The notes: generated by a model not told the origin, from the letters alone. Positions 1-64,000 are shown, numbered from the stretch's first letter. The stretch: 64,000 nucleotides of DNA from a virus (IMGVR_UViG_3300042327_000544:22980-86979), one strand, 5' to 3'. Program-made: numbers and translations.

Positions 1-3000
1 TTGCAGTCTTATCTGACTGAGCTTGCAGCTTTTCTCTTTGAGCAATTAATTCTTTTTCACGCTTAGCTCTATTTTCTTCAATTGCATCAATAGCTTTTTG
101 ATTTTCTCTTTCGCCAACAAGCTGCTTAATCTTTAGCTGTGCTTGTGCTGCTCCCGCCATATCTCCTGCAGCCATCTTGTCTGCGTATTCTAGTTGAGCT
201 TTTTGAATTTCTAAAGATAGGTTTTCTTTGTTCTGGGCAGCCTCAAGTGCTTTCTTTCGGGCATCAGCCTCTTCATTAATCTTATCAATTTTTTTGTCAA
301 TAAGTTTAATTTCTTCTTTAATCTGATCTTGAGTTTTTTGTGCATTAGCCGCTGCTTTGGCTCCACCAGATGCAATTAATTTTTGCAAAGCAACAATAGA
401 CTTTTGTGATTTAGCTGCAATTCCGCTTCCTGAAGACTTTGCTTCCGAAGCAGCTAAGGCAGAATCTAATGCTGCCTCAAATGCTACTAGTGCTTGGGCT
501 TGCTCGGATGTTATATTCTTTAAATCAGTTCTAACTCCAGAAAGAAGTAGTCGCCATTTAGAATACATACCTGCAACGTTGTCTGATTGATTAAGTATTT
601 CAGCAAGTGCTGGATGTGTTTCTTTAAGAGAATTAATCTGCGCTTGAGTTAGTGTTAGTTTAGATCCTTCTTTTTCATTAATGCTAGCTAGGATTTCTGA
701 CATAGCTTCTTGCTGTGTCATCAATTCCCCATTTTCCTTTTTAGTTTTCATTAATGTTTGTAAATTATCATCAAGAGCATCTGTAGTATTTGAAATAACT
801 ACACCTAAATCTTTTCCGTATAGGACGTCTGTATCGTATCCTGCAGAAGCTGGGTCATACATATTTTTATTTAAAGTTTTAACCATAGCAATTGCTGCTG
901 ATGCAGAATCTGTGATTTCTCTAAAGCCCTTACTAGATATTGCATTAAATGCCATATCGGCTTTATCTGATGCAGATATAATTGCATAAATTTTATTTGT
1001 TGCTTCTTGAGCAGAAATGCCTGCTGCTATAAATTGTGCCTTTAAGTTAGTAGCAATTTCAGTAACTTTTGCCTGCTTGTTAGCATCTCCAGATACATCT
1101 ATGTCAGTAAAGGTTGAAACTAGCTCTTTCTGGTTTTCTTTTGCATTCTTTATTCCTGCTCTTAACTCTTTAATGCTTAGAGTTAGACCTTGAACTCCCG
1201 CTGAGTTGAGGGCTTCATAGGCATTTCTTCCCTTTGCCCTAGTTAGCTCAAGTTGATCATTAACCGCTTTAATAGAATTAGAAAGATTGTTGTATTTAAT
1301 TCCCGCTTCAGCTGCAGACTTTTCAGTAATTCCAACTGAGTTAGTTTTTTCAATTCTATCTTGCTCTCGTTCTTTTTGGAACTTCTTAAATATTGCATAT
1401 CCCGCAGTAAGCGCTGTAAGAAGTAATCCGATAGGTCCTAGTGCAAATCTCATTGCCATTCCAATTGCTTTACCAGCAATTCCTGCTGCGCCGCCAACGC
1501 CTTTAAATCCTCCAGCAAGCTTACCTAAAGATCCTAGCATATTCGGAGCAAGCATTGGAAGCACTGATGCAAATTGCATAATTTGTCCTGCTTGTCCGCC
1601 GATTGCTTGTCCTGCCATACCCATTCCCATACCAATGCCCATACCAGCCATTGGACCAGAGCTCATCATTCCAGCTCCTATGTTACCCTTTGCTCTTTCT
1701 TGCCTATAAGCAGATCCGAATGTTATTGGCTGAACTGGCTTTTTAGTTCCTTTGTTAAAGTACTGAACTCCTGGCACCATTCCGCCCTTGTTCATTCCGA
1801 ACATTTGTTTTCTTACTTTAGTAGTTGCAGGTGTCCATGACTTTGAATCCCAGTTTGCAAACTTGGTTCTCAATATCTCTCTGTCTATTTTACTTAAACT
1901 TTTTCCTCCTGTGCTAAGAACATCCCCAGCGGCGGATTTAAGAAGTGTATCTACAATATCTGGCTCTAGAGCTTTTTGAAGACTTCCCTGAGCATCCTTT
2001 ACGTATCCGTATGGTCTTTCTTTTTCAAGATTTTCAATCATCTTGCCATACATTAAGTTTTGTGCTTTAGGTGTTAGGCCAGAGCTTCCGAATAGCTTTC
2101 TTCCCATACCAATAGATAGAGAAGTAGCGCCCCACTTTTCTCCTATTTTTCCAAACTTAGCTCCTACGTTTTTAAAAGCTGTACTCTTTAATATATTACC
2201 TACTGGCCCACCTCTGTTTAATTTTGTTGCGCCAAACAAGGACGCTATTGTCTGTATAAATGGATTTGACGCTTCTTTTGAATGATAAAATTTATTTGGA
2301 TTGCCTCCAGCTGCGGAAGCTTCTAGGTTTGCAAATTTTATTGTTTTTCCATTTACATCAATTTTATTTAGCCATCCAGTGGAGGCTCTACGTGTAGGGT
2401 GTGCAAAACTTCCTGGAGAATTCGACCATTTGCTCCAAGCTTCTAAACCTAGTGCATTGCCGCCTAGTTCTTTTCTCAACAAAGATTCAGATACTGAATA
2501 AACTGGGTTATTAGAGTCATTAACCTTACCCATTGAAAGAATCTTTTTTGCATAAGAATTAAATACTAATTTTGAAAGTCTTCTTTTTTCTGCTTTTGAA
2601 ATTACTCCTGCGTTAGCTAGGCCATCTAAAAATACATCAGTAGATAATCTTGACCCTCCACCTCTTGCATTTATAGAGGCAAGCAACGTTCTTGGGTCTA
2701 CGCCTTCTCCTGTCATGTCCGCATTTATTTTTGATGTTGATGCAGAAATTTTTCTGCTAGAAACATTGCCTCCAAAAACACCAGCGTTGCCTTTTGGCTC
2801 ATAATAATCAGCAGTTGCACGATCTGTAAGCCTTCCTGGAAATAATTTATCTATTAGTTTTTTTGAAACCATTGGTCTTGATCCGCCGCCACGGGTCATT
2901 TTTAAAAATGCCTGGACCATTCCGCCCAAATTATATGCGCCGTTAGTAGACTGCTGACCATTGTTAATTGCTTGAAGCAATGGTAGATTTGCTGCTGTGG

Positions 3001-5800
3001 CTTCTTTGTTTACAACAAATTCACCTGGAGTAAGAATTGCTGGAACTGTGTCTGTATTTCCAGTTCCTGGAACAATATTTCCAGCATTTAATCTCTTAGG
3101 TATAGTTGTTTCTGTACTGTATCCAGCACCAAATGTTTTTACACCTAGACCTTGTGCAATTTTATTAAGAAGGCTTCTAGTTCTTCCTGGGCGAAGAAGC
3201 TCTTTCATATTAGTTTTGCCAGCGGCATTTACAACTGGCTGATTTAATAGAGGGACTGTTGTTAGCCCTATTGTTCTTCCTTGTTGGCCCGCAATATCTA
3301 CAGAAGCCTGTGCAATCATAGATTCTACCTGAGCATTTAATTGAATAATCTTAGCTCTTGCTTGATCTACTGTTAGCTTGCCAGCCTGCAACTGTGCAAC
3401 AATTGCTGCAGATTCTGCTGCTGCATTTGCAGTAAGCTTAGTCATTGTTGGAAGCAGTGCTTGATAAGAGTCGGACAAGGATGCTGTTATAAGCCCAGTA
3501 GAGGCAACTTCTTTTTTAAGTAAAGCAATTTCTGCTTGCGATTGCATTGCAAGTGCGCCTGTCATTGCATGCCATTTTGCAGCTTCTGCTGCAACAATAC
3601 CAGTTGAAGCTCCTCCGATTGATGTTAGTCCTGGAATCTTTGGAAGATCACCAGACATATACATCTGAGGATTATTTCCAATCTTTTGATTTACTTTTGG
3701 TGCCCCAGGTACTACTCCGAAAATTGTTTGTGTTGATTTTTGATCCATCGTCATTCCAGCAACTGGATTAAGATGAGACATTGATCTTGTATCTTCTGGG
3801 CTAATTAGTGGGTGATTTGGATCAACAACTCTTGCCCCGCTGCCCTTAACAACGTTACCCGCCAAGGTTGAAATTGTTGGTGCTGCAGATACTGCACCCG
3901 TCATAGCTTTAGATTGAAGTAATTCAAATTCTGTTACGAGGCCTGCAATTGCAGTTTTTAATACTGTGGCTGCTTGAGCATCACTATAAAATGTAGCCTC
4001 AACAAGTGATCCTGCTTTTTGTGCTGCCAAAATTTCTGGCGTAAGCATCTTCCATCCTTCTCCACCCTTAAACAAGGCCCTGAAGTGTGATGCTCCTTTA
4101 ATTATATATCCAAAGAAGTTGGCAAGTACACCAGTTAACATAATTACTGGTCCGATGATTGCAGTAAATCCTGTAACAAATGTCAACAAAGATTTAATTG
4201 GGTCTGGCAATTTATTTATAAACTTAATAATACCATCTACAATATTAATAAAGAATGTTTGAATCTTTAGGAACTCGTCGCCAATTCCTGCAAGATCTGC
4301 CTTTAAGCCTTCTACTGCTCTTTTGTATTTTCCAGAAGCGGATTCTGTTACCATTGATAATTCTCGACCTGCTACCTGTGACAACTCTTCAGAGCTTGCT
4401 TTCATTAAATCCATTACCTGAAGGGTCTGACTTCCCTGCTTGCCTAGGTTTGCAAACAAAGCATTAAGTCTAGAGAACTGAAACTTACCAAACAACTGTT
4501 CAATTGCCTGTTGCTTTTGTAGTGGATCTAGGTTATCTAGTGCTGCTTGAAGAGCGAAAAGTGTTCCTGTTAGATCTCCAGCATTTTTTGCTACAATCCC
4601 GCCAAGGTCAATTCCCATTTCAGAAAACTTTTCTTTTGCTACCTTTGTAGGATTAATTAAAGATGCTAGTGCTGATTTGAGAGCGTTAGCTCCTTCTGAA
4701 GCATTAATTCCGCCTTCCTTCATTGCAGTTAGATACAATGCTAAGTCCTGTACGCTTCCGCCTAAACCTTGAATAACTGGACCCGCTTTTGGAATTGCTT
4801 CTACTAGGTCATTAAGAGTTGTTGATGTTTGGTTTTCAACTGAGTTGAGAAAGTTAATAGATTCAGAAAGCTGATCTGTATTTTGCTTAAATGTAGTTTG
4901 AATTGCCAGGGTGGCCTTCATTGCTTCTTGTCTATCTACTTCTCCAAGTACGGCAAGTCTACTTGTTTCTTTAACAGAATTAAGAAGATCGTCGCCTTGC
5001 TTGCCCGTCGCTGCAATATCTGCGGCAAGAGTAATTGTATCTTTAAATGAAACTCCGTATGCTTTTGAAATCTCTTTAGCTGTTTGAGTAACTTCTCTTC
5101 TTACTTTTTCAAGATCTGCTGCGGATGTTGCTGCTACTCCGCCGTATACCTTTGTAAGTCTGACTAACTCTGCATCTGCCATTCTAAATGCATCTGCTGC
5201 AGCTTTACCAAATGCCGCAAGAGGTACTGTAAGTCCTACTGTTAACTGACGACCTGCCCACTGAGTATTTTTACCCCAGTTAATAAGCTGAACTCCACCG
5301 TCTTGAACAACCTTGTTCATAATCTGTAGTTCTTGTCTTGCTAAAGCAGTTTTGTTTTTTACAGCATCAAGACCCTGTGGAATATGTACGCTGTATTGCA
5401 TAAGCCCTTGAGCATTTTTACCCATTGGCTGAATGATTGCATTTTGTAATGCTACTTGCTGCTTAGCAAGATCTCTGATTAAGCCGCCTTGCGTCCTTGT
5501 GTGCTCACTAAATGTCTGAAAGTACTGCTTCAGTTTCATTTGGCCCCTGTCTAGGTTGGTGCCAAACTTTTCAACATCCGATGTTAAAGTAACAAAGTGT
5601 GTTGCAAACTGACCAGTTCTTCTTAGGTTTTCACCAAAGGATCTGTTCATCGTCGCTACTTGACTTGCAAGCCTTGCGTCCGATTGAATTATTTGTGCTT
5701 GAAGTTTTGAAAGAGAGGCTGCAACCTTATTGACATCTGCAATAAGACCTGAGAAATCTGCATTAGCAACTATATTAGTTACAATATTTTCATCAGCCAT
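1..5800 (-). CDS. Tape measure protein (continues beyond left edge; >1930 aa)
   Basis: Not in the ORF track because it is truncated. ATG at 5800 gives MADENIVTNIVANADFSGLIADVNKVAASLSKLQ. Long Ala/Gly/Lys-rich helical frame with hydrophobic stretches (e.g. RFALGPIGLLLTALTAGYAIF), directly downstream of the tail chaperones. Confidence 0.93.
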   Translation of the reverse strand, partial: MADENIVTNIVANADFSGLIADVNKVAASLSKLQAQIIQSDARLASQVATMNRSFGENLRRTGQFATHFVTLTSDVEKFGTNLDRGQMKLKQYFQTFSEHTRTQGGLIRDLAKQQVALQNAIIQPMGKNAQGLMQYSVHIPQGLDAVKNKTALARQELQIMNKVVQDGGVQLINWGKNTQWAGRQLTVGLTVPLAAFGKAAADAFRMADAELVRLTKVYGGVAATSAADLEKVRREVTQTAKEISKAYGVSFKDTITLAADIAATGKQGDDLLNSVKETSRLAVLGEVDRQEAMKATLAIQTTFKQNTDQLSESINFLNSVENQTSTTLNDLVEAIPKAGPVIQGLGGSVQDLALYLTAMKEGGINASEGANALKSALASLINPTKVAKEKFSEMGIDLGGIVAKNAGDLTGTLFALQAALDNLDPLQKQQAIEQLFGKFQFSRLNALFANLGKQGSQTLQVMDLMKASSEELSQVAGRELSMVTESASGKYKRAVEGLKADLAGIGDEFLKIQTFFINIVDGIIKFINKLPDPIKSLLTFVTGFTAIIGPVIMLTGVLANFFGYIIKGASHFRALFKGGEGWKMLTPEILAAQKAGSLVEATFYSDAQAATVLKTAIAGLVTEFELLQSKAMTGAVSAAPTISTLAGNVVKGSGARVVDPNHPLISPEDTRSMSHLNPVAGMTMDQKSTQTIFGVVPGAPKVNQKIGNNPQMYMSGDLPKIPGLTSIGGASTGIVAAEAAKWHAMTGALAMQSQAEIALLKKEVASTGLITASLSDSYQALLPTMTKLTANAAAESAAIVAQLQAGKLTVDQARAKIIQLNAQVESMIAQASVDIAGQQGRTIGLTTVPLLNQPVVNAAGKTNMKELLRPGRTRSLLNKIAQGLGVKTFGAGYSTETTIPKRLNAGNIVPGTGNTDTVPAILTPGEFVVNKEATAANLPLLQAINNGQQSTNGAYNLGGMVQAFLKMTRGGGSRPMVSKKLIDKLFPGRLTDRATADYYEPKGNAGVFGGNVSSRKISASTSKINADMTGEGVDPRTLLASINARGGGSRLSTDVFLDGLANAGVISKAEKRRLSKLVFNSYAKKILSMGKVNDSNNPVYSVSESLLRKELGGNALGLEAWSKWSNSPGSFAHPTRRASTGWLNKIDVNGKTIKFANLEASAAGGNPNKFYHSKEASNPFIQTIASLFGATKLNRGGPVGNILKSTAFKNVGAKFGKIGEKWGATSLSIGMGRKLFGSSGLTPKAQNLMYGKMIENLEKERPYGYVKDAQGSLQKALEPDIVDTLLKSAAGDVLSTGGKSLSKIDREILRTKFANWDSKSWTPATTKVRKQMFGMNKGGMVPGVQYFNKGTKKPVQPITFGSAYRQERAKGNIGAGMMSSGPMAGMGIGMGMGMAGQAIGGQAGQIMQFASVLPMLAPNMLGSLGKLAGGFKGVGGAAGIAGKAIGMAMRFALGPIGLLLTALTAGYAIFKKFQKEREQDRIEKTNSVGITEKSAAEAGIKYNNLSNSIKAVNDQLELTRAKGRNAYEALNSAGVQGLTLSIKELRAGIKNAKENQKELVSTFTDIDVSGDANKQAKVTEIATNLKAQFIAAGISAQEATNKIYAIISASDKADMAFNAISSKGFREITDSASAAIAMVKTLNKNMYDPASAGYDTDVLYGKDLGVVISNTTDALDDNLQTLMKTKKENGELMTQQEAMSEILASINEKEGSKLTLTQAQINSLKETHPALAEILNQSDNVAGMYSKWRLLLSGVRTDLKNITSEQAQALVAFEAALDSALAASEAKSSGSGIAAKSQKSIVALQKLIASGGAKAAANAQKTQDQIKEEIKLIDKKIDKINEEADARKKALEAAQNKENLSLEIQKAQLEYADKMAAGDMAGAAQAQLKIKQLVGERENQKAIDAIEENRAKREKELIAQREKLQAQSDKTA

Positions 5801-5811
5801 TTATCTTTACA

Positions 5812-6479
5812 TTACTCCTTTGTGTAGCCTAGACCTGCTCCAATTCCAAACCCTGCTTGTGCTGCTAAGCTTCCTTGTAGGGAAACTATATCATCACCTG
5901 AAGCTTCTATGCCTAGGGCTTTTCTTTTAACATCGTCAAAAGTTTTTGCCTGTGGTTCGGAGTCTTCCTCATCTACATCTAAATCTATTCCCTTAAGACT
6001 TGCCGTAAACTTTCTGTCTTCCGACTTTTGTTTCTTAAAAGATTTCAATGTTTGAATAAGTTCTGGCATTGAAAGACTTTCTTCTAGTTCTTCGTAATTC
6101 TTCCAGTGTCCCAGAAGAAATACTTCACCCTCTAAAGCGGCTAAATCTAGTTCTGACCAGCCAGAACCGCTGCCGCTAGAAGGTTTGGGTCGTCCATCTT
6201 AATCCCACCGCATACTTCAAGTATACGATTGATTGTGGGGACGTCAAGTGCATCTTCTAGTGCATCTCTATCTGCTACCAAGTCTGGTAGTTGTTTTTCA
6301 AGTGCTACTGCAACCGCATCAATTAACACATTAAGTGTTTGATCTTCTGTAGTTGAATCGCTTGCTGCCTGTAATACGAGCATAAATTTTCTTAGCTCTT
6401 TAATGCTTAATGGCTTCAACTTAACTGTTGAGCCATTCTGAAGCGTTAGTTCTTCTACGCTATATACTGTTGTTGCCAA
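5812..6479 (-). CDS. Tail assembly chaperone, long -1 frameshift form (G-T type)
   Basis: Slippery heptamer C CCA AAC at 6189-6183. The -1 frame reads PSSGSGSGWSELDLAALEGEVFLLGHWKNYEELEESLSMPEL, continuous with ORF 5812..6069. Confidence 0.85.
6147..6479 (-). CDS. Tail assembly chaperone, short form
   Basis: 110 aa between major tail and tape measure genes; AGGAGG RBS. Confidence 0.85.
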   Translation of the reverse strand: MATTVYSVEELTLQNGSTVKLKPLSIKELRKFMLVLQAASDSTTEDQTLNVLIDAVAVALEKQLPDLVADRDALEDALDVPTINRILEVCGGIKMDDPNLLAAAVLAGQN

Positions 6480-6540
6480 TTTAATCCTCCTAGGATCTAG
6501 TCTTAATTATTATAACATATACAGATTATCAGCACAAATG

Positions 6541-6566
6541 AAAAAGCCCCCAAAAAGGGGGCTTTT
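6541..6566 (-). terminator. Intrinsic terminator after major tail gene
   Basis: GCCCCC/GGGGGC stem flanked by A- and T-tracts. Confidence 0.8.
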
Positions 6567-6579
6567 CCTATTTAATTAT

Positions 6580-7302
6580 TTAAGCTAGAACTCGGTCAAT
6601 AATCTTACCGTATTCTGAGCCGCTATAGTTAGCGTCTGGAAGAAGACGGAATGTTACTGGGAAAGTTGTTGCTGCGTTACGTGCAAGTGAGAATTGTGAC
6701 TGTTGTACTGACAAAACACGACGTGCATAATATACACGCTCTGTTGTTGCGTCTGCTTCTCCTGTTGTTGTAGTTGCTACTGTTGGTGCTTGACCAATTG
6801 CAAATAGCTGACGCTCTGTTGGGGCAATACCAAGTGATCCTGCCTCAAGTCCCAATGTAAGGGTCTTGTCATCTGCTCCAGTTGCACCCTTTGTTGGGTA
6901 ATCATCTGTTGCAGCACCTGCTGCTCCTTGCTTGGTTAGTGTTGCTCCTCCTTGACCGAATACTACTAGAACGTTTTCTAGTGTACCTTCGGACATTTCA
7001 GTTGCAATCATAACCTCCATAGCAGACTTGAAAAGCTTTGCTGTATCTAGAAGCTGATCCACTGTTACTGAATCGTAAGTTGGATTGTAAGTGATCTGAA
7101 GACCATTGTTTGTAAATCCTACGTTACGAACATCTGTAGATGCGTCTAGAGCTGCTGCTGCTTTTGTTCTTGCTGTGAAAGAAATTCCACCAGTTGCTCT
7201 GTCTAAAAGGTTTTCCTTATATCCAGTTACTGTTGAATCGCTTGTTGAAATGTAGAGCGGTGAAGCTCCTACAAGAATATTTTTGGCTGAGTTAAATGCC
7301 AT
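6580..7302 (-). CDS. Major tail protein
   Basis: Position; motifs VGFTNNGLQITYNP..VTVDQL and TTFPVTFRLLPD typical of actinophage tail tube proteins. Confidence 0.88.
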   Translation of the reverse strand: MAFNSAKNILVGASPLYISTSDSTVTGYKENLLDRATGGISFTARTKAAAALDASTDVRNVGFTNNGLQITYNPTYDSVTVDQLLDTAKLFKSAMEVMIATEMSEGTLENVLVVFGQGGATLTKQGAAGAATDDYPTKGATGADDKTLTLGLEAGSLGIAPTERQLFAIGQAPTVATTTTGEADATTERVYYARRVLSVQQSQFSLARNAATTFPVTFRLLPDANYSGSEYGKIIDRVLA

Positions 7303-7417
7303 TATTTCGTACCTCCTGTTTTCAAAATATATATATATAATTGTAAATCATTAAATCTTGGCTGGCTAGGCCTTTCCTCTATGTACAATAATAGAGTATA
7401 ATTCGCCCAAAGGCAAA

Positions 7418-7927
7418 TTACAGGAATCGGCCAGCTGTGTCTATATGTCTTGCGTATTTGACCTCAAGGATCACATCTGCGGACAGGAAACCTGCCAACT
7501 CTTCTGATGGAGCCGTTGGGGAAATATCCGCCACAAATATACTAAAGAATTTAAACTTTTTAGATATGCCAGAGTAGGCATTTGCATCCCTAGCGGACTC
7601 ATCCATTCTTCTAAATAGGTCCGTCATTAAGTTTCTAATCTCATTAATCTCTGAAACATCTGTTGAGTAGATGGTAAATAGAATTTGCTCACAGCATATA
7701 GCCCAGTTTTCCTCATAGGATAAACCGATCTTGTCATAGACTATGTGTTTCTTTCCGCTCAAGAATTGATTTAATTCTGGAGATTGCTGTACAGGAATAA
7801 TTGGGATAATCTCTTCCCCTATATTATCTGAATAGTAGTCAGTTTGTTCAAAAATGTTATTTGACTTTAATTGGCTCCACAGGAACTTTCTTAAATCAAT
7901 CATTACGTCTGCTTTATAATCTGTCAT
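7418..7927 (-). CDS. Tail terminator-like protein
   Basis: Size and synteny immediately upstream of the major tail gene. Confidence 0.6.
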   Translation of the reverse strand: MTDYKADVMIDLRKFLWSQLKSNNIFEQTDYYSDNIGEEIIPIIPVQQSPELNQFLSGKKHIVYDKIGLSYEENWAICCEQILFTIYSTDVSEINEIRNLMTDLFRRMDESARDANAYSGISKKFKFFSIFVADISPTAPSEELAGFLSADVILEVKYARHIDTAGRFL

Positions 7928-8706
7928 GATACCCCTCCAAATGCTAATTCTACTGCTGAGTCTGCCTGCGTTCTTAATGCATTAGGGCTAAATGAATATT
8001 TAACTTTTCTTACGTCACCTGGAACCTTCATTGCTTTAGTTAATGATGAATTAAATATTTGTTGAAATCCAGATTTTTTAATTGACAAACTTACTAGATT
8101 ACCTGTAAAGAATTGTGCATAGGCGATTCGGAATCTTCCTGTTGCCTTGCCTCCTCCTGGCCTTGTAACGGTCACAGAGGCGCCTTTAGGCATGTAGACT
8201 ACGCCAGTACTAGTTTCAAATACTAGGCGCTCTGCGAACCTAGGGCGGATTACTAGAGGCATTCCAGCTTCCATCACAGAAGCTTTACTAATAAATACGT
8301 GTTTTCTACTTCCAAATTCATTAGGCACTGCTGACTTAGATGGCAAGAAACTAGAGGCAATTTTAAATGAAAGACCGTCTGTTGATAATACGTTTAATTT
8401 AAATAGCCTAGATCCTTTATTTCCGACTTTATTCCACTCGTACACGTGGTGTAATGACTTAGGATTTATTCTTGACTGAGAATCTACATATAGCCCAAAG
8501 TCTTGATCTATCTGTTTAAATATAACAGATTGAAATTTCTTTTCAAATGCTTTACTTGTTGTTAGTCTAGACACAACTTGAGCTTGATAATATATCGCAG
8601 CAGATATTTGGGCTACTGTGCTATCCTTCAAAATAGTTCCGCTAGTGCCAGACATACCTTTTTGTAGACCGCTGGCTGCCGTAACTAATAGTGTACTATT
8701 GTCCAA
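7924..8706 (-). CDS. Neck/tail completion protein
   Basis: Basic 260-aa protein in the canonical Ne1 position; overlapping start/stop codons. Confidence 0.5.
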   Translation of the reverse strand: MDNSTLLVTAASGLQKGMSGTSGTILKDSTVAQISAAIYYQAQVVSRLTTSKAFEKKFQSVIFKQIDQDFGLYVDSQSRINPKSLHHVYEWNKVGNKGSRLFKLNVLSTDGLSFKIASSFLPSKSAVPNEFGSRKHVFISKASVMEAGMPLVIRPRFAERLVFETSTGVVYMPKGASVTVTRPGGGKATGRFRIAYAQFFTGNLVSLSIKKSGFQQIFNSSLTKAMKVPGDVRKVKYSFSPNALRTQADSAVELAFGGVS

Positions 8707-9124
8707 TTGTCTGGTTTTCCGATCTCTTGACAGTAGAGTTATATCCCACTGTGCCGCCGAACGGGTCTGTCATTGGAGTTGTTCCTATTACCTCAAAAAC
8801 TGTAGGAGTGTTGGTTGGAAAATTTAATTCTTCCCATATAGTGTTGCCATCATGGTCTCTAATGTTTGTAATTTTTTCTCTTAATGTTACTTGCTCTGAT
8901 GTTCTAATCTGTAACACTTCTTCATTAGTATACTTATTGGAAAACTTTTGTCCGTCTTTAGTAATGCTTGAAGCAGAGTTGCTTATGTTGCCCTTTGCGC
9001 TACAGGATACAGTTCTGTCATATTGCCATTCTTTTTTTATTGAGCCTGTATCTGGATCCTGCGAATCAACTGGCTTATAGACATCCATAAACATTGGGAG
9101 TATCGAGTCAACAAGAGCATACAT
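8696..9124 (-). CDS. Head-to-tail stopper
   Basis: Synteny; QDPDTGSIKKEW N-terminal motif. Confidence 0.6.
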   Translation of the reverse strand: MYALVDSILPMFMDVYKPVDSQDPDTGSIKKEWQYDRTVSCSAKGNISNSASSITKDGQKFSNKYTNEEVLQIRTSEQVTLREKITNIRDHDGNTIWEELNFPTNTPTVFEVIGTTPMTDPFGGTVGYNSTVKRSENQTIGQ

Positions 9125-10104
9125 TATATAACAACCATTTGATTGAGAACATATGGGAGAAGTAATTGATCTGCATAGAGATTACCCGTTCCTGAATATA
9201 CCCCCGAATTGTACTCAAATTTCCAGTCAAATGTCTGTATTGACTTCATATACTTATTACGCCAGACCTTGTCTTTTGAAAAATAATCTTTCATTAATTC
9301 AATACATGCAAGATCAACCTCATCTGGAACTTCTTTCCATCCAAATTTACCTTGCACACGATATGTTCCACCTGTATTAAAGGATCCACCCCACGTATCA
9401 CTTATAGTTGGAGGGACCATTCCGTTTGCTATATATACCGTATTGTCTAGCATGTTGGCCCTGTTAACTCTTATGCCAAATCCGCTTTCAGAAATTACTG
9501 TATTAAAATTCCAATTATTAACTGAATTTAATGTGTCTAGTAGCAGGATGTCGTTTTGATATAGTTTGTATAAGGTTGATATTTTGTATGGAAGTGGAAG
9601 CACATCGGATCCTGAGCCATACGCAGTTTGAATATCATCATATAAAAAGAATTGCTGCCTTGTGTAAGCCTCAATAAGTTTTCTTGCATATCTTTCAGCG
9701 TTTGCCAATTCGGCATATGACTTAGTGTTAGGATCTGAATAATCAGACCCCAATCCTAAAGATTCGATTGCCTGGCTCATATCGGTATACGGGGTCTGCA
9801 CAAATATTTTATTATCTTTTTGTGTAGAGGTTCCGCCAACTGAATATGTCCAGCTTAATTTTAATTGTCTTTGTCTGTCTGTGTAGGCTAAAGGAATATA
9901 TACAATATACGTTCCTGCATCTACTTCTGACTTGACAGGGGTTAATGTTGAAAGTATCGTGGCAGGATTAATTGCTGGAGATACTCCTGGATCTTCTGTA
10001 ATGTCATATAGTCTTACAACTGGAAGGCTATCTGAATCAGTTAGCTGTCCCTGCCAAAACACCTTATGTGTTATTGGTGAATTTGAACCTACTAGAATTT
10101 CCAT
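9124..10104 (-). CDS. Head-to-tail adaptor
   Basis: ARKLIEAYT, FGWKEVPDEVDLACIEL and TGNLYADQLL motifs typical of adaptors. Confidence 0.75.
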   Translation of the reverse strand: MEILVGSNSPITHKVFWQGQLTDSDSLPVVRLYDITEDPGVSPAINPATILSTLTPVKSEVDAGTYIVYIPLAYTDRQRQLKLSWTYSVGGTSTQKDNKIFVQTPYTDMSQAIESLGLGSDYSDPNTKSYAELANAERYARKLIEAYTRQQFFLYDDIQTAYGSGSDVLPLPYKISTLYKLYQNDILLLDTLNSVNNWNFNTVISESGFGIRVNRANMLDNTVYIANGMVPPTISDTWGGSFNTGGTYRVQGKFGWKEVPDEVDLACIELMKDYFSKDKVWRNKYMKSIQTFDWKFEYNSGVYSGTGNLYADQLLLPYVLNQMVVI

Positions 10105-10114
10105 TTAATAAAGG

Positions 10115-10522
10115 TTAAGCGTAGTACTCCTGAACTTCCTTTGGAGTTGCTAAGCGGAAACCCTCCTCCTTGTCAAAAATTTCTTGAGCATCTTCTTCTG
10201 TCATTGCAACAAATGGGTGCTCTTTTGTGAATGTAAATCCTTGTATATCATACCTAAAATTTTCTCTAGTCATTCTAACTAGAACCGTATCTTCTGGCTG
10301 AGCATCTGGATTAAATCTAGGCAGAATCTCTTCTGCGTTTTCGCTGAATTCGTCTGTGGCGTCTTCAATATCTTTAATTGTTTTTTGATAAACAGACCAT
10401 GTGACTCCCTCTTCTGCAAGGGCGGCAACAATATCTGCCTTACTCTTAATTCCATCAGTATCAACTGCAAAGTCCTCTGCAACTTTTCTGAGTTCTGCTA
10501 CTTTCAATGTCTCAAATGACAT
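10115..10522 (-). CDS. Acidic protein with N-terminal HeH/Rho_N-like domain
   Basis: LKVAELRKVAEDFAV...KADIVAAL pattern; follows the capsid gene. Confidence 0.55.
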   Translation of the reverse strand: MSFETLKVAELRKVAEDFAVDTDGIKSKADIVAALAEEGVTWSVYQKTIKDIEDATDEFSENAEEILPRFNPDAQPEDTVLVRMTRENFRYDIQGFTFTKEHPFVAMTEEDAQEIFDKEEGFRLATPKEVQEYYA

Positions 10523-10571
10523 ATATTCTCCTTTGTTAGGTCCTTTAATTATAGCATTGATAAATTAAAAT

Positions 10572-10603
10572 GAAAAGCCCCTAAAATTAATTAGGGGCCT
10601 TTC
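10572..10603 (-). terminator. Intrinsic terminator after major capsid gene
   Basis: GCCCCTAA/TTAGGGGC stem followed by TTTT on the minus strand. Confidence 0.75.
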
Positions 10604-10624
10604 GGGGGTTTTATCTTAAATTAA

Positions 10625-11674
10625 TTAAGAAGCAACCTTAACGTTCTTTACAACTACCCAAGCGTCTGCCTGCTCGATCTGAACGCCAACACGAGTATAC
10701 ATTGTGTACTCAATTGTGTCCTTACGTGGCTGGAAGAAGCGGTAGACAGTTACATCACGCTTGATACCAATAACTACGTTATTTGGGAATGTCAAGTGGA
10801 TATCTCCGTGTGAGCCTGATGCTCCTGATTGTGTTCCAGTTTGTGTCTCTGAAAGAAGTGGAACTTCAACAATCGGAATACCGAATGCGAATGGTGCCAC
10901 ATATCCTGCAGGTCCACCTAGTGGTGCAACTCCACCACGGATAACGCTTGAAGCGATATCTTGTGGAATTGTTTGGTTTGTTCCAATGCTGTTAGCATAT
11001 AGGAAATCTTGAATCAAGTTTGATCCAGCAAGGAAGCGAAGGTCTCCACGACGTTGCTTGTACTTACGTGGCATAGCCTTAAGTGCCTTGTTGAATACTT
11101 CACGAGAAACTCCAGCGCCAGCTGCGTCTACGACACGACCTGATGCCTTTGCCTTCTTTACAACGCCATCAAATGACTTGTAAAGTGCGTCTCCTGAAAG
11201 AGCTGTGTCACCGTTAAGAAGAACATCTTCGATGTCGTTTCCTGCCTGTGTTGCCATCAAACGTGCAATGTGATCTTCTAGATCTGCACCTTCGATGTTA
11301 TCTTCTAGAGATTCTGTTGAAAGCTCCCAGTCCATGCGGAGTTTCTTTGTTGTTAAAGAGATTTTTGAGAAAGTTACACCACTGTTTGTTGCGGTGTTGT
11401 CTGCCTCGGTTGCAAGCTTCATAAGCTTCTCACCAACGGACATACGGTCAATCTCGGCTGTGTCTGACTTCATACGAACTGTACGTGCGACCTTACCGAT
11501 AACGGTTGCGTCGAACATATAATCAAGGAAGCGAGCAGACTGTTCTGGGTTAAGAAGTCCGCCGTTGCCATTTTCTGAAGCTACGTGTACTCCTGTTCCA
11601 CCAGTTGCGGAGCCGAATCCTGTTGATAACTGAGTACCAGCGTTTACGGCTTTTTCTAATGTTTCATTGCTCAT
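10625..11674 (-). CDS. Major capsid protein (HK97 fold)
   Basis: GGLLNPEQSARFLD, ELSTESLEDNIEG, NGDT and C-terminal DAWVVVKNVK. Confidence 0.93.
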   Translation of the reverse strand: MSNETLEKAVNAGTQLSTGFGSATGGTGVHVASENGNGGLLNPEQSARFLDYMFDATVIGKVARTVRMKSDTAEIDRMSVGEKLMKLATEADNTATNSGVTFSKISLTTKKLRMDWELSTESLEDNIEGADLEDHIARLMATQAGNDIEDVLLNGDTALSGDALYKSFDGVVKKAKASGRVVDAAGAGVSREVFNKALKAMPRKYKQRRGDLRFLAGSNLIQDFLYANSIGTNQTIPQDIASSVIRGGVAPLGGPAGYVAPFAFGIPIVEVPLLSETQTGTQSGASGSHGDIHLTFPNNVVIGIKRDVTVYRFFQPRKDTIEYTMYTRVGVQIEQADAWVVVKNVKVAS

Positions 11675-11689
11675 TATTTTATACCTACC

Positions 11690-12250
11690 TTAGTTGAATA
11701 TTTCGTTTACGGAACCGAGGAAAGAACCGTTCCATTTAGATTTTTTGATTGTTACTTCTTCTGATCGGCCAAGATCTGAAGACTTCTTAATTGCAGTCTC
11801 TGATTCTACTGCGTCGACACGCTTTTGTACACCATCAATCGTGCTCTTGATGTTATTTACAGCGCTTGAAAGTGCTGTGTGTTGTTCTGCCAACTCTGAA
11901 ATTCTAGCATCTACGCTCTTGCTGAAAGATTCAACAGTCTCTTGGATTGTTGTTACTTGTGCTGCATTTGCTTCAGATGCCTTATTTAGAGTTTCTGAGA
12001 AAAAGCCTTTTAGATCGCCTAACATCTTCGCAAAATCAGGTTCATCAACCTTATCTTCTGATACTTCGGCTGCTTTTTCCAGAGTCTCGGCAGGAACGTC
12101 TTCTGCTACTGCTTCTGCAGGAGCTTCAGCTGGAGCTGCATCATCTGCAACTACTGCTGTATCTTCAACGGCTGTTTCTTCTGCTACTGCTTCGGCTGGT
12201 GCCTCTACTGCAACATCTTCGACAACTACGTTTTCTGTATTATCTGACAT
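11690..12250 (-). CDS. Probable internally initiated scaffold protein
   Basis: Strong RBS GAAGGAGG 8 nt before in-frame ATG (MSDNTENVVVED). Confidence 0.7.
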   Translation of the reverse strand: MSDNTENVVVEDVAVEAPAEAVAEETAVEDTAVVADDAAPAEAPAEAVAEDVPAETLEKAAEVSEDKVDEPDFAKMLGDLKGFFSETLNKASEANAAQVTTIQETVESFSKSVDARISELAEQHTALSSAVNNIKSTIDGVQKRVDAVESETAIKKSSDLGRSEEVTIKKSKWNGSFLGSVNEIFN

Positions 12251-13039
12251 TTCATTACCTCCTTCTGCGTTTGCCTGTTTTGCAATTGTTTGTGTTTCAG
12301 GCAACGTAAATCTTGAGTGCTTATATGCATCAAGAATCTTATCAATCTCTTTTGCTTTGTTAACATCTGAGCTCTCAACCCAACCAATTAGTTGTGCTGG
12401 CTTACCAGAAACTGGTGAGTCATATGTCTTCTCTGTTGAGATAAAAACAGAGTTACTGTCTTCACAGTAAAAGATATTTTCTGTTACTACTTCGGTTGCA
12501 ATTCCTTTAAATATCAATTGGCCATTTACCTTTTGAATAGATAGAACATTGCAAAGCTCATTTGCTGGAGAATCTACAATTGATAATTCAATCAAATCAT
12601 AATCCTTAATAAATCTTACTGTCTTACCATTCGCCTTGTTGACTTCGTTATCAGACTCATTAATCTTTCCGCCGATTGAGAATCCAGATAGGGTGCCGTC
12701 TAGAACCTTTTCCCAAGTATCTTGTGCGCCCTTTGAAATGTATGCTGTTACATAAACTCCGTTATAAAATTCTTTAGTTGCTGGGTCGTAAAAAGTTTCT
12801 GGCTTAAATGAAACCATCTTTCCAACTGCAAGAGATCCGTGCATCTCACGAATGTTCCCACGAAAATTTTCAAATGCTTTTACGCTTGCTTCCGCTGTTA
12901 CAACGTCATTTGTCTGGTCAATATTGTCTAGTGTTGCAAACCCAGAAACCGTTCTCTTTTCACGGTTAACTTTAGTGAAAGGTACAGACAAGTTAATGTC
13001 ATTGCCATGGCTAGTCCATAAAGACTTTTCAATATTCAT
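11690..13039 (-). CDS. Prohead protease fused to acidic scaffold domain
   Basis: HK97-type protease motifs IREMH, GFSIGG, ELSIVDSPAN; Ala/Glu-rich coiled-coil C-terminal half. Confidence 0.9.
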   Translation of the reverse strand: MNIEKSLWTSHGNDINLSVPFTKVNREKRTVSGFATLDNIDQTNDVVTAEASVKAFENFRGNIREMHGSLAVGKMVSFKPETFYDPATKEFYNGVYVTAYISKGAQDTWEKVLDGTLSGFSIGGKINESDNEVNKANGKTVRFIKDYDLIELSIVDSPANELCNVLSIQKVNGQLIFKGIATEVVTENIFYCEDSNSVFISTEKTYDSPVSGKPAQLIGWVESSDVNKAKEIDKILDAYKHSRFTLPETQTIAKQANAEGGNEMSDNTENVVVEDVAVEAPAEAVAEETAVEDTAVVADDAAPAEAPAEAVAEDVPAETLEKAAEVSEDKVDEPDFAKMLGDLKGFFSETLNKASEANAAQVTTIQETVESFSKSVDARISELAEQHTALSSAVNNIKSTIDGVQKRVDAVESETAIKKSSDLGRSEEVTIKKSKWNGSFLGSVNEIFN

Positions 13040-13092
13040 ATGCTTAATTTTAGCGACTTATAGATAAAAAGGCAAATAACAGTTGAGTAGAG

Positions 13093-14676
13093 TTAGTCAA
13101 CCTGTCTTCCGTCGCCCTTGGCATTTCGTCCTTCTCCAGAATTATCTGGGGCGTTTGCCTGTCGGTCTTGGGATCTTTGTCTGGTATTTCCAGCTTGGGC
13201 TGTTTGCTCTGCGGCATCCTGACCCTTCAAATCTACCACTTCGTCTCCGCCTTCAAGAGGAATCATACCCTTTCTAATTCGAACTTCATTAGGGGTAATT
13301 ACTTGCATTCTTAAATATCTTTCGTCAATCTTAGACTGGGTATCTTCGTCAGTAAGAGTTAACTCATTAAATTTAAGGGTTAGCGCATCTGTCTTTTCCT
13401 CAAATATTTTATTTAATTTTTTCTCTAAAATCATTTGTGCTGGGCGGCAAACCTGCTCTTTAAATGTTTTATCGGCATCTCTTGCTACTGCTAAATTAAC
13501 TCCCTCTGGGGTTCCAATTTTATTAATTGGGACACGGTGGGCCAGCAGGATTTCATCTCTATTTGATTTGCGATAAACATTAAATGAAGATTCCTGTGGG
13601 TTAGCCTCAACTGGTTCCATTTTAAATTCGGTTTTTGAGTCTGGGGTGTCTCCTGGAAGTGGAATATATAGAGATCTGTGGTTCTTGCCCTTAAGTCCAA
13701 CTTGGAAAAATTCAAGCAATTTGCGCTCTGACTCTGGAGAAAGCTTTGCTCCCTTTACTGTAATGATATATCTTGGGACCGCTTTGTTTTCAAAGTAATC
13801 AAGGTTATATCTTCCAGACAATTCGTTACCCGCCAAAGAAACCTGGGCTGCAATAATATCTGCAACTCCGTAGTAGTTGTTCATTGGGGTATACTTTTTT
13901 AAATGAATAATTTCATTTGGGCGATCTTCTTGTCCCGCAATTGGGTTCTCTGTTTCTGAGTCTCCAAAGTTGTTAAAGAATACTGCCTTTCCGTAAAGCA
14001 ATTGAATAAAGCCATCTCTTAGTCTACGCACACGCATAGTCTTTGCGGGGATATGCCCGATATATCCGATATTTCCAGCAGTGGTTCTACCTACTTCAAT
14101 GTAGCCATTTCCAGTTGCTTCGTAGTCTGTAAATACCTTAATTAATGTTTGAGTAAATGTATCTTCATCATTTGTTGTATCAAGCCACGCATGAAGATCC
14201 TGTCTTAATTTGCTTAGCTTTCTACGTGCTCTTTCAAGAGACTTATCATCTGTAAGTGAATCAATAGCATCATTTGTTTTCTTTGTTTCTATAAAATCAT
14301 ATCCTAGCCCGACAATGTTTGCCACCTTGGCATTAATTGCTGCATAGTTGTATGTTGAAATCTCATATACTTTTGAAAGATACTCTAGGTTGTATGGAGG
14401 TTCTATCAAGTCAAACATTGCATAGCCAGTAATTGCTTGTGCCAATAGATTTTGCTGTGTTCCAGTTTCTTCTCGGCCAGTGAACGACTTAGAAAATTCT
14501 CTATTTATCTTACGCTTAAACGAAGATCCTAGGCCTCTAACCTTTTTAAGATCCTCTAGGCCTGCCAAAAATGGATCGGTTGTTGTTTCATTTTTTTCTA
14601 GCGAGAACCAGTCTGCGTTATTTGAAATGTTAATTATATTTTCTGAGTTGTCTTCATCAAGAAATTCTGCGCTCAT
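13093..14676 (-). CDS. Portal protein
   Basis: DYEATGNGYIEV, EIIHLKKY..NYYGV, ILLAHRVP, ITPNEVR motifs. Confidence 0.93.
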   Translation of the reverse strand: MSAEFLDEDNSENIINISNNADWFSLEKNETTTDPFLAGLEDLKKVRGLGSSFKRKINREFSKSFTGREETGTQQNLLAQAITGYAMFDLIEPPYNLEYLSKVYEISTYNYAAINAKVANIVGLGYDFIETKKTNDAIDSLTDDKSLERARRKLSKLRQDLHAWLDTTNDEDTFTQTLIKVFTDYEATGNGYIEVGRTTAGNIGYIGHIPAKTMRVRRLRDGFIQLLYGKAVFFNNFGDSETENPIAGQEDRPNEIIHLKKYTPMNNYYGVADIIAAQVSLAGNELSGRYNLDYFENKAVPRYIITVKGAKLSPESERKLLEFFQVGLKGKNHRSLYIPLPGDTPDSKTEFKMEPVEANPQESSFNVYRKSNRDEILLAHRVPINKIGTPEGVNLAVARDADKTFKEQVCRPAQMILEKKLNKIFEEKTDALTLKFNELTLTDEDTQSKIDERYLRMQVITPNEVRIRKGMIPLEGGDEVVDLKGQDAAEQTAQAGNTRQRSQDRQANAPDNSGEGRNAKGDGRQVD

Positions 14677-15014
14677 CTTAACCCCTTTAGCTTTTTCATT
14701 TCGTCCTTATAGTTACCGATATCAAATGGATCAGGAACTAGTCCCCAATCGAGTCTTTGTTTTTGGTGCTCAAATTCTTCATCATCAATTTTCCTTCTAG
14801 CGGAAAGAAATTTAGGCCCGCCTTCGTATATGCCGAACGTGCGAACTTCTCTAGCCAAAGCATCGATGTTGGCTCTATTTCCTTTTTTGGACGTGATCGA
14901 AAGAAAGTTCCCATCATCATCTCCAATCCATCTGCCATCTGGCATTTCCCAGACATAGATGCCAAGTATCGACTCTTCTTCAAGAATCTTGCTATTCGTT
15001 CTGTTAATATCCAT
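14673..15014 (-). CDS. Hypothetical protein upstream of portal
   Basis: Overlaps portal start; own -10 element upstream. Confidence 0.7.
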   Translation of the reverse strand: MDINRTNSKILEEESILGIYVWEMPDGRWIGDDDGNFLSITSKKGNRANIDALAREVRTFGIYEGGPKFLSARRKIDDEEFEHQKQRLDWGLVPDPFDIGNYKDEMKKLKGLR

Positions 15015-15076
15015 ATGACTTTATTTTACCATTATTGTCTACTCAAGTCCAGCTTTTTGTCAACCCATGTGACAAA

Positions 15077-16849
15077 TTATTGGTTTTGAAGCACAATCCA
15101 GTCGTTGTCATAAAACTCAACGGAATTTTCTGTCAATGTCATGGACGAATCATCTGCTATTGTCGCTGATCTTCCAATATGCATGTTGTAATTAGATAAT
15201 GCCATGGGGGCTGAGAAGGTTGCTGGGTAGTAAGAAATGTATTGGTATAGGCTGGAAGGCCCACCTGTTGATGTATGGTTAAATAGTATCTCTCCACCAA
15301 TTGCCCCGTTTGTTGCAATTATAACGTGATAAAGCTCGTTTGCGGTAAATACAGAACTTATATTTGTCTGAGATGTCTTGTCTACACCATTAACATAAAT
15401 AGCAGATATATTAGATTTAGTAATAGTTCCATTTGTAGCCCAAGAGTATCCTGCTGATACAAAATCTCCATTTGCCGTACTTGATAAAATAGAATTTGAG
15501 GTTAGCTCTGATAGGGTTAAAAAGAACTCTATGGTCCTAATTGATTCTGCGGTATTTATTTTAAATCCCGATCCTCCCGCCGTTGTTAATCCATTTAGCT
15601 TTTGTCTAGACAAAATAGGATATGCAACCCTTCCTAGAGTAATGTCTTTTGATGTAAATCCCGCTGTGCCTTCTATCGTATAAATATAATCAGGGTTACT
15701 TATTGAATAAAGAATTTGGTCTTTGTAGAAGCACAGTAGCAGGCTATATAATCTTGGGATAAATTTAGTTGTATCTGATGAGGTAAATGTTATCTCAAGA
15801 TAAAGGGTTCTTTCAGAGCTAAATGATCCCAATCTAAATTGAGGAATTGCTCCTCCATTAACACATGCTTGCCATGTTGACCCATCTGTGGAAGTTCTTA
15901 CAGAGACCCCATTGTCGCCGTTCCACTCTATCTTAGAGGAGTCTAAGTCGAATCCCGCAGGAATTCCTATAGCATCTACGACAACTACGCTCTTAGAGGC
16001 TGCAGAGGCCGTTTTCTTAATTTCTAAACATTTCTCTTCTGTGTTATAAACTAAATCTTCTGAGGCAAAAATTTCTAGGGGCTTTTTGGCGGGATAAGCA
16101 AAATTAAATTGCTTGCTTACGCTATCATCATATATTTCAAACAAGGTCCCGCCGCTTGGGTATGAAACCTGAAAAGGAGATGTTGTCCCAGAGTAGTTGA
16201 AGTGTTCTATAATTTTATCTAAGCCTAGGGCATACCTATATACTGCTGGGGCATCTACAATAAATGAATCTGCTGAATTTCCAGTTGGCCCTAATTTTAA
16301 TGTAATTGTTTCATTAGTAAACTTATAATTATTTAAAGACTTGCTTACTGCAAATTTGCCATCTACGTATAAAGACATTTCTGAAATAGAGTATGTGGCT
16401 ACAATATGATGAGATTGGCTTATATTAGGTAAAGTATAATCAAGTCTTTCCGCCTCAAGTTTAAATACTATGTTTCCCTTTTCATAAAAAATACCAACAT
16501 TTTTTGTTGAGTCTGCAAATATAGTTGTCAATCCAGATGTTGTAATCTTAGGGTATATCCAAACTTCTAGGGAGAACTCATTATCTGATGAATTGCTATC
16601 TGCAAATCCGCCGTCGGCGGTAGATCCATAATAGTCTTTAGTTACGGGTAATGTAATATACTTAGTATTAGTTATAAGAGAGCCATTTGCTCCGCCTGAA
16701 ACAAGTGGGATTAATCCAGTAGTTAGTCCGCCTGAATAAGTTCCGCTATTTCCACACCCAGAGACATCTGAAGCGATAGTACCTGAAGACTCATCCAATG
16801 GCCAAAAACCAATTGGGTAGTCATTAATTAACTTTAGATGATAGCTCAT
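15077..16849 (-). CDS. LamG/concanavalin-A domain virion protein
   Basis: PIGFWPLDESSGT, FSLEVW, HHIVATY..LYVDG. Confidence 0.8.
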   Translation of the reverse strand: MSYHLKLINDYPIGFWPLDESSGTIASDVSGCGNSGTYSGGLTTGLIPLVSGGANGSLITNTKYITLPVTKDYYGSTADGGFADSNSSDNEFSLEVWIYPKITTSGLTTIFADSTKNVGIFYEKGNIVFKLEAERLDYTLPNISQSHHIVATYSISEMSLYVDGKFAVSKSLNNYKFTNETITLKLGPTGNSADSFIVDAPAVYRYALGLDKIIEHFNYSGTTSPFQVSYPSGGTLFEIYDDSVSKQFNFAYPAKKPLEIFASEDLVYNTEEKCLEIKKTASAASKSVVVVDAIGIPAGFDLDSSKIEWNGDNGVSVRTSTDGSTWQACVNGGAIPQFRLGSFSSERTLYLEITFTSSDTTKFIPRLYSLLLCFYKDQILYSISNPDYIYTIEGTAGFTSKDITLGRVAYPILSRQKLNGLTTAGGSGFKINTAESIRTIEFFLTLSELTSNSILSSTANGDFVSAGYSWATNGTITKSNISAIYVNGVDKTSQTNISSVFTANELYHVIIATNGAIGGEILFNHTSTGGPSSLYQYISYYPATFSAPMALSNYNMHIGRSATIADDSSMTLTENSVEFYDNDWIVLQNQ

Positions 16850-16905
16850 AATTCCATTATACTATATTTAAAGGCTTACTACTCAAGCCCTTCATTGCCT
16901 AGCTT

Positions 16906-17232
16906 TTAAACTACTTCTACCCCAGAAACCATAATGCTTACTCCGCCAGCAACATTTGCTGATGCCCAGATAGATTCTCCAGCGTTAACAATTAGCGTAG
17001 TCTCTGTTGATTTTGATGTGTTTTCTGCAAGAAGGACGTCGCCGAAGATTCTATTTGATAGACCTGGTGTTTGTCCACTTGGAACTAAATAAAGGCTAAA
17101 GGCAATTGGGCCATTAAATGTGTTGGCCGTAAATATGCTCTTAACAATAGCCTTGTTAGTAAATGATTTTAGATTTGAGTTTGTTGTGCTTAGAAGAACT
17201 GGCCCAATAAATCTTGATGGATTATATGCCAT
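16906..17232 (-). CDS. Small beta-rich tail appendage protein (paralog of 22341..22658)
   Basis: Shared PSRF N-terminus and VSGVEV/ISGVKI C-terminus. Confidence 0.6.
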   Translation of the reverse strand: MAYNPSRFIGPVLLSTTNSNLKSFTNKAIVKSIFTANTFNGPIAFSLYLVPSGQTPGLSNRIFGDVLLAENTSKSTETTLIVNAGESIWASANVAGGVSIMVSGVEVV

Positions 17233-17240
17233 TTTATCTC

Positions 17241-17954
17241 CTAGCTAATTGCCCATTTAGAAATAAGATCTCTTTCGATTGAGATATATTCACCCACGGT
17301 AAGGGCTCTGTTGTAAATAAGTAATTCGCCAATCTTAAATGCTCCAAATGTTGCGGAGTATCTTCCTATTACTTGACCTGTCATACTTGTAAGCCCGCCT
17401 GAAGATGCACCGACTGCAACGTCAGTTCCATTTCTTCTAACTCTACGTGAGTTATCAGCATTGCTGTAAACAAGCGTGTAAACTTCTGGTGTTCCTGATA
17501 GCCCTACTGGAACAATAGCATTTTGATCATCGTTGCCAAAACCAAACTTAAATGTGTTTGAAGATACGTATCCAGCAATAAGATTATTTCTTGTTCCTGA
17601 GTTTGTTCCGCCAATTACATAGGTATTTGCATTTGCTGGCTTTGAGGCTACGTAGATTACTGTAAATGAGGATGATGATATCCATGACAGTGTTTGATCT
17701 GAGAATGGTAAAAAGTCATCTACGCCATCAAAGTTAATTGCTGGAAGTCCTGCTATACCTGTTGCTTGAAATGTTGGTTGTGCTGCTGCAGTTGCTTGAA
17801 CGCAATGTCTAGCCAAACCAGACTTGTCATTCCATTGAGAAACTTTTCCAAGACCATCTCTTGTAATTGTAGATGGAAGAGCCGCATCTAGCCATAGCTG
17901 CAATCCAGACAAGCTAAATCTATTTCTTCTAAAAATAATGTTATTACTAAGCAA
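17241..17954 (-). CDS. LamG-like lectin-fold receptor-binding candidate
   Basis: LQLWLDA, VSQWNDKSG, FDGVDD, IGELLIYNRAL. Confidence 0.75.
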   Translation of the reverse strand: MLSNNIIFRRNRFSLSGLQLWLDAALPSTITRDGLGKVSQWNDKSGLARHCVQATAAAQPTFQATGIAGLPAINFDGVDDFLPFSDQTLSWISSSSFTVIYVASKPANANTYVIGGTNSGTRNNLIAGYVSSNTFKFGFGNDDQNAIVPVGLSGTPEVYTLVYSNADNSRRVRRNGTDVAVGASSGGLTSMTGQVIGRYSATFGAFKIGELLIYNRALTVGEYISIERDLISKWAIS

Positions 17955-18402
17955 TTGGGTCTTCCTCCATTATTTTTTCTAGCTCTACTAATGGTCTCTT
18001 AGGCCATGTAATTTCGGATACATCTTTGCTATTCTTTAAAGAAGAAATCTTCTTTCTGTACTCTTTCCATTCAGCAAGAGACTTCTTGTCCATATCTGGG
18101 TCTGTCTCTACCCATGCTGTAGACATTAGCTCAAAGCCAATATGTGCATTTACGTTATCTGCTTTTTCTTCGTCTGACATCTTCTGTACTTCTACTGAGT
18201 ATACCTTGCCATCTTTAATAAATGGTTCACAAGGTACAATCTTTTCTTGGAAGTCATCGAACTCTGGTGTTGCTACTTCTAGCAACCCGTTTTCTTTTGC
18301 AAATTCCTTTTCATCTATTGATTGAGGAATAGATACATTAGGAAAGAGTTGGGATAGTGCGCCGACAGCGACTACTTTTTTGTCTTCTACTATGGCGTAC
18401 AT
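17947..18402 (-). CDS. Tail fibre assembly chaperone-like (paralog of 27936..28436)
   Basis: C-terminal WKEYRKKI...ITWP motif. Confidence 0.65.
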   Translation of the reverse strand: MYAIVEDKKVVAVGALSQLFPNVSIPQSIDEKEFAKENGLLEVATPEFDDFQEKIVPCEPFIKDGKVYSVEVQKMSDEEKADNVNAHIGFELMSTAWVETDPDMDKKSLAEWKEYRKKISSLKNSKDVSEITWPKRPLVELEKIMEEDPIA

Positions 18403-18412
18403 ATTATCTCCT

Positions 18413-18859
18413 TTAAACGTTTAAATCAGCGAATGCGTATGCACCGAATATTGTTGTGCCACCGTCTCTTGTCATAAAGTTAAGAACGGTTGTATTTGTA
18501 GATAGAAGTGGTGCTACGTTAGAAGCTCCTCCACCATCCCACTTAATTGATGCTGGCCATGTAACTGTATAGCTACCACCAGTTTTAATTTCTAGTTGCC
18601 AGAATTGTGCTTTTGGCTCTGTTCCTGTTGCTGGAATATTGCTAAATGCTACTGTGCAGTTTCCGCCTGCAACCATCTTAAATACGTTTGCTAGTGCTAC
18701 GTCGCATGTTGCAACTCCTGAAGCTGCAATTGTTCCAAGATCTAGCTGTGCTGATGGCACATTAAGATATGGACGTGCTTGTCCGTTAAGAGGTGCTTGA
18801 AGGTATGTGTATGTCCAAAGACCTGGGGTTACCTGTTGAGGTACGCTTGTTATTGGCAT
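18413..18859 (-). CDS. Tail fibre beta-domain protein (paralog of 28436..28816)
   Basis: GGSYTVTWPASIKW...LNFMTRDGGT. Confidence 0.65.
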   Translation of the reverse strand: MPITSVPQQVTPGLWTYTYLQAPLNGQARPYLNVPSAQLDLGTIAASGVATCDVALANVFKMVAGGNCTVAFSNIPATGTEPKAQFWQLEIKTGGSYTVTWPASIKWDGGGASNVAPLLSTNTTVLNFMTRDGGTTIFGAYAFADLNV

Positions 18860-18861
18860 TT

Positions 18862-19143
18862 TTATTCCTCCTCTTGAGCACGTAGAGGTGGCAAAGACTC
18901 TGGTCTTGGTCCCTTAGTCTCAGATTCATCCTCATCCCATGCTTCTTGTGCTGCTGTTACTGAAGCAATTGCCTCATCATGCTCAATTACCATGATCTCA
19001 CGATCTGTCTTTCCTGGATATTTATCCACAACTACTCCGTTGACTAGGCTAAATCTATGAATTAGATTTGTTTCAACAACTTCATGATCCCCATCTACGT
19101 CAATTGCGACAACATTTTGTGGTCCACAGAACTTTATTTTCAT
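18862..19143 (-). CDS. Hypothetical protein
   Basis: RBS and tight operon spacing. Confidence 0.6.
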   Translation of the reverse strand: MKIKFCGPQNVVAIDVDGDHEVVETNLIHRFSLVNGVVVDKYPGKTDREIMVIEHDEAIASVTAAQEAWDEDESETKGPRPESLPPLRAQEEE

Positions 19144-19159
19144 TTTTTTCTCCTTTTCC

Positions 19160-20743
19160 TTACGGGTTGTTCCAATGAGGCATACTTACAATATGCGGAT
19201 ATTGGGTTGTATTTGAATGTGTATCAAATTGATAGTGAGTTACTACGTTGTATGGCTGTAGGTCTCCGCCAAACGATAGCGGTGTTCCGTCAGTTCTTCT
19301 TAGATTTTTACCTGCTGATCCTGGATCTACAATATATAAATGTGGGCCCGCATCTTGTCCATTTTGAGCTGAGTAAATTGATATAAATTTATCTTCCTTA
19401 AATGGAACAATTGCTGTACCTTGAGATCCGTCTGTGTTTCTAAACCAGAACAGTTTTGTAGGGTCATAAGTATTAATTATATGACAGTTTATTCCGTTTG
19501 AGTAATAGTGATATACAGAATAAATTGCAAGCCATTCATTGTCCCATGTTATATTATGCTTTTGTCCATACCATGTTTCAGACTGATCGATGCCATAAGA
19601 TGTTGTGTTAGCTAGGTTGATTTCAGTATCTGTAAAAGTTCCAATTCCTGAGCTACCCGCTGTTCCTTGAGAGGATGGGTTCCAGTATCCGTATCTTTGT
19701 GCGTAACCGTCGTGGTTAAATCTTCCAAATCCGACTAATCCACTGTCTCCCATTACAAGCTTCATGTGGTAAGAAGGCTCGGCTCTTGTAGATCCTGCCT
19801 GTGCCCATGTGAAATCATAAAATGCGTAATTCTTTGCTGTGCTTAGATGATTGCCTGCTGTAGGACCTGCAGCTTTTGCCTCTGATAGGAACTTGTGAAG
19901 TGTTCCAGGCTTGTGTCCAAAACCATTTAAACTAACTGATGTGTTTCTCCAGACGTGTAAACGAATTGCATTTGCGGTAGTTGATTCTGCAACTGCAAGC
20001 ATATTAGTTCTATCGTTGTAAGATGACATTCCCATGTTTGAACGGCCAGCCCATGTTGCATAGGTTGCTGAGTTTAAATCAACTCTGTCAATATATCCGT
20101 TGGCCATGCCTCTAAATCTAACTTGAAATTCTGAGCTATTTGAATAATGACTTACACGCTGTCTTACTCCCTTAACTCCAATAATTGTTCCACATCTATT
20201 TAAGTACTGATTTTGATTATCTGCTCTATTAAACCAGTTACCAGCAAATCCACCGTGCAGGCATGGTCTGTAAATTAAATGTCCGTCTGCTGACTGGTTA
20301 CATGTTGCTCCGCCAAAATATGTAGTTACAGTGCTTGTACCGTGATTGCCGTTTGTATATGAGTATCCTCTGAAGTCTTCATACCAGTTAGGCATGTTAT
20401 CTAGAGATGGGTTCTGATAGCTACCAAACCATCCTGGCATAGCATTTGAACCAATTGATTGATAGTCGGAGTTAATAATATTAAAACCAGCCTTTGTATC
20501 ATTGTTCTGGTTTGTCCAAATAGCAAATGTTGGGAATGGAGAAACTTCTGTATTGTTTCTTGATATAACAGGTGATGCTTCTTTATTTCCAATTATTGCA
20601 ATCTGTGAAGCAATAGTTGTTGAGGTTGCTGTTACAGCAACGTTATTTGCATTTGCAATTGGAGTAATAATTGCAGCTATTGCTGCTTCAAGACCTGGAT
20701 GAATTATCTGCGAAGTGGTTGTTGCTGTTGTATTTGTTGTCAT
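19160..20743 (-). CDS. Putative virion appendage protein, tandem paralog 2
   Basis: Collinear similarity with 20753..22315 (WYEDFRG, ATWAGR.N.GMSSYNDRT, NTTQYPHI..MPHW). Confidence 0.7.
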   Translation of the reverse strand: MTTNTTATTTSQIIHPGLEAAIAAIITPIANANNVAVTATSTTIASQIAIIGNKEASPVISRNNTEVSPFPTFAIWTNQNNDTKAGFNIINSDYQSIGSNAMPGWFGSYQNPSLDNMPNWYEDFRGYSYTNGNHGTSTVTTYFGGATCNQSADGHLIYRPCLHGGFAGNWFNRADNQNQYLNRCGTIIGVKGVRQRVSHYSNSSEFQVRFRGMANGYIDRVDLNSATYATWAGRSNMGMSSYNDRTNMLAVAESTTANAIRLHVWRNTSVSLNGFGHKPGTLHKFLSEAKAAGPTAGNHLSTAKNYAFYDFTWAQAGSTRAEPSYHMKLVMGDSGLVGFGRFNHDGYAQRYGYWNPSSQGTAGSSGIGTFTDTEINLANTTSYGIDQSETWYGQKHNITWDNEWLAIYSVYHYYSNGINCHIINTYDPTKLFWFRNTDGSQGTAIVPFKEDKFISIYSAQNGQDAGPHLYIVDPGSAGKNLRRTDGTPLSFGGDLQPYNVVTHYQFDTHSNTTQYPHIVSMPHWNNP

Positions 20744-20752
20744 TTTTTCTCC

Positions 20753-22315
20753 TTAGACCGTTGTCCAGTGTGGCATTACCGTAATGTGTGGATACTGTGT
20801 TGTATTAGACATTGTATCAAATATGTAGTGCATTGTTGAGTTAAAGGGTTGAAGATCTCCACCATTGGCAACAACTGAGTTATCAGCTCTTCTACCATTT
20901 TCAAATGCTCCTTGTGGGTTTGCAATATAAAGATGTGGGCCAGGGCTGTCTCCATTTTGTGCTGAGTAGCACATTATAAATGAGCTTTCTCCAAACGGTA
21001 CAGGAGAGACTCCATTAGCACCATCGGTATTTCTCCAGTGGTAATACTTTGTTGGGTCTGCTGTATTAATGCAATGTAAATTAATTCCGCCGTGGTAGTA
21101 GTAGTATGGGGCATATGCTATTAACCATTGATTATCCCATGAAATGTTTGTTCTAATTCCTGCGCCATCTCTTTGATCAATTCCATAAGAGGTGGTGTTT
21201 GCTAAGTTTGATCCGCTATCTGTAAATGCTCCAGTTCCTGAAACTCCTGGAGTTCCTGGGTTTGTTGGAATATACCATCCATATTGCTGAGCATTTCCTT
21301 GCTGAGAGTTTCTTGAAAAACCAATTGTTCCATTATCACCCATTGTAAGTCTCATTACATAAGAAGGCTCTGCTTGTGTTGAACCAGCAGATGACCAAGT
21401 AAAATCATAAAATGAATAGCTTGCTGTTGTTCCAGAAGGTCCTGCCGCTTTTGCTTCTAATAGGAATAGGTTTAAGTCTCCTGCAGCATAATTCCATGAG
21501 TTTAAACTTCTGCCTAGATTTGTGTTCTTCCAAACGTGCAATCTAATTTGATTTGCTGTGTTTGATTCTGCAACTGCTAAGGTTTTTGTTCTATCATTGT
21601 AAGAAGACATTCCACGGTTTGTACGTCCCGCCCAAGTTGCGTAGGCAGCATTGTTAAGGTTTACTTGATCAATATAACCATGTACTTGACCTCTTAATCT
21701 TATTTGAAAAGTTGAGTCGTTACTGTAGTGATTTAAACGCTCTCTAACTCCACGAACACCAATAATTGTTCCGCTTCTTGAAGTAAACTGACCCCACTGG
21801 TCTTGTCTATTCATTTGAGTATTTCCATAATTGCCAAAGACCTGTAAGCTATATAGCATGTTGCCTTCATGGCCGTTCATGTTTGTTCCGCCACCTGAAT
21901 GTGTGCTCCAGTTATTAGTGGTTGGGTTACCGTTAGTGTATGTTTGGCCTCTAAAGTCTTCATACCAGTTGTTCATTCCGTTTAGATCAACATCTGTCCA
22001 TCCGCCTTGACGGTTGTTTAATCTGCTTGTAGCAACAACTTGAAAATCTGAATTGATTACTGAATATCCAGCTTTTCTAGAGTTGTCTTGATTTGTCCAA
22101 ATACCAAATAGAGGGTAAGGAGAAACTTCTGAGTTATCTCTTGAAGTAGCAGGGTTTGCAAGTTTTCCAACTAAGTTTGAGAACTGTGCTGGAATTGCAC
22201 TTTGTAGAGTTGCAATGGCAGCAGATGTTGTGTAGGCAATTGGTGCTACCGTATTGCTGATATTTGTTTCAAATCCAGGAATATAGACCTGAGTTGTAGT
22301 GGTATTTACTGCCAT
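20753..22315 (-). CDS. Putative virion appendage protein, tandem paralog 1
   Basis: Collinear with 19160..20743; Asn/Gly/Tyr/Trp-rich beta protein. Confidence 0.7.
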   Translation of the reverse strand: MAVNTTTTQVYIPGFETNISNTVAPIAYTTSAAIATLQSAIPAQFSNLVGKLANPATSRDNSEVSPYPLFGIWTNQDNSRKAGYSVINSDFQVVATSRLNNRQGGWTDVDLNGMNNWYEDFRGQTYTNGNPTTNNWSTHSGGGTNMNGHEGNMLYSLQVFGNYGNTQMNRQDQWGQFTSRSGTIIGVRGVRERLNHYSNDSTFQIRLRGQVHGYIDQVNLNNAAYATWAGRTNRGMSSYNDRTKTLAVAESNTANQIRLHVWKNTNLGRSLNSWNYAAGDLNLFLLEAKAAGPSGTTASYSFYDFTWSSAGSTQAEPSYVMRLTMGDNGTIGFSRNSQQGNAQQYGWYIPTNPGTPGVSGTGAFTDSGSNLANTTSYGIDQRDGAGIRTNISWDNQWLIAYAPYYYYHGGINLHCINTADPTKYYHWRNTDGANGVSPVPFGESSFIMCYSAQNGDSPGPHLYIANPQGAFENGRRADNSVVANGGDLQPFNSTMHYIFDTMSNTTQYPHITVMPHWTTV

Positions 22316-22340
22316 TGTAGTTCTCCCTTAAATAATAATA

Positions 22341-22658
22341 TTATACTTGTGTAATTTTTACGCCAGAGATAAATACTGAGATAGCATCTGCAGCATTCGC
22401 ACTGATTTGAATATTTTCTGCTGTGTTAAGAACTTGCTTAACATCAAGAACAACGATAGCACGAGGTGGGATATCTAGGCTCTTTACAAAGAACTTTCCT
22501 GCCATTCTCATTGTTACTGTTCTAGTAGCATCTGTTAGGTTATCAAATGTGATAGATGTAATAACATCGATCTGTGCTGCTGGTGTTGTGTATACTGATG
22601 TTTCTGATGCAGGTAGTGTATCTGCATAAAATCTGCTTGGTAAGCTTACTGTTGCCAT
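22341..22658 (-). CDS. Small beta-rich tail appendage protein
   Basis: Paralog of 16906..17232. Confidence 0.6.
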   Translation of the reverse strand: MATVSLPSRFYADTLPASETSVYTTPAAQIDVITSITFDNLTDATRTVTMRMAGKFFVKSLDIPPRAIVVLDVKQVLNTAENIQISANAADAISVFISGVKITQV

Positions 22659-22659
22659 A

Positions 22660-22992
22660 TTAAATTACTCCCATGTTTGTATAAATTGTGTAGTTATCTA
22701 TCGAAGATTGGATGGTAGCAACGTTTGCTGCTCCAGCCGAATTAACTGCAACGATCTGTGTAGACCCTGCTGTGTTAACTGTTGCAACAGCTCCAGAAGA
22801 AGCTGTCTGAATTTCTGTCACCTTCGATGATGTAGCAGAAACAATATCATTTACTCCTAGGAGGTTGCCCATTGACTCTAGAGCCTTTGCTAGAAAGACT
22901 AGGTCCTGAGAATTTAGAGTTGAACTCGACAGGGCTGTTACCTTTGTCTTAAAAAGATCAACTTGTGATGATAAACTTGAATAATCTGGCAT
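22660..22992 (-). CDS. Helical anchor/adaptor protein
   Basis: N-terminal ~55 aa strongly similar to 28801..29466 (MPDY..L..QV.LFKTKV.AL.S.TL...DLV.LA.AL). Confidence 0.65.
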   Translation of the reverse strand: MPDYSSLSSQVDLFKTKVTALSSSTLNSQDLVFLAKALESMGNLLGVNDIVSATSSKVTEIQTASSGAVATVNTAGSTQIVAVNSAGAANVATIQSSIDNYTIYTNMGVI

Positions 22993-23115
22993 TTTGTTCT
23001 CCTATGTATGAATTATAGCATAACTGTTTTTATTGTTTAGTACCCCGCCTTGCCTATAACACTCTTAATTATACCCCACCAACCTTCTTTAGGCCAGTGG
23101 GGTACAGCAATTATT

Positions 23116-24066
23116 TTAGAGAATTCCTCCATAGTATAAGGTTATGCCCATCAAGACCACTGGGATCACCAAAGCAAAAATTGCCTTATAGTAATCTTTG
23201 AGAGGGGTTCTAAAGTAGCTCTTACCTACAACTAAACACTTGTGTGCTGGAGACAACATATATCCTGCGTAGTCAACTGCAAAGAATAGCGGCAAAGTTT
23301 CTATGCCAAATACTCCTACTGAGAGGACGACAAATCCAGCAAACTTGCTAGAACTTCCCAAGGCAAAACTTGCCAAGAATCCAGCAAAGGCAACTAGGAT
23401 CAATAAATTATTTTTGTGTGCGCCTTCTATCCATGCATTTATGGTGTCAAAATTAGCCTTGACAATATTGCTCAAGATAATGACAATGCCAGTAAAAAGA
23501 AGAACTCTAGCGTAGTCAATCAACTGCTTACGGTCACGCTTTGCGTCTGCTTCAATTTGAGCAGGCTGCTTATCCTTTTTCTTCAAAGCCTTTTCTGGAA
23601 TATTAATTTCAATATCATCTTCTTTTAGAATTCTAAATATATAGAATAAAATAACAATGACGGCTGTAGCAAGCAATGGCCAAACTCTACCCATTAGCTC
23701 CCAATAACTAATACTTAGTGCCGCCATTGGAAGAAGAACTGTTGCTTCTAGCGGAGACCAAAAATAAAAATGATGCGTGGAAAGGTAATCGATGATTCCA
23801 TAATTTTTACGCTTCTTTTGATCTTCTGGGGCAATTGTATCTAGGGCTCCAGCCGAGATGGCAACACGCCCTGAAATGGGCAGAACTCCAGAGAACATTG
23901 ATATTAGAGCAACTACTGCTCTCTTAGACTTAACTGTTCTAGAGATCCAGCTATAAAATGGCAAAAAGACTTGAGTCTTTTTTGCGGCAAATGACAGCCC
24001 CATTACCGAAGCCAGTAATATCAAGAACTGTTGATTGTTTGTAATTAAACTACTTGTTATTTCCAT
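23116..24066 (-). CDS. Multi-pass membrane permease, DUF401-like (ion transporter superfamily)
   Basis: About 8 hydrophobic segments; GVLPISG, HHFYFWSPL, GYMLSPAHKCLV..SYF motifs. Confidence 0.65.
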   Translation of the reverse strand: MEITSSLITNNQQFLILLASVMGLSFAAKKTQVFLPFYSWISRTVKSKRAVVALISMFSGVLPISGRVAISAGALDTIAPEDQKKRKNYGIIDYLSTHHFYFWSPLEATVLLPMAALSISYWELMGRVWPLLATAVIVILFYIFRILKEDDIEINIPEKALKKKDKQPAQIEADAKRDRKQLIDYARVLLFTGIVIILSNIVKANFDTINAWIEGAHKNNLLILVAFAGFLASFALGSSSKFAGFVVLSVGVFGIETLPLFFAVDYAGYMLSPAHKCLVVGKSYFRTPLKDYYKAIFALVIPVVLMGITLYYGGIL

Positions 24067-25708
24067 TGCTTTCCACCACTGCTATGTAAAGTCCGTTCCA
24101 CCAATCGGATTCGGATTCTAATGAATTTAATACTTTCTTACTATACAATATTTTTAATCCTGATTCAAGTATCCCCTTGTGGGCACCTTTTACAACATCC
24201 GTCCAGTTTGCGTCATCGAATATTAAAATAGACTGTCTGGCAAAAGTTGCGGAATAATACTTTACTGCATTTTTTGTAGACTCAAAATCGTGTGGTCCAT
24301 CATAAAAGAAAAGATCAATATCCGATATGGGCTTTAGGTTAACCTTAAACATATCTGAATTAGATATAAATACTTTATTATTACCTCTGTATGGATTAAT
24401 GTTTTTCTTAAACTCTTCTAGGGAATTGGTGTCTGGTGTTTCCCACCCTTCTCTTACGGCCTGTGGAGCCTCCTGCCAGGTGTCTACAAAGTATGCCTGC
24501 AAGTTATTACCACTCAATGCTGCAGCGGCTGTAGCACCCTGATAAGAACCAATTTCGAGGTATTTAGAAGAAGACTTAGCCAAACCATTTATCAATGACT
24601 GAACTCTAGTCGATGTTAAACCTGGTATATTAATTTCAATTGGGTTATTTACAGAATCAACTAATTGCTGTGCAACAATGGCGACCTTTGGACTAATATG
24701 ATTGCCATATTTTGCAGCCATTATTTTGTCACAATAACCACAATCCCAGCAATCAAATTTACAATTTTTGATCTTATTACGCCAGATGGCAATAGGCTTG
24801 TCAACCATATTAGTCTCTTCAATAAAATCATTAAAGCTATCAAATAAAATTTCTTCATTATTTGCATACCTCTTAATTATTTCCATGGTTTCTTTTAGCC
24901 TTGTATGAGACTCTCTTCCGTGCATCTTTATAACATCAATGCCTAGGTCGTCTATAAACTCCTGCCAGTCTTCACGCCATGGTGGAAAATTGGCTGTCTT
25001 TAAAGATACGGCAAAATCTTCGTGATCCCATTTAGGACAAGACACTCTGCTTATTGGGTCATTAAAATATTGAGGTCCGTCTGTTCTAGTATTATTAAAC
25101 TGATAATGCTCATCCATCATTACGCATCCGCCGTAGCACCCTTCATTGGCAAGCAAGGATATCTTAACGCCGAACTGAGATTTAGCTTTTTTAAAACGCT
25201 TTAGCTTCTCGTGATCACGCATTAAATCTCTATCAAGATTAATATAATCAAATCCAGCTTTTGCAAGGTGCTCTATGTCCCTTGGCTCTGACACATTTCT
25301 GAGAATGGTATTTTTTACAAATAGATCTGGAAATGCCTTTTTTATTTGTCCTGTTGCCATCCAGTGTGTATGAGGTATTGTTGCTGACTTAATACCCGAA
25401 TCGTATACGGGTCTAAAGTTTTCTATAAACAAATCTAAATTCTGTTGAGAGGGTCTAACTTGTATATTATTAAAAACGGCAGAAGCGGTTACCCCAGTCT
25501 CGTTTTGAATATGTAGGGCCAGGCCTATAAGATAATTATGGTCTTCTTCTCCGCCGTTAAATACATCACCCATGGCGTCTTGGTCAAAAGGAGATACCCT
25601 ACAGGTAAAATAAAAGTCATATATAAATGACTTATATTCTTTTAGAAAAGAAATAAACTCATTTAGCTGATTTTCAGTTAGCTTGGGGTTTAGTGGTACG
25701 CTAAACAT
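24050..25708 (-). CDS. Peptidase-U32-family (Fe-S) domain fused to class I SAM methyltransferase
   Basis: INLDRD, LLANEGCYGGC, VSCPKW, DVIKMHGRE, CKFDCWDCGYC; then YLEIGSYQGAT, DLFFYDGPH, LIFDDANW (Methyltransf_24-like). Confidence 0.75.
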   Translation of the reverse strand: MFSVPLNPKLTENQLNEFISFLKEYKSFIYDFYFTCRVSPFDQDAMGDVFNGGEEDHNYLIGLALHIQNETGVTASAVFNNIQVRPSQQNLDLFIENFRPVYDSGIKSATIPHTHWMATGQIKKAFPDLFVKNTILRNVSEPRDIEHLAKAGFDYINLDRDLMRDHEKLKRFKKAKSQFGVKISLLANEGCYGGCVMMDEHYQFNNTRTDGPQYFNDPISRVSCPKWDHEDFAVSLKTANFPPWREDWQEFIDDLGIDVIKMHGRESHTRLKETMEIIKRYANNEEILFDSFNDFIEETNMVDKPIAIWRNKIKNCKFDCWDCGYCDKIMAAKYGNHISPKVAIVAQQLVDSVNNPIEINIPGLTSTRVQSLINGLAKSSSKYLEIGSYQGATAAAALSGNNLQAYFVDTWQEAPQAVREGWETPDTNSLEEFKKNINPYRGNNKVFISNSDMFKVNLKPISDIDLFFYDGPHDFESTKNAVKYYSATFARQSILIFDDANWTDVVKGAHKGILESGLKILYSKKVLNSLESESDWWNGLYIAVVESNGNNK

Positions 25709-25713
25709 TTATC

Positions 25714-26271
25714 CTACAAATCTATTTTTGATAAAGTATCCGCATCATAATGAACGCCAAAATGATTATTTAATAGTATACCAGCTTCTACCCAATCTTG
25801 GCAAGAGATGATCTTTTGATAGATTTCATTCTTTTTATTTAAATGAAACTTTTCACATTTATAGTCGTCCTGCTTTAAAAACTCTGGTGTAGATTTTAAT
25901 AACAAAAGTTTATTTGAATAGTATTTTTCTAGCATGAATATCATTGCAGCTTTTTGAAAAAGACAGGCGTTTTTCTTATCTTCTTCTGTCAAGACATATT
26001 TAAACTTTTCCCCTACTTGCTCAAAAGGGCCTTCTCCTAGCTGAGCCTTGTGCAAAGTGTTATCTCTAAGCTTTATATAGCCTTTGTACTTCCCAACAAA
26101 TTGGTATGCCAGCGCAACCTCTTTTGGAACAACAACTAAATTAGGTAGCTTTAGATAAAGCATTTGCTTTTCATCAACCGACCCAATCAGTAGATTACTC
26201 CATTCTCCTATATGCTGAATATAGTTATTACGATCCGTCTTATCTTCTGGATCAAATAAAAAATATATCAT
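25714..26271 (-). CDS. Hypothetical protein
   Basis: Operon-coupled ORF. Confidence 0.65.
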   Translation of the reverse strand: MIYFLFDPEDKTDRNNYIQHIGEWSNLLIGSVDEKQMLYLKLPNLVVVPKEVALAYQFVGKYKGYIKLRDNTLHKAQLGEGPFEQVGEKFKYVLTEEDKKNACLFQKAAMIFMLEKYYSNKLLLLKSTPEFLKQDDYKCEKFHLNKKNEIYQKIISCQDWVEAGILLNNHFGVHYDADTLSKIDL

Positions 26272-26999
26272 TGAATTTCTTCCCAGAGTCCATTCTCTGA
26301 ATCGGCAAGCTCTAATCTTTTTCTTGTCTCTATTTGCAATGCATCTAGGTGTTTATTTGTTTCTATAGCTTTAACAACTGCAGTTTCAAGAGCTATTTCT
26401 CTAACTTCTTTTGGCAATTGATCAATGGCCTCCATGTTTCCGCCATTAACTCTTCCATAAAACATTAAGTCGTAAGCTGCTTGCGCTCCTAGTCTAATTC
26501 CCCAAAGCTCTGCCTCAAGCCTTTCTTCTTCATCATGATCTCCAATTATATCCATAATCAGTCTACCGTCAGAAAGTCTACCCTCATCAGAAGAGTTAAA
26601 TTTATCTATTAGCATCATATACTTATCTCGTTCTTCGTATACTAAGCTGACACTATTTTTTTGATTTAACAGAACTCTTTCTTTTTCTTTAATATTAAGC
26701 TCATGAATTTTAATTTCTGTAGGAGAAGTAGAAGTGCTAATTCTTTCTTTTTCTAAATCAATTTCTAGTCTAGTTCTTTCTATTTTAAGCTCTTGCTCTA
26801 CAATCGTATTCTCTCTTGCTCCTAGCTCAAGCAAAAGCTGTCTAAGTTTTCCAAATGGAGTAAATTGCGCTCCACCAACAAAATTATCTATTTTAAATAC
26901 TGGCACCCCCCAATGTCTATTTGTAGCATAAAGAAGAATATCTTTTTGTGATTTTGTATAGCCAGAAACATCCGACGTTATATCGTTTATATATCTCAT
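26268..26999 (-). CDS. Coiled-coil hypothetical protein
   Basis: TPFGKLRQLLLEL followed by a Glu/Lys/Arg heptad region. Confidence 0.7.
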   Translation of the reverse strand: MRYINDITSDVSGYTKSQKDILLYATNRHWGVPVFKIDNFVGGAQFTPFGKLRQLLLELGARENTIVEQELKIERTRLEIDLEKERISTSTSPTEIKIHELNIKEKERVLLNQKNSVSLVYEERDKYMMLIDKFNSSDEGRLSDGRLIMDIIGDHDEEERLEAELWGIRLGAQAAYDLMFYGRVNGGNMEAIDQLPKEVREIALETAVVKAIETNKHLDALQIETRKRLELADSENGLWEEIQ

Positions 27000-27014
27000 T
27001 TTATTACCTATCTA

Positions 27015-27935
27015 TTAAGAACGTTGTGCTGAGTAGCCAGAACTTCTTCCTGGAACTCCCTTAGACTGCATTGATCCTCCGCCTTCAAAGCCAGAATCTG
27101 TAGCGTAGTTAAATCTCCAAGATCTGTTATTTTGCTCTCCGTTATAGTTTCCAAGCATGTATTGCCATGCTTGTCCCATATCAAAATTTTCTTCACCACA
27201 ATTTGTAATTGGCTTTCCAACTAATCCTATATTTGTTTCAGTAGCAACGCTAAATCTTCTTAAGTTGTTTCCACCTGCATAGTTACCCTCATTACCTGCG
27301 TATAGAGTAGTTAACTTTGAAGAAATTCCTTTTTGTTGTCCGTGAACGCCATTGCAAGGTGATGCAGCTTGAGTTTCTGTTGCAAAAGTTAATTTAACAC
27401 CATTATCATCTCCATAGTGAAAACCTTTTGTTTCATGATAAAAAGATGACATTGTTTGAGTGTTGGATCCAAAGCTTTTGCCAAGTGAACTCATCCAAGA
27501 CTGTGTTGTGAAATTAAACTTCATAATTGCTGCTACACCTACTTCGCCTGGTGCACCATATGCGTACAGTTGCTCTTGATGCATAATTGTTCCTGAATTT
27601 CCTACTGCATATGGGGCGGAAGGACCAACAATTGATGTGTTTGTTCTCATATTGTAACGATTGGTTTGCGAGCTTGATCCTCCAACTTGATTATTGGCTT
27701 TAAGAAGATAGGCAAATGTATCATCACACATTCCACCAGGATATCCACTAGAGTTATTTAGCGGACCACCCAAATCAACTGTTGTATCAGTTGAGTGTGT
27801 TACTTCGTTAACGCTTGTCCATGGCGAACTGTTTCTATATCCAGCAAGCACGTAACCCTTTGTAATAACCTGTCTCAAAAGAAATGCTACGGGCCCACCT
27901 GAACCAGACATATATCTATTTTGCGGAAATGGCAT
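27015..27935 (-). CDS. Kelch-like beta-propeller protein
   Basis: Repeated blades: GYVLAGY..HSTDT, RYNMRTNT, KFNFTTQS, RFSVATET, RFNYATDS. Confidence 0.65.
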   Translation of the reverse strand: MPFPQNRYMSGSGGPVAFLLRQVITKGYVLAGYRNSSPWTSVNEVTHSTDTTVDLGGPLNNSSGYPGGMCDDTFAYLLKANNQVGGSSSQTNRYNMRTNTSIVGPSAPYAVGNSGTIMHQEQLYAYGAPGEVGVAAIMKFNFTTQSWMSSLGKSFGSNTQTMSSFYHETKGFHYGDDNGVKLTFATETQAASPCNGVHGQQKGISSKLTTLYAGNEGNYAGGNNLRRFSVATETNIGLVGKPITNCGEENFDMGQAWQYMLGNYNGEQNNRSWRFNYATDSGFEGGGSMQSKGVPGRSSGYSAQRS

Positions 27936-28436
27936 TTAAACCTCCACAGTATATTTTAGTTTGACTGAAGCAATTCCTAATGTGGGCCATGTGATATTAA
28001 ATGGGTTTGTTTGTTCTGTAATATCTCTTAAAGATTGTCTATATGCAATAATCTTTTCTTGATCTGAATCTGAAAAAGAAGAAAATACATCTGGCATAAC
28101 TAAGTAGTCTGTTGCGGTAATAGTGTTATCTCTATGATATTTTACTAGATTCCACTGATTTGCTATTACTTCTGCTTTTTCTTCATTTGATAAATCAATA
28201 AGCACATATGAGCCTTTAACTTTTTTGCCAGTAAGGGCTCTTTCAAAAGAAACTTTCTTTTTAGTTGGATCGAATGATGGGGTTTCTGTTTCATCTTCAC
28301 ATATATACCAATTATCAAAGCCTTCAAGGTGTGATTCTAAAATTGGTGAAGGGAAATGTGTTGAAGGATACATCTCTCTTAGCTGTTGTTCATTTACAAT
28401 TTGAGTAATATGCTTATCAATAACTTGTGCGTACAT
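27936..28436 (-). CDS. Tail fibre assembly chaperone
   Basis: W..VKYHRD..I.ATDY...YRQSLRDIT.Q..PF.ITWP. Confidence 0.75.
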   Translation of the reverse strand: MYAQVIDKHITQIVNEQQLREMYPSTHFPSPILESHLEGFDNWYICEDETETPSFDPTKKKVSFERALTGKKVKGSYVLIDLSNEEKAEVIANQWNLVKYHRDNTITATDYLVMPDVFSSFSDSDQEKIIAYRQSLRDITEQTNPFNITWPTLGIASVKLKYTVEV

Positions 28437-28816
28437 TATCGTGAGTCCTTCATTGATATTGATCCTCGCCAGTTTGTTCCATTATCGTATGTAATAAATG
28501 TTATAACATCGATTCCTCCAGAAGTGAGGGCTGGGGCTGTAGCTCCTGGATATTTTGCATTTGCAAATGTTATTGTGTATGCTCCTCCGCCAGTTAATTG
28601 TAGAGAGAAAGAAACAACTCCAGTTGTCGGGGTATTGACAATAGTAAATGTTGTTGCTGCTGTTACTGTGCAAGTAAAGTCATTTGATAGGGCTAGGTCT
28701 AGATTGACTGCGCCTGAGCGAGAGCCAAGGTCTAGCCTTCCAGTCTTATATGTATTAAGAGATCCTACTTGGTCTCCGATAACATCGCTTAGTAGTGCCA
28801 TTACATTACTCTCCAT
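28436..28816 (-). CDS. Tail fibre beta-domain protein
   Basis: GGAYTITFA..APALTSGGIDVITFITYDNGTNWRG. Confidence 0.65.
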   Translation of the reverse strand: MESNVMALLSDVIGDQVGSLNTYKTGRLDLGSRSGAVNLDLALSNDFTCTVTAATTFTIVNTPTTGVVSFSLQLTGGGAYTITFANAKYPGATAPALTSGGIDVITFITYDNGTNWRGSISMKDSR

Positions 28817-29466
28817 CCTTGAGCTGTATTTGAAAATACTAGAGTTGCAGCTTTGCTTTTTACGTTAAAGACTAGGTCTTCAGCTACACCTGCTATTAGG
28901 CTTCCGTTTCTTGCAATTGTAAAGTTTGTTGTCTGTGAAGTTCCTGCTGAATCTACAACAATAACTGTATCTCCAATTGAAGGAGCTGCTGGCAATGTAA
29001 CAACAAGACCTGCTGCTGGTGTTACAAGAAGTCTATCTCCTCTAACTGCTGTATATGAAGAAGTTATATTTACCCAAGTATTTGGGATCTTTCCAGCAAC
29101 TAGGGAAGATAATCCTGTAACCGTTGAAGCAAGAGCGGAAATTTCTCCCCCAGCTGTGCTTACATAGTTTTCAGTTGCATATATTCTTGTCTCGTGATCA
29201 GCAATATCGGCTTCAGCGTCAGTAATTCTTTGTCCGTTAACTGAGCTGTTAATTGATGTAATAGCTGCATCTCTTGCCGCATTAATAGCAGCGATTCTTT
29301 CGGTTGTAATTGAAAGAATATCGTTAACGCCCATAGATTTTGCTAATGTATCAAGTGCTGAGGCCAGCAAAACTAGGTCGTTTGCGTCTAAAGTTGTGGA
29401 TGCAAGAGCGCTTACCTTTGTCTTAAATAGTTCAACCTGAGTTTGCAGTGTTGTATAATCTGGCAT
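28801..29466 (-). CDS. Tail fibre/anchor protein
   Basis: Shared N-terminus with 22660..22992, coiled coil, then VTLPAAPSIGD..FTIARNG beta-domain. Confidence 0.7.
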   Translation of the reverse strand: MPDYTTLQTQVELFKTKVSALASTTLDANDLVLLASALDTLAKSMGVNDILSITTERIAAINAARDAAITSINSSVNGQRITDAEADIADHETRIYATENYVSTAGGEISALASTVTGLSSLVAGKIPNTWVNITSSYTAVRGDRLLVTPAAGLVVTLPAAPSIGDTVIVVDSAGTSQTTNFTIARNGSLIAGVAEDLVFNVKSKAATLVFSNTAQGWRVM

Positions 29467-29474
29467 TTTGTCTC

Positions 29475-32400
29475 CTAAGCCTGAGCTTCAGTCCAGGAAA
29501 TTCTAGCAAGAATGTTTGCAGCCCCTGAACCAAGATTTGTTGCTGTAATTGTTAAGATATCTGGTCCATTAGGGAATGATGGGTTTGTCTGAGACCCATT
29601 TCCGTTTAGAATTGAGTTTGAAAGGTCTCTAACTTTCTTAGCATCAAATGTAGTAACGGAGAAGTTAGTACCACCTGCGTTTTCTGTGTAGAAAGCAAAG
29701 ATACGATCTCCACCAGTAACGGTATTTGTAGGAGATGTAACTGGTGCTCCAGTACCTCTAACTCCTGTACCGTCGTGGTAAATTACCTGTGCGAGAGAAC
29801 CAGAACCAACTCTTACTGCTTCCCATTCTGTAGGGATTGCAATACCGTTCATAGTTGCTGGATTTAGAATTCCTTCAATCAAGAATTGTCCCTGTGAAAG
29901 AACTCCAACTGAGTCAAGCTTCATCTGCATACGGTTTGCTAGTTCACGCAATCCAAAGTTTCTGCCTAGACCATTGTCTGCAGAAGGAGCCACTCTAATT
30001 GAAACGAGTGGACGAGGGGTTGGTGTGCTTCCGAATGTCTGTACTGCGGTACCGTTAGGGTTAATTGCAGAAATTGCTTCATCTGCACCCGCTAAAGCAA
30101 AACTAAATGATGTTGGGGCAACCGAAGTAATTGCGAATGTACCGTTGTATCGGCTTGATCCTGTAACTCTTGCTGAGCTAGGAACTGACTGGAATCCTAT
30201 ATTTGCATTAACTTTGCTAAATGAGAAAGTTGTAGGGCTTGGAACAAGTGAAATTGTATATGTTCCGTTAAATACGGAATCCATACCAGTAATTGTTACC
30301 TGCTGACCTACTGAATAAAGATGCGCTGTACCAGTTGTTAGGGTTGCTATGTTGTTGGTAAGCTGTCTAAATGTAGGAGTATAGATATCATTTACTCCAG
30401 ATATAGTTACGTTTGTACCAGATGCAAGTGTGTGAGTACCTGATGTTGTCATTGTTGCAACACCTGATAGCGCCTGACGATTTGTTAGCGTAGCTGAAAT
30501 TGTTCCAGATCCACCAACCTGCAAGTATTTCTGCATACCAGCGGTAAAGATAAATGACTTATCATCATTAAATCCACCATCCATAATTACGGATGATCCC
30601 CAGTGTGACATAACTGGTGCACAGTTTTGAGAAATTGTTTGTACTGAAACTTGTGCTGTACCAGATCCGCCAGGAATTGTTGAGTCTGGAACAAAGTTTG
30701 ATTGGATAGATGTTCCAAATAGATTCATTGGAACTCCTCCGTAAACTAGAGGTTGTGCGACTCTTCTTACAATATTAACTGCATGTGCTTGAATTGTTGG
30801 ATTATATGCACCAATTGATGTATATTCGCAAATCTCAAAATTAGCTCCATCTGCAATTCTTAGGAATCCTGTTGATGGCCAGAAACTTACGTCATTGACG
30901 TAAATTACTGTGTCTTGAGGAAATAGTGTAGATCCGCTTAGCCCTGATCCCCCTGCAATTAATTTTGCAGAGTTTAGAGGCTCATTAATTGTTTCATATC
31001 TTGCAGGAAGGTTTCCTGATCTCATATATGAAGCGGTATTAATATTATTCATTACCATCTTGTGACACCAAATAACGTTACCGTCTGTGCCTCTTAGTCC
31101 AAATCTAATTGAGCCTGCTCCATACCAAGAGTAATCGATGAATGTCATCTGCATCTTTGCTATATCGAGGTTATATCCTGTTGGACCATTGCCGTCTACG
31201 GTGTCAATGTTCCATTGTGATTGTGGAATCTTTTGAATCTGTGTCTTAAGATAAGGAGAACCATTAACACTTGGTCCTCTGTATGCTGGGGCAATGTTTA
31301 AAGAAGTATCATTGTTAATCTGAATAACTCTATAAGACTGTCCTCTAACTACAATTAGGTCTCCAACAAGTAGTTGCTTTCTAAATCTAGTGTCTACTCC
31401 TGTTACTACATTTGAAAATTGTGTTACTGAGATCTTTCCAAATAGTTCTTTGTTTGAAAATCTTCTTACTGCATACAATGTCCGTCCATCATATTCAAAA
31501 TAGAATCCATTTTGATCATCATATAGTCCAGCTCTTGTTGCTGAGCCTTTCCACTGATATGCTGTTACGAATGAATTAACTCCACCTGGCAATTGATCAA
31601 TTGCGCTAATTGCAGAAGTAAATGTCTTTTGTACAATAATTGTGTTTGAATCTGTTACTGAGCTAATGGTGAATAGGCCATTGAATGGGTTATATGCTCC
31701 CACTGTTTCAATTCCCTCAATCTTAATTGTTGCGCCAGCCTGTAGGTTGTGATCTTGCAAAACACGAATTGTGATTGCATTTGATCCAATTGCTGTGCTT
31801 GATGCTGCAATGTAAGAAATGTCAAATGAAGGGGTAAACTTTGTTCCTGTTGAAAACGTAATTGACTTACCTGACTGATATCTAAAATATCTACGTGTTT
31901 GTCTAAGTGTCTGTGTTCCACATACGTTATTTCCAGTTGTGAGAATAACTCCACCATCGAATGGTCTGTGCTCTACGTAGCCCTCTGGCTTGCAGAATAG
32001 GCCAATTCCTACGGTGTTTATTGCACCTACGGGAATTAGTGACTGTGTCATAAATGAGAATGAATTTGGAGTTGTAACTCTGTCAATCAAGAAGCTTCCA
32101 TTGATTGAGCTTCCTGATGGAGCTGAAATCAAAATTGGCGTTCCTGGATAAAGTCCGTGTGGATTTGTAGTAACAACATCGATTCTTGAAAGAGCTGCAC
32201 CGTCTGATGTTGCTGCCCAAGAATTCAGGGCTCCAGTGTTTCCGCCTGGAATATGTGCATTGTCAAAGATTCCTCCACCGTAAAGTGTTGTTAAGGTTCC
32301 ATCTAGAACGCTGGTCAAGTTTGGAACATTGCCCTTGGCAATAAATGAAAATGATGTTGAGTCAATAATGGTAATAAGAAAAGTACCGTCTGTAAGTGGG

Positions 32401-32972
32401 CTGAGTGACTCATTAACGCTTACCACGTCTCCGTTATTTAATCCGTGTGGAGTTGTTGTTGTTACAACGATTCTAGATCTTGGTGTTCCGCCTGATGAGA
32501 TAAGAGAAACCACATCTAGGGAGTTTCCTCCTGTATTTCTTGAAAAGAATGTTGGGTAGTTGTTTTGAAGAGAAAGAGATTCCCATTTAGAACCCTGCAC
32601 ACCGTACTCAAAGTCAGTATCAATCAAAGACTCTGGATCAGATATTTTTAGCTTTCCTACTGCATCTAAGAGGTCTGATGAAGGCATGAATGTCTCAACT
32701 GGCTCGTCAACCATAATTTGAAGCTTATCTGTTGACTGCATTGAGGCTGTGTTGTACTCAAGAACTAAAATTGTGTGAACATCATTTAGACTGTCGGTTA
32801 GTGTATGGCTTACTAGACCGATTGATGGGTCTGAAAAATTGTAGATGATTTTATTTTGGGTGACGTTTGTGATCAAAAGAAGATTTTGTCTTAGTACAAA
32901 TCTTGGAATTGTAATCGTGGATGTTGCGGGGGAAAATATAATCCCTTGATCGTTAATTGCTCTTCTTGCCAT
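29475..32972 (-). CDS. Large virion structural protein with repeated small beta-barrel units
   Basis: Five T.TT..HGL..G..V.I-type repeats; RRYFRYQSGK and DYSWYGAG lectin-like core. Confidence 0.75.
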   Translation of the reverse strand: MARRAINDQGIIFSPATSTITIPRFVLRQNLLLITNVTQNKIIYNFSDPSIGLVSHTLTDSLNDVHTILVLEYNTASMQSTDKLQIMVDEPVETFMPSSDLLDAVGKLKISDPESLIDTDFEYGVQGSKWESLSLQNNYPTFFSRNTGGNSLDVVSLISSGGTPRSRIVVTTTTPHGLNNGDVVSVNESLSPLTDGTFLITIIDSTSFSFIAKGNVPNLTSVLDGTLTTLYGGGIFDNAHIPGGNTGALNSWAATSDGAALSRIDVVTTNPHGLYPGTPILISAPSGSSINGSFLIDRVTTPNSFSFMTQSLIPVGAINTVGIGLFCKPEGYVEHRPFDGGVILTTGNNVCGTQTLRQTRRYFRYQSGKSITFSTGTKFTPSFDISYIAASSTAIGSNAITIRVLQDHNLQAGATIKIEGIETVGAYNPFNGLFTISSVTDSNTIIVQKTFTSAISAIDQLPGGVNSFVTAYQWKGSATRAGLYDDQNGFYFEYDGRTLYAVRRFSNKELFGKISVTQFSNVVTGVDTRFRKQLLVGDLIVVRGQSYRVIQINNDTSLNIAPAYRGPSVNGSPYLKTQIQKIPQSQWNIDTVDGNGPTGYNLDIAKMQMTFIDYSWYGAGSIRFGLRGTDGNVIWCHKMVMNNINTASYMRSGNLPARYETINEPLNSAKLIAGGSGLSGSTLFPQDTVIYVNDVSFWPSTGFLRIADGANFEICEYTSIGAYNPTIQAHAVNIVRRVAQPLVYGGVPMNLFGTSIQSNFVPDSTIPGGSGTAQVSVQTISQNCAPVMSHWGSSVIMDGGFNDDKSFIFTAGMQKYLQVGGSGTISATLTNRQALSGVATMTTSGTHTLASGTNVTISGVNDIYTPTFRQLTNNIATLTTGTAHLYSVGQQVTITGMDSVFNGTYTISLVPSPTTFSFSKVNANIGFQSVPSSARVTGSSRYNGTFAITSVAPTSFSFALAGADEAISAINPNGTAVQTFGSTPTPRPLVSIRVAPSADNGLGRNFGLRELANRMQMKLDSVGVLSQGQFLIEGILNPATMNGIAIPTEWEAVRVGSGSLAQVIYHDGTGVRGTGAPVTSPTNTVTGGDRIFAFYTENAGGTNFSVTTFDAKKVRDLSNSILNGNGSQTNPSFPNGPDILTITATNLGSGAANILARISWTEAQA

Positions 32973-32987
32973 ATTAGTTAGTCTCCC

Positions 32988-33605
32988 TTAGAAAATAAAA
33001 CTTGTTGCCATAATTGTACCATTTATCTGTGCCAAAGATGATGTTAGTGCATATTTTGGATAATAAATACCTAGATTAAGTAATGAATCTAATTCATAGG
33101 CTGAAACTCTTTTTTCAATATCTGCCACAACTACATCTCCAATTGGACCTGTCGGACCAACGGGTCCCTGGACTCCTGCTGGACCTTGAATACCTTGTGG
33201 GCCTCTTACGTTACCTTGTAAAACCCAAGTTGTTGTTGATGCGCTATAAACATAATACTCTCCAGTATTTAAATTTATAAAGTTATCGCCTTCAATTAAA
33301 TTTGTTAGCCCTGCATTTTGTGGAACTGATTGAGCTGTATATGTCTTTGTTCCTCTTGTACCTGGAACACCTGCTGGGCCCGTAACTGATGCGCCCCGTG
33401 GAATTGAAAAGTTGAAAACAGCATTTGTTGCTGTGCCTGAATTTGTAACTGTTGCATTTGTACCTGCGGCAGTAGATGTTACTGTTCCTACAGATACGGC
33501 TGCTGCAGTTCCTGCTGGGCCTTGAGGGCCAGTAGCTCCCGTTGGGCCAGGTCGTGATCCTGCAACGACTACCCACTCAGTTCCGTTATAGCGTTTTAAT
33601 GACAT
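32988..33605 (-). CDS. Collagen-like tail fibre protein
   Basis: Gly-X-Y runs (GPTGATGPQGPAG; GPQGIQGPAGVQGPVGPTGPIG). Confidence 0.8.
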   Translation of the reverse strand: MSLKRYNGTEWVVVAGSRPGPTGATGPQGPAGTAAAVSVGTVTSTAAGTNATVTNSGTATNAVFNFSIPRGASVTGPAGVPGTRGTKTYTAQSVPQNAGLTNLIEGDNFINLNTGEYYVYSASTTTWVLQGNVRGPQGIQGPAGVQGPVGPTGPIGDVVVADIEKRVSAYELDSLLNLGIYYPKYALTSSLAQINGTIMATSFIF

Positions 33606-33644
33606 ATTTGATTACCTCTCCACTATTATACAACATATCTTTTA

Positions 33645-35525
33645 TTAAACCCCAGCCCAAATCAGCGTTTCCGCATCAAAGGTTGGGAATATTTTTATCC
33701 ATTGTCCTGCTGCTGCTACATATAAAGAAGCCTCTGAAGATATGTATGCTATCATTCCGCCGTGCAAAGATGCTGCTGGAAGGCTAGCAAAATTTGTTAT
33801 TTGTGCAGCATTATTTTTAAACAAATCAGAGTAAGTTATTTCTCCTTCTTCTGTTGTTAAGTCTAGCCAAAATTCTGTTTGTGCTGGATTAGGTGGAGTT
33901 GTTGAAGACAAAATTGATTGACCGCTTGTATCGTCAAGATCTACCCAAAAATCCCCTTCAATTGCAGTATACGTAGGTGGCTCTTCATCTGAATAAATTA
34001 AAGGAAGTTCTGGCTCATCTGTATCGATCCACAGGGTGTCCATTCCATAAGTTCCTTCGGCTGGAGGATTTGGTCCAGCAAATACAAATTCGGTAGAGCC
34101 TGCATCATCGTCAACATCTATCCAAAGATCTCCTGTTGATGTTGCACCTGCTGGTGGTGATATTAAACCAACAAAGAATGTGCTTGGGGGCAAAGATGTA
34201 TCTGTTGGAATTAACTCTAGCCCGCCTCCGCCTCCGCCCGAGCCTTGAATATCTTGCCAAAGTAGTCCGTCCCAGACCTTTAGTTTGTCTAGTGGCTTAT
34301 TGTAATAGATTTGTCCGTGTACTGGAGTTAGTGGAGCGGCATCAAGTCCAATAATAATTCCGTTATTAAAAGTATTTTTAGATGTCCATGTGTTTGTTGT
34401 AGATAAAGATAAATTTGTTGTTACATTTTCCCAAGCAGCATTTAAAGCATTCCATACCTTTAGGGCACCTATTGTTCCGCTTCTTGCTTCATCTGTATCA
34501 AACCAGAACTGACCATCTATTGGAGAAGCGGGTGCATTAGAAGACATCTTTGCAGTAGAAGGAGGAATATAGGCCTCTAGAATCATTTTATTAGATTCGT
34601 CATCATAGGTTACAGAAATATTAGGATTTGTTCCATGAGTAAACAATGGTCCGATTGCATCTTGAACCTGTTCTTGGGTTAATTGAGCTACTGCTACAAA
34701 GTTAATCTTTCCTGTAACATCATCATATGTTGCCGTTAAATTTGTATGGTTTCCTGATGTTATAAGGCCTGCTGCTACATCTTGGATCTTTTCGTCTATA
34801 TCTAACTGAGATAGGGGAACTTTTCCGCTTCCGTCAAGTTGTGCAATTCCATCTGCTTGACCTACTTCAGATACAGGAACATATTTAGTGTCGCTTGTAT
34901 TCCCTAGAGCAGATATCGCTGCATCTGTATAAGACTTAGATGATGCTAGAGCTGTTGCAATAGCAGTTGTTATGGTTGTTGAAAAATTAGGGTCGTCATT
35001 TATTGCTGCCGCTATTTCATTTAGGGTATCTAATAGTGCTGGAGAGGTATCAACTAAATTTGAAATTGCTTGATTTACGTATGCTTGGCTTGCTATTGTA
35101 TTTGTATTTACAGATAAGGTTATTGTTTTTGCTACGCTATCGTAGACCTTGTCTATTCCGCTTGTAGCAACAATTGCCGTTGCAATTGCAGATATTGCCT
35201 CTTCGTTATCGTATGTAGCTGTTAAGTTTATTTTTCTGGCTACGTCGTCATAAGCAACGGTTATATTTGTATGTGTTCCAGTAGTTAGTAGGTCTCCAAC
35301 TAGGTCCTCTACTTCTTCAGTATCAAGAATGTTGGTTTCTAGGGTTCGAACTTTAAAGTCTAAGGAGTTGGGGTTTGTATCGTTGGTTTTTCCAACTTTT
35401 GTCTCGAGGGCCTCAATAGCATCATTTGCGTCTGCATGCTGTTTAGCATGTGGGACAGCTAAAACCGAGTCAGTCGGCTGTGGGTTAACTAGAACGTCTA
35501 GGTCTGCTGGAAAATTTGTTGCCAT
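33645..35525 (-). CDS. Tail fibre protein
   Basis: LDTLNEIAAAINDD motif, TNI.VTYDD repeats, acidic G(D/Q)(L/F)W(I/V/F)D repeats. Confidence 0.75.
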   Translation of the reverse strand: MATNFPADLDVLVNPQPTDSVLAVPHAKQHADANDAIEALETKVGKTNDTNPNSLDFKVRTLETNILDTEEVEDLVGDLLTTGTHTNITVAYDDVARKINLTATYDNEEAISAIATAIVATSGIDKVYDSVAKTITLSVNTNTIASQAYVNQAISNLVDTSPALLDTLNEIAAAINDDPNFSTTITTAIATALASSKSYTDAAISALGNTSDTKYVPVSEVGQADGIAQLDGSGKVPLSQLDIDEKIQDVAAGLITSGNHTNLTATYDDVTGKINFVAVAQLTQEQVQDAIGPLFTHGTNPNISVTYDDESNKMILEAYIPPSTAKMSSNAPASPIDGQFWFDTDEARSGTIGALKVWNALNAAWENVTTNLSLSTTNTWTSKNTFNNGIIIGLDAAPLTPVHGQIYYNKPLDKLKVWDGLLWQDIQGSGGGGGGLELIPTDTSLPPSTFFVGLISPPAGATSTGDLWIDVDDDAGSTEFVFAGPNPPAEGTYGMDTLWIDTDEPELPLIYSDEEPPTYTAIEGDFWVDLDDTSGQSILSSTTPPNPAQTEFWLDLTTEEGEITYSDLFKNNAAQITNFASLPAASLHGGMIAYISSEASLYVAAAGQWIKIFPTFDAETLIWAGV

Positions 35526-35573
35526 ATGGTTGCACCTCTTTCCTTATTATACCCTAAATGCTTTTTTACCTAT

Positions 35574-36224
35574 CTATAGAACTTTAGAGACTTGCCCCTG
35601 GTATCTGCCATGCTCTTTATGGTTTCTGTCGTTATATGAAAACATTGTTACCGCAGCATACTTTATACCAGACTTTACTGGAAGAGCGGCGTGTGCAAAA
35701 AGATAGCTAGACGGAAACAGCACAATGTCTCCGTATTGAGGAACATAGGTATAATCAAGGTGAGGGAAGTATAATTCTCCGCCCTCATAGTCGCTATTTA
35801 AATACATAACAGTAGATACGTCGCATGAATAGCTTGGACCGCTGTCTGGGTGTGTTTTAAAATGCTGACCTTCTCCATAACGAACAAAGTTTATTGCTTC
35901 CATATAGTGTAATGCATTTGTATTGTAGGCCTGCATATAATCCCTTAAACACTCTTGAAGATTTTCTGTTATTTGATCATGAACCGATATTATTTCGTCA
36001 GACAGTTCATTTCCTGGCCTTAAAGATTCCCTTTTAATTTTAAAATCGACACAATCTCTGTAATCTAATTTTTGTACGTGGTCTCCAACTGTAGCAACCG
36101 ACCATTTAAACATTGAGCTTTTACCTGAACTCAAGACCTTTTCTAGCCTTGCTGGAATGTTCATTGCTTCTGGCAAAGCGTTTCTGTATATCTTTATTCC
36201 AATTGCGGGTGTGTCGATTATCAT
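35574..36224 (-). CDS. 2OG-Fe(II) oxygenase, prolyl-4-hydroxylase-like
   Basis: HPD...YLNSDYEGGELYF...HAALPVKSGIKY: complete HxD...H triad and 2OG-binding Lys. Confidence 0.9.
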   Translation of the reverse strand: MIIDTPAIGIKIYRNALPEAMNIPARLEKVLSSGKSSMFKWSVATVGDHVQKLDYRDCVDFKIKRESLRPGNELSDEIISVHDQITENLQECLRDYMQAYNTNALHYMEAINFVRYGEGQHFKTHPDSGPSYSCDVSTVMYLNSDYEGGELYFPHLDYTYVPQYGDIVLFPSSYLFAHAALPVKSGIKYAAVTMFSYNDRNHKEHGRYQGQVSKVL

Positions 36225-36240
36225 AATTTCTCCTTTTATT

Positions 36241-36831
36241 TTAGACTAAGGGTATCCACTTTTGTGAATACTGATTTTTTATTTCTGATAGCGGGCTTAC
36301 GTAAAACACTATAGATTTAAATTTATTAGAATAAACAATTTTATTGCCCGCCTCTGAAATAATAATTTCTCCAGGCTCTATCTCAAATTCTTCTTCATTA
36401 ATTAATAATTTTGTTTTTTCTGAGTCTAGGGAAATTATTCCAAACATTGAAGGTCTTGATGTCCCACCAGCATCATACCATAAAGAAGGATCCTGGTCTT
36501 CAATTAATGAAGAGTAAATAAAATATTTATTTTTTAAGTAGCTAAGCTGATACTTTTCACATGCATTTTTTACTAATAGATATACTTTTTGAAAAAGAAA
36601 ATACATTTGTTCGTCATGCATAAAAAATGGATTGTAATTATTTTTATCGTATACTTTAACATCTTTTCCATTAGAATGTGGAAAATCATAGATTTTTTCA
36701 GACTTATCTAATTCATTTATTATTTTTTCATATAGGCCTAGTGTGTCAAACTTATCTTTAACTGAAATTGTTTTTCTTTTTTCTCTGTATATAACGTTTT
36801 CGTTTTTATTTTGACTTTCTATATTAATCAT
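36241..36831 (-). CDS. Degenerate 2OG-oxygenase-fold protein
   Basis: LWYDAGG, FEIEPGEIII resemble the DSBH core, but the metal-binding His residues are absent. Confidence 0.45.
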   Translation of the reverse strand: MINIESQNKNENVIYREKRKTISVKDKFDTLGLYEKIINELDKSEKIYDFPHSNGKDVKVYDKNNYNPFFMHDEQMYFLFQKVYLLVKNACEKYQLSYLKNKYFIYSSLIEDQDPSLWYDAGGTSRPSMFGIISLDSEKTKLLINEEEFEIEPGEIIISEAGNKIVYSNKFKSIVFYVSPLSEIKNQYSQKWIPLV

Positions 36832-37354
36832 TTTTAACCTCTACGTAAGAAACTCCAACAATCATTTCTCCAGAGGAAACTTCAGAAATCTTATATTTGT
36901 ATTCTTCTGAAGATGGAAAAATTATTAAATTACCTTTTGATAGGGGTATAGAAATATCTTTGTTTAAGAATGTAAGACTAGATCCAGTGTGGTTGCTATT
37001 TACCACATAAATAATTGATATAGTATCTATTAGTCCTGGGTTTAAAAACTCTTGTAGGTATGATGTTTCTGGAATTATTTTTAAAAAAACATTCTCTATT
37101 GGATAAACAAATTCAAGGGACCTATCATGAAGATAAGAATTTATTTCAGAAATATAGCTAATATATAACCTTCTATTTTCTAAATTTAAATTTTTAAAGT
37201 TTGTTGTCTTAATGACACCCTCTTTAAAACCATTGACTCTTTCTATCCATGCAATCTCTTCAAAGTTTGAAAGCATAACTTGAAGATCTGTGTCTCTTAT
37301 GTATGAAAAACTGTATACACTTATATCCTGCTCTGAAAATATTTTATTAACCAT
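36824..37354 (-). CDS. Degenerate 2OG-oxygenase-fold protein
   Basis: SIIYVVNSNHTGSSLTF...KGNLIIFPSSEEYKYKISEVSSG aligns with 35574..36224 but lacks the triad; start moved to the ATG after GGAGG. Confidence 0.6.
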   Translation of the reverse strand: MVNKIFSEQDISVYSFSYIRDTDLQVMLSNFEEIAWIERVNGFKEGVIKTTNFKNLNLENRRLYISYISEINSYLHDRSLEFVYPIENVFLKIIPETSYLQEFLNPGLIDTISIIYVVNSNHTGSSLTFLNKDISIPLSKGNLIIFPSSEEYKYKISEVSSGEMIVGVSYVEVKND

Positions 37355-37892
37355 TGCTTCCTCCTGGTCTGTGACCATGCCAGACATCTGGATAAGCTGG
37401 ATCTCTGGGTGGATCAATATCAAACACTGATATTGATGATCTTTGTTCTAATGGAACATCTTTTATTGCTTCTTGCCACATATCTTTAACTAATTTAGTA
37501 GCCTTTTCAGTTTTTTCGCTTCTATCTAGAGGGACATCTAGAATTACATTTAAGTAGTCACTAAATATTGCTCTAGCAACTAATCCAGAAATTCCCAGTA
37601 GGCCCATTTTCCTATACTTTGGATTCACATAAACTCTTTCGTTTCTTCCATTCTTATTTACAGTGCAATATAGATCGGGATAAATTGTAGGTAAATAGTC
37701 TGAAACAATAACAGTATTTTCTGGGTGTATGTCATTAAAATAAATTGCGCTTACGTATTTTATAGATGAATGATTTAATTTTGTAACATGTATCCAAGAG
37801 CCTTTTAATTCATTAGGCATTGCAGAAAATACGGGCACAAGGCTTTCTCCGACCCTTTTCATATCTATAATGTTATATTGCGCTTGAGTCAT
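37347..37892 (-). CDS. GNAT-like protein
   Basis: ERVYVNPKYRKMGLLG resembles acetyl-CoA-binding motif A. Confidence 0.45.
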   Translation of the reverse strand: MTQAQYNIIDMKRVGESLVPVFSAMPNELKGSWIHVTKLNHSSIKYVSAIYFNDIHPENTVIVSDYLPTIYPDLYCTVNKNGRNERVYVNPKYRKMGLLGISGLVARAIFSDYLNVILDVPLDRSEKTEKATKLVKDMWQEAIKDVPLEQRSSISVFDIDPPRDPAYPDVWHGHRPGGSNG

Positions 37893-39057
37893 GAGTTAGC
37901 ATCCTTTCTGTAAAGAACATGTCGTATGGTTCACAGTTTATAGAAATAATATCGTGGGGGGCTTGAACTATTTCGTAAAGATAAATTGATTCCCAGCTGC
38001 TGGTGTCGTATGAATAAACTAGGTCAGTTTCTTTAACTATATTTACGGAAGTTTCAAATTTAGCAACCCCGTCTCTTTTAATTAAAACATAGTGGTACTG
38101 GGAAAATATGTCCTCGTTAATTACAACCGCATATGCAGATTGAGTTTTATATAAAGCTACAATATTTGTAATTTCTGGAATAATATTGGGGTCGTTATCT
38201 GACCAAGCAATGGCTTGAGCCGTTACACCTTCTTCACTTTCATAAGGGAACCCTTCAATATTTGCAGACAAGAGTGTATCTCCTACTTGCAAATCTCCTG
38301 CTTTAACAAGACCGTCAGTAGTTCTAACTAAGGTTGTAATGCCCACACTTTTGCCACCAAAACTAAATAGTGCGCTGAGGTCAAGGTTAGTAAGATCTCC
38401 AGAGCCTCCAAAAAGTGGTGTGTCAAATGCTGGTGGTTCGTTAAATGCTGGTGGTTCGTTAAAGCCTGGGTTAAAGCCTGGGTTGAATCCTGGGTTGCCG
38501 AATCCTGGGTTAGGATTATAGGAAACGGTAAATTCAGGCAACAATGGAACTCTTCCATTATAAACTTGAATATTTCTAGACCCTTCTCCACTTAATAAAA
38601 ATGAAACTGCAATACTGCTCCAAGACCAGCTTTGGTAAGGAATGTTTGTTCCATTTACTGCAATATTTGTGGGCTCAGTTGGAAAAGATCCGCTGATAAT
38701 AACTGTTGTTCCGTTCCAGGTATATGAGCTAATAGAAGATGTTTGTGGTGGATCTGGTGGGGGAGCAAACCCTGGATTAAATCCTGGATTAAAATTGGGT
38801 GGAGCTACATAACCATAATATGTAAACCCTATGGTATCTCCAATTTTTACTACCGAGCCAGAAGCAACTGATTGTTCTTTTATATTTAGATCAAGATTTA
38901 TATTTGCTGTAGACTCTGCTGTTTCTTGCCAAGTAAGCCCTCTTGATTCCAGTTCTTGTTTTGCCTGAGCTCTTGTTAGCCCACTAAGACTGGGCACATT
39001 AACCTTTCTTATTCCAATTTTACTTAGTAGACCAATTTTACGAAATCTTCTGGCCAT
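37873..39057 (-). CDS. PASTA + Pro/Phe-rich repeats + C-terminal Hint domain protein
   Basis: VPSLSGLTRAQAKQEL (PASTA); NPGF and NEPPAF repeats; SVGITTLVRTTDGLVKAGDLQVGD...INCEPYDMFFTERMLTHD (Hint). Confidence 0.75.
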   Translation of the reverse strand: MARRFRKIGLLSKIGIRKVNVPSLSGLTRAQAKQELESRGLTWQETAESTANINLDLNIKEQSVASGSVVKIGDTIGFTYYGYVAPPNFNPGFNPGFAPPPDPPQTSSISSYTWNGTTVIISGSFPTEPTNIAVNGTNIPYQSWSWSSIAVSFLLSGEGSRNIQVYNGRVPLLPEFTVSYNPNPGFGNPGFNPGFNPGFNEPPAFNEPPAFDTPLFGGSGDLTNLDLSALFSFGGKSVGITTLVRTTDGLVKAGDLQVGDTLLSANIEGFPYESEEGVTAQAIAWSDNDPNIIPEITNIVALYKTQSAYAVVINEDIFSQYHYVLIKRDGVAKFETSVNIVKETDLVYSYDTSSWESIYLYEIVQAPHDIISINCEPYDMFFTERMLTHDSSAI

Positions 39058-40404
39058 TTAAACGCTCAAATCGCCAAGTATAACCCAAGAATTAAGTGCT
39101 CGTTTAATAAGTGTAGCGCTGCTCCACTGTGCACGTAATTTTAATCCAGGAGTGGAATTTGGTGTAAATCCATCTCCTGCTATAGTAACCTGAGAGGTTC
39201 CTGTTTGTAATATATCTACAGAATATCCGACTGGGAACAAAACAGAGTCTGCTATTGTTACAGTTCCGCCTGCAGACATTTCAATAAGTCTTCCAGAATC
39301 TATTGGCGCAATAGTATAACTTGCGGATTTAGAGTTTATTGTTATTGCATCTTCAGATCTAACAGAAATTGATCCTGCCATTGATGAGTGGAATTGGCAG
39401 GCATAGTAAAGGTTATCTGGTGCACTTTGAGGAAGCTCTACTAGTATATGACCTGATTGTGCTCCTCCATTTGTTACTCCAGTTGAATATACATTTTCTA
39501 AGCTATAAGCACCTGATACTGTTTGAATCCAAAAAGGGTGTCCTGCGGCATTAACATGAATTCGATATTTTTTACCTTTTTCAAATGTAATAAGCCCATT
39601 AGATACTCCATTCACCAAATAGGATCCAGAACCAGAGTTGGTGACATAGTAATCAACAGAAGGTTCTGATATCGATAAATATGTCTCTGCTGCTGTGGAT
39701 GAATTTAATTTATTCCCTAAAGCTGTTGTAATTGTTGCAGCATAATTTGCATCATCACCAAGTGCTGCCGCAAGCTCATCCAGGGTGTTTAGTGCTGCTG
39801 GTGCACCTGTAAGTAAGGCATTTACCTGTGCTGTTGCATCTGCAATAGCTTCTGATTTGGCTGTAGCAATAGCTGTATTTCTATTTGTTACTTCTGTAGC
39901 AATAGCTGTATTTCTATTTGTTGCTTCAGTAGAAATTGCAGAAGTAATTTCTGTGTCTCTTGCAATTGTTGCTGGGATTTGAGAGTCTGGAACAAAACCA
40001 TTTAAATCAAGTTCTGCAACTCCCTCTGGGTTTCCCAATAAACTTACTGGAATATACCCGACAGATACTGTATCATCTAATGCAGCAATTGCTGCATCAA
40101 CATATAATTTGCTTGCAATAGTGCTGTCAACTGCAAGAGTGATTGTATTTGCAACATCGTTATAGGTTTTGGATACACCTGTTCCAGCAACTAATGCTGA
40201 GTCTATTGCATCTTGAGCAAGCTCTGTAATTTCACTTGGTATAACGCTTAAAAATGGAAGTACTGGCCATAAACTTGTTCCATTTCCAGCTTTTATTTTA
40301 TTTAGCGTTGTATCTAGACCTAGTTCTCCAGCTGCTAAAGGTCTTGTGGAAGAAGACCATTGAGATGAAGTACCTCTTCTAATTTTTATCGTTACTGATG
40401 GCAT
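39058..40404 (-). CDS. Tail fibre with Mtd_N-like N-terminal domain
   Basis: IKIRRGTSSQW...LAAGELGLDT..KIKAGNG; LNTLDELAAALGDD; cupredoxin-like HPF...YYACQFHSSM insert. Confidence 0.75.
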   Translation of the reverse strand: MPSVTIKIRRGTSSQWSSSTRPLAAGELGLDTTLNKIKAGNGTSLWPVLPFLSVIPSEITELAQDAIDSALVAGTGVSKTYNDVANTITLAVDSTIASKLYVDAAIAALDDTVSVGYIPVSLLGNPEGVAELDLNGFVPDSQIPATIARDTEITSAISTEATNRNTAIATEVTNRNTAIATAKSEAIADATAQVNALLTGAPAALNTLDELAAALGDDANYAATITTALGNKLNSSTAAETYLSISEPSVDYYVTNSGSGSYLVNGVSNGLITFEKGKKYRIHVNAAGHPFWIQTVSGAYSLENVYSTGVTNGGAQSGHILVELPQSAPDNLYYACQFHSSMAGSISVRSEDAITINSKSASYTIAPIDSGRLIEMSAGGTVTIADSVLFPVGYSVDILQTGTSQVTIAGDGFTPNSTPGLKLRAQWSSATLIKRALNSWVILGDLSV

Positions 40405-40658
40405 TATGCAGCACCACCATCAACTATTCCTGGACTTGGAACTTCAACTGATTCTACAGAATAGACTGCTCCATCATATGTATGAATATGATCTAGAAGT
40501 CCAGTTATTACTCCTCCGCCAACTGAGTGCCAAAGGGAGCCATCGTGAAATTTTAATTCTTCGTCTACCGTATTATAATAAACATCTCCCATGCGGGCTT
40601 GAGATGGATCTGTTGCTAGTGCTACTGCGTGTAAGGGAACTAATCTTTGAACTGACAT
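40404..40658 (-). CDS. Small virion protein
   Basis: GDVYYNT repeat shared with neighbours. Confidence 0.6.
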   Translation of the reverse strand: MSVQRLVPLHAVALATDPSQARMGDVYYNTVDEELKFHDGSLWHSVGGGVITGLLDHIHTYDGAVYSVESVEVPSPGIVDGGAA

Positions 40659-40669
40659 TTAAAACTCCC

Positions 40670-42058
40670 TTATCCAGTAATTACGACTCTGTAGGCTCCA
40701 CTTGCAGGCGCTGTTGCAAATCTTAGTGTAATTGTGTTTGCTGATGTACGCTCTACATCTGTTTCAACTAAAGCTTTTAGCCCTGCTGTTTCAAAAACTT
40801 GAACAGTAACATCATCTGATCCTAAATTGTGTGTTATAACAAGCGCTGATAATTCTGAAGGGTTAGCAAGATTTTCTGCGTACTTTCTTGCAATTGCATG
40901 ATAGTTTGTTCCATTATTTGTAAGTGTCCAGTTATCGCTTGTCTCATTCCATAGGATTTCAACATCTGCGCCATCGCCACGCTCTACACGAATACCAGCA
41001 TCTGCTGTTGGTGTTCCAGTAAAATCGGTATTAAGATTAATCTTATTATCAACAATATTTACCTGTGTAGTATTTACTGAGTTTATTGTTCCAGCTACGT
41101 TTAGGTTTCCGCCTACTGTTAAGTTATTTGTAATGCTTACATCATCTGGAAGACCAATTGTTACTGTTGTGCCTTCTCCTGCTGTAGGGCTTACTGTTAC
41201 TTCATTAGCTGTTCCTGTAATGTTTGCAACATAATCACCCGTTGTTTGGCTTCCAAGGTTTACATTCTTAACACTTACTGCACCGTCTGTTACGGTAAAA
41301 TCTGTTGTAGCAAAAGAAGCAACACCACGGTTTGTAGTTGTTGCAATTTCTGCATCTACTGTTAGAGTTCCTGCTGCATCATCGTATGTTACATCGATGC
41401 CTTCGCCTGCAACAATTTGTCCGCCAACAATATCTTGTACACGCTCAGCATTTAATGTTACTGCGCCTGATGTTACTGTAAAGTCTGTTGCGTCAAAGCT
41501 TGCAACACCCTTATTAGTTGAAGTTGCATCTTCTGCTGATACTGTAACTGTATTATTTGTTACAGCTACGTCAATTCCTTCTCCGCCAGCAACAGTTAAT
41601 GTGTCAGTTAATAGATTAACTGTATCTGTTCCAGTGTCTCCTGCTATTGAAAGGTTTGTTGCTACGTCTGTTTCGCTTGCTGCGGTTAAACGACCTTGTG
41701 CATCTACGGTAAATGTTGGGATCTTTGTTGTTGAACCGTATGAGCCAGCAGTTACTGCAGTGTTATCTAAATCTATTGTTGTTGTGCCTGCTGCATCGTT
41801 GTATGTTGATGTTAGGCCAACTCCGCCAACGATTGCTGAACCAATTACATCTTGAATGACCTCTGTAGAACCAGACATTGGCATCCATGGACCATTTGGA
41901 GAGGCAAGTCCATTGTAGTAGTACATTGTATTATTGCTTGAGTCATAATAAATCTGACCCGCTACTGGATTGGATGGTGCTGAACTTAAATTCTGAATTC
42001 TTGCATTGAGCAGCTCATTCTTGTTGAGGTCAATGTTGGTTACAAATAATCTTGCCAT
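40670..42058 (-). CDS. Tail fibre protein
   Basis: VTAGSYG..VDAQGRLTAA; ATxTNxGVASF repeats; C-terminal THNLG domain. Confidence 0.75.
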   Translation of the reverse strand: MARLFVTNIDLNKNELLNARIQNLSSAPSNPVAGQIYYDSSNNTMYYYNGLASPNGPWMPMSGSTEVIQDVIGSAIVGGVGLTSTYNDAAGTTTIDLDNTAVTAGSYGSTTKIPTFTVDAQGRLTAASETDVATNLSIAGDTGTDTVNLLTDTLTVAGGEGIDVAVTNNTVTVSAEDATSTNKGVASFDATDFTVTSGAVTLNAERVQDIVGGQIVAGEGIDVTYDDAAGTLTVDAEIATTTNRGVASFATTDFTVTDGAVSVKNVNLGSQTTGDYVANITGTANEVTVSPTAGEGTTVTIGLPDDVSITNNLTVGGNLNVAGTINSVNTTQVNIVDNKINLNTDFTGTPTADAGIRVERGDGADVEILWNETSDNWTLTNNGTNYHAIARKYAENLANPSELSALVITHNLGSDDVTVQVFETAGLKALVETDVERTSANTITLRFATAPASGAYRVVITG

Positions 42059-42072
42059 TTTTTATTCTCCTT

Positions 42073-42516
42073 TTAGGACAGGTACGCTGTCCCTGAAAAT
42101 GGTTGTGCCATTGTCAGTGTAATCTGGTTAATACTATTATAGTCTATTCCTGTTTCTAATATGTCGCCTGCAGAATTTTTGATAGTCACATTTGGATTGT
42201 ATCCTAAATTATGTGTTATCTGGAGGCTATATATTCCATTTACTGGACCTGTTACCTGATTGATTAACCAAGGGTAAGTCAATGTTCCAGCTGTTAGAAG
42301 GTAGTTTGCTGCTCCGACCCATGTAAAGTCTGAAGGCTTTGGACCATAAAATCTTGTTGTGTTTTTGTCATAATAAAAATCGCCTTCAAGACCTAGTGTT
42401 TCTGATGGGGCACCTAGGCCATTTAATATTGTTTTTCCTCTTGGTCCTTGTGGGCCAGGGCTAGAAATAACTACATCGTTTACGACTTCTGTTACTATTA
42501 CTTTTTCTACTGTCAT
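42073..42516 (-). CDS. Minor tail protein (short collagen motif, THNLG domain)
   Basis: PGPQGPRG, GDFYYD, ITHNLGYNP. Confidence 0.65.
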   Translation of the reverse strand: MTVEKVIVTEVVNDVVISSPGPQGPRGKTILNGLGAPSETLGLEGDFYYDKNTTRFYGPKPSDFTWVGAANYLLTAGTLTYPWLINQVTGPVNGIYSLQITHNLGYNPNVTIKNSAGDILETGIDYNSINQITLTMAQPFSGTAYLS

Positions 42517-42866
42517 ACTGTCACCGACCTACTTAGTGCTAAAAAGCCTTCAAGTAATTTTATTTTATTCCCGTTGCTATCTGTCACCATAAGATCATAG
42601 GCTGATTTAGGATAGAATAACTTGTTTGTCTGCGCCGCCGTCATTTTAATGGTTAGCTTTCCAGCAGTTGGGTCTATTGAAATTCCATCTGACAGATTAG
42701 GGGTATTTAGAGTAAACGCTAATTTTGTTCCACCTTTTGTGTCACGAACCTGCATTTTTGCGGAGGCTCCCACTAGACTTATTGGTAAGTTTTGGTTGTC
42801 TCTGTATTCTACAACAAAAGAAAATGTTGCATTTTGGTCTACTTCAAAATTTTTAACTGCTGACAT
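42513..42866 (-). CDS. Baseplate/fibre attachment Ig-like protein (BppU/LtfC-like)
   Basis: VDQNATF, AKMQVR, AYDL...KLLEG pattern. Confidence 0.6.
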   Translation of the reverse strand: MSAVKNFEVDQNATFSFVVEYRDNQNLPISLVGASAKMQVRDTKGGTKLAFTLNTPNLSDGISIDPTAGKLTIKMTAAQTNKLFYPKSAYDLMVTDSNGNKIKLLEGFLALSRSVTV

Positions 42867-42934
42867 AACATCTCCTAAAATAGGAAAACTCCTGTACTTA
42901 TTTTAGCACAGGAGCGATCCTAATTGAATAACAA

Positions 42935-43177
42935 TTACTTGCTTGTAAAACCAAATTCCTTGTTGCTTGGGCTTAAAGCCTTTAGAATAACTGGAGCAAT
43001 TGCTGCTACTCCAGCCGCAATTAAGTCCTTTGGATTTGTGTTCCCAGTCATGTATAGAGCTGTGGCTGCTGCCAAGAATGCTCTTCCATAAGTTCCAATT
43101 GCTGCTAAAATTTGTTCTTGCATTGTTACTTTCCCATCTTTGTTTAAATCAGCCTTATCAAATTTTTTGATAGCCAT
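42935..43177 (-). CDS. Holin-like protein with N-terminal EF-hand loop
   Basis: Two hydrophobic helices (YGRAFLAAATALY; AAIAPVILKAL.P...FG); DLNKDGKVTMQE. Confidence 0.6.
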   Translation of the reverse strand: MAIKKFDKADLNKDGKVTMQEQILAAIGTYGRAFLAAATALYMTGNTNPKDLIAAGVAAIAPVILKALSPSNKEFGFTSK

Positions 43178-43246
43178 TTTATCATCTCCATTTTGAGCGG
43201 GGTGCCCAGAATTTTGGGGACTAGCCCCAATACTACAATTCTACCA

Positions 43247-45181
43247 CTAAGCTGAAATATCTACAAGTTCGCAGTTTCCGTCTGAGCTGCAGGCAAGCGT
43301 AGCATTAGTAGAAGTTCCGTCTTCTGTCTCGTAAAAGGACAAATCTTCCCAACGAATTTCGGCTGGCATCTTTGCAACAAGTGCATCGTATTCAGCCTTA
43401 TCTACTTCTTGATATGGAGCCTGCTTGTATGAGTGATCTGAGTGTGGCAAGAATGAAATTCCAGACACCTCGTCAAAATGCTTATATACCCAAGCTCCAA
43501 CTTCCATCCATTCATCTTCTTTTACAGATACTGTAATTGATGGCTTATGCTCACACCATGCACGTTGGTAAACCAACCAAATGTTAAGGTGCTCAACAGC
43601 TGTTAGATCATTTCTGACAATTGCACCCTCTGGTGCCTTTACTGGGAATGAAAATACGTATGTATCGTTTGGCTTCATTACATCATCTTCTACTGGAATC
43701 CCCACCTCTTTAAGGAAGGTAGAAATTGGATCTCCCTTTGAACCACGAACAGTTCTAATATAGTATGGAGAATGCCAAGCATGCATTCCTGAAGATACCC
43801 CGACCAATTGAGATACTGTTCCAGAAGGCTTTACACAAGTAATAGCGGCAGACTCAGGAATCCCAATTTTCCCAGCCTCTTCTTTATTCTTTGCTCTTGC
43901 TGCTTCTCTAAGGGTCATCAAGAATGACTCTAGTGCAACCAAATCTTGTTTGCCTGACATAAACTTATGCCCAAACTGTCCAGTCAAAGAAACTCCTAGT
44001 AAGCGTTCCTCTTCTGTGTTATCTTTCCAAATCTTACGCAGATACTTAAAGTCTGTAAGAGTAGACTGCCAGGTTCCAAGAATAGTTGCTAGTTCTACTT
44101 TACGTTCAATATCTTTCTTTGTATCATTTTCACGTAGTACGACTTCTGAAAGATTACAAAACTGGTAAGGACGTAGAATAATCTCTGAACACGGGTTAGT
44201 TCCATAGTGTATATCTGGATCTCTTCTTCCATACTTGGCTGCTTGGGCTTGAGCTGCGGCCACATTGTATATGCCTCGTTCTCCTGATTTTGAATCATAT
44301 AGCGACTTCCATTCTGCAATAAACTGCTCCATCTCTGGCTTGCGTGAATACGCAACAGAGTTATTAGACAAGGCACGTTGTGGGCTTGCTTCCCACCAGT
44401 TACCTGACTTTGCCTGCGCCATTTCAATATCATTAATATTAGAAAGAGAAATCATTGCTGAGCGACGAACTCCTCCTACAACAACTACTTCACCAATCTT
44501 GCACATAATGTCGTGGCATTCGATTGGCTTTAGGTTTCTTCCTGTAGCATTCTTAAACTTTGCAATTGTAAAATCAAACAAGTTAATAAGTGGCTGTGGG
44601 CCTGAAGATCTTCCACCCATTGTCTTAAGTCTTGCTCCTGCTGGTCTTACCTTAGAAACATCAATTGCTGGAATCTGTCCAGACCAAAGTAGTGCTAGCA
44701 ACTCACGGTATGCTTTAGCCCAGCCCTGCTTTGAGTCTTCTACTGTAATAACTGTAGTTGACTTCTCTAAAGTTTCTGGGACGGCAGGAAGCTTATTGAT
44801 GTACTTATACTCAACAGAGAATCCTACACCTGTACCGCACATAAGGATATACATAGTCTCATCAAATGAACGTGGTGAATCAACTGGTAAGAAAGCACAG
44901 TTATATCCAGCTACATTATCTCTTTCCAATGCTGCTCCTGAAGTCATAACAGAACGCATTGATGGCATAACATTTCGTTCAAAGACGAACTCTTTTAATT
45001 CCGCAACAAGCTTCTCATTTGGAATATAATTATGGTTCTTTTCTAGATGGCCAAGCATGAAGTTAAAATATCTATCTACTGTTTCGCCCCAAGTCTCACG
45101 ACGATTATCTTCTGATATCCATCTTGCATATCTTGATAACGCAATGAAATTTTCGTATGGGTTTGCAATAGTCTTAGACAT
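43247..45181 (-). CDS. nrdJ: Class II (adenosylcobalamin-dependent) ribonucleotide reductase, monomeric RTPR type
   Basis: YNC, GGVRRSA, TNPCSEI, FCNLSE, TCVKPSGTVS, C-terminal ACSSDGNCE; no small-subunit gene nearby. Confidence 0.93.
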   Translation of the reverse strand: MSKTIANPYENFIALSRYARWISEDNRRETWGETVDRYFNFMLGHLEKNHNYIPNEKLVAELKEFVFERNVMPSMRSVMTSGAALERDNVAGYNCAFLPVDSPRSFDETMYILMCGTGVGFSVEYKYINKLPAVPETLEKSTTVITVEDSKQGWAKAYRELLALLWSGQIPAIDVSKVRPAGARLKTMGGRSSGPQPLINLFDFTIAKFKNATGRNLKPIECHDIMCKIGEVVVVGGVRRSAMISLSNINDIEMAQAKSGNWWEASPQRALSNNSVAYSRKPEMEQFIAEWKSLYDSKSGERGIYNVAAAQAQAAKYGRRDPDIHYGTNPCSEIILRPYQFCNLSEVVLRENDTKKDIERKVELATILGTWQSTLTDFKYLRKIWKDNTEEERLLGVSLTGQFGHKFMSGKQDLVALESFLMTLREAARAKNKEEAGKIGIPESAAITCVKPSGTVSQLVGVSSGMHAWHSPYYIRTVRGSKGDPISTFLKEVGIPVEDDVMKPNDTYVFSFPVKAPEGAIVRNDLTAVEHLNIWLVYQRAWCEHKPSITVSVKEDEWMEVGAWVYKHFDEVSGISFLPHSDHSYKQAPYQEVDKAEYDALVAKMPAEIRWEDLSFYETEDGTSTNATLACSSDGNCELVDISA

Positions 45182-45269
45182 TTTATAATACCTTTTTCTC
45201 CGCCTGGCGGTTAATTTAAATTTAGTGTGAAGATCCTATTCTACCAAAGAACGCTTAAAAGGGGAAGTC

Positions 45270-46271
45270 CTAAGAAAACTTTTCTACTAAATGCTCAAAA
45301 GCTTTCTTAGTCAACTGATCCCAATTATAATCTTCATGTATTTTATCTGCTTGAGCAAAATAATATCCAGAGTAACCTTTATAATCAATAGATACATCAC
45401 GCATTAACTCTTCTAGATGTTTTGCATCTGGTTTAAACATCTTTCCAATATATTCATCTCCAACTGATTTGGGTAAAGTCTCATCTGTAAGTTTAGATTT
45501 TAATTTGAGTGGTCCCATGTAGTCCACATAGTGAGACCAATCATATGTTGATATAACTGGCATACCTGTTGCTAAACCTTGAAGCGGTATAAAGCCAAAC
45601 CCTTCGCCCCAAGTAGGATACAGCAAAACATGGTGGCTGTGATACAAAGAAACAAGATCTTCTTCACTGTATTCATCTGTAATTAAAGATATGTTGCTGT
45701 ATGCCATCTCTGGACTCATAAACTGATTATATTTATCATACACTCTAGTAGTATTAGATATGTGCGCTTTAATTGTTAAATGGTAATCTGGGTTTCCGCC
45801 AAATAGTTTAATAAAGGTATCTACTACTAACTGTCCATCTTTTCTAGGAGATGGTTCCCCTATGTGTAAAAATTTAAGTGGTTGTCCTTCTCGAATAGCT
45901 CTGCGTTTTGGTTTCCAAATACTTTCTATACCGTGTGGGTAAACATATATTGGCTTTGTAATACCATTGTCTTTAAATACTTGTGCACACCAATTAGATG
46001 TCGCCCAAACTTCATCACATGCATTAAATCTTTCAACCCAGTCGGGGCGCATGGATGTTGATTCCCATGGAGTGTATCCTATTTGATATTGTTTTCTATG
46101 TAATTTAAAATGGTGTGGCTGAGTAAAGTTTAATTGAATAGTAGATTTAGGATTAGCAAAAGATACAACATGCCCTAGATTATTTAATGATTTAACAATA
46201 TTTTTTCCCGCATATCCAAAGCCAACCGCAGGGTTTAGCCCCGCTTGAATAGTATAATAAGATATATTCAT
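45270..46271 (-). CDS. GT-B glycosyltransferase (GT4-like)
   Basis: IGYTPWE, PRKDG, YPTWGEGFGFIPLQGLATGMPVI. Confidence 0.88.
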   Translation of the reverse strand: MNISYYTIQAGLNPAVGFGYAGKNIVKSLNNLGHVVSFANPKSTIQLNFTQPHHFKLHRKQYQIGYTPWESTSMRPDWVERFNACDEVWATSNWCAQVFKDNGITKPIYVYPHGIESIWKPKRRAIREGQPLKFLHIGEPSPRKDGQLVVDTFIKLFGGNPDYHLTIKAHISNTTRVYDKYNQFMSPEMAYSNISLITDEYSEEDLVSLYHSHHVLLYPTWGEGFGFIPLQGLATGMPVISTYDWSHYVDYMGPLKLKSKLTDETLPKSVGDEYIGKMFKPDAKHLEELMRDVSIDYKGYSGYYFAQADKIHEDYNWDQLTKKAFEHLVEKFS

Positions 46272-46293
46272 GTTTTCTTTCTAGTTGACTGGC

Positions 46294-46323
46294 TTGACAG
46301 GCTTATCCTATCAATGTTATGAT
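46294..46323 (+). promoter_or_regulatory. Sigma-A type promoter
   Basis: TTGACA-N18-TATGAT with TG extension. Confidence 0.65.
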
Positions 46324-46356
46324 TGTAGTTCGTTATCTCTAGAGGAGGAAATGCCA

Positions 46357-46908
46357 ATGGAGAAAATAAAACAACAGGTTAGTGATTTGGCTCATAATCT
46401 GGTTACAATAGTAATGATAACATTATTTATGTTTCCAGTCCAGCCCGCACAAGCCTTAGTAGTAAAACCTTTAGTGAAAACTGAAGCCCAACTAAAGCAA
46501 GAAGTCTTAGATAAGTTCAGTAAAGAAATTTACAAGCCATCTGAGATGCTTACAGACGAAGAGTTGCTATTGCTACTTAAGACTGTAGGATTCGAAGGAG
46601 TAGGCCTTAAAAAAGCTTGGTCCATAGCAAAGCGTGAATCTAACGGAAGACCGCTTGCATATAACGGGGATAAGACAACTGGAGATAGTTCTTACGGAAT
46701 ATTCCAGATAAACATGATCGGAAATCTTGGTCCTGAAAGACTTGAGAAGTTCGACCTAAAGAGTAACAAAGAGTTATTCGACCCAGTAACAAACGCAGAG
46801 ATAACGTACTATATGACCAATGGCGGTCAGGATTGGTCCAGCTGGAAGGGTATGACCCCTAAAGCACAGGAATGGCTATTGCGATTCCCAACAACTGAAA
46901 AGAAGTAG
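46357..46908 (+). CDS. Lytic transglycosylase (SLT-like) with N-terminal signal/anchor
   Basis: AWSIAKRESNG (catalytic Glu), SYGIFQINM, DWSSW; start moved to the ATG after GAGGAGG. Confidence 0.85.
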   Translation: MEKIKQQVSDLAHNLVTIVMITLFMFPVQPAQALVVKPLVKTEAQLKQEVLDKFSKEIYKPSEMLTDEELLLLLKTVGFEGVGLKKAWSIAKRESNGRPLAYNGDKTTGDSSYGIFQINMIGNLGPERLEKFDLKSNKELFDPVTNAEITYYMTNGGQDWSSWKGMTPKAQEWLLRFPTTEKK

Positions 46909-46913
46909 GATAA

Positions 46914-47120
46914 ATGAAGATACAATATGTATCGAAATATATCTCTTTATCAAAAGAGAGCCTTGTTCCAGAGCTTTTATGCCCCCTGGATCAGGGCTCT
47001 CTTCAATGTAATTTGGATTTAGAGGATAACATCTATTTATACTGCCTGGCCTGTGATTACAAGAACTACATGGGTTTAGAGGTATACGAGAAATTAGTGA
47101 AAGAAGTCAACAATGTCTGA
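46914..47120 (+). CDS. Small zinc-finger-like protein
   Basis: CPLD...CLAC. Confidence 0.6.
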   Translation: MKIQYVSKYISLSKESLVPELLCPLDQGSLQCNLDLEDNIYLYCLACDYKNYMGLEVYEKLVKEVNNV

Positions 47121-47286
47121 ACATGGATGTAGTAATTGCAATTGTGGTCAAGGACTACAAATTGAAACAAAAAGTGCGTCGGCGGAAGAAGAGACCTTTT
47201 CTTCATATGAATTTGAATCAAGTGCCCTATTAGAGAAAGACTCTATGGGAAGAGAAATATTTTGGAACGATATGGGGAGACCATAA
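47113..47286 (+). CDS. Hypothetical protein (57 aa, not in track)
   Basis: MSEHGCSNCNCG...; coupled to both neighbours. Confidence 0.55.
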   Translation: MSEHGCSNCNCGQGLQIETKSASAEEETFSSYEFESSALLEKDSMGREIFWNDMGRP

Positions 47287-47492
47287 TGGAAGAAAAAGAA
47301 CCATCTAGAAATCTAGAAGACAACCTACCTATGGTGAATTATATAATGCTTCACCGTATTTACGATATGCTAACAATTATGGCAAATGGAGTAGATCCTG
47401 AAAAGACGGCTAAGATGATTGACTATCATGAGCAAGGATATCTACTTGGACCTGAGCCATCATTTACTCCGTCTGAAAATCCTGTCAACTAA
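47286..47492 (+). CDS. Hypothetical protein
   Basis: TAATG coupling. Confidence 0.65.
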   Translation: MEEKEPSRNLEDNLPMVNYIMLHRIYDMLTIMANGVDPEKTAKMIDYHEQGYLLGPEPSFTPSENPVN

Positions 47493-47497
47493 AATGC

Positions 47498-47526
47498 TTG
47501 ACATATAAAATATTCCATATTACAAT
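47498..47526 (+). promoter_or_regulatory. Near-consensus sigma-A promoter
   Basis: TTGACA-N17-TACAAT. Confidence 0.85.
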
Positions 47527-47531
47527 TAAGA

Positions 47532-47622
47532 TGTGTAGGTGACGGCAGCAATGTCTCCCTATATAACGTGTAGTAATACACTAGAAAAGCCCAATCGGAT
47601 CCGCCTCTGATTGGGTTTTTTT
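47532..47622 (+). ncRNA. Candidate ~90-nt small RNA
   Basis: Lies between a strong promoter and a terminator; two GNRA-capped hairpins; no ORF. Confidence 0.65.
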
Positions 47623-47819
47623 CTTATATAGACAATTAGGACATATAGTGCAATTAGTGCGAAAAAAAGTGCGCCGAAAATAGAAGCCCATCTTTCCCAT
47701 ATGTGATCATTCTAAAAATATGCCATATAAGGCCTCTACGGGGCCTCTAAGCCCTTAACGGGTCATATTTGGTATCTCCGATACAAAGACCCCAGAAAGG
47801 GCGGGAGATAAAAGATGAG

Positions 47820-48247
47820 CTATTTAATCTGTATTACAATACCCAGTACATAGGTAGTTATTAGGACCAATGGAATTAATATAAGTAATCTATATCTCTT
47901 CATGATCTATATCTTCATTTAGGTCAAAATCAAAGATTTCTTGCTGTCCCGCCCAATTTAAAAATTTAGACATAGCAAGACCTGAAAAGACTGCTGTCGC
48001 AGTTAGAGCAATTAAAGCATAGATCTTCTTCATTTGATATCCTTCCAGAATGCTATTAATAGAATCAATATAGGTCCAAATATAACTGTTGCTTGTAACC
48101 AACTCATTTACAGTTACAGTCTTTCTTTTTCATTTTCCACCACATCCATATGTGATGAATAGCCATTAAACCCATAAGAATCCACATTAGTTGCATTTCA
48201 GTTATTCCTGAACCTGTGGCTAATACTATATTCTCGTGATCGTGCAT
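47820..48247 (-). CDS. Run of four tiny hydrophobic ORFs (48104..48247, 48030..48107, 47890..48033, 47820..47903)
   Basis: Overlapping ATGA junctions; single TM segments; TGGTATAAT just upstream. Confidence 0.5.
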
Positions 48248-48267
48248 ATTATTATTATACCATAATC

Positions 48268-49104
48268 CTAGTCAACTGCTTTATTTCTTTCCTGTATAAT
48301 CTCCCAGACTAATTCATCTACAGGCCCATCTGATTGACTAACTACATCTGTCCCATTACTAAGTAAAATATCAGTTACACCCATTGCTTCTAATTCTAAT
48401 AACTTTTTCTTTATATCTTCTCTGCCGCCATAGATAGCCCATCTCTTGATTCTTATATGTGTAGAAAAACTATTTTCTAACTCATAGTGAGCTTCTTCAT
48501 ATGTATTCCTTATGACAATCTGAGCACTAACCATTACCCTCTTATAATTTGACAAAAATAGATCAGGATCTGCCAAGAAATCATCTAGCATTACTAATCC
48601 AATATCTGCATACTTAGCAGCTTTTAGGATAACCTCTTTATTTCTAGTACCTAGTAGGATAATTGGCTTTCTTCCCATTACATAGGTCTTAGAAAGTCTT
48701 TCCATCCATTCAGGAACAAATTCAAGTCTTCCTAGTGGAGTAGTTATGTCAGTATTTACTTCATAACTTCCTTCTGGAATAAGACCAATTTCATTTCCAC
48801 CCATTTCCCCAGAAACAACATTAAGCATCAATCTGTGTGGAGCAATTTCAGCAAATGCAGCTGCCATTTGATTTACAATCTGAGCAGTTTGCTGATATGG
48901 TCTAACTGCTATCATAAATTTAATTTTTTTACTAGGATCTACAATGTGAGCAGATTTTATCCAGTTGTCCGAGTTGCTACCTTTAGATGTTAAAAGAATT
49001 GAATCATACCCAAACTTTTCTTTATGAGCAAACATTCTTTTCATTGTAATTATACTTAGGGCTGCATCAGCCCTATTCATCCAGTGGTAAGTTACCATTA
49101 TCAT
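48268..49104 (-). CDS. Luciferase-like (LLM) flavin-dependent monooxygenase
   Basis: FGYDSILL, KIKFMIAVRP, RLMLNVVSG, LEAMGVTDILL (SsuD-like TIM barrel). Confidence 0.8.
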   Translation of the reverse strand: MIMVTYHWMNRADAALSIITMKRMFAHKEKFGYDSILLTSKGSNSDNWIKSAHIVDPSKKIKFMIAVRPYQQTAQIVNQMAAAFAEIAPHRLMLNVVSGEMGGNEIGLIPEGSYEVNTDITTPLGRLEFVPEWMERLSKTYVMGRKPIILLGTRNKEVILKAAKYADIGLVMLDDFLADPDLFLSNYKRVMVSAQIVIRNTYEEAHYELENSFSTHIRIKRWAIYGGREDIKKKLLELEAMGVTDILLSNGTDVVSQSDGPVDELVWEIIQERNKAVD

Positions 49105-49789
49105 ACCTCAACTTAATAGATTTAACTTCATGTTTACCGTAAACTACACCCTTATGGTTTACACCATCTCTGTAATTACCAGTAGTCTTCCCTAACTTTT
49201 GCATCATAGCATTATGCTTATGATATTCGTGTCCTGTATTCTTATTATACTCTAATTCTTCAAAAGGTTTTTTGGTTGCCACCGATTCATTTAACTGACC
49301 AAGTGATATTGGCATCACAGCAGATACTGGAGTTCTTGCTGGCAAAATTATTTTATAATTTGATCTTGTAACCTGTCCTGCAACTTGCCAAGGACTTTCA
49401 AAAAATGAAGTTGAAATGAGTGTTGTGAAAATTTGGAATCCTTCTATAAATAGATTAGGCACTGGATATGAAAGCATACTTACATCTTCATCAGTTTTAA
49501 ATACTATTCCTGTGTTAAAGCTAACGGTTCCCCAACCTCTATCCATATTAACCCATTTATGCCCAGAAGTTACTTTTACACTAGATGGCAAGACATTCAT
49601 ATTTCCGTCCCACTCAAAAATAATATCGTCTGGAAAAGATATTCCGTACCCCATTTGATTTGCAAGGGTCATAGGAAAACATTTGTATGCATGAGGATAA
49701 GGAAGATCTGTAGCCCATTGTCTTTTTACAGACAACGGTTCTAATATAGCAGTAGGTCCTGGGAGTTCGTACACATCAAAATTATACAT
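49073..49789 (-). CDS. DUF6065-like protein
   Basis: R.W.....HAYKCFPMTLANQMGY motif. Confidence 0.6.
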   Translation of the reverse strand: MYNFDVYELPGPTAILEPLSVKRQWATDLPYPHAYKCFPMTLANQMGYGISFPDDIIFEWDGNMNVLPSSVKVTSGHKWVNMDRGWGTVSFNTGIVFKTDEDVSMLSYPVPNLFIEGFQIFTTLISTSFFESPWQVAGQVTRSNYKIILPARTPVSAVMPISLGQLNESVATKKPFEELEYNKNTGHEYHKHNAMMQKLGKTTGNYRDGVNHKGVVYGKHEVKSIKLRYDNGNLPLDE

Positions 49790-49798
49790 GTAATTATC

Positions 49799-49909
49799 CT
49801 AGTCAACTGTAATATTCAATGCATGATCTGAACAGTAATAGACCATCTTACCTTCTAGAGTTAACTTAGATGTATATGAGAGCTTGTCGCAATATGTACA
49901 AAAGTTCAT
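49799..49909 (-). CDS. Tiny Cys/His protein (36 aa)
   Basis: CTYC...YYCSDH; ATGA overlap with the HNH gene. Confidence 0.55.
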   Translation of the reverse strand: MNFCTYCDKLSYTSKLTLEGKMVYYCSDHALNITVD

Positions 49910-50190
49910 GATGCCTTCTTTCCGTGCTTTCTCATATGAGTTCTTACCCTATGACAATTTGAGCAAACTATTTCGCATTTGGCTATTTCTTCATCCAGAC
50001 GCTTCTTAGATAACGTATTGATTAGTTCCGCCACATTTGAATGCTTCCGCCCACGGACATGATCAAAGTCCATCATATAATAGGGATATGAAATCTTACA
50101 ATCCATACAAGGATTCTTTTCTTTAAGATCTTTTAAATACTGCGCCAGGAATTCTTTTTGTTTCTTGATCGATATCTTCTCTGGAGACAT
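49906..50190 (-). CDS. HNH endonuclease
   Basis: CMDC, MDFDH, EIAKCEIVCSNCHR. Confidence 0.85.
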   Translation of the reverse strand: MSPEKISIKKQKEFLAQYLKDLKEKNPCMDCKISYPYYMMDFDHVRGRKHSNVAELINTLSKKRLDEEIAKCEIVCSNCHRVRTHMRKHGKKAS

Positions 50191-50216
50191 ACCCCTATTA
50201 TATTACAAGATGTTTA

Positions 50217-50366
50217 TTAAATTACTTCAGTTGTGCTAAAAAGTTCTCTCTCCATTGAGATCTGTTGAACTTGTCCCTGATCTAACTTTGCTGTTGCTTC
50301 TTCTTCTGATCCCGCAATTACTGCTACTCTTACCTTTACATCGTATTGATATACATTGAATGTCAT
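50217..50366 (-). CDS. Hypothetical protein (49 aa)
   Basis: AGGA RBS; MTFNVYQYDVKVRVAVIAGSEEEA. Confidence 0.6.
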   Translation of the reverse strand: MTFNVYQYDVKVRVAVIAGSEEEATAKLDQGQVQQISMERELFSTTEVI

Positions 50367-50489
50367 ATTAATCCTAGTCGACTACTTTATAGATTCTACT
50401 AAATGTTAGTAAAATATTTTTTTAGAAGTATAGCTTCTATATTTGTTTTTATCTTTTTAATGATAACTTCCAGAATTTAAGCATACAAC

Positions 50490-50665
50490 CCCTATACCCC
50501 TTTTATGATTTCTAAAAGAGAACCCCGAAATGATCAGAGTATAAATCCGCCATTCATCGGTTCGAGCTGTTGCTATTATCTGAAAGTAATTGTAGAATTA
50601 CAACTTCCGTCATCATCGCACTTGGAGTTTAACCCCTTGATATTATCTCCTGAAACTGTCCAAGG
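50490..50665 (-). ncRNA. Candidate structured RNA or long leader
   Basis: Four consecutive hairpins downstream of a minus-strand promoter. Confidence 0.45.
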
Positions 50666-50670
50666 TTTAC

Positions 50671-50700
50671 AGTATAGCATTTGGGATTTTCGTAAGTCAA
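50671..50700 (-). promoter_or_regulatory. Sigma-A type promoter
   Basis: TTGACT-N18-TATACT with TG extension. Confidence 0.7.
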
Positions 50701-50969
50701 GGATCCAGGAAATATTTATTTCCCGCCCCCGTTTTGAAATTAGAGAAAATGTTAATATATTTTTAATATGTATGATACACACTATTTTTAATGTCCGATT
50801 TGTCCGATAGTGCGCCCATAACCCTATAATCTTGAGCGTGAGTGTGGCGTATCTCACAAAAATAGTTTGCGAATACTAGCGAGTAACCCCCCTAAATGTC
50901 AGTCCCCCCTGCTAGGCTTATAGTATAAAGAAAATCAAGAAAGGTTCTTGATAAAGAAAGGAAAACAAA

Positions 50970-52151
50970 ATGTTTTCACTAAGTTACAAAGTCCAATACT
51001 CGGACACCGAGTTCTCTACTTGTCTAGGTGTTCTAATGAATACCGAACAAGATGCTAATGAGTATCTTGACCTACTAGCCCTAAGAGGCACTATCTTAGA
51101 AACTAATCTAAGAGAGTTAGAAAATTACAAGCCTAGCACTCGCAAGGTTTATGCTACTACTAGAAGTTGGGAGTAATCTAATGAACGATTATCTTGATTA
51201 TATGGACGAAATCTACGAGGAACTCGTAGAGGAGTTCGGACACGAAATCGAGTCCGTGTGTGACCATAATCACACTAACGCCTAACGGCGTGTCGCTATA
51301 CAATGTCGGCGCTATGCGCTACAATTCCTACTATAACTACTAACGAAAGAAGAACAGATAATGACTATAACATACACACTATGGCAAGGTAGCCAACTAC
51401 TAGCCGTAAATCAAAAGGCTAATAAGCCCGAAGAAATCTTAGCGGTAATCGCTGAACTAAATAAACTCGGTAAGGGTTTCACCTATAACATTAGAGAAGT
51501 AGAGGTAAAGTAATGATGACCAAATGGGATACTATCCAAGCAGATGTAGCAGACGCCTATGTCTATCTAGATGAAGAAGAAATGTATAACAAGGCATTAG
51601 AAGAGGGCTTAGTAGAGTTAGGCTCTGATAATTATGATGAAGATGAACTATCTAAATCACTAACACTAGATTGGAATGACTAATGACTATTGAGATTGAC
51701 ACCTATGGATTTATGCTAGATACAGAATGGGCTTATGTAGCACTATCTTGGCAATTACTAATTACTAGCGCCCTACTAATAACCGCCTATAAGATTTATA
51801 AGATTTATCTAAAGCGAAACGGATTAGTAGGGTGGAACTACTAAATGACTACTAATCGCTTACTAACTACCGCCGTCCAATTACTACTAGCGGGCGTAAC
51901 TATCCCGCTACTAATCGCCGTAATCAAAGATATAAAAAATGGGGGACTAAATGAGTAAATCACAATTAGAAAAAGATTTAGAAATCAAAGAAAGTTTTAT
52001 AGATTTACTAAATGACATTTATCCAACTGTAAAAATCGGTTACTCAACTTTTACACCCGCCGAAATTCTAGAGTGTTGCGATCCCGTTGCGTTTGCGATT
52101 GGTTTAGTAGAACACGAAGATTATTTAGCGGAATTAGAAGATGAGACATAA
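50970..52151 (+). CDS. Cluster of seven small early-type ORFs (50970..51176, 51181..51285, 51361..51513, 51513..51683, 51683..51844, 51845..51958, 51951..52151)
   Basis: RBS or translational coupling; several acidic or hydrophobic; no recognisable families. Confidence 0.65.
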
Positions 52152-52415
52152 CTCACAATAAATAAACGGCGTGTCGGCTTGACAAAAGCTGATGCGCCCA
52201 CAAGGGTGCGGCGTCGGGCGTGTCGTTATGAAGTCGTTATAAAAAACCCTGAAATTTACGGCGTGTCGATTTGACAGACAAAACGGACATTTTGGTGTGA
52301 TGCTTATCACACGGCTTGAGCGTCTCACTATTTGGATTTACTGGCTAGTAATGTGAAAATGTCAGTGCGTTCGTGTATAATGTCTACTATAACAACAACG
52401 AAAGAAGGTCTGCCA

Positions 52416-52622
52416 ATGGCTACCAAACTATACACAATCGAAAGCCTACTTGTAGGAAAAAACTATCGCTCACGCAATCGCCACTTTTCTGGCGAAATTG
52501 TATCTGCCGAACATCGCCCAGAAATTTGGTATGGTGAAAAAACTGAAGCGTATCTAATCGAAATAAATGCGGGCGGTCTGCGAAATAAATTCGCAACAAT
52601 CGCAGTAAAGGTTGGTGAATAA
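52416..52622 (+). CDS. Small SH3-like hypothetical protein
   Basis: Start moved to the ATG after AACGAAAGAAGG. Confidence 0.65.
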   Translation: MATKLYTIESLLVGKNYRSRNRHFSGEIVSAEHRPEIWYGEKTEAYLIEINAGGLRNKFATIAVKVGE

Positions 52623-53132
52623 TAATGGGATACATCGAAATTTTCCGAATGGACAACGAGGGTGCTGGCTGGGTAGATTTATCCGAAGCAACGCCCGATG
52701 AATTATTCAACATCGAATTAGGATTACTAGAGGAAGGTGCGTTCGAATGAACTTAGACGAATTCAAAAAACACGTGTTAGAAACACGTCAAGCAAGCAAG
52801 GCAGAAGCCTTGTCAGTGCTATCTGCTACAATTACAAAATCAACAAACGAAAGGGAAAACCTAAATGGGTAGAATGAAAGAATTATACACTCAGATTTTA
52901 GAGTGTGATACCTGCTACGGAAATGGCTGGCTATACTACGGAGATGAAAATACTTATGATGTAGAGGCTTGCCAATGTAATCCGCTCAGTTTTTTTCAGG
53001 AGAATAAATAAATGAGCGAAATTGCTGGAATGTGGATTTGCGATAATTGCGATACTCTCGCCGTTGTGTCAGTGGAAACTGATACAATACTAATAACACA
53101 ATGTAAATGTATAACTAACGAAAGGGAAACTA

Positions 53133-53524
53133 ATGTATAAAATAACTTGCGCCTATGATAGCAACGCTCCCCACTGGTCTGCCGAATACGAAAACGAATA
53201 TGGTGCGTGGGAAAACTTTTTCTTATTCACCGACTGGGGAATGGCTAACGAATACTCAACTGTAAATCTATACACGCCGACTGGCAAATGCTATACAAAA
53301 GTTTTCTATCGTAGTGGAATGGTGGCAGTAAAATGATGACCCGTAAAGATTATGTTGCAACCGCAGAAATTCTAAAGTATGCAAGCAATAAAATTCACCC
53401 CGCTGTTTTTTCTAAAATTGTAAATGATTTCGCTGAAATGTTTGCGATTGATAATGAAAGATTTGATGTAAAACGATTTCACGAAGCGAGTGGATATAAT
53501 GTTCCTAACTTCACTTCAAGATAA
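53133..53524 (+). CDS. Two small hypothetical proteins (53133..53336, 53333..53524)
   Basis: RBS; ATGA coupling; second has the MTRKDY...DNERFD..RF..A pattern common in phages. Confidence 0.7.
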
Positions 53525-53780
53525 AGTAAAACGCATTCAGGAATTGCGTCGCAGTAATGCGGCGCAACCTGTTCGCAATAAAAAAAAATACACACGCAAA
53601 ATAAAACATAAAAATAAATTCGATCAATAAAATTAATTTGTCGACAAAGCGCCCGCAAAGCTGCGGGGTCGGGCGTGTCGTTAAGACTGTGATCAAAATC
53701 ACCCTGGAAATTTGCGGCAGGATTGGAATATGTCGGTCCATTCTGCTATACTTACAACCTTACCAACGAAAGGCCAACTA

Positions 53781-54500
53781 ATGAAATTGAAACGATCTAA
53801 TGATAGAAAGGTGGCTAACCTTGTCACAAAAAATGGAAAGCAAGCCGCAATTGCGAACACGTTCGGGCTCCCTGCAGGAAAAGATTATTCATGCCCTGGT
53901 GCCACTAGTATTTGTGAGAGTGTTTGCTACGCAGGAAAATTGGAAAAACTCTTCAAGGGAGTAAAAACTAATCTGCTACACAATTGGGAATTGCTACGCA
54001 ATGCCGATATGGAAACAATGTATCAATTGCTAAATGAAATGATTATTGATTTCAAGGCTGATTGTGTAAAGAAAGACGCCCCTATGCTATTCCGTATCCA
54101 CTGGGACGGAGACTTCTTCAATGATTTCTATACTTATGCCTGGAAGAATGTAATCAATGAGCACACCGATGTTCAATTCTGGGTTTATACACGTGTAAAG
54201 TCTGCAGCGCTTATTCTAAAGGATGTATCTAATTTATCTCTTTACTATTCCACCGACGATGAGAATAAAGAAATTGGCCACGAACTAAAAGTAAATGAGG
54301 GAATTCGCCTTGCATACTTAGGGAAGACATTCGCCGTCACCGAAAGCACAATGAAAGAATTGACTGGTAAGCCTGGCGCTAAGTGTCCAGAGAATATGAA
54401 ATCAATTCCACTTATTAGCAATGCAGGGTCCGCTTGTGTGTCTTGTGGATTGTGTGTCTACGGTAAAGCAGATATTAGATTTTCTGCGAGTAAAAAATAA
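53781..54500 (+). CDS. GP88-like Cys-rich (radical-SAM-related) phage protein
   Basis: SCPGATSICESVCYA, FRIHWDGDF, FWVYTR, KCPE..CVSCGLC. Confidence 0.75.
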   Translation: MKLKRSNDRKVANLVTKNGKQAAIANTFGLPAGKDYSCPGATSICESVCYAGKLEKLFKGVKTNLLHNWELLRNADMETMYQLLNEMIIDFKADCVKKDAPMLFRIHWDGDFFNDFYTYAWKNVINEHTDVQFWVYTRVKSAALILKDVSNLSLYYSTDDENKEIGHELKVNEGIRLAYLGKTFAVTESTMKELTGKPGAKCPENMKSIPLISNAGSACVSCGLCVYGKADIRFSASKK

Positions 54501-54787
54501 TGGCAGATCTATTAGGTGCCATGATAGGTGGCGGATTAATGGCTGTACTTTTTTTGCCCGTCCCTATAATAATTTGGATGATATTTAAAAGCATGTAGCG
54601 GCGTGTCGGCTTGACAAGATCAAGCTGGCCCGCAAAGGTGGCGGCTTATCCACAGGTTTACGGCAGTTATCCACAACCCCCCGAAAATGTGAGTATTATC
54701 ACAAAAGCTGCGACACGCCGAGGATGGATTAGGTAATGTCAGTGGCTAATGGTAAAATACTCTTATTCCAACAACGAAAGGTAACAA

Positions 54788-55281
54788 ATGTCTAATCTAA
54801 TCAAAGTTCCACACACAGTAGTATTCGAGGCTATTATTGACTTGGATAAAATTCCTGCAAATTTATTGCCACGACTAATTGCTCTTAGCGAAACAGATTT
54901 ACTTACTATGTGCAAGGAAGCAACAGTAAATGCTATTAGCGAAAGTAAATTCTTACAAATTGCTAATGAAAATAATTCTTGGGCAGAAGTAACTATCAAG
55001 GGAGATAACTAATAATGGGATACAACACAGCGTTAGATTTAGCAGACTTAGATTTAGAACAAGGTATTGCTATTCACTTACAAGGTAATCATTACCCACC
55101 CGTTCCGTTATCTATGGTGCAACCTTGCATAGATGCAATAGATGCTTACTATGATGAGGACTATAATAAACTAATCGAAATGCCTGAAGGCGTATCGTAT
55201 CGTGGAGAAAAGTTTGCACCCGCCTCCGCTATTATCGAACAACACCACCTAGACGCTTGGCTACCTGAGAGCGAATACTGA
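54788..55281 (+). CDS. Two hypothetical proteins (54788..55012, 55015..55281)
   Basis: RBS present; second has HLQGNHYPPVP...HHLDAW. Confidence 0.7.
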
Positions 55282-55397
55282 GATCAAAACTAGGCGTGTG
55301 AGTTATCTCACACGCTTGGTATCTCGCATAATGAGATTGGGGTAGAAAATGTCAGACCCCTTTGCTATAATAAGACCCTAACAAGAAAGGAAGCAAA

Positions 55398-55571
55398 ATG
55401 ACAATAGATAACAAAGTCTATCAGGTCGGTGATTTATTCACTACCCTGAAGTCTAAAGAAACAGGCGTAATCAAAGAGATTATTCCTAACTCATCTGGCT
55501 CGGTGAGAGTTCGTCTGGAAACAGACAACGGAGAACGCTGGACAACAGTTCTAGCCGATAACCTAGCCTAA
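55398..55571 (+). CDS. Small SH3/KOW-like protein (paralog of 56221..56403)
   Basis: YQVGDLFTTLKSKETGVIKEII..TDNGERW versus YRKGDVFTTGKSGITGTIEEII..TENGLRW. Confidence 0.7.
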   Translation: MTIDNKVYQVGDLFTTLKSKETGVIKEIIPNSSGSVRVRLETDNGERWTTVLADNLA

Positions 55572-55701
55572 TCACCTAGCGAAACAGGGGCAGTTTAGAG
55601 AGTGTTCTCGCCCAATGTCGTAAGTAAGAACTCTCCACCTTCGGGTGGAAATGTCAGACCCCCCTGCTATACTAATCAACCAACCAACGAAAGGAAATAC
55701 A

Positions 55702-56118
55702 ATGAGCAGACAAATCACAGTAAAGGTAGCAACAAGCAAAGTAATCAAGGCACTAGAGGCTCGTCTAGCAACGCTAGAAAACGATTACAACACACAGACC
55801 GCAAAGGAAGCAAAGTTCGGCAAAGCGCAAGAAGCGTGGCGCAAGGAAATCGGCAAGTGGGCTATTGCTAACTTCTCAAAGGCTGAGAACCTTCGCACAA
55901 ACTATCGTCAATGGAACAACACTCTCAATGTTGATTTTGACATCATCACAAAAGATGGAAGTTTTCCTGCTGAACCTGAAAAGGATTTTGAGGTTATCCA
56001 TCAGCACCAGTATCGTGAGATGAAAGAGGACATTACAAATGCTCTCACAATTCTCAAGATGACAGATGAGGAAACAGTAAATGCTTCCACAATGAAGCAG
56101 ATTGCTAAGTATCTCTAA
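55702..56118 (+). CDS. Hypothetical helical protein
   Basis: Start moved to the ATG after AACGAAAGGA. Confidence 0.75.
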   Translation: MSRQITVKVATSKVIKALEARLATLENDYNTQTAKEAKFGKAQEAWRKEIGKWAIANFSKAENLRTNYRQWNNTLNVDFDIITKDGSFPAEPEKDFEVIHQHQYREMKEDITNALTILKMTDEETVNASTMKQIAKYL

Positions 56119-56220
56119 ATAGGTTTTGGGGGGTTAGCACACAAAGTCTAGACACCTAAACCCAAACAACCTGAGTAAGTTGCTAAACTGCTCACCAACC
56201 AACTACCGAAAGGAAATAAA

Positions 56221-56403
56221 ATGTCACCAATTCTAGATACCGCTAAGGGTCGCTTCTACCGCAAGGGAGATGTATTCACAACTGGCAAATCAGGAATTAC
56301 TGGCACTATCGAGGAAATCATTTCTATCCGTCCAACTCTAACTAAACTTGGATTGAATACAGAAAATGGTCTTCGCTGGGCAATGGTAAAAATCGGCGCA
56401 TAA
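56221..56403 (+). CDS. Small SH3/KOW-like protein
   Basis: Paralog of 55398..55571. Confidence 0.7.
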   Translation: MSPILDTAKGRFYRKGDVFTTGKSGITGTIEEIISIRPTLTKLGLNTENGLRWAMVKIGA

Positions 56404-56472
56404 TCTTATGGGGGCTAGACAAAAGCTAGCCCCCAATGTTATACTTCTTATCCCTACTAAAGAAAGACCAAA

Positions 56473-56700
56473 ATGAAAAATCGTTATCGTGTAGAAATCT
56501 ATGACGCAAACAAGATGAATGATGTAACTATTTATTCAGAGCAAGGTGTAGATAGAGATTATCTAACTGAATTAGTTTTTTCTAATTTGCGAAAGTTTCA
56601 CGGAAGAGTAAATGCTTACGTGTATGACAATGTAAAAAAGAAAAAGGTTACAGCAATGTTTCTTGATGAAAGTATAACTAAAAAGTTTCAAGCAAATTAA
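56473..56700 (+). CDS. Hypothetical protein
   Basis: Upstream TAGACA...TATACT promoter-like element within a GC hairpin. Confidence 0.65.
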   Translation: MKNRYRVEIYDANKMNDVTIYSEQGVDRDYLTELVFSNLRKFHGRVNAYVYDNVKKKKVTAMFLDESITKKFQAN

Positions 56701-56918
56701 AAGTTGGGGCGGGATCAATCCGAAATCCCGCCCTATCTATTTGTCGACAATGCCCGCAAGGGTGCGGGGTTATCCACAGCCTTACGGCTACCTGTGGAAA
56801 AACCCTGAAAATTTGTGAGAATGATCACACCGCCCAATTCGGACATATTGTATCTAACCATTGATAATGTCAGACCCACCTGTTATAATGAATCTAACAA
56901 ACAAACGAAAGGTAAAAA

Positions 56919-57926
56919 ATGGCTCATAATCTCGAAGTCGAAAATGGCGAAGTTGCTTTCGCTCTCCGTGGCGCTCCTGCTTGGCACAACCTTGCAAACC
57001 GCATCTTTACAAAAGATGAGGAAGTCACAACTCAAACAATGCTTGACGAAGCAAAACTTTCCAACTGGAATGTTCGCTTGTCTCCACTAACTGACCACAT
57101 TTCAGAATCTTGGAATGATGTATCTCAGGCATCTCTTGTCATTCGTGACAACCCATTCAATAAGGGAATCGATGTTCTCGCAACTGTTGGTAAGCGTTAC
57201 AAGCCTGTGCAGAATGAAGAACTATTCGCATTTGCTGATGCAATTCACGATGCCAATGCTGATTGCCGTTGGGAATCTGCTGGCTCACTAAAAAAGGGTA
57301 AAGTAGTTTTCGGCACTGTCGATATTCCCCGCACAATGGTATTAGACCCACAAGGCGCTAATGACCAAACTAAATTATATCTAATCGTATGGACATCACA
57401 CGATGGCTCTGTTGCTGTTCAAGCAGCCGTTACACCTGTTCGTGTTGTGTGCCAAAACACGCTAAACCTTGCAATGAAGAATGCTAAGCAATCTTTCAAG
57501 ATTCGCCACACGCAATCTGTTGAAGGTCGCATTCAAGTTGCTCGTGAAACTCTTGGGCTTGCTCTTGGATACTTTGATGAATTCGAAGTTCAAGCAAAAG
57601 CGCTTTACTCACAAGCAATCACTGATGCTGAATTCTCTAAGTTGATTCAGACAATCTATCCTAAGCCAGATAAAGATGCAGCGAAGGTTGCTCTTACTAA
57701 GTGGGAAAATAAAGTTGTCCTAATCGATGACCTTTATCATAACTCACCAACTAACGCTACAATCAAGGGAACTAAGTGGGGTGCGTTCAATGCACTAACT
57801 GAGCGCCTTGATTACTATCGTTCAGGTCGTGGCAATTCTGAAACACTAATGGCTGGTGCATCAGGCTTTGACCCAATTCTAACTGCTGAAAAAAATAAGT
57901 TGTATCGAATGGTTGCAACTTTCTAA
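56919..57926 (+). CDS. DUF932 / TIGR03299-type phage protein
   Basis: MAHNLE..PAWH.L, RYKPVQN, ESAGSL, SHDGS, TPVRVVCQNTL, RHT, GTKWGAFNALTE. Confidence 0.85.
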   Translation: MAHNLEVENGEVAFALRGAPAWHNLANRIFTKDEEVTTQTMLDEAKLSNWNVRLSPLTDHISESWNDVSQASLVIRDNPFNKGIDVLATVGKRYKPVQNEELFAFADAIHDANADCRWESAGSLKKGKVVFGTVDIPRTMVLDPQGANDQTKLYLIVWTSHDGSVAVQAAVTPVRVVCQNTLNLAMKNAKQSFKIRHTQSVEGRIQVARETLGLALGYFDEFEVQAKALYSQAITDAEFSKLIQTIYPKPDKDAAKVALTKWENKVVLIDDLYHNSPTNATIKGTKWGAFNALTERLDYYRSGRGNSETLMAGASGFDPILTAEKNKLYRMVATF

Positions 57927-57965
57927 ATAAAAAAAATCCTAGGCAAGATTTAAAACTGCCTGCAA

Positions 57966-58039
57966 GATCTCTTAGCTCAGTTGGTTAGAGCGCTACCCTG
58001 TCACGGTAGAGGTCACGGGTTCAAGTCCCGTAGGGGTCG
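57966..58039 (+). tRNA. tRNA-Asp(GTC), CCA not encoded
   Basis: Acceptor GATCTCT/AGGGGTC, D-arm GCTC/GAGC, anticodon stem CTACC/GGTAG with loop CTGTCAC, GGTTCAAGTCC T-arm, G discriminator. Confidence 0.93.
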
Positions 58040-58158
58040 CTAAATAGATTTGTCGACAATGCCCGCAGTATTGCGGGTGTGATTTTAATCATACGGGGAT
58101 CGTAAAAAATTCCCTGGAAAAGCTAGTAAATGTCAGTGGGGTCCGCTATAATACTCGC

Positions 58159-58818
58159 ATGACAACTTATAATAAGTATACCTGGGTGTGCACGGGAGAC
58201 TGTGATGCTCTAATTGAATATACAATTAAAGATGGATTTGGATGGCCAAACGGTGTGATGCAACTCACATGCCCTTGCAACTCTAGATGCACCTTGGTGT
58301 CAGTGGAAGATGCTACAATACCGTATACAGATACACCCCTAACGAAAGAGGAACCAATGGAAACAACAGAAACATCAGCAGTAACAATTCCTGATACATA
58401 CAATCCTAATTTATTGGTTACATACAAAGTAATCCGTGGTTATTCAGATGCAGAATATGCAACTGACAAAGTCACATCAATTGAATGGGACCTACACAAT
58501 GCACGTCAGGCACAGAAGCAGAATGGTGTCTACCAAGACAAGATTAATACAGTCAAGGATATTATCACTGAGGCATATGCCGATTCAGATGACCAAGATA
58601 CACTCCGTTCAATTGCTGAAGCGCTTGGCATTGAACTAATCAGAGAAGTTCTATTTACTGCGACTCTTGAAGTTAGCGGAACATATTCATACAATGTATT
58701 AGATTCAGATTATGAATTGGACCTTGATTCAGAAGTCACAGATGCTCTTTACGCCGATTCAAATAACGGTAACATCACAATCGATGACACCGAAGTTTGC
58801 CACGTAAGAGAAGCATAA
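58159..58818 (+). CDS. Hypothetical protein with two nested starts (58159 leaderless; 58357 with own promoter and RBS)
   Basis: Promoters at 58131 and 58298; Cys-rich N-terminal extension. Confidence 0.7.
   Translation: MTTYNKYTWVCTGDCDALIEYTIKDGFGWPNGVMQLTCPCNSRCTLVSVEDATIPYTDTPLTKEEPMETTETSAVTIPDTYNPNLLVTYKVIRGYSDAEYATDKVTSIEWDLHNARQAQKQNGVYQDKINTVKDIITEAYADSDDQDTLRSIAEALGIELIREVLFTATLEVSGTYSYNVLDSDYELDLDSEVTDALYADSNNGNITIDDTEVCHVREA

Positions 58819-64000: not shown

Follow-up and report, generated by a model that had tools for sequence, protein, structure and literature searches.

The window, as we call the whole 64,000-nucleotide stretch of viral DNA that was analysed, is DNA carried by lake-water metagenomes, and the phage's portal shares 60% identity with its counterparts in Streptomyces phages; the host of this lake-water phage is probably an actinobacterium. 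Two tail-fibre-like genes in the window flank a five-gene cassette, which lies entirely on the minus strand at about 35567..39057 and begins with a gene for a protein ending in a Hint domain. Successive genes overlap by 20, 8 and 8 nt and are then separated by a 16-nt gap, and the ATG of the second gene sits inside the His389-Asp390 codons of the first. The features are as follows:

37873..39057, minus strand: PASTA/linker/Ig-like/linker/Hint protein, 394 aa (ORF translation)
38809..39003, minus strand: PASTA domain, residues 19-83 (Pfam PF03793, family profile, fold match)
38755..38808, minus strand: linker 1, APPNFNPGFNPGFAPPPDPPQ, residues 84-101, disordered (pLDDT <50)
38515..38754, minus strand: beta-sandwich (Ig/IPT-like) module, residues 102-181 (pLDDT 82-88)
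38350..38514, minus strand: linker 2, residues 182-236, with NPGF x4, NEPPAF x2 and the ending ...LFSFGGK (pLDDT <50)
37888..38349, minus strand: Hint (BIL/intein-like) domain, residues 237-390 (fold, profile, residue conservation)
37873..37887, minus strand: tail Ser391-Ser-Ala-Ile and stop ("C-extein", +1 Ser), from the C-terminus LTHD-SSAI
37347..37892, minus strand: putative divergent GNAT-like protein, 181 aa (fold matches, synteny)
36824..37354, minus strand: orf199, P4H-type double-stranded beta-helix paralogue, 176 aa (hhalign, profile)
36241..36831, minus strand: orf196, probable degenerate relative of PF13759-type 2OG oxygenases, 196 aa (distant relatives, ESM Atlas lead)
35574..36224, minus strand: intact 2OG-Fe(II) oxygenase of prolyl/lysyl-hydroxylase type, 216 aa (Pfam PF13640, 2OG-FeII_Oxy_3)

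Translation of the first gene placed the PASTA domain, the two repeat tracts, the FGGK|S junction (residues 233-237), the THD ending and the Ser237 codon (38349-38347) where the first-pass annotation had put them. The AlphaFold model of the 394-aa protein had a mean pLDDT of 77.6 and contained three confident domains. The first of these matched PF03793 over residues 19-79 with 33.2 bits against a gathering cut-off of 23.2 (E 4.9e-8), as did 36 of 39 relatives; the family profile matched PrkC and PknB PASTA structures (E 1e-13), and the fold matched PknB and PBP PASTA domains at Z ~10. By analogy with characterised PASTA proteins, this domain may bind peptidoglycan fragments. The repeat tract NFNPGFNPGFAPPP occupies residues 88-101 in linker 1, the DNA of which holds a 12-nt tandem array (38767-38793), and the tract NPGFGNPGFNPGFNPGFNEPPAFNEPPAF occupies residues 184-212 in linker 2, where 12-nt and 18-nt tandem arrays (38425-38511) were found. 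The segment between them had been described as Ig-like, and it was indeed modelled as a beta-sandwich; because its best fold matches reached Z 7.2-7.7 only, however, the Ig-like label should be regarded as tentative. This module is missing in three relatives (L022, P0010 and P0014) with breakpoints that fall in the linkers, and a recombination breakpoint was also located within linker 2 (38496-38512).

The front ends of relatives vary, with one to four PASTA, FN3, Ig-like or Cys-rich modules, and the N-terminal part is adhesin-like, in agreement with the earlier inference of a cell-wall-binding appendage; in proteins that range from 188 to 951 aa, nothing but the Hint domain is conserved. We found no recognisable virion-docking domain belonging to the adhesin itself. 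The term "RiPP-like", which had also been applied to the locus, had to be dropped, since the 394-aa precursor has three folded domains and no leader/core logic, and the precursors of relatives cover the same wide range of lengths.

A Hint fold had been expected, and the model bore this out. Across residues 237-392 the pLDDT was ~90, and VIA-align matched the Hint model to BIL2 (6tmm; Z 17.6, rmsd 2.4, 138 residues aligned), to hedgehog (1at0; Z 17.1, rmsd 2.0, 130 residues aligned) and to ~25 inteins (Z 12-17), with model residues 237..390 aligning to the intein from residue 1 to the last; Foldseek returned E 4e-7. The family profile also found the BIL domain of C. thermocellum (2lwy; E 3.6e-6), with a match confined to block A. 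Searches of the window protein against Pfam Hint, Hint_2, PT-HINT and Intein_splicing gave no match at E 0.1 or better, and Hint_2 was touched by just 5 of 39 relatives, at E 0.11 or worse.

The catalytic positions of the domain are Ser237 (position 1), Ser319-x-x-His322 (block B) and the terminal pair His389-Asp390; with the +1 Ser391 they correspond to the catalytic residues of class-1 inteins, Asp replacing the terminal Asn. We assessed their conservation in 85 distinct relatives, down to ~30% identity. The position-1 Ser was conserved in all 85, the block-B Ser (in place of the Thr of Thr-x-x-His) and His were kept in 84-85, and the terminal residue was Asp rather than Asn in every case, preceded by His in 76. 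At +1 we found Ser (75), Gly (8) or Thr (2), the final tail residue was Ile or Val in 70/85, and Lys, an unusual residue at -1, occurred there in 82 of 86 sequences. Near-invariance of the nucleophile, block-B and terminal residues at this depth is not expected of an inactive scaffold, and retention of the full catalytic set makes autoprocessing sensible to propose. This pattern of conservation leads us to infer an active Hint domain that would process itself at K236|S237.

The first-pass annotation had read the His-Asp end as a sign of N-terminal chemistry only. In inteins, however, Asp can take over the cyclisation step from Asn (PMC4031507), and the conservation of His389, Asp390 and Ser391 makes C-terminal cleavage, or splicing onto the 4-residue tail, possible as well. 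Whatever occurs at this end cannot be uniform, since one clade carries Tyr-Asp-Gly and another Phe-Asp-Thr. If splicing in cis took place, the Hint domain would behave like a mini-intein, excising itself and joining residues 1-236 to Ser-Ser-Ala-Ile. Such a reaction would make use of the complete class-1 set (Ser1, Ser319/His322, His389, Asp390, Ser391), and it would suit a tail of conserved length that ends in a conserved hydrophobic residue. We nevertheless regard it as highly doubtful, because the Gly at +1 in 8 relatives cannot transesterify, the flanks are not conserved, unlike those of intein hosts, and the benefit of adding four residues is hard to see. It would also predict alleles that lack the insertion, and no Hint-less homologue was present among 66 proteins or 225 loci, where shorter forms lacked just the Ig module.

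Those numbers describe the known extent of the family, which comprises 66 protein homologues and 225 relatives in IMG/VR. No members were found among 50,697 cultured-phage records, and the single match among 185,579 species genomes was probably a mis-binned phage contig; in this one match among cellular genome bins, the Hint gene was again accompanied by the GNAT-like gene and orf196.

The GNAT-like gene lies immediately 3′ of the Hint gene in 73 of 79 loci. Its product was modelled with a pLDDT of 85, and the best 50 VIA-align matches were all GNAT folds, with Z values of 5.3-6.9 that lie below the caution line of 8. Foldseek gave nothing significant for this protein and Pfam gave no match to the window copy; Pfam GNAT models matched 2 of 30 family members (E 0.02 or worse), 5 of 30 ESM Atlas matches lay in clusters with PF00583 in 27% of members, and some homologues are named GNAT by JGI. 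The family shares the motif RxYxNPxxRxxG, in which Arg86-x-Tyr-x-Asn-Pro91 precedes Arg94-x-x-Gly97, as well as a conserved disordered tail (PPRDPxxPxxWxGxRxGG). Compared with motif A, the CoA pyrophosphate loop (Q/R-x-x-G-x-G/A), Arg94-x-x-Gly97 is nearly invariant, whereas the final Gly/Ala is not kept. Taken with the modelled fold, these features point weakly to a GNAT assignment.

The remaining three genes are oxygenase-like. For orf199 we revised the start to the ATG at 37354, which is preceded by AGGAGG. Its product matched the oxygenase family by hhalign (97%, E 1e-10) and was matched by a profile from its own genome (E 2.8e-10); it has no HxD...H iron triad, with Glu, a gap and Tyr at the His, Asp and His positions, and as it occurs in 27/79 loci it is accessory. 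In contrast, orf196 is a core partner, found in 66/79 loci. Pfam did not match the window copy, and PF13759 was matched by 4 of 41 members of the extended orf196 family (best E 1.5e-4), whose consensus reads WHDH..PxFHGYY..GHPH..RITIAYD; the consensus His, His, His, His and Arg are Tyr119, Ala121, Phe130, Ile165 and Phe171 in the window. The orf196 product is thus best described as a likely ligand-less relative of the PF13759 oxygenases, to which it is linked solely through distant relatives. The product of 35574..36224 matched PF13640 with 52 bits against a cut-off of 27, and its H125, D127 and H178 were invariant in 24 relatives. Its nearest solved relatives are prolyl hydroxylases, by profile P3H1 (E 1e-14), the B. 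anthracis P4H (E 2e-13) and the PBCV-1 P4H (E 1e-10). It belongs with these viral and bacterial P4H enzymes and adjoins a gene for a Pro-rich repeat protein, but it differs from them in being an optional cassette member (46/79 loci) that is accompanied by two catalytically dead relatives. The inventory of downstream genes given by the first-pass annotation (a GNAT-like gene, two oxygenase relatives lacking the triad or its ligands, and an intact oxygenase) was thus upheld. Its description of them as a dedicated modifier set held in part: the genes are present, but it is the GNAT-like gene and orf196, and not the intact oxygenase, that recur with the Hint gene as conserved partners. The suggested check for co-variation of repeat type with the downstream enzymes gave no support: with relatedness allowed for, an association of linker type with oxygenase presence could not be told apart from shared ancestry (3 independent pairs, p=1).

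Comparison of related phages showed that the Hint gene and its downstream genes travel together. In phage L027, both flanks are 95% identical to the window, with zero nucleotide match across 39046..35566, and a three-gene version occupies the slot. Because exactly 35567..39045 is replaced, we consider the cassette to be one unit, and together with the synteny described above this sustains the earlier claim that the Hint gene and its downstream genes form a single functional unit. In a second phage, L004, the cassette is 87% identical as compared with 65-78% for the flanks. Other related phages fill this slot with different cassettes, among them sulfotransferases and oxygenases, and no Hint gene was seen there, so the enzymes could serve fibres or another target. 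In phages without the oxygenase, the collagen-like fibre gene remains 97% identical, so the enzyme goes with the cassette and not with this fibre. It is the gene neighbourhood that suggests that the adhesin may be located on the virion and may be glycosylated.

The presence of other enzyme cassettes in the slot would also be expected if the Hint domain were a non-catalytic docking or folding domain kept on the protein, while the downstream genes, having nothing to do with it, modified tail fibres or played auxiliary roles and were grouped with it only by a common recombination hot spot; 2OG oxygenases are indeed common, poorly understood phage genes. We find this very improbable: even deeply diverged relatives keep the nucleophile, the block-B His and the terminal Asp unchanged, the GNAT-like gene and orf196 come after the Hint gene even where the phage flanks differ greatly, and the start and stop codons of the Hint gene and its neighbour overlap.

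We compared the cassette with known self-processing systems. Type A bacterial intein-like (BIL) domains, reportedly treated by Amitai et al. in 2003, share with it the Hint fold (2lwy, Z 16.7), an N-terminal nucleophile, and a His plus a cyclising residue at the C-terminus, and they likewise occur in variable, non-conserved surface proteins and carry no homing endonuclease. The phage family differs in having Ser instead of Cys at position 1, an Asp instead of an Asn end, a conserved +1 Ser and -1 Lys, and a Hint domain at the extreme C-terminus, as well as in being found in phages rather than cells and in having GNAT-like and oxygenase-like partner genes. As in the hedgehog Hog domain, a C-terminal Hint would remove itself from an extracellular-type N-domain via an ester at its first residue; here, however, the nucleophile is Ser, the junction is Gly-Lys|Ser-Val and not Gly-Cys-Phe, there is no sterol-recognition region, and any helper functions lie on separate genes. 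With class 1 mini-inteins (gp41-1, NrdJ-1, DnaB), the phage Hint has in common its fold (Z 15-17) and catalytic residues at position 1, B:7, B:10, G:6, G:7 and +1, but it does not interrupt a conserved host protein, has no intein-free alleles that we could find, and has a C-extein of 4 residues and a terminal Asp. Within phage biology, the nearest analogy is with the intramolecular chaperones of Peptidase S74 type at the C-termini of tailspikes and fibres, which are conserved self-cleaving modules on exchangeable front ends. These too lie in the tail-fibre region, but their fold and chemistry are unrelated to those of Hint, and no S74-type sequence match to the Hint protein was found. We know of no partner enzyme genes for S74 domains. 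BIL domains, for their part, autocleave at either end (review PMC7765530).

The reading we favour, to which we assign a probability of about 0.55, is that of a mobile adhesin cassette, placed between two tail-fibre genes, in which Hint would bring about maturation by removing itself. The front end, variable and surface-binding, would be joined by a disordered aromatic/Pro/Gly repeat linker to the C-terminal Hint domain, where Ser237, aided by Ser319 and His322, would move the Lys236 acyl group from N to O at its bond with Ser237. Resolution of this ester would then free the mature adhesin (residues 1-236) of the ~17-kDa Hint domain. The conserved His389-Asp390-Ser391 hints at a further reaction at the C-terminus, in which Asp cyclisation would lead to the 4-residue tail being cleaved off or spliced on. 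The GNAT-like protein and orf196, taken as obligatory partners, would in all likelihood either bind the precursor or modify it at or close to the junction, with Lys(-1) as one possible site, or else resolve the ester. Optional additions would be the intact P4H-like oxygenase and its dead paralogue, and these may hydroxylate the Pro-rich linker.

How the ester is resolved matters, since a second molecule could also attack the Lys236 ester through an amine or a hydroxyl and leave the adhesin covalently attached via its C-terminus, a reaction comparable to the transfer of cholesterol in hedgehog or to the conjugation proposed for BUBL. The acceptor could be a virion protein, a PASTA-bound peptidoglycan stem peptide or a small molecule, and the GNAT-like protein would be the transferase, as the GNAT fold moves acyl groups from an activated ester to an amine. 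We consider such ligation unlikely. The best structural match is to BIL2 of the Tetrahymena BUBL locus, closely followed by hedgehog, but fold scores fail to separate BIL, hedgehog and intein matches. An acyltransferase-fold partner is conserved, yet its assignment as GNAT is weak and nothing points to an acceptor. The nearly invariant -1 residue suggests that the product end matters, and ligation would supply an attachment for an adhesin that has no docking domain of its own; against this, just four residues follow Hint, which leaves it without an acceptor-binding extension, sterol-recognition-like or otherwise, and the conserved His-Asp-Ser end would be superfluous for such a route. A more specific version, which we hold to be decidedly unlikely, casts the phage Hint as a built-in, E1/E2-free protein ligase, in which the GNAT-like partner and orf196, as a binding subunit, would transfer the Lys236-activated adhesin onto an amine. 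If this were true, use of a virion amine would amount to plug-in covalent tail decoration with exchangeable adhesins, while use of the amine of a PASTA-held peptidoglycan stem peptide would make adsorption covalent and irreversible. In a chemically simpler variant, the Lys236 side chain would attack its own ester to give a C-terminal lactam.

The pairing of a Hint adhesin with an acyltransferase-like gene and an oxygenase-like gene lacking its metal site has not been described before, and it may represent a new way to mature or attach virion proteins.

All genes between window positions 2 and 46271 lie on the minus strand and form one structural module (portal, protease, a 1165-aa virion protein and several tail-fibre-like genes), which includes the following features:

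39058-40404, minus strand: flanking fibre gene, 448-aa protein with an Mtd_N domain
37873-39057, minus strand: Hint gene, 394-aa protein
37347-37892, minus strand: orf181, GNAT-like gene
36824-37354, minus strand: orf199, triad-less paralogue of the intact oxygenase
36241-36831, minus strand: orf196
35574-36224, minus strand: intact prolyl/lysyl-hydroxylase-like 2OG-Fe(II) oxygenase
32988-33605, minus strand: flanking fibre gene, 205-aa protein with collagen-like Gly-X-Y repeats

An AlphaFold model of the Hint protein, built on 39 homologues, contained three confident domains (residues 17–83, 102–181 and 237–392) and two disordered linkers (88–101 and 184–233), both of which are true tandem repeats at the DNA level. 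We compared the fold with 48,161 PDB representatives without a prefilter, and found that residues 237–390 scored Z 17.6 against Tetrahymena BIL2, 17.1 against the autoprocessing domain of hedgehog, 16.7 against the BIL domain of C. thermocellum and 12–17 against about 25 inteins, with Ser237 aligned to intein residue 1 and Asp390 to the last intein residue. Foldseek agreed (E = 4e-7), bearing out the C-terminal Hint fold proposed in the first-pass annotation, and the family profile matched the BIL structure 2lwy (E = 3.6e-6), over block A only. Residues 17–83 matched PASTA domains (Z about 10), as did residues 19–79 in Pfam, above the gathering score, and the middle module (102–181) gave only generic beta-sandwich matches (Z 7.2–7.7). 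Neither Pfam nor PHROGs returned a Hint match for the window protein, and since no Pfam Hint model detects the domain, we consider it a new, divergent Hint family at the sequence level.

Previously, Hint domains have been described in inteins, in hedgehog proteins and in bacterial BIL or pretoxin modules. We aligned 86 distinct C-terminal sequences of the phage family, and after setting aside one that is not a Hint domain (P0065), counted residues over the remaining 85. Ser at position 1 and Asp at the last position were found in 85/85, and block B carried its Ser in 84 and its His in all 85. The penultimate residue was His in 76 (Tyr in 7, Phe in 2), +1 was Ser in 75 (Gly in 8, Thr in 2), and −1 was Lys in 82. 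Glu376, Pro377, Asp379, Phe381 and Thr383 were essentially invariant, and Cys375 was present in 82; in class-3 inteins, the nucleophile is block F position 4. In class-1 splicing, the positions used are residue 1, B:7, B:10, G:6, G:7 and +1, and the cyclising Asn can be replaced by Asp or Gln (PMC4031507). Judged by these class-1 positions and the conserved residues, the Hint domain retains everything required for the N-terminal acyl shift, and most members also seem to retain the residues required for a C-terminal reaction. The earlier proposal that the His-Asp end permits N-terminal chemistry only was therefore too narrow.

We favor, with a probability of about 0.55, the reading that the locus is a mobile cassette for an adhesin, whose precursor is predicted to be processed at Lys236|Ser237 by a BIL/intein-like domain that is catalytically competent. 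That the Hint domain drives ligation of the adhesin to another molecule is a tentative possibility that we consider doubtful, and true splicing, with the 4-residue tail joined on, appears unlikely. A mobile intein was rejected: unlike mobile inteins, the phage Hint domain sits in proteins whose front ends vary, it is the sole conserved part of them, no more than 4 to about 11 residues come after it, and no Hint-less allele was found among the homologues.

Relatives of the Hint protein comprised 66 protein clusters, with 225 relatives in IMG/VR, and ranged from 188 to 951 aa. No match to the cassette DNA, the Hint protein or the GNAT-like protein was found among 50,697 cultured-phage records, and 185,579 species genomes yielded one Hint match, a 9.6-kb contig binned to a Candidatus Saccharimonadales MAG (JBBRXZ010000043.1). 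Since a collagen-like fibre gene accompanies the Hint, GNAT-like and orf196 trio on this contig, the contig probably represents mis-binned phage DNA. In BFVD, relatives from uncultured Caudovirales are auto-annotated as “PASTA_pknB”, “Fibronectin type III” or “Hint domain containing protein”, and we found no paper on them.

The front ends of the family consist of 1–4 PASTA domains, FN3, an Ig-like module or Cys-rich regions, and a low-complexity linker, which is the site of recombination breakpoints, nearly always stands directly before the Hint domain. Linker type varies by clade, and includes (NPGF)n, (PPxx)n, (FFPP)n, (YNPY/GNY)n, poly-Pro, (FGA)~20, (GFSHYA)n and Thr-rich forms. One distant clade (L070:7974-11947, also L074 and L076) joins PASTA to a His/Tyr/Phe-rich (GFSHYA/GFYH)n repeat, and here the −1 residue is Phe rather than Lys, and the protein ends in Phe-Asp-Thr. 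In place of the GNAT-like gene, this clade has a 258-aa protein and two paralogous proteins of ~240 aa, and its orf196 relative retains His ligands (WHEHGG, PYFHG, GHPH). In another clade (L071–L080), about 20 FGA units are repeated in tandem ahead of the Hint domain; the terminus is Tyr-Asp-Gly, so that both the +1 nucleophile and the penultimate His are missing.

The ATG of orf181 is formed within the Hint gene’s codons for His389 and Asp390 (cATGAc, window 37886-37892). The position of this gene downstream of the Hint gene, as originally annotated, was upheld; its GNAT identity is weak. All 50 of the best 50 VIA-align matches to its model (pLDDT 85) were GNAT proteins, at Z scores of only 5.3–6.9; Foldseek returned nothing significant for the model, and a PDB profile search with the protein gave only RibT (E 0.77). 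The motif RxYxNPxxRxxG is similar to GNAT motif A, several homologues were named GNAT by JGI, and the ESM Atlas points likewise. The tail of the protein (window 37347-37430, residues about 160–181) is conserved but disordered (EPPRDPxxPxIWxGQRIGGxNE); its consensus, PPRDPxxPxxWxGxRxGG, places an R-x-G-G-like end a few residues before the stop.

The likely start of orf199 is the ATG at 37354 (window 37347-37354), which follows AGGAGG and overlaps the GNAT-like stop codon (ATGGTTAA); on this basis, the annotated TTG at 37423 is probably not the true start. Of the two genes first described as triad-less 2OG-fold genes, orf199 held up, being paralogous to the intact oxygenase (hhalign 97%, E 1e-10) but with Glu, a gap and Tyr at the triad positions, whereas orf196 could be linked to that fold only through distant relatives. 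Membership of orf196 in the P4H-type family was rejected (hhalign 1.5%, no relation), and PDB profile searches with it gave chance matches only. A search of 1.8 billion representatives revealed an extended orf196 family with the consensus WHDH..PxFHGYY..GHPH..RITIAYD, 4 of whose 41 members matched PF13759; every one of these consensus positions is lost in orf196 of the window, and in the phage’s own genome PF13759 touches only the intact oxygenase, weakly. The gene at 35574-36224 proved to be, as anticipated, an intact prolyl-hydroxylase-like enzyme: it belongs to PF13640, its HxD...H triad is invariant, and among solved structures it is closest to prolyl 3- and 4-hydroxylases, the B. anthracis and PBCV-1 enzymes among them, and then to lysyl hydroxylase. 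At three other loci (L031, L032 and L047), the genes after that of an (FFPP)n-linker Hint protein are the GNAT-like gene, orf196 and as many as four consecutive intact P4H-like oxygenase paralogues.

Among 79 loci with a Hint gene, the GNAT-like gene directly downstream was present in 73, orf196 in 66, the intact oxygenase in 46 and orf199 in 27, and most loci without partner genes end too early to show them. Weighed against the GNAT-like and orf196 counts and the invariant Hint residues, a purely structural Hint domain with unrelated neighbours is unlikely. The mobile-cassette reading is consistent with the related locus L027, which is 95% identical to the window on both flanks (45500..39901 and 35566..29003) and has no nucleotide match across 39046..35566, where its Hint gene encodes a 457-aa protein with a PP linker and is accompanied by GNAT-like and orf196-like genes, without an oxygenase. 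The boundaries of this replacement coincide with 35574-39057, confirming the limits originally drawn around the locus as one unit; in L027, the centre (39675-39901) of the window’s 448-aa fibre gene is replaced as well. Locus L004 shows the reverse, with a cassette 87% identical and flanks of 65–78%. GC content falls to 0.31 at window 36001-38000, the cassette enzyme genes, compared with about 0.39–0.40 in the flanks. The collagen-like fibre gene remains 97% identical in phages without the oxygenase, which argues for a role of the oxygenase within the cassette rather than on that fibre.

In related phages, the corresponding slot, upstream of the homologue of the 626-aa fibre gene, can be occupied by other gene sets, which makes it an accessory-cassette hot spot. 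One locus (L094:450-4418) has two sulfotransferase-family genes and three P4H-like oxygenases there, and another (L107:3398-6954) has proteins including weak DUF6065 and DUF6171 matches, both with no Hint gene in view.

The first-pass annotation had also proposed testing whether repeat type co-varies with the downstream enzyme set. Raw counts were suggestive (25 Pro-rich linkers with an intact oxygenase and 10 without; 4 other linkers with and 10 without), but a tree-aware test on the Hint-domain tree found 3 independent pairs only (p = 1), so that co-variation was dropped as evidence.

The IMG/VR record containing the window is 87 kb and ~80% complete, and encodes a class II RNR further along. 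Its portal is ~60% identical to portals of large Streptomyces phages, its 1165-aa virion protein is ~35% identical to cyanomyovirus proteins, and a search of the record for a WhiB gene found none. Portal similarity and the PASTA domain suggest that the host is likely an actinobacterium. Cassette DNA was found in lake-water metagenomes.

Under the favored reading, two obligatory partners, an acyltransferase fold and a dead dioxygenase probably kept as a binder, would act with the Hint domain, and the P4H-like enzyme would be an optional tailoring step. Of the unexplained features, the most suggestive is the nearly invariant Lys(−1) beside an acyltransferase-fold gene that is obligatory. Literature searches on Hint or BIL domains in phage fibres and on PASTA in phage tails returned only classic inteins in terminase or RNR genes. 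We found no paper on a phage-restricted Hint family that combines a place C-terminal to exchangeable adhesin modules, the full catalytic set with Ser, Asp and Lys(−1), constant acyltransferase-fold and dead oxygenase-like partner genes, and movement between phages as a cassette. If the Hint domain processes or ligates the adhesin, this would represent a new virion protein maturation route, and the domain could also yield compact tags for cleaving or ligating proteins through Ser chemistry. Pseudo-enzymes retained as partners, here the dead dioxygenases, are open to study in this cassette, as is variation in host-binding gear in uncultured freshwater phages.
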